Of a stretch of 64,000 bases of DNA, positions 1 through 64,000 are shown one piece after another. Each line of letters begins with the position of its first letter. Position 1 is the first letter of the stretch. Under the pieces are notes generated by a model. It did no database searches. It was not told where the DNA came from and saw nothing but the letters and a program-made list of their open reading frames with translations. The stretch comes from Mobula birostris (lineage: Eukaryota), in NCBI RefSeq assembly GCF_030028105.1, contig NC_092384.1, positions 3,887,665-3,951,664 on the forward strand, written 5' to 3'. The translations under genes and the position numbers were made by a program.

Positions 1-1933
1 CAAATATACCACATCCACTGGTTCTCCCCTATCCACTCTACTAGTTACATCCTCAAAAAATTCCATGAGATTCGTCAGACATGATTTTCCTTTCACAAAT
101 CCATGCTGACTTTGTCCGATCATTTCACCGCTTTTCAAATGTGCTGTTATCACATCCTTGATAACTGACTCCAGCAGTTTCCCCACCACCGACGTTAGGC
201 TAACCGGTCTATAATTCCCCGGTTTCTCTCTCCCTCCTTTTTAAAAAGTGGAGTTACAATAGCCACCCTCCAATCATCAGGAACTAGTCCAGAATGTAGC
301 GAGTTTTGAAAAATTATCACTAATGCATCCATTATTTCTTGGGCTACTTCCTTAAGCACTATATGATGCAGACCATCTGGCCCTGGGGATTTATCTGCCT
401 TCAATCCCTTCAATTTACCTAACACCACTTCCCTACTAACATGTATTTCGCTCAGTTCCTCCATCTCACTGGACCCTCTGTCCCCTACTATTTCTGGAAG
501 ATTATTTATGTCCTCCTTAGTGAAGACAGAACCAAAGTAATTATTCAATTGGTCTGCATGTCCTTGCTCCCCATAATCAATTCACCTGTTTCTGTCTGCA
601 GGGGACCTACATTTGTCTTTACCAGTCTTTTCCTTTTTACATATCTATAAAAGCTTTTACAGTCCGTTTATATGTTCCCTGCCATTTTTCTCTCATAATC
701 TTTTTTCCCTTTCCTAATTAAGCCCTTTGTCCGTCTCTGCTGAACTCTGAATTTCTCCCAGTCCTCAGGTGAGCCACTTTCTCTGGCTAATTTGTATGCT
801 TCTTCTTTGGAATTGATACTATCCTTAATTTCTCTTGTCAGCCACGGGTGCACTACCTTCCTTGATTTATTCTTTTGCCAAACTGGGATGAACAATTGTT
901 GTAGTTCATCCATGCAACCTTTAATTGCTTACCATTGCATATCCACCGTCAATCCTTTAAGTGTCATTTGCCAGTCTATCTTAGCTAATTCACGTCTCAT
1001 ACCCTTAAAGTTACCCCTCTTTAAGTTCAGAACCTTTGTTTCTGAATTAACTATGTCACTCTCCATCTTAATGAAGAATTCCACCATATTATGGTCACTC
1101 TTACCCAAGGGGCCTCTCACGACAAGATTGCTAATTAACCCTTCCTCATTGCTCAAAACCCAGTCCAGAATAGCCTGCTCTCTAGTTGGTTCCTCGACAT
1201 GTTGGTTCAAAAAACCATCCCGCATACATTCCAAGAAATCCTCTTCCTCAGCACCTTTACCAATTTGGTTCACCCAATCTACATGTAGATTGAAGTCACC
1301 CATTATAACTGCTGTTCCTTTATCGTACACATTTCTAATTTCCTGTTTAATACGATCTCCGACCTCACTACTACTGTTAGGTGGCCTGTACACAACTCCC
1401 ACCAGCGTCTTCTGCCCCTTAGTGTTACGCAGCTCTACCCGTATCGATTCCACATCTTCTCGGTTTATATCCTTCCTTTCTATTGCGTTAATCTCTTCTT
1501 TAACCAGCAACGCCACCCCACCTCCCCTTCCTTCATGTCTATCCCTCCTGAATATTGAATATCCCTGAACGTTGAGCTCCCATCCCTGGTCACCCTGGAG
1601 CCATGTCTCTGTGATCCCAACTATATCATAATCATTAATAACAATCTGCACTTTCAATTCATCCACCTTATTACGAATGCTCCTTGCATTGACACAGAAA
1701 GCCTTCAGGCGCTCTTTTACAACTCTCTTAGCCCTTATACAATTATGCTGAAAAGTGGCCCTTTTTAATGCTTGCCCTGGATTTGTCGGCCTGCCACTTT
1801 TACTTTTCTCCTTAGTACTTTTTGCTTCTACCCTCACTTTACACCCCTCTGTCTCTCTGCACTGGTTCCCATCCCCCTCTTGTGAACTAACCTCCTCATG
1901 CCTAGCCTCTTTAATTTGATTCCCACCCCCCAA
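1..1933 (-). pseudogene. CR1 ORF2 (APE endonuclease, start of RT), disrupted
   Basis: In-frame stops at 929-931 and 668-670 in the same frame, then a frameshift near 555 and another near 235, where a T-run is one base shorter than in the 61.8-kb copy. Confidence 0.85.
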
Positions 1934-1938
1934 CCATT

Positions 1939-2898
1939 CTAGTTTAAAGTCACCTCAGTAGCACCTTCTAATCTCCCTGCCAGGATATTGGTCCTCCTAG
2001 GATTCAAGTGTAACCCGTCCTTTTTGTACAGGTCACGCCTGCGCCAAAAGAGGTCCCAATGATCCAAAAACTTGAATCCCTGCCCCCTGCTCCAATCCCT
2101 CAGCCACGCATTTATCCTCCACCTCATCGCATTCCTACTCTCACTGTCGCGTGGCACAGGCAGTAATCCCGAGATGACTACCTTTGCGGTCCTTTTTCTC
2201 AACTCCCTTCCTAGCTCCCTATATTCTCCTTTCAGGACCTCATCCCTTTTCCTACCTATGTTATTGGTACCTATATGTACCACGACCTCTGGCTCCTCAC
2301 CCTCCCACTTCAGGATATCTTGGACACGATCAGAAATATCCCGGACCCTGGTACCAGGGAGGCAAACTACCATCCGGGTCTCTGGAGTGCGTCCACAGAA
2401 TCGCCTATCTGACCCCCTTACTATCGAGTCCCCTATCATAACTGCCCTCCTCTTCCTTGCCCTACCCTTCTGAGGTACAGAGCCAGACACTGTGCCGGAG
2501 GCACGGCCACTGTCGCTTCCCCCGGGTAAGCTGTCCCCCCCAACAGTACTCAAACAGGAGTACCTGTTGTTAAGGGGCACAGCCACCGGGGTACTCCTTA
2601 TTACCTGACTTTTCCCCTTCCCCCGCCTAACCGTGACCCACTTGTCTGCCTCCCGTGGCCCCGGCGTGACCACCTGCCTGCAACTCCTCTCTATCACCTC
2701 TTCACTCTCCCTGACCAGACGAAGGTCATCGAGCTGCAGCTCCAGTTCCCTAACGCGGTCCCTTAGGAGCTGCATCTCGATGCACTTGGCGCAGATGTAG
2801 ACGTCCGGGAGGCTTGTAGACTCCCGGGCCTCCCACATCCGACACCGAGAACAGCAAACTGCCCTCACACTCATACTGCCCCTCTCCTCAAATAACAA
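1939..2898 (-). CDS. CR1 ORF1 protein (zinc finger + SGNH/GDSL esterase), open, 319 aa
   Basis: CSRCRMW..CAKC finger, coiled-coil region, then GDSIVRGSD, HIGTNNIG and DGLHLN esterase motifs. Confidence 0.85.
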   Translation of the reverse strand: MLFEERGSMSVRAVCCSRCRMWEARESTSLPDVYICAKCIEMQLLRDRVRELELQLDDLRLVRESEEVIERSCRQVVTPGPREADKWVTVRRGKGKSQVIRSTPVAVPLNNRYSCLSTVGGDSLPGGSDSGRASGTVSGSVPQKGRARKRRAVMIGDSIVRGSDRRFCGRTPETRMVVCLPGTRVRDISDRVQDILKWEGEEPEVVVHIGTNNIGRKRDEVLKGEYRELGRELRKRTAKVVISGLLPVPRDSESRNAMRWRINAWLRDWSRGQGFKFLDHWDLFWRRRDLYKKDGLHLNPRRTNILAGRLEGATEVTLN

Positions 2899-3030
2899 CA
2901 GAAAATGAATGCCAAACCTCCCTCGCCTGTTTCCGCCTAAGCCAGTTGAGACGAAGCCCTTAAGTCTTCACTCTGCTCCCGGCTCACTCCACAGCCCGCA
3001 AACTACGCTGCCCGCTCTATGAGGCTCTGT

Positions 3031-3356
3031 CCCTCTTAAATCTGCCGCACTGCACAGCCTAACGTCACACGCCTGCGCAGTCCCGCCTCTCAGAACGCCG
3101 TTGTAGAAAACAAAAATAACGAAAATTTCAAAAATGTCTTTCTCGGCACTCCCACTCAGACTCTCTGACTCCTTCTTCGAATCAAACCCGCAGCAGGATG
3201 TCTGCCCTTTTAAATCTGCTGCACTGCGCAGCCCGACGTCACACGCCTGCGCAGTCCCGCCTCTCAGAACGCCGTTGGAGAAAAAAAATAACAAAAATTT
3301 CAAAAATGTCTTTCTCGGCACTCCCACTCAGACTCTCAGACTCCTTCTTCGAATTC
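3031..3356. repeat. Two-copy direct repeat (period about 174 nt) in the CR1 5'UTR
   Basis: AAATCTG..ACGTCACACGCCTGCGCAGTCCCGCCTCTCAGAACGCCGTTG..CTCCTTCTTCGAAT occurs at about 3038 and again at 3212. Confidence 0.9.
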
Positions 3357-4168
3357 TGTTCCGACGGAAGGGATGGCAAATTATCTCAAAGTCATTAGGA
3401 CATGACTAAATTTAATGGGGTTGGCGTCTAACGCCCTGGGAAAGGTTTCACTGATAATCTTAATGGTATCTCTGTAGCAACAGTGTTTGCGTTATAACTA
3501 ACGGGAGCTTTGGAATGTGCAGCGTCCAATGAGGGGAGATTTTTTTTTCTTCTTGTGTTCCTGAGAAATAAGGAGGCTCGGCTTTTGTCCGGCGGAGGAT
3601 GTCGAGAGAAGAGAGAAGGGAGAGGTCATAGACCACAGAATGGCGTGGACTTGGAATGGGATCGGGAGTCGACGACACTGGAGAACAAACGGACGGGAAA
3701 ATCGTGAGGTCCAACGAGTACTATAGAATGTTTCCGTAAAATGTGCCCTTTATCTTTTTGTTTTGCTTTTTTTTTTACTAACCCTATCGTCAAATTAAGA
3801 ACTATAAAGCTTAATATTTTAATTGAATATGGTGTACTGTTCGTTATTTCTTGGTACTGATTTGTAACAGGTGAAAACATCAGGCAGCATCGACACAAAG
3901 AAGGTTTTACCAACTGGTGGGGGCGACGACTGTGTTCTCCTAGACTAACGCAACCCATTGAGCCTGGAGGTTACATCTAATTTAAATATGCATCCCAAGG
4001 AACAAACCTATCTTTCCGCATAATTATAATCAAACTAATGGAATTATCGTCGGATACAATTTTCCACAGACACCTTTCTGTTACCTGCTCTGTCTCAGTT
4101 TGTATCCTCCTGATAACATCTGTACCATTAGGTCGTCTGTTATTTTAAATGCCCGCATATCGTCGCAA

Positions 4169-4219
4169 TGACGTCAAAGTGAAACCAAGATGTAAGGGTT
4201 GTGCAGTCTATTTGCAAAT
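4169..4219 (+). promoter_or_regulatory. Candidate gene A promoter cluster: CRE palindrome, IRF-element-like site, octamer-like palindrome
   Basis: TGACGTCA (4169-4176) is directly followed by AAAGTGAAACC (4176-4186), then ATTTGCAAAT (4210-4219), about 100-150 nt upstream of the ATG. Motif match only. Confidence 0.35.
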
Positions 4220-4321
4220 CCATTTCCACAGGACCCATTGAAAAGCTTCTCATCACTGTGCTATGTGATTGAACTTTTGAAATACAGTTAACACTGTCTG
4301 ATTTCATCACTTTTATTCAAA

Positions 4322-4376
4322 ATGCATATATTTGATAAGCTCCTTAATCTCTTCGTACTGCAGATTGTGTACACAG
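4322..4376 (+). CDS. Gene A exon 1, signal peptide MHIFDKLLNLFVLQIVYT
   Basis: ATG at 4322, hydrophobic core, donor G|GTATGT at phase 1, 246-nt intron before the V exon. Confidence 0.8.
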
Positions 4377-7300
4377 GTATGTCTACAATTCCGTTTTTGA
4401 TCTGGAATAACAAGTTGTGAGATATTCAGAAACAGTTTGCGACGAGCAGCTGCCCAAGAAGTAAACAGCAGTTTTGTTATTTTAAATTGATTTACTTTAC
4501 TCACAGTCGAATCGAACTATTTCTGTCAGAGTGATATTATATATAAATATTTTTATTTTAATATTTTTTGTCAATAAAGCCAACCATTATACTCTGATAA
4601 CTATTGTTTTTCATTCTGACAGTTGCTGACAGGGCCTCGATCACAGTGCGCCAGATTCCTGTGAACGAGACTAAGGCAGAGGGTGCAAATGTGTCAATTT
4701 ACTGCACCTACCCAATCTTCGCTCAGAACGCAGTGGTGGCTGTTTATTGGTGGAAAGGGGGACAAGAAGGATATATAGATCCTACTGCAGACAGAAGGAT
4801 GAGTATTATAACTACACAGCAAGGTTCTGCCGAATTCCATATCTTCGACCTGAGATTCGGGGACTCTGGAATATTTTATTGCGGTGTGAGAGACTGGACA
4901 GGAACGATTTCCAAAGGCAATGGCACGAACGTTATTGTACACGGTAAATCTTACTCGGCGTGTCTTAGACAAATGTAACTACTAAATTAAACGGATCGCG
5001 TTAGATATTGATAAAGTACAATAAGAGACCGCCTCTCCATCCACAGTAATATTCTTCATTTCGGGTTTCAATAACCACTGTTTACTGTTGGTGGAACAGT
5101 GGAATCTCGGAAAGAACATGATGTTGAGTGCACGGTTGTTGCAGCAACGCCACTCTGCTAGCTGATATAGCTCGCTCTTGTATGTCAGTTCTATCCGTCT
5201 TGGAGTCCAGTGCCGATGCACTGCGGTAGCGTTCATAGGTTCATTATCCATGAGAAATCGGATAGCAGAGAGGAAGAAATATTTCTTTGAATCGCAAAAT
5301 GTGTCATCACGCTTTTATACCTCCTTCCTCACGATTAGAATGAGAAGTGGAAATGTCCTGGGTAATGGAAGTCCCTAATGATGGACGCAGCCCTCCCGAG
5401 ACACTGCTACTTGAAGATGTCATGGATACTATGGATGCTAGCACCCATGATAGAACTGACTCGTTATATAACTTACTGCAGCTTCTTTCGATCAGTACAG
5501 TAGTCGCTCCCCAGTATGCCAGGCGGTGATGCAACCTGTTAAAATGCTCTCATGGTACATGTTTAAAAGTTCTCGAGGGTTTTAGGTGACAAACCAAATC
5601 TCCTCAAATTTCCAATGAAATATAGACACTATCTTGCCCCCATTATAGCAACGTCGATATGTTAGGACCAGGTTAGTTCCCCAGAGATATTGACACCCAG
5701 GAACTTGAAATTGCCCACTGTCTCCAAATTTGAGGATTGGTTTATGACTCCTCTTCTACTGTTTCTGAAGACCTCGGTCAACTTTCTTGTCTTACTGACG
5801 TTGAGTGAAAGGTCGTTGCTGCAACTCCACTCAGCTGGTTAATATCGCTGTCTGCTGTACGACCTCCCCTTTCCTTCTGAGATTCTGCCAACAATTGTTG
5901 TATCATTACCAAATGTATTGCTGACATTTTAGCTATTCCTAGCTACATAGCCATGGATATAGAGAGAGTAGAGAATTGGGCCAAGGGCACATTCCAGAGG
6001 TGCACCAGTGTTGATCCTCAGTGAGGAGGAGTTATTGATACAAATTATTTTCTTCAGGTCAGCAAGTCGAGAATCCAATTTCAGAGTAAGGTACAGAGAC
6101 CCATAGCTTATCAATCAGACTGTAAGAATGATGGTGATAAACGCTGTAGTCAATAAACTGCAAACAGCATCGTGACAAGGTGTTGGTATTGTCCTGGTGA
6201 TTTAAGGCCGTCTGATAATCCACTGATTGTGGTTCTAGTCCTGTGAGGTACCATATCTGCTGCCGTAGATTCTGATTCTGAAAAACACAGCAGCTTACAC
6301 TATATGAATTCGTCCGTCAATACCTATTAGGAACCATTACACGGTTTTACAGTACCGTAGTGGTATTGACGGTTTTCTAGATTGTTCTCTGTTTTATAAA
6401 AACAACATAGTTTATTACTTAGTTTAGAATGCAGAATCTCTGCAATTCTATGCCCAATGAAGCAGTGGAGGCTACCTCAGTTAACATATTTAAGAGAAGG
6501 TTGGATAAGAGTTTTGCATATTACAGAAGTTAACGATTATGGAGAAAAGGCAGGTTGATATGGAGATGAGTCCATTACCAGAGCATCCATAATCTTATTG
6601 AATGACGGAGAAGGCGCGAGGGGTCAGATGGCCTTCTTCTGCTCCTATTTCTTATGTTCTTAAGTACTCAGTTATACAGTAGAAAGTGCAAAAGAGCAAA
6701 ACAATGATATTATTAATTTAAACATATTAAACATTTCATGAAATTTTGCGAGTTTCAGTGGTGAAAGCAGTATAGCATGTAATATAAGTTTGTCTTGGAG
6801 GCAGAGATTGGTAAAGTAAATGGCAGTATGTTTGCTCAGGATGGAAGGCAGAACACATTAAATCACACAATTGAGCATTGTACATATAATTAATGCAACG
6901 TGTATCAAAAGATGGGTCCAAAGAAGGTAAAAATAGAAAGATTTGTTAAATTCAGAATTCCTAAATATTTAAAGGTTGTAACCCCGCTTGGGATGATATG
7001 TCCTTGTTGAAAAGCCCGGGGCATGGACTGTGGACAGACGAAATTCCTTTCTAAGCTGTTACTGGGAAATTTATAATTTATTTTGCTCAGCAATTAAACC
7101 GTAATTTCTGGTCATCATTGTCATCAATGTATTGGAAGCAACCTATATTTAAATATGTGCCTCTTTTCACCTTGTGTCTGCATTACCGCATCAAGCTAGA
7201 TTGAAGATTACTACAGCACTATGTTCCCCCCAGAAAGGACGGTACTTTTCTTTTTGTTTCAATATTATTTTCCAGTTTTTTTTTGTTTTTTTTTCCCGGA

Positions 7301-10300
7301 GCTCAACGATGTTAGTCTGGAAAAAAAAAAAAAAAAAAAAAAAAATCCTTCTTTATATTCCGTTCTGAACGTCAGGGAGTTTTCATCATTTTGTCATAAC
7401 TTGCTGCAGCCTCAGAGACAAAGCAAAAAAATAGAGCGTCCAAAACATTACACAAACAATGATCCGTGACATTTTAAAATAAATATTTCACCAGATTCAT
7501 TTGAAATAATGGCAAATGGTATAATACCTTTGGAAGATTTGCTTCATAAAATCTGTTCTGTTCACAAGAGAATTACAGATTTTAGCTTTATTCTTTCATG
7601 TTTCCTGCAATTCCTGCTTATCATTTTCCTCCTGTTATTTATTCTTTTTTCATTCCCCTGGTTAAACCCGATTCCAGCATGGTCCAACATGCTGACTTCT
7701 ACAATCTTGCTCTCTCGATCCTCTGCGTCCATCAAGCATTTTTTGTTTATTCCTTTACCTGCTGCAATACTATTTATTCCGTAAAGATAATTTTACGTCA
7801 ACTTCTGGAGCCATAGAGATCCTCTGATGAATATCTTCCACAGAACATCTAGGTATGCAGATTCAGGATGTAGACCAGACAGCCGGGTAGGATCGCTGAA
7901 TTATTCCCCAGTAAGAATGGAGTTGCGACTTGCAGTGAGTAGATACCGGTATTTTTTCTTGAATTGGAAGCCTTTGCTCTAAATAGGCTTGGGTTGTAGT
8001 TATGACGAAATATCACGGAATATTTTGAGATCTCGTCAAAAAACAATCTTTCAGACCTCTATCAAAATTTCCCGCAACTTTTTGTTTCAAACAAAGCAAG
8101 CACATGGGTGACGGTGTGTTATGCATAGGCAACACAGAACTTTCAGCGGGTTCAGATAATTAGAACATAAGGGTAGAACATAATGTGTTAAATAAGAAGA
8201 AATTTACTCTGAAAGATCCAAATAGAGGGGTCGAGTGTTTCGTCACTGGTGAGGGGTTGCAAGGGTTTTGGTAGTCACTGAGTTCTGTTCTTGTATGTGA
8301 ATGTTACACCTGAACCCCGTCCGGTGAGGAAAATTGCATACTGTCAGAAAGCATCAAAACGAATGACGGAAGAAACAGTTTATTAAGGAAATAATGGAAA
8401 TCCAAACATTATAAATTACAACACCTTATATTCCAAGGCATTATTGAAGGAATGACATTAAATGTCGATAAATAACTTACCCTGTAACAAATCACTACGC
8501 TGTGTTTGGATCATTCATTTTATTGATGTAGTAATTTATTCTTGTTATAGGCAACTGACAACTGGAAGTTTACTTTGAAATGATTCCCGTCTTAACGAAG
8601 TTAGGACAATGGACAATTACAATCACTCTTTCTTGTTGTTGCTGAATCTGACCTTGCTATACGAACGCCCGTACTTCTTCTTAAATCAGATATTTTTATT
8701 CTTCATAACTAGATCTAGAGAAACTCTGCCATGGAAGTTCCCTAGAATGCCTGCGAAAGAAGGAGGGTTGGGCATAGTGCTATCAGATCCACCCCGTACA
8801 ACCACAGAGTTCCAGAAATACCACCAGAGGCCCCAGAGACCATGCTGGGTTCCGCGATAGCGCAGCTTCAGCGTGCTGCGATTTAGCCTGGGGCGAGCAA
8901 GAGTTCGGAGTTACGTTCCAGTGCCGTCTGTAAGGAGTTTTCTATGTTCTCCGCATGTAAAACGTATGTTTTCCCCAAGTTCTTCGGTTTCTTCCCACAG
9001 TCCAACGATGTTACGGGTACGTGAATTGGTCATTGGAAATGGTCCTTGATTTGTTCAGGGTAAATCGGATTTGACGGGGACTACTGAGGCTGACTCGAAA
9101 GATCGGAATGAGATACTTCGCGCCGTGTCGATAAAATATAAATCCTTTGAATCGGAGAGATCTTCGCTAAGAAGGTATATAATGGGATACACCTGGTGAC
9201 AACTTGAAGGACTGCCCCAAGACAGAGGACATAAGCAATCTGAAAAAGAAAAGGAAAATCTTGCATGTTGACAGAGAGGAATGAAATGCAGGAAACATTT
9301 TAACCGCTGCAACTGTAGGGTTATTAAAATGCACGAAAATAGTTTGATTTTTTTCACACGAGTCATAGATTTATACAACCGAGGCGGACATTTCTCAACC
9401 CAAATCTGACATGCCGAACAAACCCCGATATCCCTGAACACATTGCTTTCAAATCATGTGCATGTCTGAATGATTTGTGGTTTTTTTTTTTGCATTTTCA
9501 TTTTATCCCGCATCCTTAGCTTCTTGTGCATGTCTTTACATGTACCTACTGCCAAGTGTGTTGAAAAATGTACCTTTTAGGTTCAATTTAAACCTACGCC
9601 CATTCATTTTAAGCCCATCCCTCCAATTGGAGACACCGAGAATCTGGGAAGAAGACTCTGACCATCTACGTTATATTGGTCCTTATAACTTTATAAGCAT
9701 CTATCAGATCACCCTTCGACCTCCTTCCCTACAGACAAAGAGTCTCAGATTCTCCATGTAAATGAAACCCTCCAGACCCAGTGCTGCACGCATTCATACC
9801 AGATTAATGACATTTATGCTGTGGCTAGGCCAAGAGAACCACGGACAGTACCTCAAGTATGTTCTCACTAACAACTTGTGCAATTTCAGCCTGACGTGCC
9901 AATTACTTACCAGCACAGGCAGGAATGCCAAATCGCCTTCTTCGCCAATCATCTTCTGTGATTGCCCGTTTGTGTCATGACTTTAAGGGATTAGGCACGT
10001 ACGGTACCAGGGTTCTGTTTATGTCAACCCTCCCTATGGAACTCCCAATTCCTATTTAAGTCTTGGTCTAGTTTAATGTAGAAAATAGAGCTCATCGCAC
10101 TGTTAAATATGTCCAATGTTTTTCGTATTGTAAACAGGTTTGTTCCGGGTAAAAAAATGTTGGAATAAGGAGTCTTAATGCGACACAGATTAGAGCATTG
10201 TTGGATAACCAATCGTTTGTGTGATGCATTCTGAGAGATTTAATTGTTGTCCTTATAGGAATTTGATTAGTTGGCATTTCAACGTCTGTCGATTATACAG

Positions 10301-13300
10301 AATGATGTTGTGCCGCACAGACTTCACCTAATCATTGCAACACGCACAAGTTCCATATCCTCTCCATATATACTGATTTTCACCCCCATTACATTCAAAC
10401 AGATATCTTTATTCCATTCTCTCTAAATAGTAACATAATGTTAAGCAAGTTACAGAACAGTTCACACAACATTTTTTTCCTGATTTAAAAGTGGCATTTT
10501 TATTTCTTCTTACAGATTGATCTGACCTAGTGTAGGATTTGCAATCTGTACAAGTAGGAGATTTGTTCTCGCAACTTCTTGGATTTTGCTATTGCTTCTG
10601 AATTATGTTCTGAATTGAACGTTCTTCCCTTAAATTGTTGTTGATAGTAACACAATCTATTGTATTTTGAATTACTCACTGCATCATTTTGCATCACTGT
10701 GTCAGTAATCAAAATCTCGGATGTGCTTCTGCATTGTAAGATTTTGGCCGGTATTCATACTAGATAATGTAGACCATCTTGCGTGCAAAATCTCCTTCCA
10801 TTAAATTTCTCCAAAAATAGTTAACCTGCGTTTTGTTATCAACTCTTTCCGCTTTGTTTTGACTCAATCTCGTCCACCTGATCGGTTGGGTGGAACCAAT
10901 ACCAATCCGAATTTTGGAACTGGTATCTGCAGTGAAGGTCCCAAATTCAAGGTTCAAGATTGCTTCATGTAATTTCCTGTACACAAGTATAAAGGAAAAT
11001 GAAATAATTATTACGCAGGATCCGATACAATACAAAAAAAAACACTTGATAACAACACAATTGCAATAAGATACACGGTAAATTTAATTCCATACGTTAG
11101 CTAAGATATGTTGGCCATACCATCAAATTATTTTAATGCAATACGCTGTAAGGTAATTGACCTGCCTAAACGTGTATGTATATTTTCAATCGGTAGGAAG
11201 AGTCGATGAAAGATATAGTGGGATTCAAACTGACTTCAGTATTTGCAGAAATAATTCATTTGTTTGTGCAATAGGTAGTGGGGTTCTGTTGTTTTGGCGT
11301 ATAACAATTTACGACATATAGAATGTAAGAAGAATTACGAAGACCTAAGCCGAAATGGTTTACACCACTACACATTAAAGAACGTGCAGAACGTTCAAAA
11401 ATTTATAAAAGGTGAATTTAAGATTAGAAGAACTAACAAAAACAAACTAATCTTACTGTAGCTTTTTGCACGTGGATAAAGAGAAATAAATAGTGGTCAC
11501 GGAATCATGGAGTAACGCTAAAAGATTTCATGTAATTTCTCCGTGATAACTTCACCTGAAATATCAGTGTTCTATTCAATGAAACAAAAAGCTAATGGAA
11601 ATGCATATCACCACATGAAACGTCATGCAAAAATATTTAACCTGCTTGAGTTGGGATTTTCTCTGATAAATGCGCGTTTAGAGATTTTATCTCTCTTTTT
11701 TTAACCACTTGCAGTTCCGCCGGCGCCGTTGAAAATCATCGAAGAGAACGCTCCTTCCGTGGCGTTGACGTGCACAACTGCCGCTTTTTTCCCGAAGGAC
11801 TATGAGCTCATATGGTATAAAAATGAAATCGAAATCACTTCTGGAATACATACCACACAAATGCAGATCAAGGAGGGATTATATCTCGTTTCAAGCTCCC
11901 TCAATGTAATAGAAAGCTGGTCTGTTTATACTTGCCAGGTGTTTCATGAGTCTATCAAGGCGCCAGCATCCGAATCATATAGAATCCGATTAGGTAAGAG
12001 GTTTATATTCTCAACCGCATCTTGAGATGCGTCCATGTATTATGTCTGGTGTTTATAAATTTCTCACATCCAGAGGGGAAGGTACTATATTCAAGGGTAA
12101 AGGGAAATGTAAGTTCTTGGCTACACAGAAGAATAGTGGGATATCATATTACATTGCAGTTGTGTTCTCCATCAATGCAATAGTGAGCAGACCCACTTAT
12201 ATTTGCCAGTTGTTTCATGAATCCATGAAGACGCCATCCATTGAAACATATAGAAGTGATGATTTTGGTGGTGTTTAGAGTCTGAACGGCATCCTGAGAT
12301 GTATTTATATTTTATACGACCGTAACACCTTTCCACAAAGGACCAAATTAGGCCATTCATCCCAGTGAATTTACTGCGCCATTCCTTCAAGTCCGATTTA
12401 TTATCCCTCCCAATCCCATTTTCCATAACGTTGGACATCTTGACTAACCAAGAACCTACCAATATTCGCTTTAACTATACAAATGACTTGGGTTCCAATC
12501 AATTCCACAGATTCATTAAACACTGTCTAAAGAAATTCATACTTCTTCTAAATGTGGTTGGTGTGGTGGGTGTCTCTTTATGTTCAGACTGTGCTCATCG
12601 TAGATTTATGTTTCATGCTTACGAATTCCTCACAAACGGAGTAGATTGACCGGGAACAATAAGGCAGAGGCTATTTGAAAGTACTAATGTTATAGTCTAC
12701 TAGATTTGTGCTGTTTTCTGCTTGCAAAGGAACACCTTACAGCGGTTTGACGCAGCTCTCTTGTTTCTGCATGTTATGTCTGCCTTAATAATGAAGGAAT
12801 CAACTGAGATTTGAACTGGGCTTAAATAATGCTACAATTTTTATATTTCGACTAACCAGTTGCTTTATAGCCTTTGCACTCGCTCATTCATGCATTTTCT
12901 CTCCTTCACTCAAGTCAACTCACATGTAGTAAGAACTCACGCAGCATTTGGAACATATAGTGTAAATCATTCACACTTTAAATCATCTTAAAATATGACC
13001 TGCTTTCAGTTTTAAAGATTACAAAAATATTATGTTACAATCAGGCAAAATTGAGGAAACATGTTATATTAGTACTTTTAAACAAAGTAATGTAGAAATT
13101 TATTCAGCATGCGCAAATAAACATTCAACAAGTTTAAAGCATGACATCCTCTCATCAACCGAAATTCCAACAGCTCCTGACCTTTCTGTAACTCCGAACT
13201 TTGATCCAAGGCAGGACTCAGATTATATATTTCTGAACTATATGCTGTTCAGTCCCAGCATAACGATCTACATTACTCCTGTTCCAGATCTGACAGCACG

Positions 13301-14786
13301 TTATTACTCTCAGAGCAGCAAGTTGCCACCGTCGCTCCTCTGCTGCTGTAGACACTTTCTGTTATGTGCGTTGTTTATTTTTTCTCTCCTGCTGAGTTCT
13401 GAATGACATTCATCACGGCCCTTCAATCATTACACTGTTCGCCCAATCATTCCACTTTACTCTTGAAGAAGCTGCATGGGCTTCTTCTCATTCTTTACTC
13501 TTTTCTTTAACCAGTTTTCACACAGCAGCTGAAACTTCTCTATACGCATCGTCAACAATCTTCTGCCCTGCAATTTACTATGATTACATTGAAGATCTAC
13601 TAACTCCTCGTGTACTTTTTTTGGTTTCTTTTTCTAACCTGGCACTGTCCTTTAGCAGTGCCAAGTAGCTAATGTTCATCTTACTGATTGGTACTGACTT
13701 CTCATTGGATGTTGGCCCAAGTTACAAACTGTGTTACTTTAAGGCTCTTTCCCACACACTTGTTTCCGAAATAATTTCTACGTTCAAAGACCAGGCCAGC
13801 CAGGTCAGGCTACACAGGGCCCAGCCGACCAGATCACAGGCTATTCCTTCAACAAGGCTGCATTTTTACATGATTAAGATCATTTTCTCTAGAAGTCGTC
13901 TCAGGTTTAGCAGGTCATCAACAGTAAAACCATTCTGTCCATGTTCAGTTCCTCCGACTTAGCTTTGGGGAAAAAACAGTTCACTGAACAGTTCAGGAAA
14001 TGACATTGCAAGAAAAAAAATAAAAATAGGGTCTTTTAAGAGACCCCTGGACAGGTACATGGAGTTTAGAAAAAATAGAGGCCTATGGGTTACCATAGGT
14101 AATTTCTAAAGTACGTACATGTTCGGAACAGCATTGTGGGCCGAAAAGCCTGTATTGTGCTTTAAGTATTCTATGTTCTACGTCTCTAATAGCAGTTTTC
14201 ATCCCCGCGACCACATGGACAGAACACAAACTTATGATTTGGATCTTTCCAGAGCCCTTTCCTCATTAATGTTCGTTGATTTGTAGATTTCAGTACTTTC
14301 TGGTCAATATTGTATATTATATTTACATAGCGTTAAGCCAATAATAAGATATGTGAAATAACATTCATTAAAACAATAATTGAATTCATTCGACTTGTCG
14401 GCTGTGAAAAGGTATCGCATCTCCACCCTCTTTCTCTCTCTCTCTCTCGCTCTCTCCCCGCCCCCCCCCCACCGTCCTTTCACCCCCTCGCTTTTTTATG
14501 TCTTCCAGACTCCTCTGGATGCCTTCTCTATGTTTTTACCGATTTCTGAACTATCATTACCTCCTCCACAAAGAAATGCGTCTTTCTCCTCTATCCACAA
14601 CACTATTCTTGTCTTGTCTTTGTGTTTTTTCCCCTAATTTTTCTGTTGCTAAAAAATAATTACCAACTTATATGTTTCCTAGCAGCCCGGTGGATTCAAG
14701 GCATTAATCTGTGTCGAATTCTGCTTGGTCTGTTGGTAATAACAGTGGGCATCGTGCTCATCGTCAATTATTTGCAATCATTCTAA
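4322..14786 (+). CDS. Gene A: spliced type I membrane IgSF receptor, leader-V(J)-C1-TM(Arg)-very short tail, 252 aa; join(4322..4376,4623..4943,11715..11993,14683..14786)
   Basis: Four exons with GT/AG junctions, all introns phase 1. Total 759 nt = 252 codons + TAA, with no internal stop. Canonical V and C1 Cys/Trp motifs and a hydrophobic TM are present. Orthology (SIRP-like, NCR3-like, PRARP-like) cannot be settled by eye. Confidence 0.88.
4623..4943 (+). CDS. Gene A exon 2, V-set Ig domain with joined J-like G strand
   Basis: Acceptor TTCTGACAG|, donor G|GTAAAT. Protein ITVRQ..SIYC..VYWWK..DRRM..AEFHIFDLRFGDSGIFYCGV..KGNGTNVIVH carries the B-strand Cys, C-strand Trp, D-x-G-x-F/Y-Y-C and GxGT motifs. 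Confidence 0.93.
5330..6230 (-). mobile_element. Degenerate Rex1/Babar-like LINE RT fragment in gene A intron 2
   Basis: Minus strand gives remnants such as INTGAPLECALGPILYSLY and a FKFLGV-type C-terminal motif; many stops. Confidence 0.6.
8850..9065 (+). mobile_element. V-SINE/HE1-like SINE, degenerate
   Basis: TCTGTAAGGAGTTT..GTTCTCC..CGGTTTCTTCCCACAGTCCAA core resembles the shark HE1/V-SINE central domain (recognised from memory). Confidence 0.55.
11715..11993 (+). CDS. Gene A exon 3, C1-set Ig domain
   Basis: Acceptor CACTTGCAG|, donor G|GTAAGA, phase 1-1. Protein ALTCTTAAFFPKDYELIWYKN..GLYLVSSSL..YTCQVFH fits the C1-set pattern C-x4-F-F/Y-P..W and Y-x-C-x-V-x-H. Confidence 0.93.
12157..12305 (+). 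pseudogene. Degenerate tandem copy of the 3' half of the gene A C1 exon plus adjacent intron
   Basis: VVFSINAIVSRPTYICQLFHESMKTPSIETY parallels LVSSSLNVIESWSVYTCQVFHESIKAPASESY. Nucleotide anchors GTTTCATGA and GCATC(T/C)TGAGATG recur at a 271-nt offset. The B-strand Cys and C-strand Trp are missing. Confidence 0.75.
13990..14170 (+). mobile_element. CR1 3' end fragment
   Basis: GGGTCTTTTAAGAGAC..GGACAGGTACATGGAG..GGGCCGAA..CTATGTTCTA tail; the same family recurs at 48.5 and 51.9 kb. Confidence 0.6.
14683..14786 (+). CDS. Gene A exon 4, stalk + TM with Arg + stop (AARWIQGINLCRILLGLLVITVGIVLIVNYLQSF*)
   Basis: Acceptor TGTTTCCTAG|CAG is a NAGNAG tandem acceptor; both choices keep the frame from the phase-1 C1 exon. 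About 20 hydrophobic residues follow. TAA at 14784-14786; donor AG|GTAAAC at 14795. Confidence 0.82.
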
Positions 14787-17689
14787 TTCAAAAGGTAAAC
14801 ATTTCACAATAATAACTAGAAGTAATAAGCCATGAATTAACTATTGGTGTTAGTTATTTGTGACGTTAATTATTTTAATGTTTTTTTCTCTCTCCAAGAT
14901 AACGAATTGTCTTCATTAGTTGACATTTCAGATCCATCTGGGTATTCATGAAAAGATAATTACAGCATGCTAAAGATCTGAAATAGTCTTTAATGATTTT
15001 TTTAGGCTGTCATTCCATATTATTTTCTGAAATAACACACACCGACTCAGATGCACTAAATATAAGTCTCTCAGGAACAGTTTTCCATATAGCACCTTCT
15101 ACTGCACGGTTAGTCCAGCAGCTCTACAATCAACTGCGTGTAATATTGTAGAGTTTTTATTTTCACTCCTGTAGTGGGTTGACTGTTCATACCATCAATG
15201 ATTTTATCTCTCCTGTATCAATACAGTTATCGCTGTAATAAAACAAGTTCCGAAATATTTTATGTGTACAGCTATTTTTGTACACTAAATCTGGGAGGCT
15301 GAGCGAAGTTAAATTGGAGCTAAACGGCGACTACTTTGCTTACATCTTCGGAAACAGCTCTATTTCCATTTTTAACCCAGGCAACGTGTTCATATTCTGT
15401 ACCTTCAATTTTGACTCGGCCCAAGAATCCCCTTCTAGCAAGTGTCTATACCAAATTTTGAACTACAGATCTATTTACAATATATAAATAGCTTATCTGA
15501 CATTAATAAATAGATGATTAACGTTTCAGAGATCTACATTCCATTTCAATAGATACTGGTCAAATTTGACAGGAACAGCCTCAATGTGCATTAATTCTTA
15601 ATGAATGTTTTAGAGATCTAAAATCCATTTCAATAGATACAGCAACCCACACTGAAAATGCTGGTGAACACAGCAGGTCAAGCAGCATCTACAGGAAGAG
15701 GTACAGTCGATGTTTCGGGCCGAGGCCCTTCGTTAGGTTTTAAATTCAGTAGATACGTGTCAAATTTGATCTGGAATATCCTCTATGTACAAAAAATTCT
15801 AGCACCTGTACAAAAGTATAACATTTTTAAATATTTTCATGTTTGCGCATTTTAAGTCACTTTTGGAAAACTCATCAAATTTCGGCTACAGAAAAAGACA
15901 TTTAAGGTGTTTTTACTGCTGTCAAATGTCAAAACGAGTCAAATTTGACCCGAATAGTATCTAAGAATTAATATCTTTATTTTGCCCTTTCAAGGTTCTG
16001 TTGAAGACCCTGATCTGGAGTTACACGCAGATGTCGGGTCCCGGGACCCGTTCTCGGGGTTTCAGGATTGGCCGTTGTTCGGCACACCAAGGGTTCGGCG
16101 TATGAGTCCGGCTCGGATTCGAAAGGCTGGGATCTCGGGGCTGTGGAAACGGGCCGAACGAGGGTCGGTGTCACTGCAGGAGACCTGTGTGTCGTCGGGG
16201 GAGTCGGAAAATCTACCGCTGTGTGCCCGAAGACCTGAGATCTTTGCGATCTTCAGGCACGGAGCTCGAAAAAAAAGAGACGTAACGGACTTTTAACATC
16301 GTAAATCAGCGAGTTGTTGTTATGTCTCCCCGATCGCAGGGAAAATGCAGACATCTCTTTCTCCCTTATTAGGGAGAGAGAGCACCCGTGGTATGTCGTA
16401 TACCGGCTAAAACGGGACGTCTTTGCGGTAACTGCACGTCTGTGTCTTTGTTATTGCTTTGTTTACGCTTGAGTGCTCGGTGGAGGTATCAATGCTTCTG
16501 TTTTTTTGCCGGTGTAGGGAGGGGAGGAGGGGGATTGTTGCACGCTGCCGCTTACGCGCGGGAGGGAGAGGAGCTGTGGGGACTTTGAGGTTCTTAGGTT
16601 TATCTGTCGTTCATTCTTCGTGGCATTTCTCTGCTTTTGTGGATGTTTGAGAAGAAAAAAAAATTCAGAATGTATATTGCATATATTTCTCTGATATTAC
16701 ATTGGACCTTTAAATCTTTGAACCCCTGAGTTATTTTGTAATTCTGAGTATTACCCAAACTTGAGAGATAGCCAAGTCCAGAAGTTTGTCTGTTTCAGGA
16801 AGCACAGTCTTGTCCTTTGATTCATTAGAAGTCACTGTAGTTCCTTATTTTCAACTTGCTGCTTAAAGGTAACCAGAATCATCTTGAAAGCAATCTCAAA
16901 CACATCTTAAACTTTGATGCCTGGAATTGTCCCAAACTTCAGAGGCACTGTAATAGAAACGATATTTCCATTACAGCGTGATTGTTGTGGCATTGGCCCA
17001 CTCTTTTATGTATGGATAATAGAAAAATATTTAAGTTATAGTTTATTTCCAGGAAGAGAAATTATTCCATCATTGTATGTCAACCCATAAGAATGTACTC
17101 TTTTTTCGAAATCCAGCACCAAATAGCTTTGAGTGAAAAACACATGTTTATATTGACATGTTCTGTTCTTTAAGTTTCATTTTTACATAACACGTCATAA
17201 GTGATTACTGGTGCGATGAATAGCGTTTTGGAAAGACGAGGTTCTAAGGTGTCATGTATATTCCTTTTTGATTACCCCTCATGATTAGGTTTCAAATTGC
17301 ATTACAAAGATTTCATCACATTTTCAGCATAAAGAACCGTAGATTAATCTCAGAGGATATACAAAATAGCTGACTAATAATTTTGAATTAAATCTATCGC
17401 TTATTCCTTTCTGAAGATTTCGTTCTCCTTTCTCCCAATTACTTGTTCTTTCTTTCTTGTAGAGGTACTTCTGTTCACTCGGTTTGCTTCACTTCCTTTA
17501 TTGCAAAGCACCTTCCGTTCAAAAAGGTTTCATTGGCGGTTAAATGTATTCAAATCACGACCTTGTACAGAATTAGATAATTAGAAATGCTAAACTCTCA
17601 TAACCATAAATGTGGATTAATAAAAATTTCGTGCAACGTATTTTTTTAAAAGGTACTGAAATAAAGGATATCCGTATCCGTCACGTCCA

Positions 17690-19150
17690 CACTCCAGTGC
17701 CACACGCTGCCACACGCTCCTCATATTTTAACCGTTTCATTCTCGGAATCATTCTCGCCCATCCCCTTCTGGACTGTCTCCAATAACAATGCATCCTTTC
17801 TGAGATAAGTGGCCTAAAAATGTTGACAATATTTCAAGTGCGACCTGATTTGTGCCTTATAAAGCTTCAGCATTATTTCCTTGTTTTTTTTTATATTCTA
17901 TTCCCCTTGAAACAAATGTCAACATTGCATTTGCCTTCTTTACATGACTCAACCTGTAAGTTAACCTTCCGAGAGTCTTGCACGAGGACTCCGAAGTCCC
18001 TTTGCAACTTTGTTGTTTGAATATTCTCCCCATTTAGATAATAATCTGCATTATAGTTCATTTTACGAAAACATATTGTCATGCATTTCACAACGCTGTA
18101 TTCCATCTGTCACTTTTTTGCCCATCCTTCCGGTTTATCTAAGACCTGCTGCAGTCGCATTGCTTCCTCAGCACTCCCCACCCCTCCACCTATCTTCACA
18201 ACATTCGCAAACTTTGCCACAAAGTCATCAATTACATAATCCAATTCATTGGTAAACAATGTGAAAAGGGGAGGAGAAGATGGTGGCGCGACGCAGCGCG
18301 GGCGGCCGCTCGAAATGATATCGTACGTGTTAACTAGGGCCGTTCACAATCCTGATTTGATGGAGACGGACGTGAGAAGCACTGAGGGACACCTGGAGAA
18401 ACTTCTGCAATGCCTGCTTCACTGCCGCTGTTATTGTGCGATCGAGAATCTCCGGAAGGGAAGGCCCCAAATCCTCGGCTTTCCCTGTTGCCTGTTGCCG
18501 GGGACGGGGTCGATGCGCACGGCCGAGATGATCCTTGGTACTCGGTGTCGGAGGGCTGGTTGGATGCTCGAAGTTTTCGGACGGACTCAAGAGTCGTCTG
18601 TGGTCGGGTGCTTCCAGGATGCTGCATCGGCAAGTTTGCGGCTCTGGAAGCTCAAGGCAGGAAGAGTTTTTTGTTTTTTCTTCCTTCTACCGTCTGCGTG
18701 AGATGATGGGATTTTCGAGAGACTTTGAGACTTTTTTTTTTTTACCGTGCCCATGGTCTGTTTTTCATCAAATTGCGACATTGCTTTGCATTGTTGTAAC
18801 TATATGTTATAATTATGTGTTTTTTTTTGTCAGTTTTTCAGTCGGTTTGCCTTGTGTTTCTGTGATATCATTCTGGAGAAACATTGTATAATTTCTTAAT
18901 GCATGCATTACTCAATGAAAACAAAAGTGGACTGCGTGTCCTCATAATCGAATCGAATCTAAAAAAGTACTGGTCCCAATACTGATCCCTGGGGAACATA
19001 ACCAGTCAGTGGCAGCCAACCAGAAAACGCCCCCTTTATTGCCAATCGCTCCCTTCCGCCTCTCAGCCATTCCTCTATCCAAGCTGGTGTCTTTCCTGTA
19101 CCACAATAGGATTTTATCTTGTTAAGCAGCCTTCTGTGGTGTTCCACGGG
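17690..19150 (-). mobile_element. Degenerate CR1 RT 3' fragment interrupted by a GC-rich short element (about 18272-18960)
   Basis: RT remnants (ADYYLNGE, VPQGSVLGPVLF) lie on both sides. The insert starts GAAGATGGTGGCGCGACG and ends in an AATCGAATCT-type tail. Confidence 0.65.
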
Positions 19151-19199
19151 ACAGCGCTGGAGCCGCTTTTTTTTACTGCTGTACGTCGTAGCTGAATAT

Positions 19200-21870
19200 C
19201 CATTGTTCTGTTGACAGGTTTGTAGGTACGAACATTACATTTGCCTTCTTTACAATAGACTCAAGCTGTGAATTTACCTTCCTGGAGTCTTCTGGGATAT
19301 AGTTGGAGGGGCAGGTGCTGTTGTAAAAACAGGTAGATTGAGGAAGGACTGAGACAGCTTCGACAAATGGGCAGAAAGTGGCAAATGAAATACAATGTTC
19401 AAAAATGAATGGTCATACACTTTGGTAGAGAAATAAATGTGTAGACCAATTTATACACGGGGAGAATATCCAAAACTCTGAGATGCAGAGGGATTTGGGA
19501 GTCTTTGTGCAGAAAAACCGTAACAGATAACTTGCAGCTTGGGTCGTTGGTGAGGAAGGCGAATGCAATGTTAGCATACATTTCAATAGGTCTTCAATCC
19601 AAGGCCTGAGATATGACGCTGAGATTATAAGGCACTGGTGTGGCCGCACCTTGAGTAGTGTGAACGGTTTTGGGCTCATCACTAAGTAAAGATGTAGTGG
19701 CAGCGGGGAGTGTCCCAAAGAGGATCGCAAGGATGAATCTCGGAATGTAAGGGTTATCACATGAAGAGCGTTTGATAGCTCTGGGTCTGTAGTCGCTGAA
19801 ATTTAGAAAGATGATGGGGTGTCTTATTGAAATGCTTTGAATGTTGCAAGGCCTAGACACAGTAGATCTGTGAAGGGTCTTTTCCATTCTGGGGGAGTCT
19901 AGTATAAAAACAGAGATGCAGAGGATTTTTTTTTTTTAACCAGAGGGTGGTGAATTTGTGGAATTTATTAGCAGCAGGTTGTGGCCAAGTTGTTGGCAGT
20001 ATTGAAGGCCGAGCTTGAGGAGGTGGAAAATTGATCCACCATGTTTAATTGGGGTAGCAGACTCGATGGGGAAAATGGCATAATTCTGCTCCTATATCTC
20101 ATGGTCTTATGGTCTTATGTGAGGCACCTTATAAAACGCCTTCCGAAAATCTGAGTAAATTACATCCACTGCCTCTCATTTGCTCACCCTGCTTGTTAAT
20201 TCATCGACGATTTCTAGTAGATTTGTTAGGCAGGATTTCGCTTAACAGAAACAATGCTGACTTTACCTATTTGTCATTAGTCTCCAAGTACCCCGAAACG
20301 TTGTCTTTAATCATGGAATGCAGCAATTTCTCAATCACGGTGGTAGGACTAATTGACCTACAATTTCTTCTCTTTTATCTTCCTCTGTTCTTAAAGAGTG
20401 GCGTGACACTTAGAGTATTCCAGTCATCCGGCTTCATGCCACAATGCTTGAAGGATCATGATCAATGCATCTGTTATCTCCTTAGTAACTTTCTTTACGA
20501 CTCTTGCCCTAAGCTGTATGGTCTGAGGTCTACGATCTCTGGCCTAATCATCATGGTCTGTAGGGTAGAGACATGGACCACAGACTGTTTGTGTTCTACG
20601 GTCAGTATTCTGCGGTCAGTGGCCTTAGCTTACGACTCTGGGTTGTTATCCATCTGGTCCAGATAACTTACCGATCATAGGACCTTTTCAATATCTCTAG
20701 CACGTTTTACTTTGTAATAGCAATGGTACTCACTTCTGCCCTCTGACGCTCACGGGTCTCTATCACATAGCTAGTGTCTTCCACAGTGAAGACCGAAGCA
20801 AACTACTTATTAAGTTCCCACAAAATGCTGTTGGAACGCAGCTGGTCAGGCAGCATCTGTAGGAAGAAGTGCCGTCAGTCATGTCCTGACGAAGGGTCTC
20901 GACCTAAAACGTTGACTGTACTTCTCCCTATAGCTGCTACCTGGCCTGCTGTATTCCACCGGCATTTTGCGTATGTTGCTTAAATTTCCAGCATCTGTAG
21001 ATTTTCTCCTGTTTGCGTTACTTATTCAGTTCATCAGCCATTTCTTTGTCCCCCATTACTACTGTAACAGCATCATTTTCCAGTGGTCCAATACGAACTC
21101 TCACTTCCTTTTGCTCTTTATATATGTGAAACAAACTTTAAATATTCTGATTCATATTATTGACTAGTTTGCCCTCATATTACATCTTTTTCATTCTTAT
21201 GGCTTTATTATTGTCTTTTGTTGGATTTGTAAAGCTTTTGAATCATCCAACTCGCCACTCAAGTTTGCCACCGTATATGCCTTCACGTTAATGCAGTCTT
21301 TAACGTCCCTTGTCAGCCACCGTTGCCTACACCTTCCATGTGAGAACAGCTTCTGCTGTGCGGCATATCTATCTTACGTCTTGTGAACTATTCCCAGAAA
21401 CTTCAGCCACCTCTGTTCTACCATCATCCCCGCCAGTATCTCCCTCTAATCAACATGAGAAAGCTCTTCTCTCATGCCTCTGGAATTCCCTTTACTCCAT
21501 AGGGAAACTGATACACTTGACTTATGCTTCTACCTCTCAAACTGCAGTACGAATTCAATCATATTGTGATGACTGCCTCCTAAGGGATCCTCTACGTTAT
21601 ACGGACTAATAAAATCGGAGCTATTAAACAACACCAATCTAAGGTAGCCTTTCCCCTGGTAGGCGTCTCTGAAAAGCCATCTCGTAGGAATTCCACAAAT
21701 TCGCTTTCTTGTGATCTGACACCAACCTTGTTTTCCCAAATGCTTTTCATAGTGAAGACTCCTATTGCAATTGTGACATTACACTTATTACATGCCCGTT
21801 GCGGCTCCCTTTGCATCTCAACCTCGCCTATTGGCTACTGTTTGGAGGCCTACATACGATCCCCATAATG
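19200..21870. mobile_element. Cluster of degenerate CR1 fragments in both orientations, with a hairpin insert at about 20820-21010
   Basis: RT C-terminal remnants on + (19.3-20.1 kb); endonuclease/RT remnants on - (EFVEFLRDGF, LGGSHHNMIEF). Confidence 0.6.
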
Positions 21871-22189
21871 GTTCTTTTGCCGTTGCAGTTTCTCAACTTA
21901 AATGGCAGGATTTGGGGGAAAGAGGCTCAACAGAGAGACATTGGGCTCCATGGCTATATGTCCTTGAAAAACGCAATATGTGTACAGAGAATAGTGAAGA
22001 AAACGCATTCAATTGTTACATCCTGAAGTCGGATTGATTGATTGATCGATATTTATTTATTGTTTGTTTGTTTGTTTGTTTGTTTGTTTGTTTATTTATT
22101 TATTTATTCGTTTACTTATTTGAAGATACCGCTCAAAACAGGTCGTTACTTCCCAATGGCCCAGCAAATCATCTCTTTAATACAAACCT

Positions 22190-22415
22190 ACTTACATGGC
22201 AACTTGCAATGACTATTTAAATTACTAACCGGTAAATCGCTGGAAACGGTAACAGAAACAAGGGTACGTCTTTGGACTGTGAGAGGAATCTGGACCAAAG
22301 TCATGCGGTTCACGGAGAGCACGGGACAACTACCTACAGATGGCGCTGGAATAGAAATCCATCTCCCCAAGCTGTAACAGAATCGCGCTAGCTGTTAACC
22401 TGCCATAGCGCCCCA
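22190..22415 (-). mobile_element. V-SINE/HE1-like SINE, degenerate
   Basis: Reverse complement of the same core (GTACGTCTTTGGACTGTGAGAGGAA..GCGGTTCACGGAGAG..ACAACT), preceded by a TTTG/TTTA simple repeat. Confidence 0.55.
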
Positions 22416-24019
22416 AAACAAGTGCTGAAACGTTACATGGAAGATTCACACAATACTAATAAGGGCAGATTTAGAATATTGTGTGTCGGTCCAGTCGCCA
22501 AGTGACACGATGGATGTTGTTGCTCCGTAGGAAGTTCACCAGAATATTGGCAGGTTGGGAGGATTTTATTTAATGGGAAATTTGAGATAGCCTAAGGTTG
22601 CCTTTCCTGGCTGCAAATAATATCAGAAAAGTTGCAGATGAGGATAGATTTTCAGAACCGTCCTCCCATGACAGAGGTGTCAACATGAAGAGGGCAAAAG
22701 ATCACACGTAACACAAATGGAACAGATTATGTGATTTCTGTGCTATAGTTCGGTTATTTGTCGAGAAACATTACATGTCTCAGTTTAGCCATAAGTAATG
22801 TATGTGTATAACGTACCTTGTTTACCAAGATTACTGAAATCATTAATCCAAGACCAGCATGGAAGATCTTCCTTGCAGATTGAAATGCATCAACAGGTTT
22901 TTAGCCTTTGTGCAAAAAATTAAAGGTCATCTTTTGAATGGATGTTTAAATACGCTTTCTTAATTATTTTAGCTCATTGATGGCGTTTTACAGGTGTGAC
23001 AAATAAGTCAAGCGTGTTTTGAAGAATTTTAAAAATGCTGGCTCATCATTCAGCATTTTCACACTATAATCACCTCCTCGATCAAAATATTATTAACTGA
23101 GCATTAATGTTTGATATATTTAATATTTTACAGGCTGAAATCCATAACAATTATAAATATTCCGGGAAGTCATTTATAACCTCAGTCATGAAAAAATAAA
23201 TTTATCTTTTGCACGATCTGCAGTATATAACTACCAATTAGCTAAAGTGTTGAAATTATAAAAGTAAAATAACAATTATTCACGGCGCTTCCCCTATTTT
23301 CTGCTGAGTACCTCAATAGCCATATACATCCAATTGCAGTTCGTTATGATGCAACCTCTGAACTTAATGAACATGCCCACTTCAGTTGTACGCTTATCCT
23401 TGCTTTGTTTAAACGTGACCACGAAATCGGAATTCTGATACCGAATTCGATGACTGCGGCCAACCTTGGCATTATTGGTTTAAAAAAGCAACAATTGCAA
23501 TTAGAGGAGCTTGAAATAATTATATACAGTTTCAGTATATGGGTGATTATGTTTTGATGGAGTAGTCTGCGTTGACATTGATTTCTTCAGTTTGACTTTC
23601 ATTCTGTCCGTGAATAGTCTGTAATGAAATGTTTCAGAATATCATCATCAAGTGTATTTCTTCTTTAACTTAAACTGTTAATTCATGTAAATACGTCACC
23701 TAAACGCATCTTTTATTGATACACTATTAATTCGGAGACTTAACGGTAATACAAAGACACCTGTCTAAAATATGTCTTCGCAACTGAAATATTTTTAATT
23801 AATCCCAATTGTCAATTCTCCTTCAACAAAAATGCGATTTAATGCTGGTTACGATGCAAATCACATTTCAAATTCGCTGTTCTTCAAACATTTGTTTTTA
23901 CATCAATATCTCCTATAGAATTTCTGGTGTTAACCTAACTGAATGCGTGTTGCCCAGCGTCGATAATGTGCATCACAACTGCAAAACGTTCAACTTCACA
24001 AATAATTCATGGTCACAGT

Positions 24020-24312
24020 TTGAGGATAAAGGGAAAGCCTTTTAGGACCGAGATTTGGTAAACAAAAATCTTCACACAGAGAGTGGTGAATCTGTGGAAT
24101 TCTCTGCCACAGGAAACAGTTGAGGCCAGTTCATTGGCTATGTTTAAGAGGGAGTTAGATATGGCCCTTGTGGGTAAAGGGATCAGTGGGTATGGGGGGA
24201 AGACTGGTACAGGGTTCTGAGTTGGATGATCACCCATGATCATACTGAATAGCGGTGCAGGCTCCAAAGGCCGAATGGCCTACTCCTGCACCTATTTTCT
24301 ATGTTTCTATGT
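24020..24312 (+). mobile_element. Short 5'-truncated 3' end of the young CR1 family
   Basis: Near-identical to the reverse complement of 60421-60710; ends CCTGCACCTATTTTCTATGTTTCTATGT. Confidence 0.85.
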
Positions 24313-24699
24313 AATAATGTTGCCTGAAGGTCCGTTTTAGGCATGATTCAGACTATTTCTTTAATAATGAAATATGCACATATGATTAAAGTAGAAAATG
24401 ACGTAACAAATTGGATGACTATTTATGAAAGATTTGTATTTGTAACTCTTTAATATATGCAAATATCTATCAAAATAACATTCAAAGGGGACGTTACGGC
24501 CTGAATAAAGGTCTCGATCGAAAAGGTCGAATGTCTGTTCACCTGCTGAGATCAGTCAGCGTGTCTTGTGCTGCTCCATTTTTCCTGAGAATTTTATAGT
24601 TAACAGCAGCGTTCTATACGATGAAATCTCAGCAACTGATAGCAGTTTCGGGATGAAAACATAACATCGGAACAGTTAAACATCTTCTGTGGACCATGT

Positions 24700-25370
24700 G
24701 TCCACGAAACTTGGACAAGTCAGCGAGTTAATGTTCATGACTTTCCAATTGATTTCACTGCAGTGTTTCGCTACTGACTGAAAGAGTACCTCTACTGCCA
24801 CAATCAGGTCACACTCTATTTGGAGGAGCAACGCCTCATATTCCGCCTGGGTAGCCTCCAATCTGATGGCATGAACATTGATTTCTCGAAATTCCGCTAA
24901 TTGCTTCCAATCCGCCCGCCCGCTCTCCCCACCCCCCGCGCTGCTCTCCTCTCCCTCACCATTCCCCATTCTTGTTTCTTTCTCACAGCTTCTGCTCTTA
25001 TCTGCCGCTCACTTCTCTAATGCATTCCTTTTGTATCATGGTCTACCGCCTTCTGCTATCGGACTCCCCCTCTAGACCTTTATTTCATTCACCAATCAAC
25101 TTCCCATTTCTTCACGTCAGGCTCTAATTCCCCCTTTCCCGGTTTCACCTATCACCTGCCAGCTTTTACTTCATCCTCCCCTGTCCTACTTCCTTTCCTA
25201 TTCTGACTTCTTCCCTACACTTCTAATCCTGGTTGAGGATCTCGGCCTGAATCCTCGACTGTTTACTCTTAGCTATAGATGCTGCTTGGTTTGCAGAGTT
25301 CCTCCAGCATTCTGTATGGGTTGCTTTAGACTTCTAGAGTCTGCATATTTTCTCGTGTTTGTCTTCAACA
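24700..25370 (+). mobile_element. Penelope-like element 3' end (GIY-YIG C-terminus + terminal repeat)
   Basis: GAGCAACGCCTCATATTCCGCCTGGGTAGCCTCCAATCTGATGGCATGAAC encodes an EQxLIFRLGSLQxDGMN motif, followed by a pyrimidine-rich tract and the shared terminal sequence. Confidence 0.7.
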
Positions 25371-25599
25371 GATTGTTCAGTTTGCATCCTGCAAATCGAC
25401 AACTATTTACATTTTTCTGCTGATTAATTACCTTTCATCTCGTTCATTTTCTATCTTTTTTCAGGTTTAAAATTGTATGAAGAAAAATTAAATACAAATG
25501 TCAGCCTCTTGACAGCAGAGAAGTAGAGTTAACGAATCATACAATATGTATCAGGACATTTAACCAATCATGTGTAGCGACAACACACCAGATCTCTGA

Positions 25600-27885
25600 A
25601 ATGATCACAGCTCCAGATGCTGGAAATCCAAGCAACACACGCAAAATGCCGGAGGAATCAGCAGGCCAGGCAGCATCTATGAAAAGAGTACAGCTGACGT
25701 TTCGGGGCAAAAGCTTTCGGCAAGACTAGAGGTGTAAAAGCTAAGGAGTAGATTTATAAAGTCGGGGGAGGGGAGAGGTGATAGGAGAAATACTGACGGA
25801 GGAGAGGATGAAGTAAGGAGCGGAGAAGTAAATTGGTCACAGAGACAGAAGGCCATGGAATAAGCAATAGCGGGGCAGCACTAGATGGAGGCGCCGGGCG
25901 GGCAATGAGTTAAGGTGAGAGAGGGAAAGTTGATTGGAAATGGTGATGGAGGGTGGGGGGCATTACCGTTAGTTTGAGTCATCGATGCCCTTGCCATCAG
26001 ATTGGAGGCTACCCAAACGGAATGTAAGGTGTTCTTCCTTCAGTCTAAGTGTGGCCGCATCACGGCAGTGGAAGAGACCATGGAAAGACGCATCGGAACG
26101 GGAATGGGAAGTGGAATTAAAATGACTGGCCACCGGGACAGCCCGCTTTTTCAGGCGGACGGAGCGTAACCGCTCGGCGAAATGGTCGCTCTGTCTACGT
26201 CCGGTATCGCTGATATACAGGAGGCCACGCGGGCAGCACCAGACACGGTATATGACCCCAACAGAGTCACACACGAAGTGTCGCCTCACTGAGAAGGACT
26301 GTTTAGTGCTCTGAATGGTGGTGAGGGAGGAGGTGAAGGCGTAAATGTAGCACCTGTTACGAATGCAATAGGAACCCTATCGTGAGTAAATTTAAGGGCA
26401 GCGTGGAAGTTGGAGGCAAAGTTGGGTCCCAGCTATGCCTGCTTGAATGTCGGCTACGTCTACCAGTCTATGTTCCACGCCTACACTAGTGATCATCCCG
26501 CAATTTTCCTAGGCTATATCATTGCTGCTGCATCCTATACGCGTGCTGAACTCATCGACTTCATCCACTCTTCCATCAAATTTACCTGGTCCAGTTCCGA
26601 CACCCCCCTCCCCTTTCTCAATCGCACAGTCTCGATATCTCTGGAGACAGTTTATCTACTGCTGTCTATCGTATACTCACAGACTCTCACAGCTGTCTGG
26701 AATATACCTCTTCCCACCCTGATACTCGTGAAAAACGCTATCCCCTTCTCTGAATTCCCCTGCCTCCACGGTATCTGCTATCAGGCGAAGGCTTTTCAGT
26801 CTAGAAAGAAGGAGATGTCTGTCTTTTTCAAAGAACGGGGCTTCCGTTCCTCCACCATCCACTCTGCCTTCACCACATCTCTTCCCATTCACGACCGTCT
26901 GCACTTTCCCCAGCCTCCCCTCCTGTATCAAGGATAGGGTTTCTCTTGTCCTCACCTATCACACCTCTAGCCTCCACGCCAAGTAACTAAATTATCCGAG
27001 CTACTACCATCTCCAATGAGATCCTACCATCAATCGCATCTTTTCCTATCCCCCACTTCTAACTTTCCACAGGGATTGCTCGCTACGCGACTCCCTTGAC
27101 CAATCGTCCTTCCCCACTTATCTCCCTCCTCGAACATCCTTGTAAGCAGAACAAGTGCTACAGCTGTCCCTACACCTCCTCCCTCACGATCATTCAGGTC
27201 GCTAAACAGTCCTTCCAGGTGATGCAACACTTCACAGTGGACCTGTGAGTCTACTGGGTTCATGGTGTCCGGTATTGCCCCTGTGGCCTCCAATATATCA
27301 GTGAGACCCAACGTAGATTCAGAGACCGCTTTGCCAAGCTCCTATTCTCCGTCCGCCTGAAAAAGCCGGTTCTCCCGGTGGCCACCCACTTCACTACCAA
27401 TCCGACATGTCTGTCCTCCACTGTCGTGATGAAGGTGCACTCAGGTTGCAGGAATAACCTTATATTCTCTTTGGGTAACCTCCAACCTGATGGCATGAAC
27501 ATCGATTTCTCAAACTTCCGGTAATAGCACTATCTCTACCGCCCCCCACTCCCACTTCACCATTTCCCGTCCCCTTTTCCCTCTCACCTTATCTCCTTTT
27601 CCGCCAATTCCCTCCTTCTTGTACTCCTCCCTCCTTTTTTCTTTCTTCCATGGGCTTCTGTCTCTTTTACCAACTTCCCAACTCTTCATCTCATCTTTCC
27701 TCCCTTCAGTTTTCACCTATCACTTTGTGTTTCCCTCTCTCCTTCTCCGCTTTAAAAACCTACTCCTCAGCTTTTGTTTTCTCCAGTCCTGCCTAAGGGT
27801 TTTTACATGAAACGTCGACTGTACGTTTTTTCCCCCCTAATTGCTGCCTGTCCTGCTAAGTTCCTCCAGCATTTTGTGTCTCTGA
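25600..27885. mobile_element. Penelope-like element: 5'-truncated RT-GIY-YIG copy (+, about 26380-27885) preceded by an inverted copy of its own 3' part (-, about 25600-26370)
   Basis: On +: GPSYACLxVGY (PLE RT), AIPFSEF..ICY, then GIY-YIG remnants. On -: ORF 25969-26289 VGVIYRVWCCPRGLLYISDTGRR..SHFNS..EEHLTFRLGSLQ. Both arms end in the same terminal sequence. Confidence 0.8.
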
Positions 27886-28189
27886 AGTAATCCCATTTTC
27901 AAGGGAATTGCCCTTATTTTGTATGTCGGGTGTTTAAGTGTTTATTCAAATATTTCTAAAATGTTCTGCAGATCCATTCCTCCACCACCCGCACAGGTAA
28001 TGTGTTCGAGATGTAAACATACACCAGGGAAAAACTCTTCCTCGAAACATTAACGAAATTGTTAATCTCCCGTGTGCTAAAGGCATCATCCTGCAGGTTA
28101 GGGTTAGATGGTGGGTTACTGGGCAGCGGGGAGGAAGGGCTGGACACGCCTATTCAGCTCGTATATCAATCAATGAATAAACTACCCCT

Positions 28190-28520
28190 CACTGAAAGAT
28201 GCGTTTTGTTGTAGTTTTTTTTTTAATTCCTCACATTTCTCTGAAAACTCTCGAGACGGCTGTGCATGAAAATCATAGGAGATCAGCAGTTTCAAGAATA
28301 ATTAAACCACCTGATATGGCACCAACATTGAATACACAGTCAAAATAACTTAGTTCACATTTGTTCCACAATCTAATTGTTTGTCTGTGCAATATCTGAA
28401 CTTGCTGACTATGCCTTCACACTTTTACGCATTGAGTTGCTACCGTATGCTGGATCATTGCATATTTGCGTTAGCGAACATGTGTACAGGTGTGCATGAT
28501 AAAGTGGCCATTGAGTTAGA
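28190..28520 (+). mobile_element. Tc1/mariner-derived non-autonomous element, partial
   Basis: Ends GTGTACAGGTGTGCATGATAAAGTGGCCATTGAGT and shares internal sequence with the 55.7-kb copy; family recognised from memory. Confidence 0.5.
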
Positions 28521-28619
28521 TCCTGTTGGTTAATTTCGACTTGGACATTTATTGTAACCACTAGATTGGAACATCATTCGCATTAGTGTGCACCTAGAAG
28601 ATTAATCTGTATCTGTACA

Positions 28620-30760
28620 TGGGCTCTCTTCCAGGGAAGGTGGGACCTGTACAGAAAACAGGTTGCATCTAAACTGGAGGGGAATAAGGGGATTAATGTT
28701 CCAGCAATAATGTTCGCTAGTACTGCACGATGGGACGGGGATGATAAACGTGTTGTGCGTTGCGGGGCGTGGGGGATAGGAACCAGAGTGCTAGAACAGA
28801 TAATAGAGTGATTGTAGTCACAGATGTTGCAAAGACCTCAGACAAAGTCAGGACAAATGGTTAAACATGGCGGGACTAATGCCCTGAGTTCTGTATATTT
28901 CAGAGCAAAAAGTATTGTAGAGAGGGCAGAGGAGTTCACGGCATGGATCTACACATGGAATTATGATATTACAGCCAGTCTTGACATTTGTTTGCAGGAG
29001 GGTAGGACTGGCAGCTCAATATTCCAGAGTTCCTTTGTTTTAGATGTGATAGGGAGTGGGAGTTTAAAGGATGAAGGCGGCTTTACTATTCACGGAGCAT
29101 CGCACGACAGTACTCAGTTAGGACAGGCTGGAGAACTCGTCTAGTGTGGTTCTATGAACAGAAGCGTTGAATAAGTACGTTATTGGGGCTTCATAATAGA
29201 CCACCCAAAAGTCCGCGGAATATAGAGGAATACATTTGTAGAAAAGTCGCAGATTGTTGCCAGAAATATAAGGCTGCGACAGTAAATGATTTTCAATTTC
29301 CACATATTGTCTGGGACGCACATATTGTAAAAGCACTAGATTGGATTCAGTTTGTGAAATGTGTTCAAGGGCGTCTCCTGAATCGTTGCATGGAAATCCC
29401 AACGACATGCTGTGCAGTCAGAAACAAGAGAAAATCTACAGATGCTGGAATCCAAGCAATATAGACGAAATGCTGGAGGACAGTCGACGTTTTGAGCTGA
29501 GAGCCGGCTAATAACATCGACTGTATTCTTTTCCATAGATGCTGCCTGGCCTGCTGAGTTCTTTTAGAAGTTTGTGTGATATAGTGTCCAATTCCTGATA
29601 TTCCATTAGAGAAAGATACACGGCAGATGAAACAAGTTTGTATCGGGGAACACTATGATCATAATGACATTAGTTTAAATGCAGTTATAGAAAGGCGATG
29701 GGTCTGTTGCTTGGGCTGAAATTTTAAACTGAAGAAAAGCCACCTTTGCCGCTCCGAATGTATCTGACAAGTATGGATTGGGATTCGCTGCTTTCCAGCA
29801 AATCTGTGCGTGGTAAGTGGGAATACTTCGAAACTGAAATTGCCATTGTTTGTCATAATAAAAGCCAAGGATGTCAGGTTTGGAGGACCTTGGTTTTCCA
29901 TAGATATTGAGGACGTAGTGAAATAAAATAAAGAAAGTGCAGAGCACTAAATGAAGTGTAAGGCAAGTATAGGCAGGTAGGAGTGAATTAAGTGCTTGAG
30001 AAGTGTAAGAAATGTAAGGGGACATTCAAGACAGAAACCAGGATGGCTTAAGGAAGACGCGAGTGCTCTAGCAGACAAGGTGAAGGAGAACTTCAGGGTC
30101 TTCTGTAAATATGTTAAGAGAAAGTTGTTGCAACGGATGAAATTCGTCCTTTGGAATATCAGAATAATATTCCTTGCCTGGAGGCAAAAGTGGTGTGGGA
30201 GACTTTGCATGGAGGTTTTGCATCTTTATTAGCTCGGGAGACGAATACAGAGGCTAGAGAAGTGACGCGAAGCACCACAGAGTGGTGAATGCTATGAATC
30301 TTACAAAGAAAGACGAACTGTTTGCCGTCTTGAGAGAAATTAGATACGAAAAACCACAAGAGTATGTAAGTTTTTCCCTTGTCAAGTCTAGAATCTCCAG
30401 CGGTGTTAGCAGATATATTTCAATCACCGTTAGGAGCAGGCGAGATACTGGAGAATTTTAGTATAGTTAATGTCGTTCCATGTTTAAGAAAGGATCGAAA
30501 ATAAAACAGAAAATTATAGGCTGGTGAGCCTAACACCAGTAGAGAGATATCTATTTGAAGGCATTTTATTAGACTGGATATATGAGTATTTGTATCGACA
30601 GCGATGCATTAGAAATAGTCAGCATGCCTTTGTCCCTGGCAGGTCGTGCCTAACTAATCCTACAGAGTTTTTCGAGTATGTTCCCAGGAACGTTAATTGC
30701 CGCAAGGCAGTAGATGTTATCCACATGGACTTTAACGTTAAAGAGAAGTTTGGACAGGTA
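28620..30760 (+). mobile_element. Old degenerate CR1 (ORF1 end, endonuclease, RT start)
   Basis: Remnants LHLNWRG, VYFRAKSIVERAEEFTAWI, QHAFVPGRSCLTN; many stops; hairpin insert near 29.4 kb. Confidence 0.65.
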
Positions 30761-30959
30761 TCTGGATGAGACGACTATAGAGGGCTATTATCTCCAGGTG
30801 GGGTCAATTGGGACAAACAGTTTAAATCGTTTGAGTGATCTAGATGGGCCGAAGGGTTCGTGTCTGTGCTGTAGTTTTCTGTAACTCTCCGACACTATGA
30901 CTCGATGAGATCCACCAAAATACTCGTTGTATCAGCGAAACTGCGCACAATTGGATATT

Positions 30960-33900
30960 AACATAGAAATATTGGAAACATACAGCACAAAGCTGTGCCG
31001 AACATGTCCTCACCTTTGAAAGACCTAGGGTTTACCCATAGCCCTCTATTTTTGCTAATCTCTATGCACCTATCCAGGAGTCTCTTAAAAGACCCTACCG
31101 TTTCCGCCTCCACCACTACCGCCAGCAGCCCATTCCACGCACTCACCATTCTCTGCGTAAAAAACCTACCCCTGACATCTCCTCTATACCTACTTCCAAG
31201 CACCTTAAAACTATAAACACAAAATAATCTGCAGATGCTGGGGTCAAAACAAAACTCACAACACGCTGGAGGAACTCAGCAGGTCGGGCAGCATCCGTGG
31301 AAACGTTGACAGATCGTTTCCACGGATGCTGCCTGACCTGCTGAGTTCCGCCAGCATGTTGTGAGTGTTACCTTAAAACTATACCCTCTCGTGCAAGCCA
31401 GTTCAGCCCTGGGGAGCAGCCTCCTCCTCTACACACAATCAATGCATCTCATTATCTTGTACACCTCCGTCAGGTCACCTCTCATCCTTGTCGCTGTAAG
31501 GAGAAAAGGCCGAGTGCATTCAACCTATTCACATAAGGCATACTACGCAATCTAGGCAACAACCTTGTAAATCTGTTGTGCACCCTTTCTAAGGTTTACA
31601 CGTGCTTCTTTCAGGGAGGCGACCAGAATTGAGCACAGTAACATATAGCTGCAACATTACTTCTTGGCTCCTAAAATCAAACCCACCATTGGTGAAACCA
31701 ATGCACCGTATGCCTTCTGAATCACAGAGCCAACCTGCGTAGCAGCTTTGAGTGTCCTCTGGACTCGGACCCCAAGATCCCTCTGATCCTCAATATTGCC
31801 AAGAGTCTTACCATTAATACTACATTCTGCCCTCATATTTGACCTACCAAAATGAACCATCTCACATTGATCTGGATTGAATTTCATCTGCTAATTCTCA
31901 GCCCAGTTTTGTATCCTACCAATACCCCACTGTAACCTCTGACAGCACTTCGCACTATCCACAACACCCTCAAACTTTGTGTCACCATCCAATTTACTAA
32001 CACATCCGTCCACTTCCTCATCCAGGGCATTTATAAAAATCACAAAGAGTACGAGTCCGAGAACAAATCCCTGAGGCACACCACTGGTCACGGGCCTCCA
32101 TGCAGAATATGATCGTCTAAACCACTCTTTGCCTTCTGTGAGCAAGCCAGTTGTAGATTCTCAAAGCAATGTCCCATTGGATTCCGTACTTTCTTACTGT
32201 CTCAATAATCCTTGCTTGGGGTAAGTTATCAAATGCCTTGATAAAATCCATTTACACTACATCTACTGTTCTACCTTCATCAACGTGTTTAGTCACATAC
32301 TCAAAGAAATCAGTCAGGCTCGTAAGCCACGACCTGCTTTTGACAAAGTCATGTTGCCTATTCTTAATCACATTATGCCTCTCCAAATGTTCATAAATCC
32401 TGCCTCTCATGATCTTCTCCATCAACTTAGCACCCACTGGAATAAGAGTCACTGCCCTATAATGTCTTGAGCTATCCCTACTCCTTATCACGAATGAGGA
32501 AACAACATCCGCAACCCTCCAAACCTCCAGAACCTCTAACATCCTCATTCATGATGTACAGATCATTTCCAGAGGGTCCCCGATCTCCTGGCTCACTTCC
32601 CACTGTAGAATGCGGTGCATCCCATCTGATCCCGGTCACTTATCCACCTTGATTCTTTCCAAAAGCTGCAGCACATCGTATTCTTTGATATCTACATTCT
32701 CAAGTTTTTCAGTCCACTGCTAAGCATCCCTGCAATCGCAAAGATCCTTTTCCGTAATGAATACTGAAGCAAAGTATCCGACAAGTACCTTTGTTATTTT
32801 CTGTGGTTCCAAACATACGTTTCAACTGTCACACTTGTTTGGTCCTATTCTCTCACGTCTTATAGCCTTGCTCTTCACATTCTCGTGGAAAACCTTGGGG
32901 TTTTCCTTAATCCTGTCCGCCGATGCCTTCTCATGGCCCCTTCAAGCTCTCCTAATTTCATTCTTAACTTCCTTCCTGCTAGCCTTATAATCTTCTAGAT
33001 TCCTATCATTACCTAGTTTTTGAACCTTTCGTAAGCTCTTCTTTTCCTGTTGACTAGATTTAGAAGGGCCTTTGTACACGACATATCTTCTACCCTACCG
33101 TCCTTTCCTGTCTCATTGGAACGTACCTATGCAGTTCCCCACCGAAATATCCCCTGAACATTTGCCACATTTCCAGCATCCAAGTTCCTGCCTGATAGCA
33201 TTATATTTCTTCTTACTACAATTAAACATTTGCTTATCTTGTCTGTTCTTATCCCTCTCCAATTCCAATAGAATTGTGATTACTATCTCCAAAATGCTCT
33301 CCCACTGAGAGATCTGACACCTGATCAGGTTCATTTCCCAACACCAGCTCAAGTACAGCCTTTCCTCTTGTTGGCTTATCTACATATTTTGTCAAGAAAC
33401 CTTCCTGAACACACCTAACAAACTCTATCACATCTAAACCCCTCACTCTAGCGAGATATCAATTAATATTTGGGAAATTACAATCTCCTACCACTACAAC
33501 CCTGTAATTATTACTCCTTTCCAGAATCTGCTCCCCGATGTGCCTGTTACTTTTGGGTGGTCTATAAAATCACCGAATATAGTTATTGACCTCTTCCTAT
33601 TCCTAACTTCCACCCACACAGACTCCGTAGATAACCACTCCATGACGTCCTCCTTCTCTGCAGCCGTGACACACTCTCTGATCAAGAGTGCCATGCCCCA
33701 CCTCTTCTGCCTCCCTCCCTATCCGTTCTGAAACATCTAAAGCCTGACACTTGAAGTAGCCATTCTTGCCCCTGCACAATCCAAGTCTCTGTAATGGCCA
33801 CAACATCACCCCTCCAAGTACTGATCTACGCTTTAAACTCATCAGCTTTATTCATGATATTCCTCGCATTAAAATAGACACATCTCAAAATATCGGACTG

Positions 33901-34250
33901 AGCGCGACCCTTCTCTGTCTAGCCTCCTTTTCGCACTGTTTCCACGCTTTCTCTATTTATGAGCCAACCTTTCTTCGTCAATTCAGCTCGGTTCCCACGC
34001 TTCAGCAAATCTAGTTTAACCCCCCCCCCCCCCCCCCCCAGTAGCCTTAGCAAACCTTCCCGCCAGAATGTCGGTCCCCCTCGGATTCAAATGCAACCCG
34101 TCCATTTTGTACAAGTCACACCTGCCCCAGTAGATTTCCCAATGATCCAGAATTCTGAATTTCTGCCCCCTGCTCCAATCCCTGAGCCACGCATTTATCC
34201 TCCACTCATTCTATTCCTGCACACTGTCACATTGCGCAGGCAATGATGCC
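30960..34250 (-). mobile_element. Degenerate CR1, ORF1 3' part through ORF2 3' end
   Basis: Ordered minus-strand remnants: esterase end, STESVWVEVRN, EGFLTKYVDKPTRG, SRSWLTSLTDFFE, VTSGVPQG, RGDVRGRFF; tail near 30960. Confidence 0.8.
31216..31370. mobile_element. 155-nt hairpin element made of two inverted Penelope-like termini, flanked by a 13-bp target-site duplication
   Basis: CCTTAAAACTATA at 31203-31215 and 31371-31383. Arms CACAACACGCTGGAGGAACTCAGCAGGTCGGGCAGCATCCGTGGAAACG / CGTTTCCACGGATGCTGCCTGACCTGCTGAGTTCCGCCAGCATGTTGTG surround a 9-nt loop. It is inserted in a CR1 3' end. Confidence 0.9.
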
Positions 34251-34619
34251 GAGATTACTGCCAGTATCCAACAGTCTCAAAATAGGGGACTACATGGGAA
34301 GAAAATATAATCCTAAGTACAGCCAAGTGTTCCCTGTGCAGTTATTATACTGGCATCAAACGCTAACAATGTTGAAAATTGCCCTTTTCAGAAACGGTGG
34401 CAAAATACAATAAGGCTAACTTCCAACAAACCATTCGGTTCTTGGTCATTAGGAAAGCTATGAAAGATTTACTTACTCACTTGCAATCTGCTCACCAGTT
34501 TATCCCATTGTATCGCCAGATACGTTTGGCTCCAGAACTCATCTTAGCAATGGTCCAAGCATGGACATAAAGCCCAACTTATAGGAATATGAATGTCAGT
34601 GTTATCAGGCAAAACTAGA

Positions 34620-37330
34620 CAATGAACTTCAGGGGACATTCAAATTAGCTACCCATAATAAATATTTTATATTAGTCTTCACTGTGGAAGACTTCCAGTG
34701 TGCAGTATATCAGTATGCTGGAAGTCCCAGATGTCAAAAGGCATGACGATTGTGGGGTTACCATAACTAGACGGAAAGTCCTTGGAAAATGAAGGGTTTG
34801 GAGGTAGATAAGTATGGCTCAGACGGCGCACACCCAAGAGTTCCGAAAGAGGTGCTTGAATTGATTATAGGGTCATTAATAATGATATTTCAAGTATCAG
34901 TAGATTCTGAAATAGCTCCAGAAGACTAGAAAATTGCAAATGTCACTGCACTCTTGAAGAAGGAATAAAAGCTGAAAAAAGGAAAGCTATAGGCCAGTTA
35001 GTCTGGCATCATTGGTCGGGAAGATGTTAGTGTTCACTGCTAAGGATGAAGTCTCAGGTTACTTGGAGGCGCATGTTGAAATAGGTCGTAGTCAGCGTTG
35101 AATCCCCAAGGGAAAAATTGCCTGACAAATCAGCTGGAATTCTTTGAAGAAATAACCAACAGGATAGACAAAGGAGAATCGATTGATGCTGTGTACTTGG
35201 ATTATCAGAAAGCCGATGACAAGGTGGCACACATGAGACTGCTAAACAAGCTACGGGCCCATGGTATTACAGGATAGATTCTAGCATGAATAAATCAGTC
35301 GCTGATTGCCTGGAGATGAAGGGTAAGAATGAAGGAGTTTTTTTTTTTTTTTTTTTTTTTTTGTCAGGCTGCCGGTGACTAGTGATGTTCCACGGGGTCT
35401 GTGATGGAACCAATTATTTTTACATTATATATCAATGACTTGGATGATAGAATATATGGCTTTGTTGCAAAATTTGCAGACAATATGAAGATAGGTGGAG
35501 ATGCAGACAATTTTGAGGACCTAGAGAGGCTGCAAAAGGTCTCTGACAGATTAGGAGTATGGGCAAAGAAACTGAAGATGGTTGTGTTGTGAAGTGTATA
35601 ACCATGCTCTTTGCTAGAGGAAATGGAAGGGCTGAACATTTTCTAAATGGAGAGAAAATAGAAAAATCTGAGGTGCAAACGGACTCGGTCGTCCTTGTAC
35701 ATGATTTCATAAAGGTTAATTTGCAGGTTGAGTTTTTTGTGAGGAAGGCAAATGCAAATTAACATTTATTTCAAGAGGACTAGAATATAAAAGAAAGGAA
35801 GTGATTTTGAAATTTTATAAAGCTCTAGTGAGGACTCACTTGGAGTATAGTGAGCAGCTTTGGGCCCCTTATCTTAGACAACATATGCTGAAATTGGAGA
35901 AGGTTCAAAGGAGGTTCATAAGAATGATTCCAGGATTCAATGGCTTACCATGTGAAGAGCGCTTGATGGCTCTGGGCCAGTATTCACCAGGATTCAAAAG
36001 AAAGAGGAGAGACTTCATTGGAACCTATCGAATGGTGGAAGGGCTCGTTGGTGTGGACCTGGGGAAGATAGTTCCTATTGTGGGATTATCTAAGACCAGA
36101 GGACATAACCACAGAATAGAAGGGCGTCCTTTTAGAACTGTCATGGTCCGGATCAGGTTCCCTTTAAATTTACTTCCTTTGTTTTACGAACCGGACCGTT
36201 GACTCCCTGTTTCCCTTTAATTCCCTGTTTTCCCGTGTCCCTCGGGCTTGGTGATTAAAGGCAATTTACTCTCAACTGAACCGGCAATTTATGAGTCTCG
36301 TACTTTTGCCGTTCGGCGCGAGAGCTTTCTGGGGCTTTAACGAAGTCACCGAAGCTAGTGCGAGCAAATGACATCTGGCCGGAGCCAACTAAGTTTCTTG
36401 CCCGAACAAGATAACTGTCCTACCGAAGTCAGTGCCAGCAAGCCGCCTTCCCTTGCCAAAGCGGGTCCGTCAAATTTAACCCGCCGGGATGAGTCAAGAG
36501 CTCGCCGCTGCTTGGAGCGCAATTTGCGGCCAGTTATAGTACTGTCTGTCGTTGTGTCGTCTCCGTATCCATGTCCTGTGTCTAAAAAGGGGTCGTGGCC
36601 CTGTACTCTAGAAGGATCCTGACCCTGTGTCTAGAAGAGTCCAGACTCTGTCCTGTGTTTAAGGAGGATTCCCGGCTCAGTGTTTTACGTCCTGTGTCTG
36701 AGGCTGTCCAATAAATAAGAAGAGCACCGGCTCCATATCCTGTGTAAAAGCAGGAGTTCCGGCTCGGTGTTCTATGTCCTGTGTTTGAGTTCCAAGTCCA
36801 AGCTCTGAGGTTCAATTATCCAGTCCTGGCTCCGGGGTTCCAAGTATCAGGTCCTGGCTCCGGGTTCTAAGTATCAAATCCTGGCTCCGGAGTTCAAAGT
36901 ATCAAGTCCTGGCTCCGAGGTCCGTGTTCCGAGTCCTAGCCTGGACCTTGAGTCCTTATCCATTACGGTTATTCCCACTTCCGCTTTGACCTCCTTGTAA
37001 CGAGCAATGACCTCAATTTAGTTAACCTTACAAAACGTGATTGTGTCCTGTATTTGGGTCCATCCTTGCTCCGCACGTGTAACAGAAATGAGATAAGGAG
37101 GAATTTCTTTAGCCAGAGACTGGTGAACATATGGATTTCTTTGCTACAGGCAACTGTGGAGGCCATGTCTTTATGCATATTTATAGGCAGAGTTTGATCG
37201 ATCTTAATTGGTCAAGGCATGAAGGGATTTAGGGAGAAGGCAGGAGACTGGGTGTGAGAGGAAAATTGGATTAGCCAAGATGAACTGGTGGAACAGACAT
37301 GATGATCCAGTTGGCCTAAATCTGTTCTAT
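34620..37330 (+). mobile_element. Degenerate CR1 RT and 3' end, split by an LTR-like insert at 36139-37084
   Basis: LYKALVRTHLEY, FADNMKIGG; the CR1 3' sequence resumes at 37085 (GAAATGAGATAAGGAGGAATTTC) where it stopped at 36138. Confidence 0.75.
36139..37084 (+). mobile_element. 946-nt solo-LTR-like element (TGTCATGGTCCGG...GTGTAACA) with internal short tandem repeats
   Basis: TG..CA termini and clean interruption of a CR1. Imperfect TSD (GAAC/GAAA or AGAAC/AGAAA). Internal repeats such as AAGTATCAxGTCCTGGCTCCG at about 36820-36925. No ORF. Confidence 0.65.
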
Positions 37331-38708
37331 ATATTGTGGTCTTATGGTCTTACAACTTTCACAAAGGAATACGGTAAAGATTACCAGAGGTAAACCATCC
37401 AATCTCGGAACAAGAAAGTAGGATGTCCTTGGCGATCCCTCATCAGGCTAACAATCTTGATTTGTTTAATAATGACCAGTATTACACCCTGATATCAGTT
37501 ATGCCCACATTACTCAATTCCATTTACAACTCGTCAGCAATTCTTCACGATAAGCGGCAAGTAATAGTTGAAGAATTGCCAAACCATGAAGATAAATAAA
37601 ACTGCAGCTTATAACAACATATGTTTGGAAGAACATGAAGCTGCAATCGTGTCATTCCCGCCATTAACTGTCACAACAATAGATTCCGTAGCGCAGCAGA
37701 TTAGGCAATTACACTCGTGAATATGCCCGTGTCAGCTATTTCTTATTTCATTGTGGTAGCATTTAACTCCATTGATTACGTCGTAGTATTTGTCCAGACT
37801 TGTACACAGCACAGCGAAGCTACGTTGCCTGTTTGCATTTGGCCTTGCATGAGAAATTGGACTGTCGAGTCAGCTGAATCCGAAGACTAGCGTTATTCTA
37901 TTAATATTTAGATGTTCTTTTCAGCCGCAGTGTGAGCTTCCTTTTCCATTTGAGGGTTTTAGTTAACGGCGCTGTTTGGCCTAGCGTTTATTGTTTTATT
38001 TTCCCTTTAACACTGTTTGCATTAAAGTTTGTGAACTATCGTCCCGTTTTAATGTCTCTCACTCCGCACTTAAGCCATATCTGAACCAGGTGAAATTAAC
38101 TCCCTGATGGTCATCAAGAACTATTAATTTGACTGGACTAGCCACATAAATGTCATAGCGTTTCAAAACTTGGAAATCTTGGAGTAAGCGACTCAACTCC
38201 AGACATTGCAAAATCTTTCCTCTTTCTTCAAACCATAAATTTGGTGTGGCAGAGTTAACTTCACTGCTTCAGGTAAGTGCAGTTTCAACAACTCTCCAGA
38301 AAATTAGCACAATTCAATGTAAAACAACCCATGTCATTATTATTAGTCTATTGACCTATGTTTTCACTCTCGTCATGGGAGGTATGAGAAACTCTCACTG
38401 CCCTATGTTGGGTATATTCCATCATTTTCTCCATCGTCACATGGCATACATTGAAAACTATCTCCCAATAGCAGAGTGAACCTAGCAGATGGATTGTAAC
38501 TGTTCAAGGCGGCTGCCACCAACACCTACTCAATGGAAATAATAGGCAATAAAGTCTGTCCCGGCCAGCGACATCGAATAGCACCAATCAATTACAATAA
38601 AACTAAAGAGACGAAGTGAGCGTGTTTAAATGCGCGAGACTGCATTCTGTTACATGGAAAAACACAAAAACATTAATACAGCAATGATAATTGTTTAAAA
38701 ATATTTTA

Positions 38709-38864
38709 TCATTGATTTGCTAGTTCCTCCATGAATTTACTCGTTCTACATACCTGGGCATATATTGTATTCTGTTCAGAATCTCTGACTATAGTGGACG
38801 TCTTGGCCCGAGCCATATTTAGAGTGACGTATGTTAGCTTTTGATCATCTTCGGATTGCTTTGT
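38709..38864 (-). CDS. Gene B terminal coding exon with ITIM and ITSM (TKQSEDDQKLTYVTLNMARAKTSTIVRDSEQNTIYAQVCRTSKFMEELANQ*)
   Basis: Acceptor GATTTTCAG| at phase 0; 52 codons ending in TGA. LTYVTL is at 38820-38837 and TIYAQV at 38751-38768. Absent from the ORF track because it is short and has no upstream start. Confidence 0.85.
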   Translation of the reverse strand, partial: TKQSEDDQKLTYVTLNMARAKTSTIVRDSEQNTIYAQVCRTSKFMEELANQ

Positions 38865-41800
38865 CTGAAAATCATCAACAATCTGTTATAATGTTTCCAC
38901 CAATAAAATGTATGTTTTTGCAATAAATATTTGACCATAGCCCAAAAGGAACATCGCACTGCATATGACAGCAACGCACAAAGTGCCGACAGCTTTGAAA
39001 AGTCAGTTATAATTTAAATCTTGCGTTTCCTTTGATGAAGCAACCAAACAGTAAAACTGCTTTATTTTCTTCTACCGATCTCTAGTCATAAATGGAGAAA
39101 CCTCGGCTTGCGGATCGAAAATAACAAAACAAAAATATTGATAAGTTGAGTTAATAAAAATAATATTTGATGCCCTGTGGAGATGGTAACGGAGCGCCTC
39201 AATTTTGAATAAGTCAATTTTCAACAATCTTCTCTTTTCGACAGAGAAGCCCAAATTTAAGAGAGTGGGCAAATGTTTGGCTGATGGTGTACAACTTTAG
39301 CAAATGAGAGATCATCAACTTTCAAAGAAAAAAAATGAATATCGAGTATTAATTATACGTTGAAAAGTTTCAGCATGCTGTTTTACAGAGGGCCTTGAGA
39401 GTGTTTGAATGTATCGCAAGATGTTGGTTACCTGACGAGAGAGGTTATCGAGAAGGCAAACGGTATGGTTTCCTTTGTTGAGAGAGGGCTTGCATTTAAC
39501 AGCAGTAATTGCACATGACACGGGTGTGGACGCATCCGAAGTATACCGTGCAATGGTAGTTCTCTTACTTGAGAATGGATAACCTGGCATCGGAGGCGAT
39601 TCAATGAACATTCAAAGTTTTATTCCAGAGAGGAGTGAATTACTCCTGGGATAGATTGAGTTGCATGGGAGTTGCATGTACGCTGTAATTCAGAAGCATG
39701 GGCTGATATCTTATGGAAACATACAATATAATGGGAGAGATATATGTAAGGTACAGGTATTGAAGAACTAGGAGCCATAACCCCAATTCGGAGGAGGCAT
39801 AAAGGACAGAAATGAGCAGAAACTGCTATTCTAAGAGTTTTTTTTTTGTTGAATTCTATGCTCGGGGAGCATTTTCGGCTACCTTATTTAATCTATTTAG
39901 GACACAGTTAGATTTTTGCACAGCGAGAATATTAAGGCTTACGAGACAGATTAGCTGAATCTGAGATCACAGCCAGATCAGTCATGATGCTGCTGAATAA
40001 CGCAGTCGGCTCGACGAGCAAGGTGGCCTACTGCTGCTTTTGTCACTTGTGTTCTGGCGAGCTTTTTAAAAATTATTATGTCCTTAGTGTGGATGTAGCA
40101 ATGGGTGTCAGAGACGGGCGTGACTGTACCATAATAATCATGCCTGACCTCAATAGTCAAATTCCGTAATACAGTAAACGGAGAGTTGCTGGAATGCATT
40201 CGTGATGGCCTAACGAATCCGTTTTTGTCGTAACCGTACAGAGAACGGGACGTTCATGATTCAACGGAATGCAAATGGAACGCAGTAATAAGCAGTCGTG
40301 TTGTGTGCGGTCCCGTGTTGAAGGCCGGCCATAGCACAGTCTAACTCTTTATTGAGTTGGAGAATAAGGTATCTGAGTTTGAAAATAACTTCCAGAGTCT
40401 AAGCCGAGAAAGTAAGGTTAGAGTGGCTATGATAGATTAGGTAACAATTCAAAAAGCGATTCTGAATCTAAGGAGAGCATCAATTGCCCTTTGCTGTCCA
40501 GAGAAAATGGAACAATATAGTTTATATAGTTCAACTATAACTCTCTATCATTAAGCAGGCAAGTTGGTACATTTGAGAATTATTGTCACATGTACGGGGC
40601 TACTCTGAAAATAAAATTGTATTTAGCATGCCAGAAATGTAAAACAGATACAAATGCAGAATAAAGTGCGGGCAAACAACAAGATACAGAGTAAAGTGCG
40701 GGCAAACAACAAGATTCAGAGTAAAGTGCGGGCAAACAACAAGGTGCAGAGTAAAGTGCGGGCAAACATCAAGACTCAGAGTAAAGTGCGGGCAAACAAC
40801 AAGATGCAGAGTAAAGTGCGGGCAAACAACAAGATGCAGAGTAAAGTGCGGGAAAACAACAAGATGCAGAGTAAAGTGCGAGAAAACAACAAGATTCACA
40901 GTGAAGTGCGGGAAAACAACAAGATGCAGAGTAAAGTGCGGGCAAACAACAAGATACAGAGTAAAGGCGGACAAACAACAAGATGCAGAGTAAAGTGCGG
41001 GCAAACAAGATGCAGAGTAAAGGCGGACAAACAACAAGTTGCAGAGTAAAGTGCGGGCAAACAACAAGATGCCATAACGAGGTAGGCTGTGTAGTCAAGA
41101 GCCCACTTTATCATTTTAAGGGAGCTTCAAATTATCTTTGAAGCGCGGGATAAGAGCTGTGCTTGAATCTGGTGATCCGTGCTTCCAGGTGTTTGTATCC
41201 TCCATGTGTTGACGGGCGGCGTAGCAGTACAAAAGACAAATGTACATTTGACTGTTGTACCGTACGGTGGGAAGTATAGACAGAGTCCATGGAGTGGAGC
41301 TTGGTTACCCTGAAGTGATGGGCAGTGTACACAGCTGTCCGAAGTGTAAATAGCATTAGGTCTACAGTCCTTGGAATCCAGTTTAGTAAATATGTTCAAA
41401 ATGGAGCAGATATTGTTGTAGACCGAGAGAATGACGCGGAGGTTAAATAACAGCCTAATGGATTGGGGTATATTGGGTGTGCATAGAAAAGGGAATTGAA
41501 TTTAGGTTATATTGTACCGGCAAACAAGCCAATCTGCTTCTATTTTACGTCAATATCCGTGATTCCGCTTCTCATGTCAACTAATATTCAGGAGCTCTCT
41601 GCACTGTGCTTGCATGTGATGATAATAATACCTAATATCAGTTGTCCTACTATTGTCGTTGAATTTGATCATACAGCGAACAGAAATGTATATAATGGTA
41701 TTTGGAAGGTCAAGCGAATGCAATATTTAGGTGAAATTGCCCAACATACTTTGAATATATATGCTGCATTAGAAAATCCTTACCCTGGTGTTGTCGCGCC

Positions 41801-44800
41801 CATTTGACATCCTGCGCATTCCTAGAGTGGATGTGATTAAGAAGGATAAGACTTAATTCATTTTCGTTCGTGGCAGTGAAGCGTTGTTGCTGGAAACCCG
41901 CTAGCCCATAATCAATGTCATGAAAATATTATAATGTCCTCACTTTTTCACTTTGTCTTTATTTACTCCTATACTGTACAACTAGCATCAGGATTGATTA
42001 TTTAAAATGTAAGTATTAAGAGTTTTCTTCAGTTTGTAAATATTCGGATCAATTCATAACCACTATATTTTCCGTCATAAACAGTTACCCTTCCTTAGTC
42101 CCGAATCTGGAACAACAATTCCCAGCACAGACCGTTCACCAACCAGTCGGAGACTAATGCAAAGGTTAACTTTCGGGAGACGCTGCACTCAAGAAGATGG
42201 GTATGATGCGTCATAGGTCGTCTAATTTTGGATTATTCGAACAGATATATAGTATCCGAGCAAGTAGCCAAATGCATAGTATTGTTTAATTCAAATGGTT
42301 AACTATATGAGTAACCCAAGATGAAAAAAAAGTCCAGAATCTTACCTCTGCCTATCACAATGAAAATGACAATCAGGAACAATATTATTCCTGTTCCTAG
42401 GTAGCCATAAATCCGTTGATCAAACGAATTGTACTTGTCAGAATCTGTAATGTTAATAATGAATTTAGTGGTGAGCTTTACATTGTATACGTGATTTAAA
42501 TTGTAATACAGGAAATATTTCATCTTTGTCGTATTACTTTATCTAATATTGGATTATGACTGTTCGGGCGAATAAACATACAAAGCTGCTTTCCCATGCT
42601 GCAGCTCCCTATCGCACTGGCGAACATTTGTAACTGTGTAGGATGTGTTCTGGGGTCATGAGATGTGTTTGAGATGTGCACTCGCAGGAGTTTCAAACTG
42701 TTCGTAGTTACCAGTACTGTGCCGCCGATGCAGAGGGTGCGAGTTCTCCAGAAGTCGACAACTATCTTCCTTGCTAAGTGACATAGAGGCAGCAGGCCTC
42801 GAGATCTTCCACTTCATTTCTGTATGCCGTCGCATCGTTGTTGGTTATGAGCCCCACACTGTCGTTATATCGAAGAACCTGACAATGCCCTGGGGAAGGG
42901 GGGGGGGGCACAGTTGTTGAGGATGATGAGGAGGGAGAAACAGTTGTGCAACTTGACTACCTGAGGTCTGTAGTTTATGAAGTTCAACACATAATTGCGC
43001 AGTTGTTTATTCAGACTGAGAAGTAGGATATTGTTCACCAACCCTCGGGGCAGCAGTGTTGAAAGCCGAAGTGAAATCCGGAAACAACATTCCAACATAA
43101 ATGTCCTTGTTTTTTAGGTGTGTCCGAGCATTACGATCTGAATGTAGCTCGTGCTTAATCTAGCTGTGTTCGATCTTGATTTTAACACTGTGTAACGCTC
43201 CTGGACGTGTTATCAGTTACAACTGAGTTTATATATTGTTCGGAACTTCCATTTCTTCGCTTTACCTTTTATTATTCAGGGCTTCGCTGATTCTTTTTTT
43301 TTTTAATTTGGAATTCGTAACTGCTGATATAATGGTAGTAAGTTTCTCCCCCCCCCCCCCCCACTAATTAATATCGGTTACCTTTGTTTATTCAGGCATT
43401 GATATCATCACGGAACATCTTCGAAGTAGTCCGTAGAGAAGATGGAAAGATGGATAATGAACCATGTATTTATCACAATGCAGAGGGGCGGGGGGCCTTG
43501 ATGGCGGACCCAAATGGAAGACACGGACACTGAAGTACAAGGAAAAGGACTTGACTAGAGCTGGGACGTGGCAGGATACAGACAAGGATAAGGAACTATA
43601 AACTAGGAGTCTGGGCATGGGAAAGCGGGAGCAGGACTAGGAACCATGGACTTGGAGCCTGTGCTTGGACTGGACAAGGACACAGAACCTCGGTCTTGCC
43701 TCAGGCTCGGTCCCCAGTACTAAGCAGGATCATGACATGGCTACCAGATGGGAGGCTGGGGTCTTGAGGCTTGAGGCTTGGAGACAGGCTTGGGGTCTTG
43801 AGGCTTGAGGATTGGAGATAGGCTTGGGGTCTTGCGGCTTGAGGCTTGGAGACGGGCTTCGGGTCGTGAGGCTTGCGTATTGGAGACAGGCTTGGGGTCT
43901 TGAGGCTTGAGTCTTGGAGACAGGCTTGGGGTCTTGAGGCTTGAGGCTTGGAGACAGGCCTTGGGTCTTGGATCTTGGGTCTAGGGTACTTCGAAGCTTG
44001 GGTATGGACTCCGAGCCAGAGACTGGGCAAGGACCCAGAACCTGGGACTTGACTCAGGCTCGGACTCCAGAACTAGATGAGGACAAGACGAGGCTACAGT
44101 ACTGAACATGGCTTGGGTGAGGAACACCAGTGTAGGGCGAGCCACAAGGACAGGTAAAGTCACATGGACAGGACTCTGATAGGACGGGACTAGGCATGGA
44201 CTGGATGAGGGCCTTCAGGAGCACGATGGCTTGGACTAGAAGAGACGGAAGCACGGAGCCTTGGACTAGAAGAGACGGGAGCACGGAGCCTTGCACTAGA
44301 AGAGACGGGAGCACGGAGCCTTGGACTAGAAGAGACGGAAGCACGGAGCCTTGGACTAGAAGAGACGGGGGCACGGAGCCTTGGACTAGAAGAGACGGAA
44401 GCACGGAACACAGAGCCGTGACCCCTCCTTGGGAACAGGACGTAGGGCCGGGACGCATACACAGAACGCTGAACATGAGGAGACGGATACATCTCAAGGT
44501 GGCGGCAAACGGCCGGACTCACCTAGCGAAGGCGTGGACACAGAAGCAGTTCCCAACTCTAGCTAGCAGCAAACGGTATCCAGGCAGAGAGTCAGGTGAG
44601 GGGGGGGGAAGACAAGGAAGGGAACAGAACAGTCCAGCAGGGAATCCCTGGTTTGCGGAGGTATTTACGTCTCAGGCAAAAAAAAAAAGAGAATCATGTG
44701 CCTACAGCAGAGATTGGGGAAAACCAGAAACAGTGGAATAAAGAGTTATGGACCGGACCGTGAACCAGAATACGGACTTCACGGACCGGACCATGACAGT

Positions 44801-47800
44801 ATTACGGGGTTAGAGGTGAGGTTGTTGTACACTGCAACAACTTCACGGTCATTCCCGCAGACTGCAGGCTCATTCGCTGATTTATGTTACTAATTCAAAT
44901 CAATGAATCAATTCCGAATTTGTCAGAGGTATTGTTAACTTACAATAACTATGCAATGTTTTGGGGCAATATGCACCCGTATCTTTGGTGAAGTTGTGCG
45001 CACAAACCTACTCCAGTCCAACGGAGACATCAGAAAGGCCTCAACTTTGCGACGTATATAGACAGCTGATTAGGTAGTTCAATACCTAGATGTGCATACC
45101 GATGGCTGCTCACTCATCCTACGTATTTCTGCGCTGCAGAAAGCATGTATCACCACCAAAACGGGCGTCCTGCTTTCAGATAACTACCAGTGAAGGTTTC
45201 TGAGCTATCTCACTTACACAAGGAAACCCATCTTCTCGGTATCATTCTTATTTCAGGAATCTGCTGCCCGTGGTTCACGACACCTTTGCATCCGAATGAG
45301 GAGCAACGCCATCGACGTCAAAACAAAACTCCATCGCGGGATTGATAACATGACCCCAGCGTATTAGATTTCTTTCGGGAAGAGTTGCGGTCTAGAACCA
45401 GCTATCAAATTTTCAAAATCAAGGGACGAATGTTGCCATCTTGATGACAATTCCTAGGCGCTGCCATATGAGATGACCTGTTCAAGGCCGACTATTTAGA
45501 TGCAATCACAAGGAAGGAGCAAGGGCAGCTTTAACTTATTAGGAGGTTAAGTGACTTGCCTTCTCACCGAAGGTCCAAAATCCATCGAAATTATTGTCCT
45601 TTGCAAAGGAACATGTATCTACAGGTACAGAAGAAGCACTGTAGACTCCCAGTAGCATCGGACGGGCATGTGACTGTGTATTCAGCATTCACAAGAAAAG
45701 AAGAACATAATATAAATTATACACAGTTTTTACAATACAGAAGAGAAGACCAAACGCGTTCTTTTTGATGCAGAAGATCAAAGTGTTCCGAGTGTGCCTA
45801 TACTGTACCAATCAGGGTTTTCAAGGCTAGTTCATGAACGGAATGCCGGAAAAAACGGCTTTTCTGAAACTCGGCCGTGCTGGACCTCAGGCTTCTGTGC
45901 CTCCTGACCACCAGGAAGTCTGCAGCTGCTGGAAATCCAGAGCAACACCCACATAACGCTGAAGGAACTCAGCAGGGCACCAAGCCTGTATGGAAATGAA
46001 GGAACAGTCGACGTTTCGGTCCAAGACGCCAGTATTTTCAGTACTGGTAATAAAGGGGAAAGACTCCAGAATAAAAACGTGGGGGGAGGGCGAAGGAAGA
46101 TATCTAGATGGTGACAGGTGAAGCCAGGTTGGTTTAAAAGGTAAAGTGCTGAAGAAGAAAGGATCTGATAGGAGGGGAGAGTTGGCCATAGGATAAAAAG
46201 TTGGGTGGTTTTGGGATGGTAGAACAGGGGACCGGGAGGGAAAATATTTTTACCCGAAGGAGACATAGATAATCATGCCATCAGGTTGGAGTCTACTCAA
46301 ACGGAATATAAGGCATTGCTCTTCCACTCCAAGTGTGGCCTCATCTCGGAACTAGAGCAGACAATGCACCAACATGTTGAAACGGGAATGGAATTTGGAA
46401 TTCCCGCTTTTGGTGAATGGAGCATAAGTGGTCAAAGAAGCGGAGGCCCAGTAATGACGAGCTTCAACAATACAGAGAAGGCCGCATCGGGAGCGCTAGA
46501 TACACTCGAGGTCCCCAGCAGATTGGCAGGTGGTGTTTACTCATCTGCAAGGGTAGTTTGGGGCCCTAATGGAATTGAGGACGGAGGTGAATTGAGAAGT
46601 GTAGAGCTTAGGTCGCTAGCACGAATAAGTGTCTAGAGGGAAAATAGTCAGGAGGGACGTATAGCCAAGGGATTCACGGAGTATGGGATCATTTTGGAAA
46701 GCGGGAGAGGGGTGAGGTAAAGATATGTTTATCCCCTGTCTGATGTTAATCATGAGAGGGAAGTCATCCTGTAGACAGCATCATCTGGGGAAACATGCAT
46801 CCGCGGTTGGTTGGGAAACATATACGAATGTACATTTGAAGGTTTTCTAACTTGTTTTACCATGGTCTGGTGAGGCAATGTAAGAAGCTGTAGAATGGTG
46901 GACTATGCCGAGTACATTACGGACTAATCCCTACAATCTCCAGGTATCTACAGGAGACGCTGCCTCAGGAAGACAATATCCATAATCGGGTACCCCCACA
47001 TTCGGGTCACGCCATCCTTGCACAGATGCCAGTCGTCAACTGAAAAAGAAGGCAGAAATTCTTCGCCATTTGGTGCAAGAAATGCTATTTCTCTTCAACC
47101 ATTTGGCTTTTTGGACCAAATCACAGAACTGCAATTACTGTAGTTTAGCACATGACGACTTCGCACTAAGATGGATTATTTTTAATTACAATTGCGTTTC
47201 TTTTTGATTAATTTTGTAAGATAGGTTGAATTTATTTATTTTTTTTTTGTATTGTTGTGTATCTGGTGCCATGAGCCCACGATGCTGCTGCAAGTAAAAT
47301 TGTCATTGCACCTCTGCACCCATGCACGTGTGAATAACAGAATAACCTATACTTTGGCTTTGACATCGGTCAGTTTTACAGATTTGGATGGAATCATGCA
47401 GCATTATGTTAGCGCAGAAAAGTTGGCGGGAATGTGACGTATAAGATGAAGTTATGTTGAAAGACAGAAAAGGCACTTGAATTCAAAGAAACATCGAGGT
47501 CCCGTTCCTTATGTCTTCGGTATCTGACTTTATGTGGTGTTATATAACCATAATGTATTTTCATAAATTATGGATGACAGCTATAATACATGTGCTATGA
47601 AATAAGTTTTACCTTTCAGTTATTATCATTCTTGGTGATGGACTGTTTCGGTTCTTTTTAATTTCTGAAAATGTTGAAGGTTGTTTAGTGTGAACCGCTT
47701 GGAGGCTAAAATACACAGAGCTGCATAGCTGATCTTACCTGGGCTATAGAAAATGTAGCTGATGTTGGCAGGGTTTGGAAGAGCATTGTGAGAAACCTGG

Positions 47801-50800
47801 CAGGTATAAATTGTCCCGTCATCCACAGGCTCAGTCTCAGTCAGGCAGCTTGAAGCCTCGTACAATCCCGCAGTTGTCTTTGTTTTGATTGGCTCGACCT
47901 CAGGTATAATATCTGACCCATTCTTGTACCAAGTTATGTTCAGACCTTGCGGGAAAAACGCAGCGGTGTTACAAATAAGAGCGAGGGTGACTGGCTTGTT
48001 CTTAGGCAGCATAACCTTCAGACGCAGCGGGGTTGGAGGATCTGGAAATAAAATGGTTTAGTTTTAGCAACACAAAGCTTTTAACAAATTTGAAGCATAT
48101 TACATTGCAGCATCAAAATATCTTAATGGAATGACAATTGTCTTTCAGCCTTCTGCAACAAGTTTAGAACTTTTTATTTAAATATCTAACTTGTTTTTTT
48201 CTGTGAGATTCAATCCCTCAAGAACCAAACTGCGTTTTTTTTTTAATTGATTGTTGAATGCTTTGTTTTTATGGGTCACGCCAACTTGTACATCTCTTGC
48301 TATTTCTAGGTCTTGTGGAACTAAAAGAGAGGTAGCTATAGAGAAAATGAATGAAACACTGAACTTCATGTACATAATTTCAGATCCAAAGCATTAAATT
48401 GAAAGTTACGTTGCCCCGTTTTCGATTATAATTCGGTGACCCAATTGAAGAAGTTTACTTCTTTACAATACTTTAGCCGGACAATTTGAAAATTACACTC
48501 TCTCTGGTCAGATATATATAAACATAGAAAACCCACAGCACAATACAGGCCCTTCGGCCCACAAGGTTGTGCCGAACATGTTCCTACGTTAGAAATTACT
48601 AGGGTTATCCATAGCCCTCTATCTTTCTAAGCTCCATGTACCTATCCAAAAGTTTCTTAAAGACCCTATCATATCCGCCTCCTCTAGCGTTGCCGGCAGC
48701 CCATTCCACGCACTCACCACTCTCCATGTAAAAACCGCACCCCTGACATCTCCTCTGTACCTAGTCCCAAGCACCTTAAACCTGTGCCCTCTTGTGGCAG
48801 CCATTTCAGCCCTGAGAAAAAGCCTCTGACTATCCACACGATCGATGCCTCTCATCATCTTATACACCTCTATCAGATCATCTCTCATCCTCCGTCGCTT
48901 CAAGGAGAAAAGGTTGATTTCACTCATCCTGTTTTCATTTGAGTAGGTATTTGGTTGTTAATTTGAGTAGGTAACCCGGGGACAAGGATTATTCATAACT
49001 AAAATGAGATGAAGAACACGGTTGAGTAAGAAGAATTGCATTAAACAACGTAAATCTGAACCAAGAGGGATCCTGCTCTTTAGAATCATGTTTATCAAAG
49101 AGAGAAAGAAAAAGTTTCTGAAATTCGAAAACAATTTACCGAAACAAAAATACAGCCACAGATATTTTTCAGACTATGTGAAAAGTCCAAAGCGCTTTGA
49201 ATTAGTACTCCCATCGTGAATTATTATTGTTCAACTCCATTTACAATGGTTCACGCAGAATGTGAGCTTGAGGTGCAAACACTCAAATAAATTTGCGTCC
49301 ACAATCCTCACTCTATATGAGTGATCGTACCGTCGTTTCCCATTCTGAAACTAAAACCTTGGGCGAAACGGAAGGCTCATTCAAAAAGAATGATTCATGT
49401 CATAAAATTGATCGATCATCATTGCATTGTCAATCATTCAGTCTTTCAAGTCCCAGCATGTTCCAGGAAAAAAAAAACAAGAGTGTGATCAAATCACACA
49501 CTTCAGAGAAATATGTGGCAGCAATGAAGCTGGTCCAGGAGAAATGCACACACATAAAGAAAGAAGCGCTGTACTTGTGAGATGATATCACAAGTCTGGA
49601 TGGAAAAGGAATCTTGGCCTTATAGATTTATGTGAGGCTGAGATAGGCCGGATGGTCAGAATTCTCGTTTTCTATCCTGTGGCAGGTGAGTCCAGAAAGA
49701 AAAGGCACTTTGTAACGGCGGAAATTTAGAAACGTTATGCGTTCGTTTTTACCCCACATAGAGACTGGTACCACAGTAAGTACATTGTACCGAATCTTGA
49801 TGGGAAGGCTCAAGCAAGTATAAACCGAATTCAGGAAAAGCCAAATTCAGCTGGACCGTTTCTTTCTACGACACGTCTACGATTCCGTCATTCTATGCAC
49901 TTAAAAAAAATAATAAATAGTCTCACTGAGCGCGAGCATATTCGACACCACAAATAGAACCTCTTTCAACAACGTCGACAGGTTGTCTATAGTGTGCACA
50001 TTGGATATTACAACAGCCTCCCATTAGCATTTCATCAATAGGATTAAAACTGCCCCAGACTGCAGTCATTTTACTATCCAGGGTAGGAAAGCCATGCCGC
50101 ATTTACTGATCAAGCACTGTCACTTCTGACCCAGATGGCTGCTTGAGAATTTAGGAAGTTACCCATTAGCTACATAGTATGCTTCTAACAATCATGGATC
50201 ACTAAATCAGCTCGGCAGTAATGTTGGTTTTCCTAGTAACGCCCAAATCCATTAGATAGAGAAAGCACAAAACATTTTACACAAGGGGAGCGAGCGAATG
50301 GGACAGACAGACCTCGCCTGGTCCTCTGGCACTCACCGTAAACCATCAGCTTTGTACCCGTCCCATTTGAAACTGTGGCGTGTATCAACCGGCAGAAATA
50401 AACCCCGGCGTCTTCTGCTGTCACAGCATTAATCTGTAAGATGGCACTTCCCTGGCTTAGGAAATATGAATAGATTCTTCTGTCGAGTCTCTCGTCCAGG
50501 TAACTGTCTTCCCCGTCTCTCCACCAATGCACTCTCACGTATTTATGGGGCAAAATTGGAAAGATGCAGTAAAGTTTTGCCGTGTCACCTCTCGTCACCG
50601 TAACCTCGGGATCTTGCCTCAAGGTGAACGTAGAATTACCTTTGGCTGTTGGGAAAGCATTAAACACAAAATGAAACATCTAGTCCGAATGATACACGGA
50701 TGATTACGCAAATCATATATAATTGGCGTTCAACGAAAAACAGAAAAATACAGCTACATTGATAGAAAATAACAAATGAAATGCAATATTAAATATTAAT

Positions 50801-50888
50801 CAGTTGAATATAAAATAAGATTGTAGCGAGAGAGAAGTATACCGGTGCCGCTGACATTCAGGATGATTAATGGCAGCAAGAGTCTCAT
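38709..50888 (-). CDS. Gene B: spliced type I membrane IgSF receptor, leader-V(J)-C1-TM-ITIM-ITSM; complement join(50843..50888,50337..50645,47739..48041,42346..42444,41784..41821,[39432..39488 optional],38709..38864)
   Basis: GT/AG junctions with phases 1,1,1,1,0,(0). Total 951 nt (316 aa) without the optional exon or 1008 nt (335 aa) with it; open throughout. Same domain plan and shared motifs as gene A. Confidence 0.88.
39432..39488 (-). CDS. Gene B candidate exon 6 (PSLNKGNHTVCLLDNLSRQ), optional
   Basis: 57 nt, phase 0-0, open. Donor CAG|GTAACC is good, but acceptor AAATGCAAG| has a weak pyrimidine tract. It can be skipped without a frameshift. Confidence 0.4.
40650..41075. repeat. 30-nt minisatellite, about 14 copies (AGTAAAGTGCGGGCAAACAACAAGATGCAG) in a gene B cytoplasmic-region intron
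   Basis: Regular 30-nt period decaying to 27-28-nt units at the right end. It adjoins a minus-strand Rex1/Babar-like 3' remnant (about 41080-41400). Confidence 0.95.
41784..41821 (-). CDS. Gene B exon 5, basic juxtamembrane cytoplasmic exon (GMRRMSNGRDNTR)
   Basis: Acceptor CACTCTAG|, donor AGG|GTAAGG. The 38-nt length converts phase 1 to phase 0, exactly what the terminal exon needs. Confidence 0.72.
42346..42444 (-). CDS. Gene B exon 4, stalk + uncharged TM (DSDKYNSFDQRIYGYLGTGIILFLIVIFIVIGR)
   Basis: Acceptor AACATTACAG|, donor G|GTAAGA, phase 1-1, 99 nt, about 21 uncharged residues. Confidence 0.88.
42540..43100 (-). mobile_element. Degenerate Rex1/Babar-like RT fragment
   Basis: LRNYVLNFINYRPQVVKLHN..LIILNNCAP remnant. 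Confidence 0.5.
43757..43980. repeat. GC-rich tandem array (about 34-nt unit, GAGGCTTGGAGACAGGCTTGGGGTCTT core) inside the LTR-like element
   Basis: Five to six imperfect copies are visible. Confidence 0.85.
44221..44407. repeat. 30-nt minisatellite, six copies (GCACGGAGCCTTGGACTAGAAGAGACGGRA)
   Basis: Six near-perfect units; accounts for the repetitive ORFs (PSLLVQGSVL, TEPWTRRDGS). Confidence 0.95.
45790..46640 (-). mobile_element. Penelope-like 3' remnant in gene B intron 3
   Basis: Same GIY-YIG C-terminal remnant (GAGTGGAAGAGCAATGCCTTATATTCCGTTTGAG on -) and terminal repeat as the 25.6-kb element. Confidence 0.6.
47739..48041 (-). CDS. Gene B exon 3, C1-set Ig domain
   Basis: Acceptor TTTTATTTCCAG|, donor G|GTAAGA, phase 1-1. 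Protein ALICNTAAFFPQGLNITWYKN..GLYEASSCL..YTCQVSH. Confidence 0.93.
48522..48935 (-). mobile_element. CR1 3' end in gene B intron 2
   Basis: LFSLKRRRMRDDLIEVYKMMRGIDRVD..RGDVRG; tail ACATAGAAA near 48522. Confidence 0.8.
50337..50645 (-). CDS. Gene B exon 2, V-set Ig domain with joined J-like G strand
   Basis: Acceptor TTCCCAACAG|, donor G|GTGAGT. Protein FTLRQDP..KLYC..VHWWRDG..DRRI..SAILQINAVTAEDAGVYFCRL..SNGTGTKLMVY. Confidence 0.93.
50843..50888 (-). CDS. Gene B exon 1, signal peptide MRLLLPLIILNVSGT
   Basis: ATG at 50888 on the minus strand, hydrophobic core, donor G|GTATAC at phase 1, 197-nt intron before the V exon. Confidence 0.82.
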
Positions 50889-51847
50889 TATCTCACAGCA
50901 CAAAGCTGAAAGAAACAGTTGAATGAACGAAGTGGCAAATAAACAGCGAGAGGAGTGCTACCAGTAAGGTTTGGTTCCAGTGGGCGTGTCCGGCTTCAAA
51001 TCTGCACACATATTAATTACATCTCTACGCAACAACACACTTTAATTTTTCAGTTACTGGTTGCTCACGCGTCTCCAAATGCTGCGCAAAAGACAAATCT
51101 TTTTACCTTTTTTTGTTTTTGCTGTGGCTGCGATTGCCATTGTGCAATGCTCTCGCGCTGGCTGTTACGAATATCCTGTCCGAAAGGACTGATTATGGAA
51201 AGCCCGTGACATTTCGCTGGTACATTCTTTTTTGAATGCACCAACAGTTTCCAGTCAACCTTCCGAAAAGCAAGTACAAAAACACTTCACCACGACCGCC
51301 TCGCCTACTCTTCTTGCAACATCGTCAGCCTATGTTGTTGTGAGGCATACACTCTGTCAGAGGATTGCACAGTTGAACTCATTTTGGAATTGATAGGCTC
51401 GCTGTAAATGGCGACCTGCAGATCCTGCGGTCGCAACTGGCAAAAAAACCCGGGCGTACATAAGAACAATATCTTTCCACCACCGCCTCAGAGGTCAGAC
51501 CCACAGTACATGTAAGTAGGCGGCCTTTCACGGGCATTTGAGCTATAGTTGTTAGAAGATTATTGAAATTTAGTCAGTCTCCGGGTATCTTGATTCCTCC
51601 TCAGTTTACAGTGAGCTAAATTTTCATACATTTAGCAAGCATTGGTAAAAGTATTCTGAACTCATCCACGTTGAGATAAAAGACTACAAGATAATACAAA
51701 AAAAAAAATCAAAACAACTCCAAAATTGGAAAAGCACGGAGGAGCAAAGAGTGGAACCGCCGTCTGCGATCTCCAAGCTGTTCACCCCGATGGTATTTTC
51801 GTTGTTGCTGGTGTCTTCAATCATTTTGAGTTAGATTTACACGGATT

Positions 51848-52300
51848 TTGCCTCGATCGGAGAGCGTAGCTTATGAGAATAGGTTGAGTGAACTTGGCCT
51901 TTTCTCCTTGGAGCGATGGAGGATGAGAGGTGACCTGATAGAGGTGTATAAGACGATGAAAGGCATTGATCGTGTGGATAGTCAGGGGCTTTTTCCCACG
52001 GCTGAAATAGCTAACACGAGGGAGATAGTTTTAAGGTGCCTGGAAATAGGTACCGAGGGGATGTCAAGGATAGGTTTTTCACACAGAGAGTGGTGGGTGC
52101 GCGGAATGTACTGCCAGCGGTGGTGGAGGTGGATACAATGGAGTATTTTAAGAGCCTCTTAGATCGTTACATGGAGCATAGAAAAATAGAGGGCTATGTG
52201 TTAGCTAAATTCTAGGCAGTTTCGAGAGTAGGTTACATGGTCGGCACAGCCATGGGCCGAAGGATATGCAATGTGCAGGGTATGTTCTAAGAAGTTCCTG
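51848..52300 (+). mobile_element. CR1 3' end upstream of gene B
   Basis: YENRLSELGLFSLERWRMRGDLIEVYK followed by the family 3'UTR. Confidence 0.8.
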
Positions 52301-54260
52301 CCACACTTCTACCAGCATTTGAACTTCGAAACTAGAGGAAAGAATATACTGGACCTGGTGTATACCAACGTTCATTGAGCCCGTAGGGCTGTCCTCTACT
52401 GCCGCCCCCGTCCTCACCTCAGGTATTCAGACCACATACCGATTTTGCTAACCGTGGATATAGACACCTTTTAAGCAAGGCAAACCTTGTTTAAACGAAG
52501 AGCAGGACTAGACCAGAAGTTGTCTTCTGAGCGCTGCAGGACTGCTCCGAGAGTGCGGACTCGAGCATATTGAGGGTGATAGTCAACAGTAATGAACCAG
52601 TGACTGGCTGTATACGAAAATGAATTAAGGATGTTACCATAATTAAACTCTACACCGTCAGAGCATATCAGAATTATGCCTGATTGCGGAGGATGGTGCA
52701 CAGCATAGAGCTCGGGATATTCTTTTCAGATCAGAGGACAGTTCAGCGAGAGCCGCGCTGTCTTGTGCCATCAGGAAGGCAAACGGGAGCGCGCACAATA
52801 AATTCAGACATTTCTGACACCAGGGACACGCAGCGCATGTGGCAAGGTATACAGGCCATAACAGGTTCCTCATATGCACGAGTTAACGCATTGAATGAAG
52901 TAACATCAAGGAAAGCCCCGTCTTCTCGTGAAGAACAGACAGCCTGATTGGCCGCAGCCGAGGTGTGGAAGTCCCACGCCAGGGTAAACGCACAGGAAGC
53001 TGTGGACGGGGGATCAGGCCTGGTCAGGTGCTGAGGGGGTATGCGGCCCAGCACACACAGCAGTTAATGGACATTGTAATATCTATTTGAAGCAGTTCGT
53101 TGCCTCTGGAGACTGTAAGGCAGGCAGCATCATTCTTCTGCTCAGGAAATACCGTCGGAAACTGATAACCGCACAGTAGCCGTCAAGAAGTGCTTTGAGG
53201 GTCTGGCAATGGATCATGGAAATCCCATCGGACCTCTTAGTTCCAGTTTTCTTACCGTCCACAGATGATTCCACAGTCACGGCCCTTCACTCCGTCCTGT
53301 CCCACCGAGAAAACGATGCATCACAGGGCAGGCTGTTGTTCATTGACTTCAGCTCGGTGAAATGATGATTATCCCTCAGAGGCTGATCAGCAAACTGTCC
53401 TCTGTGGAACTCATTGTGCCTCTCCGTAACTGAATCGTCGACCTCTTGAGGGAAAGGCCACGGTACGTTCGAGTTGGTAGCAACATCTCAAGCTCCATCA
53501 AGCTGAGCCCAGGTGTCCGCCAGGGCTGTGTGCACATCCGGCTGCTGTTCGTGCTGCTGACTGATGACCTACTGCCACATTCAGCTCAAAGCACATCAAG
53601 TTCGCTGATGATATACGTGGCTTGTCTGATCAGCAACGATGATGAATCGGGGTGCACAGGACGTGTACGAATGCTTGCTAAATAGTGCGAGAACAACAAT
53701 GTGAGTCTCAACACCCACGACAAAAGAGATGAATTAGGACCAGGAAGGCACAGGTCGACCACGCTCCATTGAACATGAATGGTTCTGTTCTGGAAAGCAC
53801 CGTGCAGCAGGTTCCTTGGCGTGCGCAGGACGAGCGCTCTAGCGGACCGACAACACCTCCTTACGAGTCGAAAAGGCACAGCGGCGACTATAGATTCTGA
53901 ATAGATTGACGTATGCAAGGTTACCTGACCATATGATCACAACGTTCTGCAGCAGCACCATCGAGATTCTGCTTATGTGGAACGGAAACAGCAAGGTATC
54001 GGTCGACGAGACCCGATAGTGGATAGCAAAAGACGCTGGAAGGATTACCGGGGTTTCCATCCCCCTCCCATCACCATTTATCGGGAGCTTTGCAGACAAA
54101 GAATCATTGTTGAGTATTTGTACCACAAATCCCAGAATTTCCTGGACACGTTACAGTCTGGAAAGTACAGTCACATCTGGACTAGGTCTGCCAGAGTAGA
54201 TTATTACTTCTCTCAGGCAGTAAGCCAAGTGAATACCCTGGCACCGCCGGTGTTCCGTCG
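52300..54260 (+). mobile_element. Degenerate Rex1/Babar-like LINE (RT region)
   Basis: Ordered remnants MWQGIQAIT, LLFIDFSS, LSPGVRQGCV and FADD-like; multiple frameshifts. Confidence 0.65.
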
Positions 54261-54309
54261 CTAGGACAGCCAGCTGTTTACAGTTTACTAAAGCACCACA
54301 CGCACAATA

Positions 54310-54720
54310 GCGTAGAAAAACAGCAAGCCAGTAAGCATCTATGAAATAGAGTACAGTCGAGTTACGGGCGGAGACCCTTCATCAGGGTTGGAAAAGAAAT
54401 GAGGAATCAAGAGTAAGAAGGTGGGGTAGGACTGGAAGAAACACCAGGCGATAGGTGAAATCCGAAAGAGGTGAGGGTGAAGTGAAGTAAAGAGCTGGAA
54501 AATTGATTAGTGAAAGAGATATAGGGTTGGATAAGTGTGAATTTCATAGGACAGGGCAGAAGGCTATGGGAAAAAATAGGGAGGAGCAACCGAGGAAGGT
54601 GATGGGCAGGCAAGGAGCTAAATGGGAACGGAGAATGTCGAATAAGGTAGGGGTATCATGGGAAGTTCGAGAAATCGATGTTTATGCCATTAGATTGGAC
54701 GCTAGATTTTCCATCTTCCA
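54310..54720 (-). mobile_element. Penelope-like terminal remnant
   Basis: Purine-rich tract ending in GCATGAACATCGATTTCTC-like sequence, plus a terminal repeat containing CTGATGAAGGGTCTC on -. Confidence 0.55.
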
Positions 54721-54763
54721 TGACCTTCTGTTCAACATGATCGTGGCTGATCCAATACAGTCC

Positions 54764-54772
<9 letters not shown>

Positions 54773-54818
<46 letters not shown>
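54773..54818. repeat. (CT)n microsatellite
   Basis: Uninterrupted CT dinucleotide run. Confidence 0.95.
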
Positions 54819-54823
<5 letters not shown>

Positions 54824-55694
54824 ACGTCTTCCTTTATTTTTTTATATAAGATTACTTTCCCTTTAACTACCTCTAATAACCCAGTCTCCAAAACTCTCTT
54901 CTTCGGCAGAGAATTCCAAAGACTTATTAACATCTTCAAAGATATCTCCTATCTGCGTTTTTTTTTTAATCTTAGAAGTAGTCTCTTGCTTGGAACAGGA
55001 CACTGAGTATATGTGAAGGAAAACAGAGATAATGCCACATAATGAAGCCACATTTCTGCACTGTGAAAATGAGAGAAAAAAAAATCAGGGTGTGTAAATA
55101 ATAAGTTAAATAAAGGGATTGTCTCTGTTAAGGTGTGGCACAGCGTTAGTGAAGTCATTGGGTGTGCGAGTTAAGCAGTTATTTAGAAATACTACAGCAG
55201 AGTAATAAACTTTTAAGAACCTAAATTGTGAGTGCCACTTGTAGGAAACGTCAAGCAGATCCGACAATATCAGTGTAAAATTTAAAATCCCGTGAAAATT
55301 ATAGATGGATTAACTGCAGCCGATCTGGAGAGTTCCGATGCAATAGATAAAGCTATTGAATGAAATTGTAGAATTCAGCGTTATGTCCAGAAGCCTGGAT
55401 GGAATATACAGTGTCTATGCTTACATACGGTGCTAATAGATAAGTATAACAAGACAGTGACACAGAAGTCAGACAGACCAATAGAAGTTGGAGTACAATG
55501 GTAAAAATGTGGAAGGCCGAAACATTCTATGCTCTCAATGCAGGGAATTTGCAGATGCAAACTATATTACTTGCTGTGATCAGAATGCAATGTATGGTGT
55601 TTCAGGAATTTCACGTTCAGTGCTTCATTGAAAGGGCTGCCTGGGTATCCGGATGATGGAAAGTGTAGCTGTTATAGGAAAGTGTTAAAATCTA

Positions 55695-56220
55695 TACTCA
55701 GTACCTCCAGAATGTAATAAAGTGGCGACTGAATGTGTATGTTCGTAGTCTTCTGCTGCTGTAGCACATCCACTTCAATGTTCAACCTGTTGTGCATTCA
55801 GAGATACTTTTCTGCACATCACTGTTGTAACGAGTGGTTGTTTGAGTTACTGTCACGTTCCTGTCAGTATCAAACACTCTGGCTATTTTCTTCTGAAGTC
55901 TCCCATTAATAAAGAGATTTTGCCCCTAGACTGACACTCTGTTGATGTTTATTTTTCGCATCATTCTCTATTACCTCTAGGAGCTGCTGTGCGTAAAAAG
56001 CACAGATCAACAGCTTCTGAGATACACGTCTGGCACCAACAATCATTCCACAATCAGAATTACTTACAGCACATAACTCCACTGTTCTGATGTTTGGTCT
56101 CAACAACAATTTTATCTTTTTAATTTGTCTGCATGCTTTTAAGTATTGAGTTGCTGTCACGTGATGACTGTGTTTACCAGCAAGTATACAGGTGTATCTA
56201 AAAAATATGTCACCGAGTCT
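55695..56220 (+). mobile_element. Tc1/mariner-derived non-autonomous element
   Basis: TATACTCAGT..AATAAAGTGGCGACTGA start; internal CGTCTGGCACCAACAATCATTCC; end ATACAGGTGTATCTAAAAAATATGTCACCGAGT. No transposase ORF. Confidence 0.5.
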
Positions 56221-56399
56221 ATCTCGTTACACTAGCAAGTGCAATGAGTATGAACAGATTTTCATAGGGAAGGAAAAGTTAAAATGAGATATGCAGGGCA
56301 AAAAACATATACAGAGGATGATGGGCGCTTTGGAGACACAGTCACAGTGGGTAATGAAGCGAATAAAATGAGGCATATTGGAGTCTCTTAGAGATAAAA

Positions 56400-58660
56400 T
56401 ACTGTAGAACTCCAAACAGAACAGAACACTACAAGTCCTTCGGCCACGACGTTTTGCCACCATTTAACTTCTCCAAGAACCACATACCCGTCCCTCCGAC
56501 ATAATACTCATTTTCTTTATTTCATCCAGGTGCTACAAAGACTATTTTAAATGTCCCTAAAATATCGTCTTCTACCACCAAACCTGCCAGAGCAATCTAC
56601 GTACCTACCATGATTTGTATAAAAAGAATCTCTAACTCAGACTTTCCTCCAATTACCTTGAAGCGATGCCTCCACTTATAAGCCATTTCCACCCCGGAAA
56701 AATGTCCAATCTACAGTATCTGTATTTCAAAACATGCGGTAAGCATCTATCAAATAACCACTTGCCTCCGTCTCTCCAAAGAGAGAAACCCCAGCTCACT
56801 CAATCTTTCCTCCTGGACATGCTCCCAAATTCAATCAGAATCCTGGTAAATCACATCTGCACAATGTCTATTGTTTCCACATCCTTCCTATTATGAGATG
56901 ACCAGAAATAAACACATAACTCCAAGTATAGTCTAACCAGAGTTTCATAGAGTTGCAACTATAATCTAACCAGAGTTTCATAGAGTTGCGACATTATCTC
57001 GTGGTTCTTTAAATGTGTCCCAACTAACCAGCAAACCACATGCTGTCTTGCCCACACTACCAACTTGCACTGCAGCTCTGAGCGTTCTATATTCATGGAC
57101 CTCAATATCCCTCTGTTCCTCAACACTGTTACGAATACTGCCATTAGCTCTGTATTCTGCCTTAAAATATGATTCAATAATGAATCACTTCACATTTATT
57201 TTGTGATGGAACACCTATTCCCATTCCCCTGCCTAGTTCTGCCACGACCAATATCCCTTTCCACCCTACGACAATCTTCTACTATATCCAAAATACCACC
57301 AACTCTAGTTCCACCTGCAAACTTACTAAACCACCCATGCAATTCCCCATCCAACAGTCATAGAGCAGCTCTCGCAGAACGGACCTCTAGCAGAAGACAC
57401 TCCAGCTACTAGTAGCGCTTGCCTTCTGTGGGCACGCAGCTAGGTTTCCGGTGACTCGGTGATTCTTCTGAGTCTACCACAGTGACCCTTGTCAAACGCC
57501 CAGCTAAAATCCATATACATTACATCCGCATTCTGTCTTCAACAATATGTTTGGACACCTATTCAAAGAATTCAGTCTGGCTTGTGGTGCTCCAGCTGCT
57601 CTCACAAAGCTGTGTTGACTAACCCTAATCAGACTCTTCTTCTCCAAATCCTCAAAAAGATTTCTCTCTGAAGCCTCTCCAATAGATTACGCACCACTGC
57701 CGTACCACCCATTATCTATAATTCCCATGGTTAACGCTATCACTAAGAAGACCGCAAAAAAAAATCATCATGCAAGGTCCACGAATCTCCTCCCTCGCTT
57801 GCCGTAGCAAACGATGAACAGTGATATATCCAGTTCGGTCCCGGAAACATATATGCAAATCATAAACACGATGCTGAAAATTCAAAGCAACAACCACAAT
57901 ATGCTGGAAGATCTCAACAGGTCAGGCAGCATTTGTGAAAGTGAATAAGCAGTCAACGTTTCTGGCCGAGACCCCTCTGCAGACCCGAAACGTCGACTGT
58001 ATATTAATTTCCATTGATGCTGCCTGATCTATCGAAGTCTCACAACATTTCTTGTGTGTTGCTTCCTATCCCTGTTTATGATTTTTGGTCAAAACTTCCA
58101 GCACAACTTTTTCTTTAATGCCGACATGCTTCGGCGTTTCTGTCTGTTCCATGCCAACCTGAAATTCATCAAGGTCCTTCTCAATGGTGAGTACTGAGGC
58201 AAAGTCTTCATTAAGGACACTCCTCTACCTCCAACGACTCCAGACACATTTTTCCTCTTTTAGCTCTGATCAGCCCTGTCATTACTTTAGTCATTGAGCT
58301 AACTGTTGAACGTCTTGGGATTTCCCTTAAAGGCTTTTCCGCCAAGGGTTTCTCATGCCCACCAGTAGCTTCCATAAGTCCATTCTTAAGAGATTTCCTG
58401 GCTACCTTATAATTCTCAACAGTGGTGTCTAAACCTTCACTAGGCATCTTTCTTCGTTTTTGTTCAGATAATCCATATCACTTTTCAACCGTGATTCTTT
58501 GGCGCTACCATCATTGCTTGCCTCAGTGGGCAAACCTATCCTGAAACACATCCATGTACTCCCTAAATAACTTCTACATTCCCGTTGTGCATTTCCTTCA
58601 ATAAATGTGTTCCCAATTTATGCTCTCAAGTTCCTGTCTAATAGCACCATAATTGTCCCT
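56400..58660 (-). mobile_element. Old degenerate CR1 fragments
   Basis: LKNHEIMSQLYETLVRL; YKVARKSLKNGL..GHEKPLA remnants. Confidence 0.55.
57890..58065. repeat. Degenerate hairpin element of the same family (other copies at about 20820-21010, 29415-29580 and partial 15645-15737)
   Basis: Inverted arms ATGCTGGAAGATCTCAACAGGTCAGGCAGCAT..CAGTCAACGTTTC / GAAACGTCGACTG..ATGCTGCCTGATCT. Confidence 0.7.
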
Positions 58661-58699
58661 CCCCGAATTTGATCAGGGCATAACGGCGTCAACGCGTGG

Positions 58700-61600
58700 A
58701 CATCAGCCAGGTAGAACAGCGAGAAGAGTTTAAAGGAGACGGTGATTTTTGCAGCGGTTAGATCGGGGTACGATTCCGTAAGCGCATGGAAGCCAGCCAG
58801 TTAGAACAGCGAGACGAGCTTAAAAGCAGACAGCTATATACAGCGGGCGTTCGGGGAGCGTCCAACGGAGTAGAGGGAGACAGAGTAGGAATGCTTTGGC
58901 TTAACGAAGCTTCAGCGATAACAGGTCAAGGTGAGGTAGGTTATCCGTGTAGAATCTAGACAAGAAGTATGTGTGTGAGACCGGTGTTCTGTGCTCGGTG
59001 TCAAATCTGGGAAGTCCTGGAGACTCACAGCCTCCCGAACAGCCACATCTGCACCAGCTGCGGCGAGCTACATCTCATTAGGGACCGTTTTAGGGAACTA
59101 GAGATGCAGCTCGACGACCTTCGTCTGGCCAGGGAAAGTGAGGAGGTGACAGACAGGAGCTATAGGCCGGTGGTCACACTGGGGCCTCGCTAGACAGATA
59201 AGCGGGTAACAGTCAGGAGAGGAAAGGGCAAGAGGCAGATGCTAGAGAGTACCACTGTCGCTGACCCCCATAACAATAAGTACTCCTGTTTAAGTACTGT
59301 TGGGGGCTACACCCTACCTGGGGGAAGTAACAGTGGCCGCGTCTCCGGCACAGAGCTTGGCCCTGTGGATCAGAAGGGTAGGAAAAGGAAGAGGATGGTA
59401 GCAGTGATAGGGGACTCTATAGTTAGGGGTCAGACAGACAATTCTGTGGACGCAGGAGACAAACACGGATGGTAGTTTGCCTCCTAGGTGCAGGGTCTGG
59501 AATGTTTCTGATCGCGCCCACAGCCGCGCCTGAGTGGGAAGGAGAACAGCCGGAGATCGGGGTACATATTGGTACCAACGACATAGAGAGCAAAAGGGAG
59601 GAGGCCCTGAAAAGAGACTACAGGGAGTTAGGATGGAAGATGAGAAGCAGGACCGCAAAGGTAGTAATCTCGGGATTACTGCCTGTGACACGTGACAGTG
59701 AGTATACGCATCGAATGAGGTGGAGGATAAATGCGTGGCTGAGGAATTGGAGCAGAGGGCTGCGATTCAGATTTCTGGATCCTCAGGGCCTTTTTTGGGG
59801 CAGATGTGACCTTCAAATAAAGGACGGGTTGCACTTGAATCCCAGGGTGACCAATATGCTGGAGGAAAAGGCTATTGGGGAGAATTTAAACTAGAATTGT
59901 TGGGAGTTGTGAACCGAACTAAAGAGACGGAAAAAGAGGCGATTGATTCACAAATAGAGAAATCTTGGAGACAGTGCAAGATGGATGATAGTTAGGTGAC
60001 AGAGAAGGGATGCGCTCAGACCGATGGTTTGAAATGTGTCTATTTTAATGCAAGGAGTATTATGAACAAAGCGGTTGAGCTTAGAGCGTGGATCCGGACT
60101 GGAAGTGATGATGTCGTGTCCATTACAAACACTTGGATAGCTCAGGGGCAGGAAAGATTACTGCGAGTGCCACGCTTTAGATGTTTCAGAAAGGACAGGG
60201 AGGGAGGCAAACGAGGTTGGGGCGTGGCACTGTTGATCATAGATAGTCTCAGGGCTGCAGAAAAGGATGAAGCCATGGTGTGATTGTCTACAGACTCTCT
60301 GTGGATGACGTTAGGAAGGAGAAGAGATCAATAATTGGATGTTTATAATAGAACACCCAATAGTAACCGGGGCATCGAGGAGCAGTTAGGCAGACAGGTT
60401 CTGGAAAGGTGTTATAATAGAAACATAGAAACATAGAAAATAGGTGCAGGAGTAAGCCATTCGGCCCTTCGAGCCTGCACCGCCATTTATTATGATCATG
60501 GCTGATCATTCAACTCAGAACCCCAACCCAGCCTTCCCTCCATACCCCCTGACCCCCGTAGCCACAAGGGCCATATCTAACTCCCTCTTAAATATAGCCA
60601 ATGAACTGGCTTCAACTGTTTCCTGTGGCAGAGAATTCCACAGATTCACCACTCTCTGTGTGAAGAAGTTTTTCCTAATCTCGGTCCTAAAAGGCTTCCC
60701 CTCTATCCTCAAACTGTGGCCCCTCGTTCTGGACTTCCCCGACATTGGGAACAATCTTCCTGCATCTAGCCTGTCCAATCCCTTTAGGTTCTTATACGTT
60801 TCAATCAGATCCCCCCTCAATCTTCTAAATTCCAACGAGTACAAGCCCAGTTCATCCAGTCTTTCTTCATATGAAAGTCCTGCCATCCCAGGAATCAATC
60901 TGGTGAACCTTCTTTGTACTCCCTCTATGGCAAGGATGTCTTTCCTCAGATTAGGGGACCAAAACTGCACACAATACTCCAGGTGTGGTCTCACCAAGGC
61001 CTTGTACAACTGCAGTAGTACCTCCCTGCTCCTGTACTCGAATCCTCTCGCTATGAATGCCAACATACCATTCGCCTTTTTCACCGCCTGCTGTACCTGC
61101 ATGCCCACTTTCAATGACTGGTGTATAATGACACCCAGGTCTCGTTGCACCTCCCCTTTTCCTAATCGGCCACCATTCAGATAATAATCTGTTTTCCTAT
61201 TTTTGCCACCAAAGTGGATAACTTCACATTTATCCACATTAAATTGCATCTGCCATGAATGTGCCCACTCACCCAACCTATCCAAGTCACCCTGCATCCT
61301 CTTAGCATCCTCCTCACAGCTAACATTGCCACCCAGCTTCGTGTCATCCGCAAACTTGGAGATGCTGCATTTAATTCCCTCATCCAAGTCATTAATATAT
61401 ATTGTAAACAACTGGGGTCCCAGCACTGAGCCTTGCGGTACCCCACTAGTCACCGCCTGCCATTCTGAAAAGGTCCCGTTTATTCCTACTCTTTGCTTCC
61501 TGTCTGCTAACCAATTCTCCACCCACACCAATACCTTACCCCCAATACCGTATGCTTTAAGTTTGCACACTAATCTCTTGTGTGGGACCTTGTCAAAAGC

Positions 61601-62880
61601 CTTTTAAGAATCCAAATATACCACATCCACTGGTTCTCCCCTATCCACTCTACTAGTTACATCCTCAAAAAATTCTATGAGATTCGTCAGACATGATTTT
61701 CCTTTCACAAATCCATGCTGACTTTGTCCGATCATTTCACCGCTTTCCAAATGTGCTGTTATCGCATCCTTGATAACTGACTCCAGCAGTTTCCCCACCA
61801 CCGATGTTTGGCTAACCGGTCTATAATTCCCCGGTTTCTCTCTCCCTCCTTTTTTAAAAAGTGGAGTTACATTAGCCACTCTCCAATCCTCAGGAACTAG
61901 TCTAGAATCTAATGAGTTTTGAAAAATTATCACTAATGCATCCACTATTTCTTGGGCTACTTCCTTAAGCACTCTAGGATGCAGACCATCTGGCCCTGGG
62001 GATTTATCTGCCTTCAATCCCTTCAATTTACCTAACACCACTTCCCTACTAACATGTATTTCGCTCAAAGGTTGTTGTGGTGGGAGATTTGAATTTCCCA
62101 AATATCGAATGGCATCTCCCTAGAACGAAGGGTTTAGGTGGGGTGGAGTTTGGTAGGTGTGTTCAGGAAGGATTCTTGACATAATATGTAGCTGAGCCTG
62201 CAAGAGGAGAGGCTGTACTTGATCTGGTATTGGGAAATAAACTTGGTCAGGTGTCAGGTCTGTCAGTGGGAGAGCATTTTGGAGATACTGATCACAATTC
62301 TATCTCCTTCACCAAGGCATTGGACAGGGATAGCAACAGACAATTTAGGAAAGCGTTTAATTGGAGTGAGGGGAAATATGAGGCTATCAGGCAGAAACTT
62401 GGAAGAATAAATTGGAAACAGAAGTTCTCGGGGAAATGTACGGAAGAAATGTGGCAAATGTTCAGGGGACTTTTGCGTGGAATTCCGCATAGGTACGTTC
62501 CAATGAGACAGGGAAAATATGGTAGGGTACAGGAACCGTGGTATACGAAAGCTGTTGTAAATCTAGTCAAGAAGAAATGAAGAGCGTAGGAAAGGTTCAA
62601 AAAACGAGGTAATGATAGAGATCTAGAAAATTATAAGGCTAGCAAGAAGAAGCAAGAAAGAAATTAGGAAAGCCAGAACGGACCATGAAAAGGCCTTGGC
62701 GTACATGATTAAGCAATCTCCAAGGGATTCTACAAGTATGTGAACAGCAAAAGGGTAAGACGTGAGAGCATAGGACCAATCCACTGTGACAGTGGAAAAG
62801 TGTGTATAGAACGGGAGGAGATCACAAAGGTACTTAATGAATACTTTGCTTCAGTATTCACTATGGAAAATGATCTTGGC
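58700..62880 (+). mobile_element. Older CR1 (5'UTR, frameshifted ORF1, endonuclease) split by a younger CR1 at 60421-62067
   Basis: ORF1 pieces 58969-59193, 59239-59475 and 59469-59894. Endonuclease CVYFNARSI at 59996 resumes at 62068 (GTTGTTGTGGTGGGAGATTTGAATTTCCC). Confidence 0.85.
60421..62067 (-). mobile_element. Young 5'-truncated CR1, RT region almost intact
   Basis: ORF 60515-61570 is open for 351 aa (VPQGSVLGP, KFADDTKL, LYKALVRPHLEY). One stop upstream (VVYLDS*KAFD). Tail (TTCTATGT)n at 60421. 61613-62067 is near-identical to 1-455. Confidence 0.92.
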
Positions 62881-62964
62881 GATTGTAGGAATTACTAAAA
62901 TCAAGGCAAGAGGCCGAGGATGAAGGAGTAATGAATCTCGGAGAGAAGTCATTTTTTTTTTTTC

Positions 62965-64000
62965 ACTGCTCGGGGTAAAGAGGCTAGACTGCGCAGGCGC
63001 GTGACGTAGACCGCCAATGGTTTTAAAAAATCACCACCATATACAGTGGGCAGTGGACTGAGATGGAGCAGAGTGGGACAGCTATGGCTCAACAGACTAC
63101 GGCATGAACAGGCACAGGCGAGGGTAGGTTCCGCTAAGTTTTGTTTTGTTTGTTTAGAGTAGAGAGACTGCGAGGCAAGGTGTTGAAATGCTCCTCTTGC
63201 AGGATGTGGGAAGTCAGGTGGTCTCCCTGACAACGACACTTGCAAGAAGTGCATCCAGCTGCAGCTCCTAACAAACCGCGTGAGGGAACTGGAGCAGGAG
63301 CTGGATGACCTGCGGATCATTCGGAAGGATGAGGTGTATATGGATAGTAGCTTCAGGGAGGTAGTTAGGCCAAAGGAGCAGCGCACATGTAATTGGGTTA
63401 CTGTCATGCGATGGAAGGGGAAAGGGCAGGCAGAGCAGGGTTCCCTTGTGGCCATTCCCCTCAACAACAAGTATACCGATTTGGATACTGTTGCAGGGGG
63501 AATGACATATCTGGGACAAGCTGCGGCAGTCGGATCTTCGGCACTGAGTCTGGTTCTGCAGTGCAGAAAAGAGGGTGGAAGAAGAGGAGAGCGGTAGTGA
63601 TAGGGGACTCGATAGTTAGAGGTACAAACAGGAGGTTCTGTGGTCATGACAGAGACTCCCGGATGGTTTGTTGTCTCACCGGTGCCAGGGTCAAGGATGT
63701 CTCTGATCGCGTGCACAGCATTCTGAAGTGGGAGGATGATCAGCCAGATTTCATGGCGCACATCGGTACCAATGGCGTAGGAAGAAAGAGTGAAGAGGTC
63801 CTAGAGACCGAGTATAGAGAGCTTGGTAGGAAGTTAAAAAGCAGGACGTCAAGGGTGGTAATCTCAGGATTGCTACTTGTGTCACGTGCCAGTGAGCGCA
63901 AGAATAGGATGCTCTGGCGGATGAGTGCGTGGCTGAGGAGCGGCTGTAGGGGGCAGGGTTTCTTATTCCAAGATTATTGGGAACTCTTCTGGGGCAGGTG
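62965..64000 (+). mobile_element. 5' end of another CR1 (5'UTR + frameshifted ORF1), runs off the window
   Basis: CSSCRMWEVR-like finger remnant, VRELEQELDDLR, VIGDSIVRG, HIGTN. Confidence 0.85.

Follow-up and report, generated by a model that had tools for sequence, protein, structure and literature searches.

The analysed window, a stretch of 64,000 nucleotides of the manta ray Mobula birostris (NC_092384.1, positions 3,887,665 to 3,951,664), carries on its forward strand gene A, an intact gene for what is predicted to be a short-tailed, antibody-like surface receptor. Its four exons join to 759 nt (252 codons) with a frame that is open throughout, and the product of 252 aa has the architecture leader-V(J)-C1-TM. 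Every exon join is canonical (GT/AG) and in phase 1. In window coordinates the features of gene A are:

4322..4376, forward strand: exon 1, with the start codon and the signal peptide (MHIFDKLLNLFVLQIVYT) and a phase-1 donor ACAG/gtatgt; located by tblastn with the neighbouring gene product P0002, with the same layout in the M. hypostoma protein P0152
4623..4943, forward strand: exon 2, a germline-joined V(J) domain ending in ..GNGTNVIVH (Pfam V-set, E 2.2e-8)
11715..11993, forward strand: exon 3, a C1-set Ig domain (Pfam C1-set, E 2.6e-12)
14680..14685, forward strand: tandem acceptor TAGCAG (NAGNAG), alternative use of which gives ..RLAARW.. or ..RLARW.., matching the predicted M. hypostoma isoforms X1 and X2
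14683..14786, forward strand: exon 4, the last exon, with a 10-residue stalk, an Arg-headed membrane anchor, a 6-residue tail and the stop
14706..14717, forward strand: NxxR motif Asn-Leu-Cys-Arg, read from the sequence (Asn codon 14706-14708, Arg codon CGA 14715-14717)
14718..14765, forward strand: hydrophobic core ILLGLLVITVGIVLIV of 16 residues, a length shared with the relatives
14766..14771, forward strand: Asn-Tyr at the inner end of the anchor, at the position of Asp-His in the shark relatives (alignment and pattern scan)

Only one C1 exon separates the exon of the V domain from that of the anchor; positions 12168-12254 hold a remnant fragment in which no exon is open. Gene A does not rearrange.

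Exon 4 follows the AG acceptor at 14681-14682, starts in phase 1 at 14683 and is spliced in frame to the C1 exon. It translates to (A)ARWIQGINLCRILLGLLVITVGIVLIVNYLQSF, and the product ends in ..GINLCRILLGLLVITVGIVLIVNYLQSF, directly before the TAA stop (14784-14786). The original prediction had placed in this exon an Arg at 14715-14717, a tail of six residues and a stop, and the sequence reads exactly so. The tail is free of signalling motifs, and the anchor has neither a second basic residue nor a basic stop-transfer sequence. For the core ILLGLLVITVGIVLIV the summed biological-scale free energy is estimated at about -4.4 kcal/mol. AlphaFold2 models the anchor of the M. hypostoma orthologue as a single helix (residues 221-251; pLDDT about 90 over the core), in which the Arg is the 10th of 31 residues and directly precedes the core. 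The Arg is situated within a continuous predicted helix, where the hydrophobic core has its outer boundary. Since a core of 16 residues permits the Arg to snorkel to the head groups, the sequence by itself does not prove that the Arg is buried.

The earlier proposal hung on conservation of the Arg, which is indeed kept, both in distant shark relatives and in the M. hypostoma orthologue (LOC134356409; P0152), where the same four-exon product is found and the anchor exon is identical at 31 of 33 positions. In the shark relatives the Arg is followed by exactly 16 hydrophobic residues and Asp-His, a design carried by six shark genera, among them Chiloscyllium (C. plagiosum and C. punctatum), Scyliorhinus, Heptranchias, Heterodontus and, in part, Hemiscyllium; Mobula has Asn-Tyr instead, with an Asn where the shark members have the inner-end acidic residue. 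The Arg is replaced by Gln in a single shark relative (P0090). The Asn at -3 from the Arg is confined to three of the seven lineages: the two Mobula species read N-L-C-R, Chiloscyllium and Hemiscyllium read N-I-F-R, and the Asn is missing from the members of Scyliorhinus, Heptranchias, C. punctatum and Heterodontus. Against a profile built from sharks only, exon 4 of gene A scores 12.7 bits, a score reached by only 2 of 5000 full and 9 of 5000 block shuffles, whereas the uncharged anchors of the same family score at most 8.0. Judged by these scores, the placement of the Arg in the anchor of gene A is not due to chance, and judged by the alignments, the Arg-headed design is conserved from sharks to rays.

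The protein P0002 (XP_072135199.1, named SIRP-alpha-like by NCBI) is encoded by a gene with a span of 18,899 bp. Because this span equals the length of a stretch located 25 kb upstream, P0002 was taken to be the product of that upstream neighbour. The V exons of the two genes are identical over 107 of 107 aa. The C1 exon of gene A is identical to that of P0002 at 84 of 93 positions and to that of the orthologue P0152 at 88 of 93, and it appears that identity within the species is confined to the V exon. Ile134 and Glu136 are C1 differences particular to gene A. P0002 has an uncharged anchor and a tail of 115 residues with the motifs LMYACV and TEYAGI. Given the identical V domains, gene A and its inhibitory neighbour form a paired receptor, with the activating-side features (a basic anchor residue and a short, motif-free tail) in gene A and the inhibitory-side features (an uncharged anchor and ITIMs) in P0002. 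These sequences would be best explained if gene A, with its short tail and arginine anchor, were the activating-type twin of the ITIM-bearing P0002. An inhibitory splice form of gene A itself was considered and rejected, as a P0002-like anchor or tail exon is absent from the whole window.

The same pair is found in M. hypostoma (LOC134356409 and LOC134356411). Throughout the family, members of the Arg type have short tails, and those with uncharged anchors have a basic stop-transfer sequence and tails of 80-150 residues with ITIM-like motifs. Both twins are best explained as putative members of a family of V(J)-C1 surface receptors of sharks and rays that do not rearrange and for which public annotation is inconsistent (SIRP-like, tapasin-related-like, CD276-like and MHC class II beta-like). 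Receptors that act as an "on-switch" through a borrowed signalling partner are usually recognised by such an Arg-headed anchor with a short tail.

Which known receptors does this design resemble? The TM of TCR-alpha reads FRILLLK, of which the Arg binds the CD3-zeta dimer and the Lys, five residues later, binds CD3-delta/epsilon. The original prediction took the RILL of gene A as a sign of a TCR-alpha-like anchor, while allowing that the match could be coincidental. The motif of TCR-alpha was confirmed in the PDB sequence, and the two receptors further agree in their V-C1 ectodomain, in having a tail only a few residues long and in the position of the stop codon near the end of the anchor exon. 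However, the anchor of TCR-alpha carries its Lys in an R-x-x-x-x-K arrangement that gene A lacks: in RILLGL the residue five after the Arg is Leu, so that the absence of a second basic residue had been noted correctly. Beyond RILL the anchors show no likeness, and gene A, unlike TCR-alpha, is non-rearranging. The motif itself is at chance level, the expectation for I-L-L after the Arg being about 0.02 from the composition of the family anchors, and RILL occurs four times in the six-frame translation of this window. Nor is it a feature of the family, because the relatives read RLIL, RLVL, RLLM, RSIL and RFIL. On the sequences compared, the resemblance is coincidental.

True kinship, in which the anchor would have kept the zeta-binding Arg of an antigen-receptor ancestor, would be in line with the V(J)-C1 ectodomain, with nearest folds that include Ig light chains and TCR beta chains, and with the RILL and very short tail that both have. 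We consider it extremely unlikely, given the missing second basic residue and the variation of RILL among relatives; moreover, full-length TCR-alpha chains from PDB gave no match to exon 4 or to the family profile at E<=10, and the TCR-alpha anchor scored -0.7 bits on that profile, with 703 of 1000 shuffles equal or better. Exon 4 alone matched in PDB only the cytochrome b6f subunit PetG (E 0.56), a chance match, the family profile had no match in PDB, and the exon peptide found only unnamed clusters in the protein atlas. The view that gene A has a TCR-alpha-like anchor of the adaptor type is partly supported: a conserved Arg at the outer edge of the predicted helix and a tail of six residues speak for a putative adaptor coupling, and the link with TCR-alpha falls.

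In human receptors of the NxxR type the Arg is likewise followed by 16 hydrophobic residues. The NxxR motif has been defined for receptors coupled to FcR-gamma (PMC6557307, PMC2413239), comprising GPVI, NKp46, Fc-alpha-RI, OSCAR, LILRA/PIR-A, chicken ggFcR, and Xenopus ILR, XFL 'TM1' and SLAM-like proteins; coupling of this anchor subtype to FcR-gamma is experimental for Xenopus XFL (PMC6557307, PMC2413239), and the published range covers amphibians, birds and mammals (PMC6557307). With its N-L-C-R the anchor of gene A looks like this subtype, and it also shares the outer-end position of Asn-x-x-Arg, the short tail, an anchor exon of its own and membership of the activating half of expanded paired families. 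The unusual inner-end acidic residue of NxxR receptors is present in the shark relatives (Asp-His) but not in gene A (Asn-Tyr), whereas the Asn at -3 is present in gene A but missing in most shark members. Further differences are the ectodomains, which are C2-type LRC/FcR domains in NxxR receptors and V(J)-C1 in gene A, and the DYT motif just outside the NxxR anchor (PMC6557307), which is lacking in the stalk AARWIQGI of gene A. The human GPVI, NKp46 and Fc-alpha-RI anchors each scored above all 1000 shuffles on the elasmobranch profile; since those of Fc-alpha-RI and GPVI are absent from PDB, these scores are a lead only.

The SIRP-alpha/SIRP-beta1 pair resembles the gene A pair in having C1 after a V domain that includes a J-like strand, and ITIM and charged-anchor members with near-identical V domains side by side. 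The SIRP ectodomain has three domains (V-C1-C1) against two (V-C1) in gene A, and the basic residue of SIRP-beta1 is a central Lys that binds DAP12, whereas gene A has an outer-end Arg. In fold and sequence searches SIRP did not stand out from B7, butyrophilin, tapasin-related, Ig and TCR chains. PRARP, UrIg and NKp30, compared here by description only, are non-rearranging VJ-C1 genes with, like gene A, a germline-joined V(J) exon. Genes of this kind have been discussed in the literature as kin to the precursors of antigen receptors, and UrIg has been described there as antibody-like and linked to the MHC; gene A differs from UrIg in being a membrane receptor that sits among clustered, paired genes.

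Since the anchor resembles the NxxR subtype and not TCR-alpha, a gamma/zeta-type ITAM dimer is the best guess for coupling. We consider it somewhat probable, by analogy with these receptors, that gene A couples to such a dimer through its Arg and so acts as the activating twin of its inhibitory neighbour. The Arg, probably aided by the Asn three residues before it, would pair with the adaptor's membrane Asp in the outer leaflet; the adaptor would be a disulfide-linked ITAM dimer that may best be sought in the FcR-gamma/CD3-zeta family. A ligand would then switch the cell on via gene A, and the same ligand would switch it off via the twin. Counted from the first hydrophobic residue, the Arg is residue 5 in gene A and the Asp is residue 6 in tetrapod FcR-gamma; the first inner polar residue would fall at position 22 of both helices, at matching depths. 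In a complex prediction with two copies of Xenopus FcR-gamma (residues 19-55; a Xenopus and not a ray partner) and the 33-residue exon product, the score was 0.09 against a mark of 0.34, which speaks neither for nor against the pairing.

Other partners and fates of the anchor have to be weighed against coupling to a gamma/zeta-type dimer. Whether FcR-gamma is present in elasmobranchs is disputed: Akula et al. (2014) did not find it in shark genomes, literature searches on adaptors in cartilaginous fish gave nothing useful, and the protein atlas yielded no more than family names for adaptors. A database search with FcR-gamma, in which 150 candidates were scored, returned at least 139 matches, all 120 among the matches listed being from tetrapods, which is uninformative on rays; a gamma/zeta or DAP adaptor of Mobula is putative here. 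As sharks have T-cell receptors, a zeta-family dimer would be expected there. The partner could instead be a dimer of the DAP12 or DAP10 type, or an elasmobranch-specific adaptor, and DAP12 is used, through a central Lys, by SIRP-beta1, which among mammalian activating receptors comes closest in the layout of its ectodomain. This we regard as rather unlikely in view of the position rule, by which an anchor Arg at the outer end goes with FcR-gamma and a central Lys with DAP12 (PMC6557307, PMC2413239): in a direct test on macaque KIR an Arg at anchor position 4 bound FcR-gamma and not DAP12, the partners of which have a central Lys at position 9. In addition, the SIRP-beta1 anchor scored at shuffle level on the family profile. 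The Arg might also have no partner at all, as a snorkelling residue at the interface, in which case gene A would be a signalling-dead decoy for the ligand of its twin or would serve side-by-side contacts. As the core is short (just 16 residues) and very hydrophobic, the anchor can hold alone with its Arg at the head groups, and published receptors with NxxR anchors often reach the surface without FcR-gamma (PMC6557307). If the Arg were a functionless boundary residue, however, its persistence from sharks to rays together with a fixed spacing of 16 residues and a polar or acidic end would be unexpected, and an Arg outside with an Asp inside runs contrary to the positive-inside habit that the uncharged paralogues obey; we therefore hold the partnerless reading to be unlikely.

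A cleaved GPI-attachment signal requires small omega and omega+2 residues, a polar spacer of 5-10 residues and then a hydrophobic C-terminus. The C-terminal hydrophobic stretch of gene A, followed by six residues only and no basic stop-transfer sequence, could be taken for such a signal instead of a membrane-spanning anchor. By eye, however, a good omega site is absent under these usual rules (in AAR the omega+2 residue is an Arg, and after G-I-N the spacer is only 3 residues long), and a cleaved signal is not expected to keep the Arg, the fixed spacing and the Asp-His end over such an evolutionary distance, which makes the reading very unlikely. It is quite improbable, too, that gene A has become a silent or decaying copy in M. 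birostris, an unexpressed duplicate with an unused exon 4. In three small M. birostris RNA runs no contig covers exon 4 (region 11500-15500) and words of exon 4 are next to absent, and the M. birostris product of gene A was not found in the protein collection searched. One RNA contig does cross a V-to-C1 splice, running from the last part of a V exon into the first part of a C1 exon, with at 11745 the E-to-V change that sets the upstream paralogue P0002 apart. But the RNA sets are tiny (117-159 million contig letters), the frame is fully open with 8 of 8 splice sites canonical, and the M. hypostoma orthologue is intact with two predicted isoforms.

Pairs of on and off receptors whose tips are nearly the same have arisen repeatedly as a response to pathogens that make use of inhibitory receptors. 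The manta ray window offers a clear pair of this kind, in which the V domains are identical and the ITIMs of one gene stand against the arginine anchor of the other. Gene A is a well-known activating-type design in a little-studied shark-and-ray family; as it stands, it adds an ordinary, well-understood design to an uncharacterised family. The elasmobranch Arg anchor exon might be the same exon-shuffled module as the tetrapod NxxR exon, dating to the jawed-vertebrate ancestor and there serving non-rearranging V(J)-C1 molecules, a possibility that we regard as doubtful. Were it true, a gamma/zeta-type ITAM dimer would exist in cartilaginous fish, contrary to the 2014 survey, and docking of a single Arg on such a dimer would be older than, or as old as, the assembly of TCR with CD3. 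If the anchor is of the FcR-gamma-type NxxR kind, the range of the module would extend from tetrapods to the cartilaginous fish, and the disputed FcR-gamma-like adaptor of sharks and rays would become testable.

The fourth and last exon of gene A, which encodes the membrane anchor, was found at 14683-14786 with the sequence originally described, and translation confirmed its Arg codon CGA at 14715-14717. Its first base, 14683, is in phase 1 and follows a pyrimidine-rich tract terminating in a TAG/CAG acceptor; the exon encodes (A)ARWIQGINLCRILLGLLVITVGIVLIVNYLQSF, followed by TAA. The complete gene reads as follows.

Exons of gene A, with the means of identification
4322-4376, plus strand: exon 1, leader (tblastn with family proteins)
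4623-4943, plus strand: exon 2, V-set (Pfam)
11715-11993, plus strand: exon 3, C1-set (Pfam)
14683-14786, plus strand: exon 4, last, anchor (reading of the sequence)

All splice junctions are GT/AG and phase 1, and the spliced frame of 759 nt specifies 252 residues. Since tblastn with family proteins detected no inhibitory-type anchor or tail exon elsewhere in the 64-kb window, the short-tailed product is the sole option of gene A. The anchor exon opens with a tandem acceptor, TAGCAG (14680-14685, plus strand), with ..RLAARW.. and ..RLARW.. as alternatives, which explains the one-Ala difference between the predicted isoforms X1 and X2 of M. hypostoma. The gene A product of M. birostris is absent from the searched protein collection and no RNA contig from three small M. 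birostris runs lies on exon 4. A 358-letter contig from run X2, which was guessed to be RNA, matches 11714-11828 (plus strand) and spans a junction between the last part of a V exon (..AACGTTATTGTACAC) and the first part of a C1 exon. It differs from the window at 5 of 115 bases, and because one of these (11745 A>T) yields an E-to-V change as in the relative P0002, the contig reports splicing and expression of the P0002 gene, not of gene A. At 12168-12254 (plus strand), 175 bp downstream of the C1 exon, lies a remnant of a C1-exon 3' end (..YICQLFHESMKTPSIETYR) with 55% protein identity to the end of the gene A exon (tblastn E 6.6e-6); it has no nucleotide match by blastn and no open exon, and is probably a decayed partial duplication.

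The C1 domain served as query against 1.8 billion representative proteins, and together with subsequent word-indexed searches this yielded the relatives. The nearest is P0002 (XP_072135199.1), an M. birostris protein publicly named SIRP-alpha-like, which is identical to gene A at 107/107 positions of the V domain and 84/93 of C1, and which carries an uncharged anchor and a 115-residue tail with ITIM/ITSM-like motifs. Its gene spans 18,899 bp and is taken to be the upstream neighbour of gene A. The orthologue of gene A is LOC134356409 of M. hypostoma (isoforms X1 and X2, P0152 and P0151), which equals it in length and exon content, ends in ..GINLCRILLGLLVITVGIALIVNYLQSF and retains the anchor Arg. 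In each species the V domain of the activating-type gene is no less similar to that of the inhibitory gene (107/107 and 101/107 positions identical) than orthologues are across the two Mobula species (98/107 and 100/107, the former for gene A and its own orthologue). The C1 domains, unlike the V domains, follow orthology in a comparison including P0002, P0152 and P0158. This pattern speaks for gene conversion restricted to the ligand-binding V exon of the pair.

Sequence and fold searches with the gene A ectodomain bring up a broad range of V-C1 proteins (Ig heavy and light chains, TCR beta, CD276, PD-L1, butyrophilins, tapasin-related protein and SIRP-beta1), with no single closest family standing out among the matches, and the public names of family members are correspondingly inconsistent. 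The shark MHC literature also deals with VJ-C1 genes that do not rearrange, PRARP and UrIg among them. A more distant member of the family with an uncharged anchor, gene B, lies on the minus strand of the window.

Exons of gene B
About 50236-50679, minus strand: V
About 47629-48057, minus strand: C1
38709-38864 and 42347-42444, minus strand: anchor and tail exons, the anchor exon uncharged, ..GTGIILFLIVIFIVIGR

The tail exon encodes LTYVTL (ITIM), followed by TIYAQV (ITSM). At 40600-41100 and 43700-44740 both strands contain long open frames made of repeated units, such as FTLHLVVCPH and SVLPSLLVQG, which indicate minisatellite arrays in the large-intron region of gene B. Many open-frame fragments resembling reverse transcriptase or LINEs occur on both strands at 1-3000, 18900-19250, 30400-32600, 48600-48960, 51800-52160 and 58200-63999; the receptor genes are embedded in retroelement-rich DNA.

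The anchors of the retrieved relatives fall into two classes. Class I anchors are uncharged and continue into a basic stop-transfer and a tail, 80-150 residues long, that bears ITIM-like motifs. Class II anchors consist of an Arg, exactly 16 hydrophobic residues and Asp-His, with a short tail, and were found in Chiloscyllium plagiosum, C. punctatum, Scyliorhinus canicula, Heptranchias perlo and Heterodontus francisci, and in part in a truncated model of Hemiscyllium. The Mobula anchor has the class II layout with Asn-Tyr at its inner end. On a profile built from shark relatives only, the gene A exon scores 12.7 bits and class I anchors at most 8.0 bits; 12.7 bits was reached by 2/5000 full and 9/5000 block shuffles. 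These scores identify the Arg-headed anchor as a conserved module older than the shark-ray split.

The Arg is present in eight of the nine rows of the anchor alignment, the other being a Heptranchias perlo protein (P0090) with a class II anchor and Gln at this position (..VVLQLFVGLL..ILVDH), which may be explained by decay of the copy, by variation or by an error in the model. From the manta codon CGA, Gln (CAA) is a single transition away. Four stingray proteins of Hypanus sabinus and Hemitrygon akajei (P0082, P0164, P0165, P0166) carry an Arg within a class-I-like anchor (..WILRCAMGVLTILVLMIVIGTRCRK..) and short tails of 28-36 residues beyond a TRCRK stop-transfer, apparently a second, independent origin of Arg-type receptors within this family. 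The residue immediately ahead of the Arg is Cys in both Mobula species (14712-14714, plus strand) but in none of the shark relatives; this Cys lies at about the depth of the dimer-forming Cys of FcR-gamma (residue 2 of its anchor).

An AlphaFold2 model of the M. hypostoma orthologue, computed from an alignment of 25 family sequences (mean pLDDT 87), has the C1 domain up to residue 215 and a single helix at 221-251. Arg230 is the tenth helix residue and adjoins the hydrophobic core (pLDDT about 90) on its outer side. The core counts just 16 residues, so that a spanning helix of 19-21 residues has to extend on the side of the Arg or else on that of Asn-Tyr-Leu, and in a simple hydrophobicity sum the top-scoring windows of 19 and of 21 residues contain the Arg. 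The Arg is thus placed at the outer-leaflet edge, where its side chain may be either buried or snorkelling. The Arg of established FcR-gamma partners lies at the same edge. Counted from the first hydrophobic residue, the gene A Arg is residue 5 and the tetrapod FcR-gamma Asp residue 6, and in both helices the first inner polar residue is at position 22, which suggests matching depths.

The original prediction derived coupling to a zeta/FcR-gamma adaptor from a TCR-alpha-like RILL motif at the anchor start. This basis proved wrong. PDB TCR-alpha chains, which include full-length chains with the anchor, gave no match at E<=10 with exon 4 or the class II profile, and TCR-alpha scored -0.7 bits on the elasmobranch profile, a value equalled by 703/1000 shuffles. 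Relatives have RLIL, RLVL, RLLM, RSIL or RFIL at this position, I-L-L is expected to follow the Arg by chance at a frequency of about 0.02 given the family anchor composition, and the six-frame translation of the window contains four instances of RILL. Kinship with TCR-alpha was consequently rejected and the RILL match is coincidental.

A better fit, and the nearest known anchor, is the NxxR type of FcR-gamma partners. Its marks are an Asn three residues ahead of the Arg and, at the inner end, unusual acidic residues (PMC6557307, PMC2413239). Among activating LRC members it is present in all but KIR (PMC6557307), e.g. LILRA, NKp46, GPVI, Fc-alpha-RI and OSCAR (PMC2413239, PMC4536121), and also in chicken ggFcR, Xenopus ILR, XFL and SLAM-like receptors; association of such receptors with FcR-gamma has been shown experimentally (PMC6557307, PMC2413239, PMC4536121). 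The position rule is backed directly by experiments on macaque KIR, where FcR-gamma, not DAP12, is bound when an Arg occupies anchor position 4, and DAP12 when a Lys occupies position 9 (PMC8102735). Gene A (N-L-C-R) and the Chiloscyllium and Hemiscyllium members (N-I-F-R) share the Asn, and the shark members have an inner-end Asp. Most shark members lack Asn at -3, gene A has no DYT motif and Mobula has Asn at the acidic position, so that membership of the NxxR subtype is incomplete. On the elasmobranch profile the human GPVI, NKp46 and Fc-alpha-RI anchors reach 10-15 bits, each above 1000/1000 shuffles, whereas the SIRP-beta1 anchor stays at shuffle level; we regard this likeness as a lead only.

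An FcR-gamma protein search returned only tetrapod proteins among the matches listed, and a study of shark genomes is reported to have found no FcR-gamma (PMC4016189). The adaptor-coupling mechanism of the original prediction is plausible: the conserved outer-edge Arg of gene A would most likely dock onto a putative ITAM adaptor dimer, for which a gamma/zeta type is the best guess. The best reading of gene A is that of the activating-type twin within a cluster of paired V(J)-C1 receptors.

Follow-up and report, generated by a model that had tools for sequence, protein, structure and literature searches.

A cassette exon with an ITIM and a second tyrosine in a predicted V-C1 receptor gene of the giant manta ray, a member of a cartilaginous-fish family with SIRP-alpha-like tails

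The stretch analyzed here (the window) comprises 64,000 nucleotides of the Mobula birostris genome (NC_092384.1, positions 3,887,665 to 3,951,664) and carries two V-C1 genes of one family, gene A on the plus strand and gene B on the minus strand. Their exons, and the motifs and intron segment that matter for the tail of gene B, are listed below in window positions; slashes mark exon boundaries here and throughout.

4547-4945, 11717-11980 and 14683-14786, plus strand: gene A, the second V-C1 gene of the family, convergent with gene B
50843-50888, minus strand: gene B coding exon 1, signal peptide (MRLLLPLIILNVSGT plus 1 nt), with a phase-1 donor (tblastn with P0002, 100% identity)
50337-50645, minus strand: V exon, 309 nt, phase 1-1 (Pfam V-set 6e-9, splice sites, P0002 match)
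47739-48041, minus strand: C1-set exon, 303 nt, phase 1-1 (Pfam C1-set 1.4e-10, splice sites, P0002 match)
42346-42444, minus strand: stalk and transmembrane (TM) exon, 99 nt, ending in phase 1 at GAG/GTAAGA (P0002 match; AlphaFold2 helix at residues 223-253)
41784-41821, minus strand: 38-nt cytoplasmic exon MRRMSNGRDNTR, phase 1 to 0 (P0002 match; tag/GA...AGG/gtaagg)
38754-38864, minus strand: coding exon 6, the tail module, 111 nt, 37 codons, phase 0-0 (P0002 and P0157 match)
38837-38820, minus strand: ITIM LTYVTL, with Y277 in isoform X1
38768-38754, minus strand: second tyrosine, TIYAQ, Y300 in isoform X1
38709-38753, minus strand: read-through intron, with donor GTATGT (GTA read as V) followed by CRTSKFMEELANQ-stop, without counterpart in P0002, P0157 or P0158
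23547-23618, minus strand: terminal coding exon (TIHGQNESQTEEINVNADYSIKT plus TAA), which gives T at Y300+3 (P0002 match; 74% identical in the Hypanus orthologue)

The intron that separates the 38-nt exon from the ITIM exon contains, at 40650-41072, 14 tandem copies of a 30-bp repeat (89% matches). Open frames resembling reverse transcriptase, which represent LINE-type retroelement fragments, are found at 60518-62119 (minus strand) and 35098-36202 (plus strand), flanking gene B and within its long last intron.

An exhaustive phmmer search with the C1 exon of gene B returned P0002, which is the RefSeq protein XP_072135201.1 of M. birostris, and the exons of this protein map back onto the window at about 100% identity (tblastn). 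A search restricted to the tail returned isoform X1 of the same gene (P0157, 325 aa) and an orthologue in the Atlantic stingray, Hypanus sabinus (P0158). Gene B is an ordinary copy, already predicted in RefSeq, of an annotated family. Support for its splice pattern comes from Gnomon-type protein models in RefSeq together with homology, two sources that are not fully independent; splice sites and phases are consistent across all of its exons. Isoform X2 (P0002) employs an internal C1 acceptor near 47946 (minus strand) and so loses 32 residues from the start of its C1 domain, among them the first cysteine; this form probably reflects either a prediction artefact or a minor isoform without function.

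As predicted from its exons, gene B encodes a type I membrane receptor in which a leader is followed by a V domain joined in the germline, a single C1 domain, a TM segment without charge and a 72-residue tail. The antigen-receptor-type ectodomain proposed in the original prediction is borne out, the V and C1 domains being arranged like those of an immunoglobulin light chain according to the Pfam V-set and C1-set matches and to Foldseek, in which the best PDB matches of the gene B model were Ig light chains. A single V exon holds the V segment and, directly adjoining it, a J-like G strand (NGTGTKLMVY), and a normal splice donor closes this exon; such a fusion indicates that gene B is non-rearranging and does not belong with the rearranging receptors of the Ig/TCR type. 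Between the V exon and the TM exon there is a single C1 exon, P0157 likewise contains one C1 domain, and the TM exon (IYGYLGTGIILFLIVIFIVIG) places no charged residue in the membrane segment. A Pfam family for the TM or tail exons was not found. In the AlphaFold2 model (mean pLDDT 70) the Ig domains are mostly above 85 and the tail is disordered. A comparable ectodomain is known from UrIg and UrIg2, non-rearranging VJ-C1 genes of elasmobranchs (PMC12227049), which share with gene B a germline-joined VJ domain followed by C1-set domains in cartilaginous fish; gene B is set apart by its single C1 domain and by a tail with an ITIM. The C1 search also returned multi-C1 proteins at about 30% identity, which may be UrIg-type proteins.

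The minus-strand translation of 38864-38709 is TKQSEDDQKLTYVTLNMARAKTSTIVRDSEQNTIYAQVCRTSKFMEELANQ-stop. The original prediction took this whole segment as an exon coding for an ITIM and an ITSM, a reading that implies a terminal exon spliced directly to the TM exon. The translation itself holds, with LTYVTL and TIYAQV readable and their tyrosines 23 residues apart, and so do the acceptor, since an AG lies directly 5' of the exon (tttcag/ACAAAG), and the frame, which is the same as in P0002 and P0157 when these are matched exon by exon. The 3' end had to be moved to 38754, the donor used by both manta models: the 13 codons that follow TIYAQV are intron in the RefSeq models, and a terminal exon is not supported, as P0002 and P0157 use a further coding exon at 23618-23547. 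The implied direct splice from the TM exon fails as well. All Ig and TM exons of gene B are in phase 1 and, consequently, joining the TM exon to 38864 yields DKAIRR-stop instead of the ITIM frame; the 38-nt exon at 41821-41784 intervenes, and it is because this exon shifts the phase from 1 to 0 that the ITIM frame is the correct one. Direct splicing as the main product was therefore rejected. The tail exon at 38864-38754 is real and lies inside a gene that RefSeq had already predicted; what establishes the exon is not the motifs alone but the fact that the stingray orthologue and the wider family have conserved it.

Within the annotated frame LTYVTL is a canonical ITIM (Y277 of P0157), and the second tyrosine is confirmed in the translation 23 residues past that of the ITIM. 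The original prediction had proposed that both tyrosines be sought in orthologues, and both are present in H. sabinus, where P0158 reads VTYVTL...TIYAQT with the same spacing as the manta protein. The ITSM did not survive. At the mature junction, TIYAQ/TIHGQ, the residue after the glutamine is a threonine supplied by the last exon, 15 kb downstream, and the spliced product reads TIYAQT, which falls outside TxYxx(V/I); with T at Y300+3 the site lies outside the ITIM and ITSM consensus alike. TIYAQV is not a mature motif because its valine is the GTA of the splice donor (38753-38751), and it looked convincing because it is identical to the peptide bound to SAP in PDB 1D4T (10.1101/743773). In the predicted transcript the ITSM of gene B is thus a splice read-through artefact, of a generic kind: reading through any phase-0 GTA or GTG donor appends a valine, a trap of raw sequence that in this case completed a motif. 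Once corrected, the tail of gene B holds one canonical ITIM and a non-canonical second tyrosine, with no ITSM; this single tyrosine pair is accompanied by an unrelated ADYSIK, whereas relatives carry two or three pairs. The order and spacing that had been compared with those of PD-1 and PECAM-1 remain similar, given that these tails and those of the SLAM type also have a membrane-proximal ITIM with a T-x-Y site some 23-25 residues on; they differ in that the second motif of gene B is TIYAQT and not TxYxx(V/I), and in that the ectodomains show no sequence relationship.

Gene B is, on the evidence of its sequence, clearly a member of a V-C1 family of sharks, rays and chimaeras. It has the V-C1-TM architecture of the family and the C1 signature around TAAFFP..LNITWYKNG; P0157 is 49% identical to a Heptranchias member over 95% of its length, and matches within the family score 214-532 bits vs 72 bits or less outside it. 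As sampled by these searches the family is seen only in sharks, rays and chimaeras, and is large and multigene. The RefSeq names of its members are inconsistent: many bear the SIRP-alpha-like name [quoted passage not shown], and others “tapasin-related protein-like” or “NCR3 ligand 1-like”. A description of the V-C1 family was not found in literature searches on SIRP-like receptors in sharks and other cartilaginous fish.

Between Mobula and Hypanus the ITIM exon is 81% identical, which makes it no less conserved than the C1 exon (78%) and the TM exon (79%). Among the family proteins fetched, 61 tail modules were collected (isoforms included; 39 unique sequences from at least 10 shark, ray and chimaera species), each with an ITIM followed by a second tyrosine 22-23 residues on. 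Around the first tyrosine (Y1), position -2 is L, V or M in 56/61 modules and position +3 is L, V or I in all 61; around the second (Y2), position -2 is T in 42 modules and position +1 is A in 51, while position +3 varies (L in 19, I in 15, V in 8, T in 13 and other residues in 6). The T at Y2+3 of these 13 modules always falls at an internal cassette junction, and it is the variant seen before an exon that begins TKQG.

The exon layout of the family is likewise found in gene B, namely a short phase 1-to-0 exon followed by a 111-nt, phase 0-0 cassette with the ITIM pair. In the elephant shark (Callorhinchus, L001) a small phase-shifting exon at 6845-6889 is homologous to the 38-nt exon, and it is followed by a 111-nt cassette ending TATGCCCAG/GTAAAG and by an exon that starts with TKQG. 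The agreement between the window and Callorhinchus indicates that the layout of the cytoplasmic exons is common to rays and chimaeras. With the family as a whole, which has no name of its own, gene B shares the architecture, the C1 signature, the exon layout and the 23-residue spacing of the tyrosines; it differs from most relatives in having one cassette and then a 23-codon terminal exon without a second ITIM. Additional cassette exons were not found between 38.7 and 23.6 kb by tblastn with the tails of relatives, and a second copy of the tail exon is absent from the window, since tblastn with the tail peptide gave the self-match only.

The terminal exon itself (23547-23618, minus strand) starts like the second cassette of relatives (T.xG...), and its end, ..S.KT, lines up in register with TKQG...SGSKKT; it has E at the position of the second ITIM tyrosine and a stop thereafter, a state shared by the stingray orthologue. 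This suggests that it could be a decayed, truncated second cassette, the ungapped match being weak (5/23).

Based on this evidence, the exon at 38864-38754 is probably an ITIM-pair cassette exon of a type I V-C1 receptor with an inhibitory role that would be exerted through the docking of SHP-1/2. According to the mechanism proposed, engagement of a ligand would lead Src-family kinases to phosphorylate Y277 and probably Y300 too; by analogy with the SIRP-alpha pair, the phosphorylated tyrosines would then dock the tandem SH2 domains of SHP-1 or SHP-2, and activation signals would be dampened. Recruitment of SHP-1/2 by the tail is likely by this analogy. As Y300+3 is T and not I, L or V, the second site would probably dock more weakly than in relatives that end TEYA(Q/E)(I/L), and the receptor would then likely be a “one-and-a-half-motif” member of the inhibitory kind, with gene A among the activating-type neighbours to which it is paired.

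The second tyrosine is also where an alternative arises. SHP-2 SH2 domains are generally known to favour a hydrophobic residue at +3. The threonine of gene B at this position departs from that preference, and although I, L or V occupies Y2+3 in 42/61 family modules, T does so in 13/61; Y300 might then serve another SH2 protein or a structural purpose, and inhibition would proceed via the single ITIM. This reading is considered unlikely, given that T at -2 and A at +1 of the second tyrosine are highly conserved and that its near-fixed distance of 22-23 residues from Y1 is what a tandem-SH2 reading leads one to expect.

Two further alternatives concern the transcript. In one of them the tail exon is terminal after all, either because the intron is retained or because a poly(A) site lies nearby, and the protein ends TIYAQVCRTSKFMEELANQ with a true ITSM. 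On reading through, the frame continues without a stop over another 14 codons, AATAAA/ATTAAA signals (38053, 38000 and 37992) follow some 650-760 nt further downstream, and the ITSM so formed would be the very peptide bound to SAP in PDB 1D4T (10.1101/743773). Against it, the donor CAG/GTATGT scores 9.7, similar to the V, C1 and TM donors of gene B (10.0-11.0), splicing at this point is shared by the two manta isoforms and the orthologue from the stingray, and the CAG/GTA boundary is also found in the elephant shark, where, on comparing the donors, reading through would create the same spurious V. An ending of this kind is quite improbable. In the other, the 38-nt exon is often skipped and the ITIM frame is a minor product: the TM exon ends in phase 1, so that the direct join would give a tail-less DKAIRR-stop isoform, a decoy or non-signalling form, and the very short length of the exon could favour its skipping. 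This is very improbable too, considering that the 38-nt exon is present in both annotated isoforms, that a homologous small exon is kept in the elephant shark and that the 81% conservation of the ITIM exon between ray genera argues for its translation. As minor isoforms, intron retention (with TIYAQV) or skipping of the 38-nt exon (tail-less) may occur beside the spliced form with the ITIM-pair cassette.

ITIM and ITSM motifs by themselves are weak evidence for an exon: stop-free pairs of them occur on average 0.17 times per Markov-simulated 64-kb sequence vs 2 in the window, and the second pair, near 40377 (minus strand), is intronic, in another frame and without splice or homology support. 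Such pairs do arise in non-coding DNA, but chance as the origin of the pair in the tail exon can be dismissed, as this exon is identical to annotated proteins and is conserved in the orthologue and the family.

The original prediction had also likened the tail to the first ITIM pair of SIRP-alpha, and this resemblance holds, judging from the names of the relatives, the Swiss-Prot fold matches and a profile score. The human SIRP-alpha ITIM-pair peptide (sequence taken from PMC5589908) obtained 18.8 bits against a profile built from the 39 unique family modules, a score that exceeded those of 5000/5000 composition shuffles and of 5000/5000 shuffles in which the six motif positions were kept fixed. 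The pattern common to the family modules and human SIRP-alpha is TYAxLxL..KK..TxYA, with a spacing of 24 residues in the human protein and 23 in gene B. In the Foldseek search of Swiss-Prot, SIRP-alpha of human, cow and rat lead the matches by narrow margins, with PD-L1, CD276 and butyrophilins trailing by no more than roughly two orders of magnitude in their E-values. At the sequence level, the profile and word-index searches (the latter limited by its index) recovered only cartilaginous-fish relatives and no bony-vertebrate SIRP. When the tails of the manta and of the elephant shark were searched against PDB sequences, the former gave one spurious repeat-protein match (E=0.012) and the latter none.

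SIRP-alpha (SHPS-1, PTPNS1) of bony vertebrates and gene B have in common a V-set domain that stands at the N terminus, includes a J-like G strand and is followed by a C1-set domain, an uncharged TM segment, a tail of ITIM pairs (xTYAxLxL, about 23-24 residues, TxYAxx) and sister genes of the activating type with a charged TM segment and a short tail. They differ in that SIRP-alpha has two membrane-proximal C1 domains (V-C1-C1) where gene B has one, and four tail tyrosines forming two ITIM pairs where gene B has one pair with T at Y2+3. With one C1 domain and one tyrosine pair, gene B therefore lacks two defining features of SIRP-alpha. It can be hypothesized, tentatively and with the balance somewhat against it, that this exon of 37 codons and phase 0-0 acts as a portable cassette for an ITIM pair, that it is homologous to the first SIRP-alpha pair and that its copy number tunes inhibition.

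Sister genes of the activating type are suggested both by the window and by another ray. The C1 domain of gene A shares about 38% identity with the C1 domain of one close gene B relative, and the gene A TM exon (RILLGLLVITVGIVLIV) is followed by NYLQSF-stop; the Arg at the start of the TM segment and the 6-residue tail without an ITIM point to an activating-type or adaptor-dependent partner. In Mobula hypostoma, three proteins (P0005, P0155 and P0156) are isoforms of LOC134356408, with C1 domains 84-90% identical to that of gene B and, in P0005, a signal peptide identical to that of gene B. This gene has an Arg in the TM segment (YVARGVMFF) and an 11-residue tail and, from its sequence, looks like an activating twin of gene B; an M. 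hypostoma protein with the gene B tail was not found in the tail-restricted search. The Arg-bearing TM segments and short tails of gene A and of the M. hypostoma gene indicate a paired activating/inhibitory system.

Altogether, the family of gene B, characterized by SIRP-alpha-like tails, comprises receptors of the inhibitory and of the activating type. If the portable-cassette reading is true, one to three copies per gene would set inhibitory strength across this cluster of paired receptors in cartilaginous fish; and if the likeness to SIRP-alpha is true homology, a SIRP-type inhibitory tail on a VJ-C1 ectodomain would predate the split between cartilaginous fish and bony vertebrates. A V-C1 cluster with SIRP-alpha-like tails and an exon layout shared by rays and chimaeras is for these reasons relevant to the origin of SIRP and of paired receptors.
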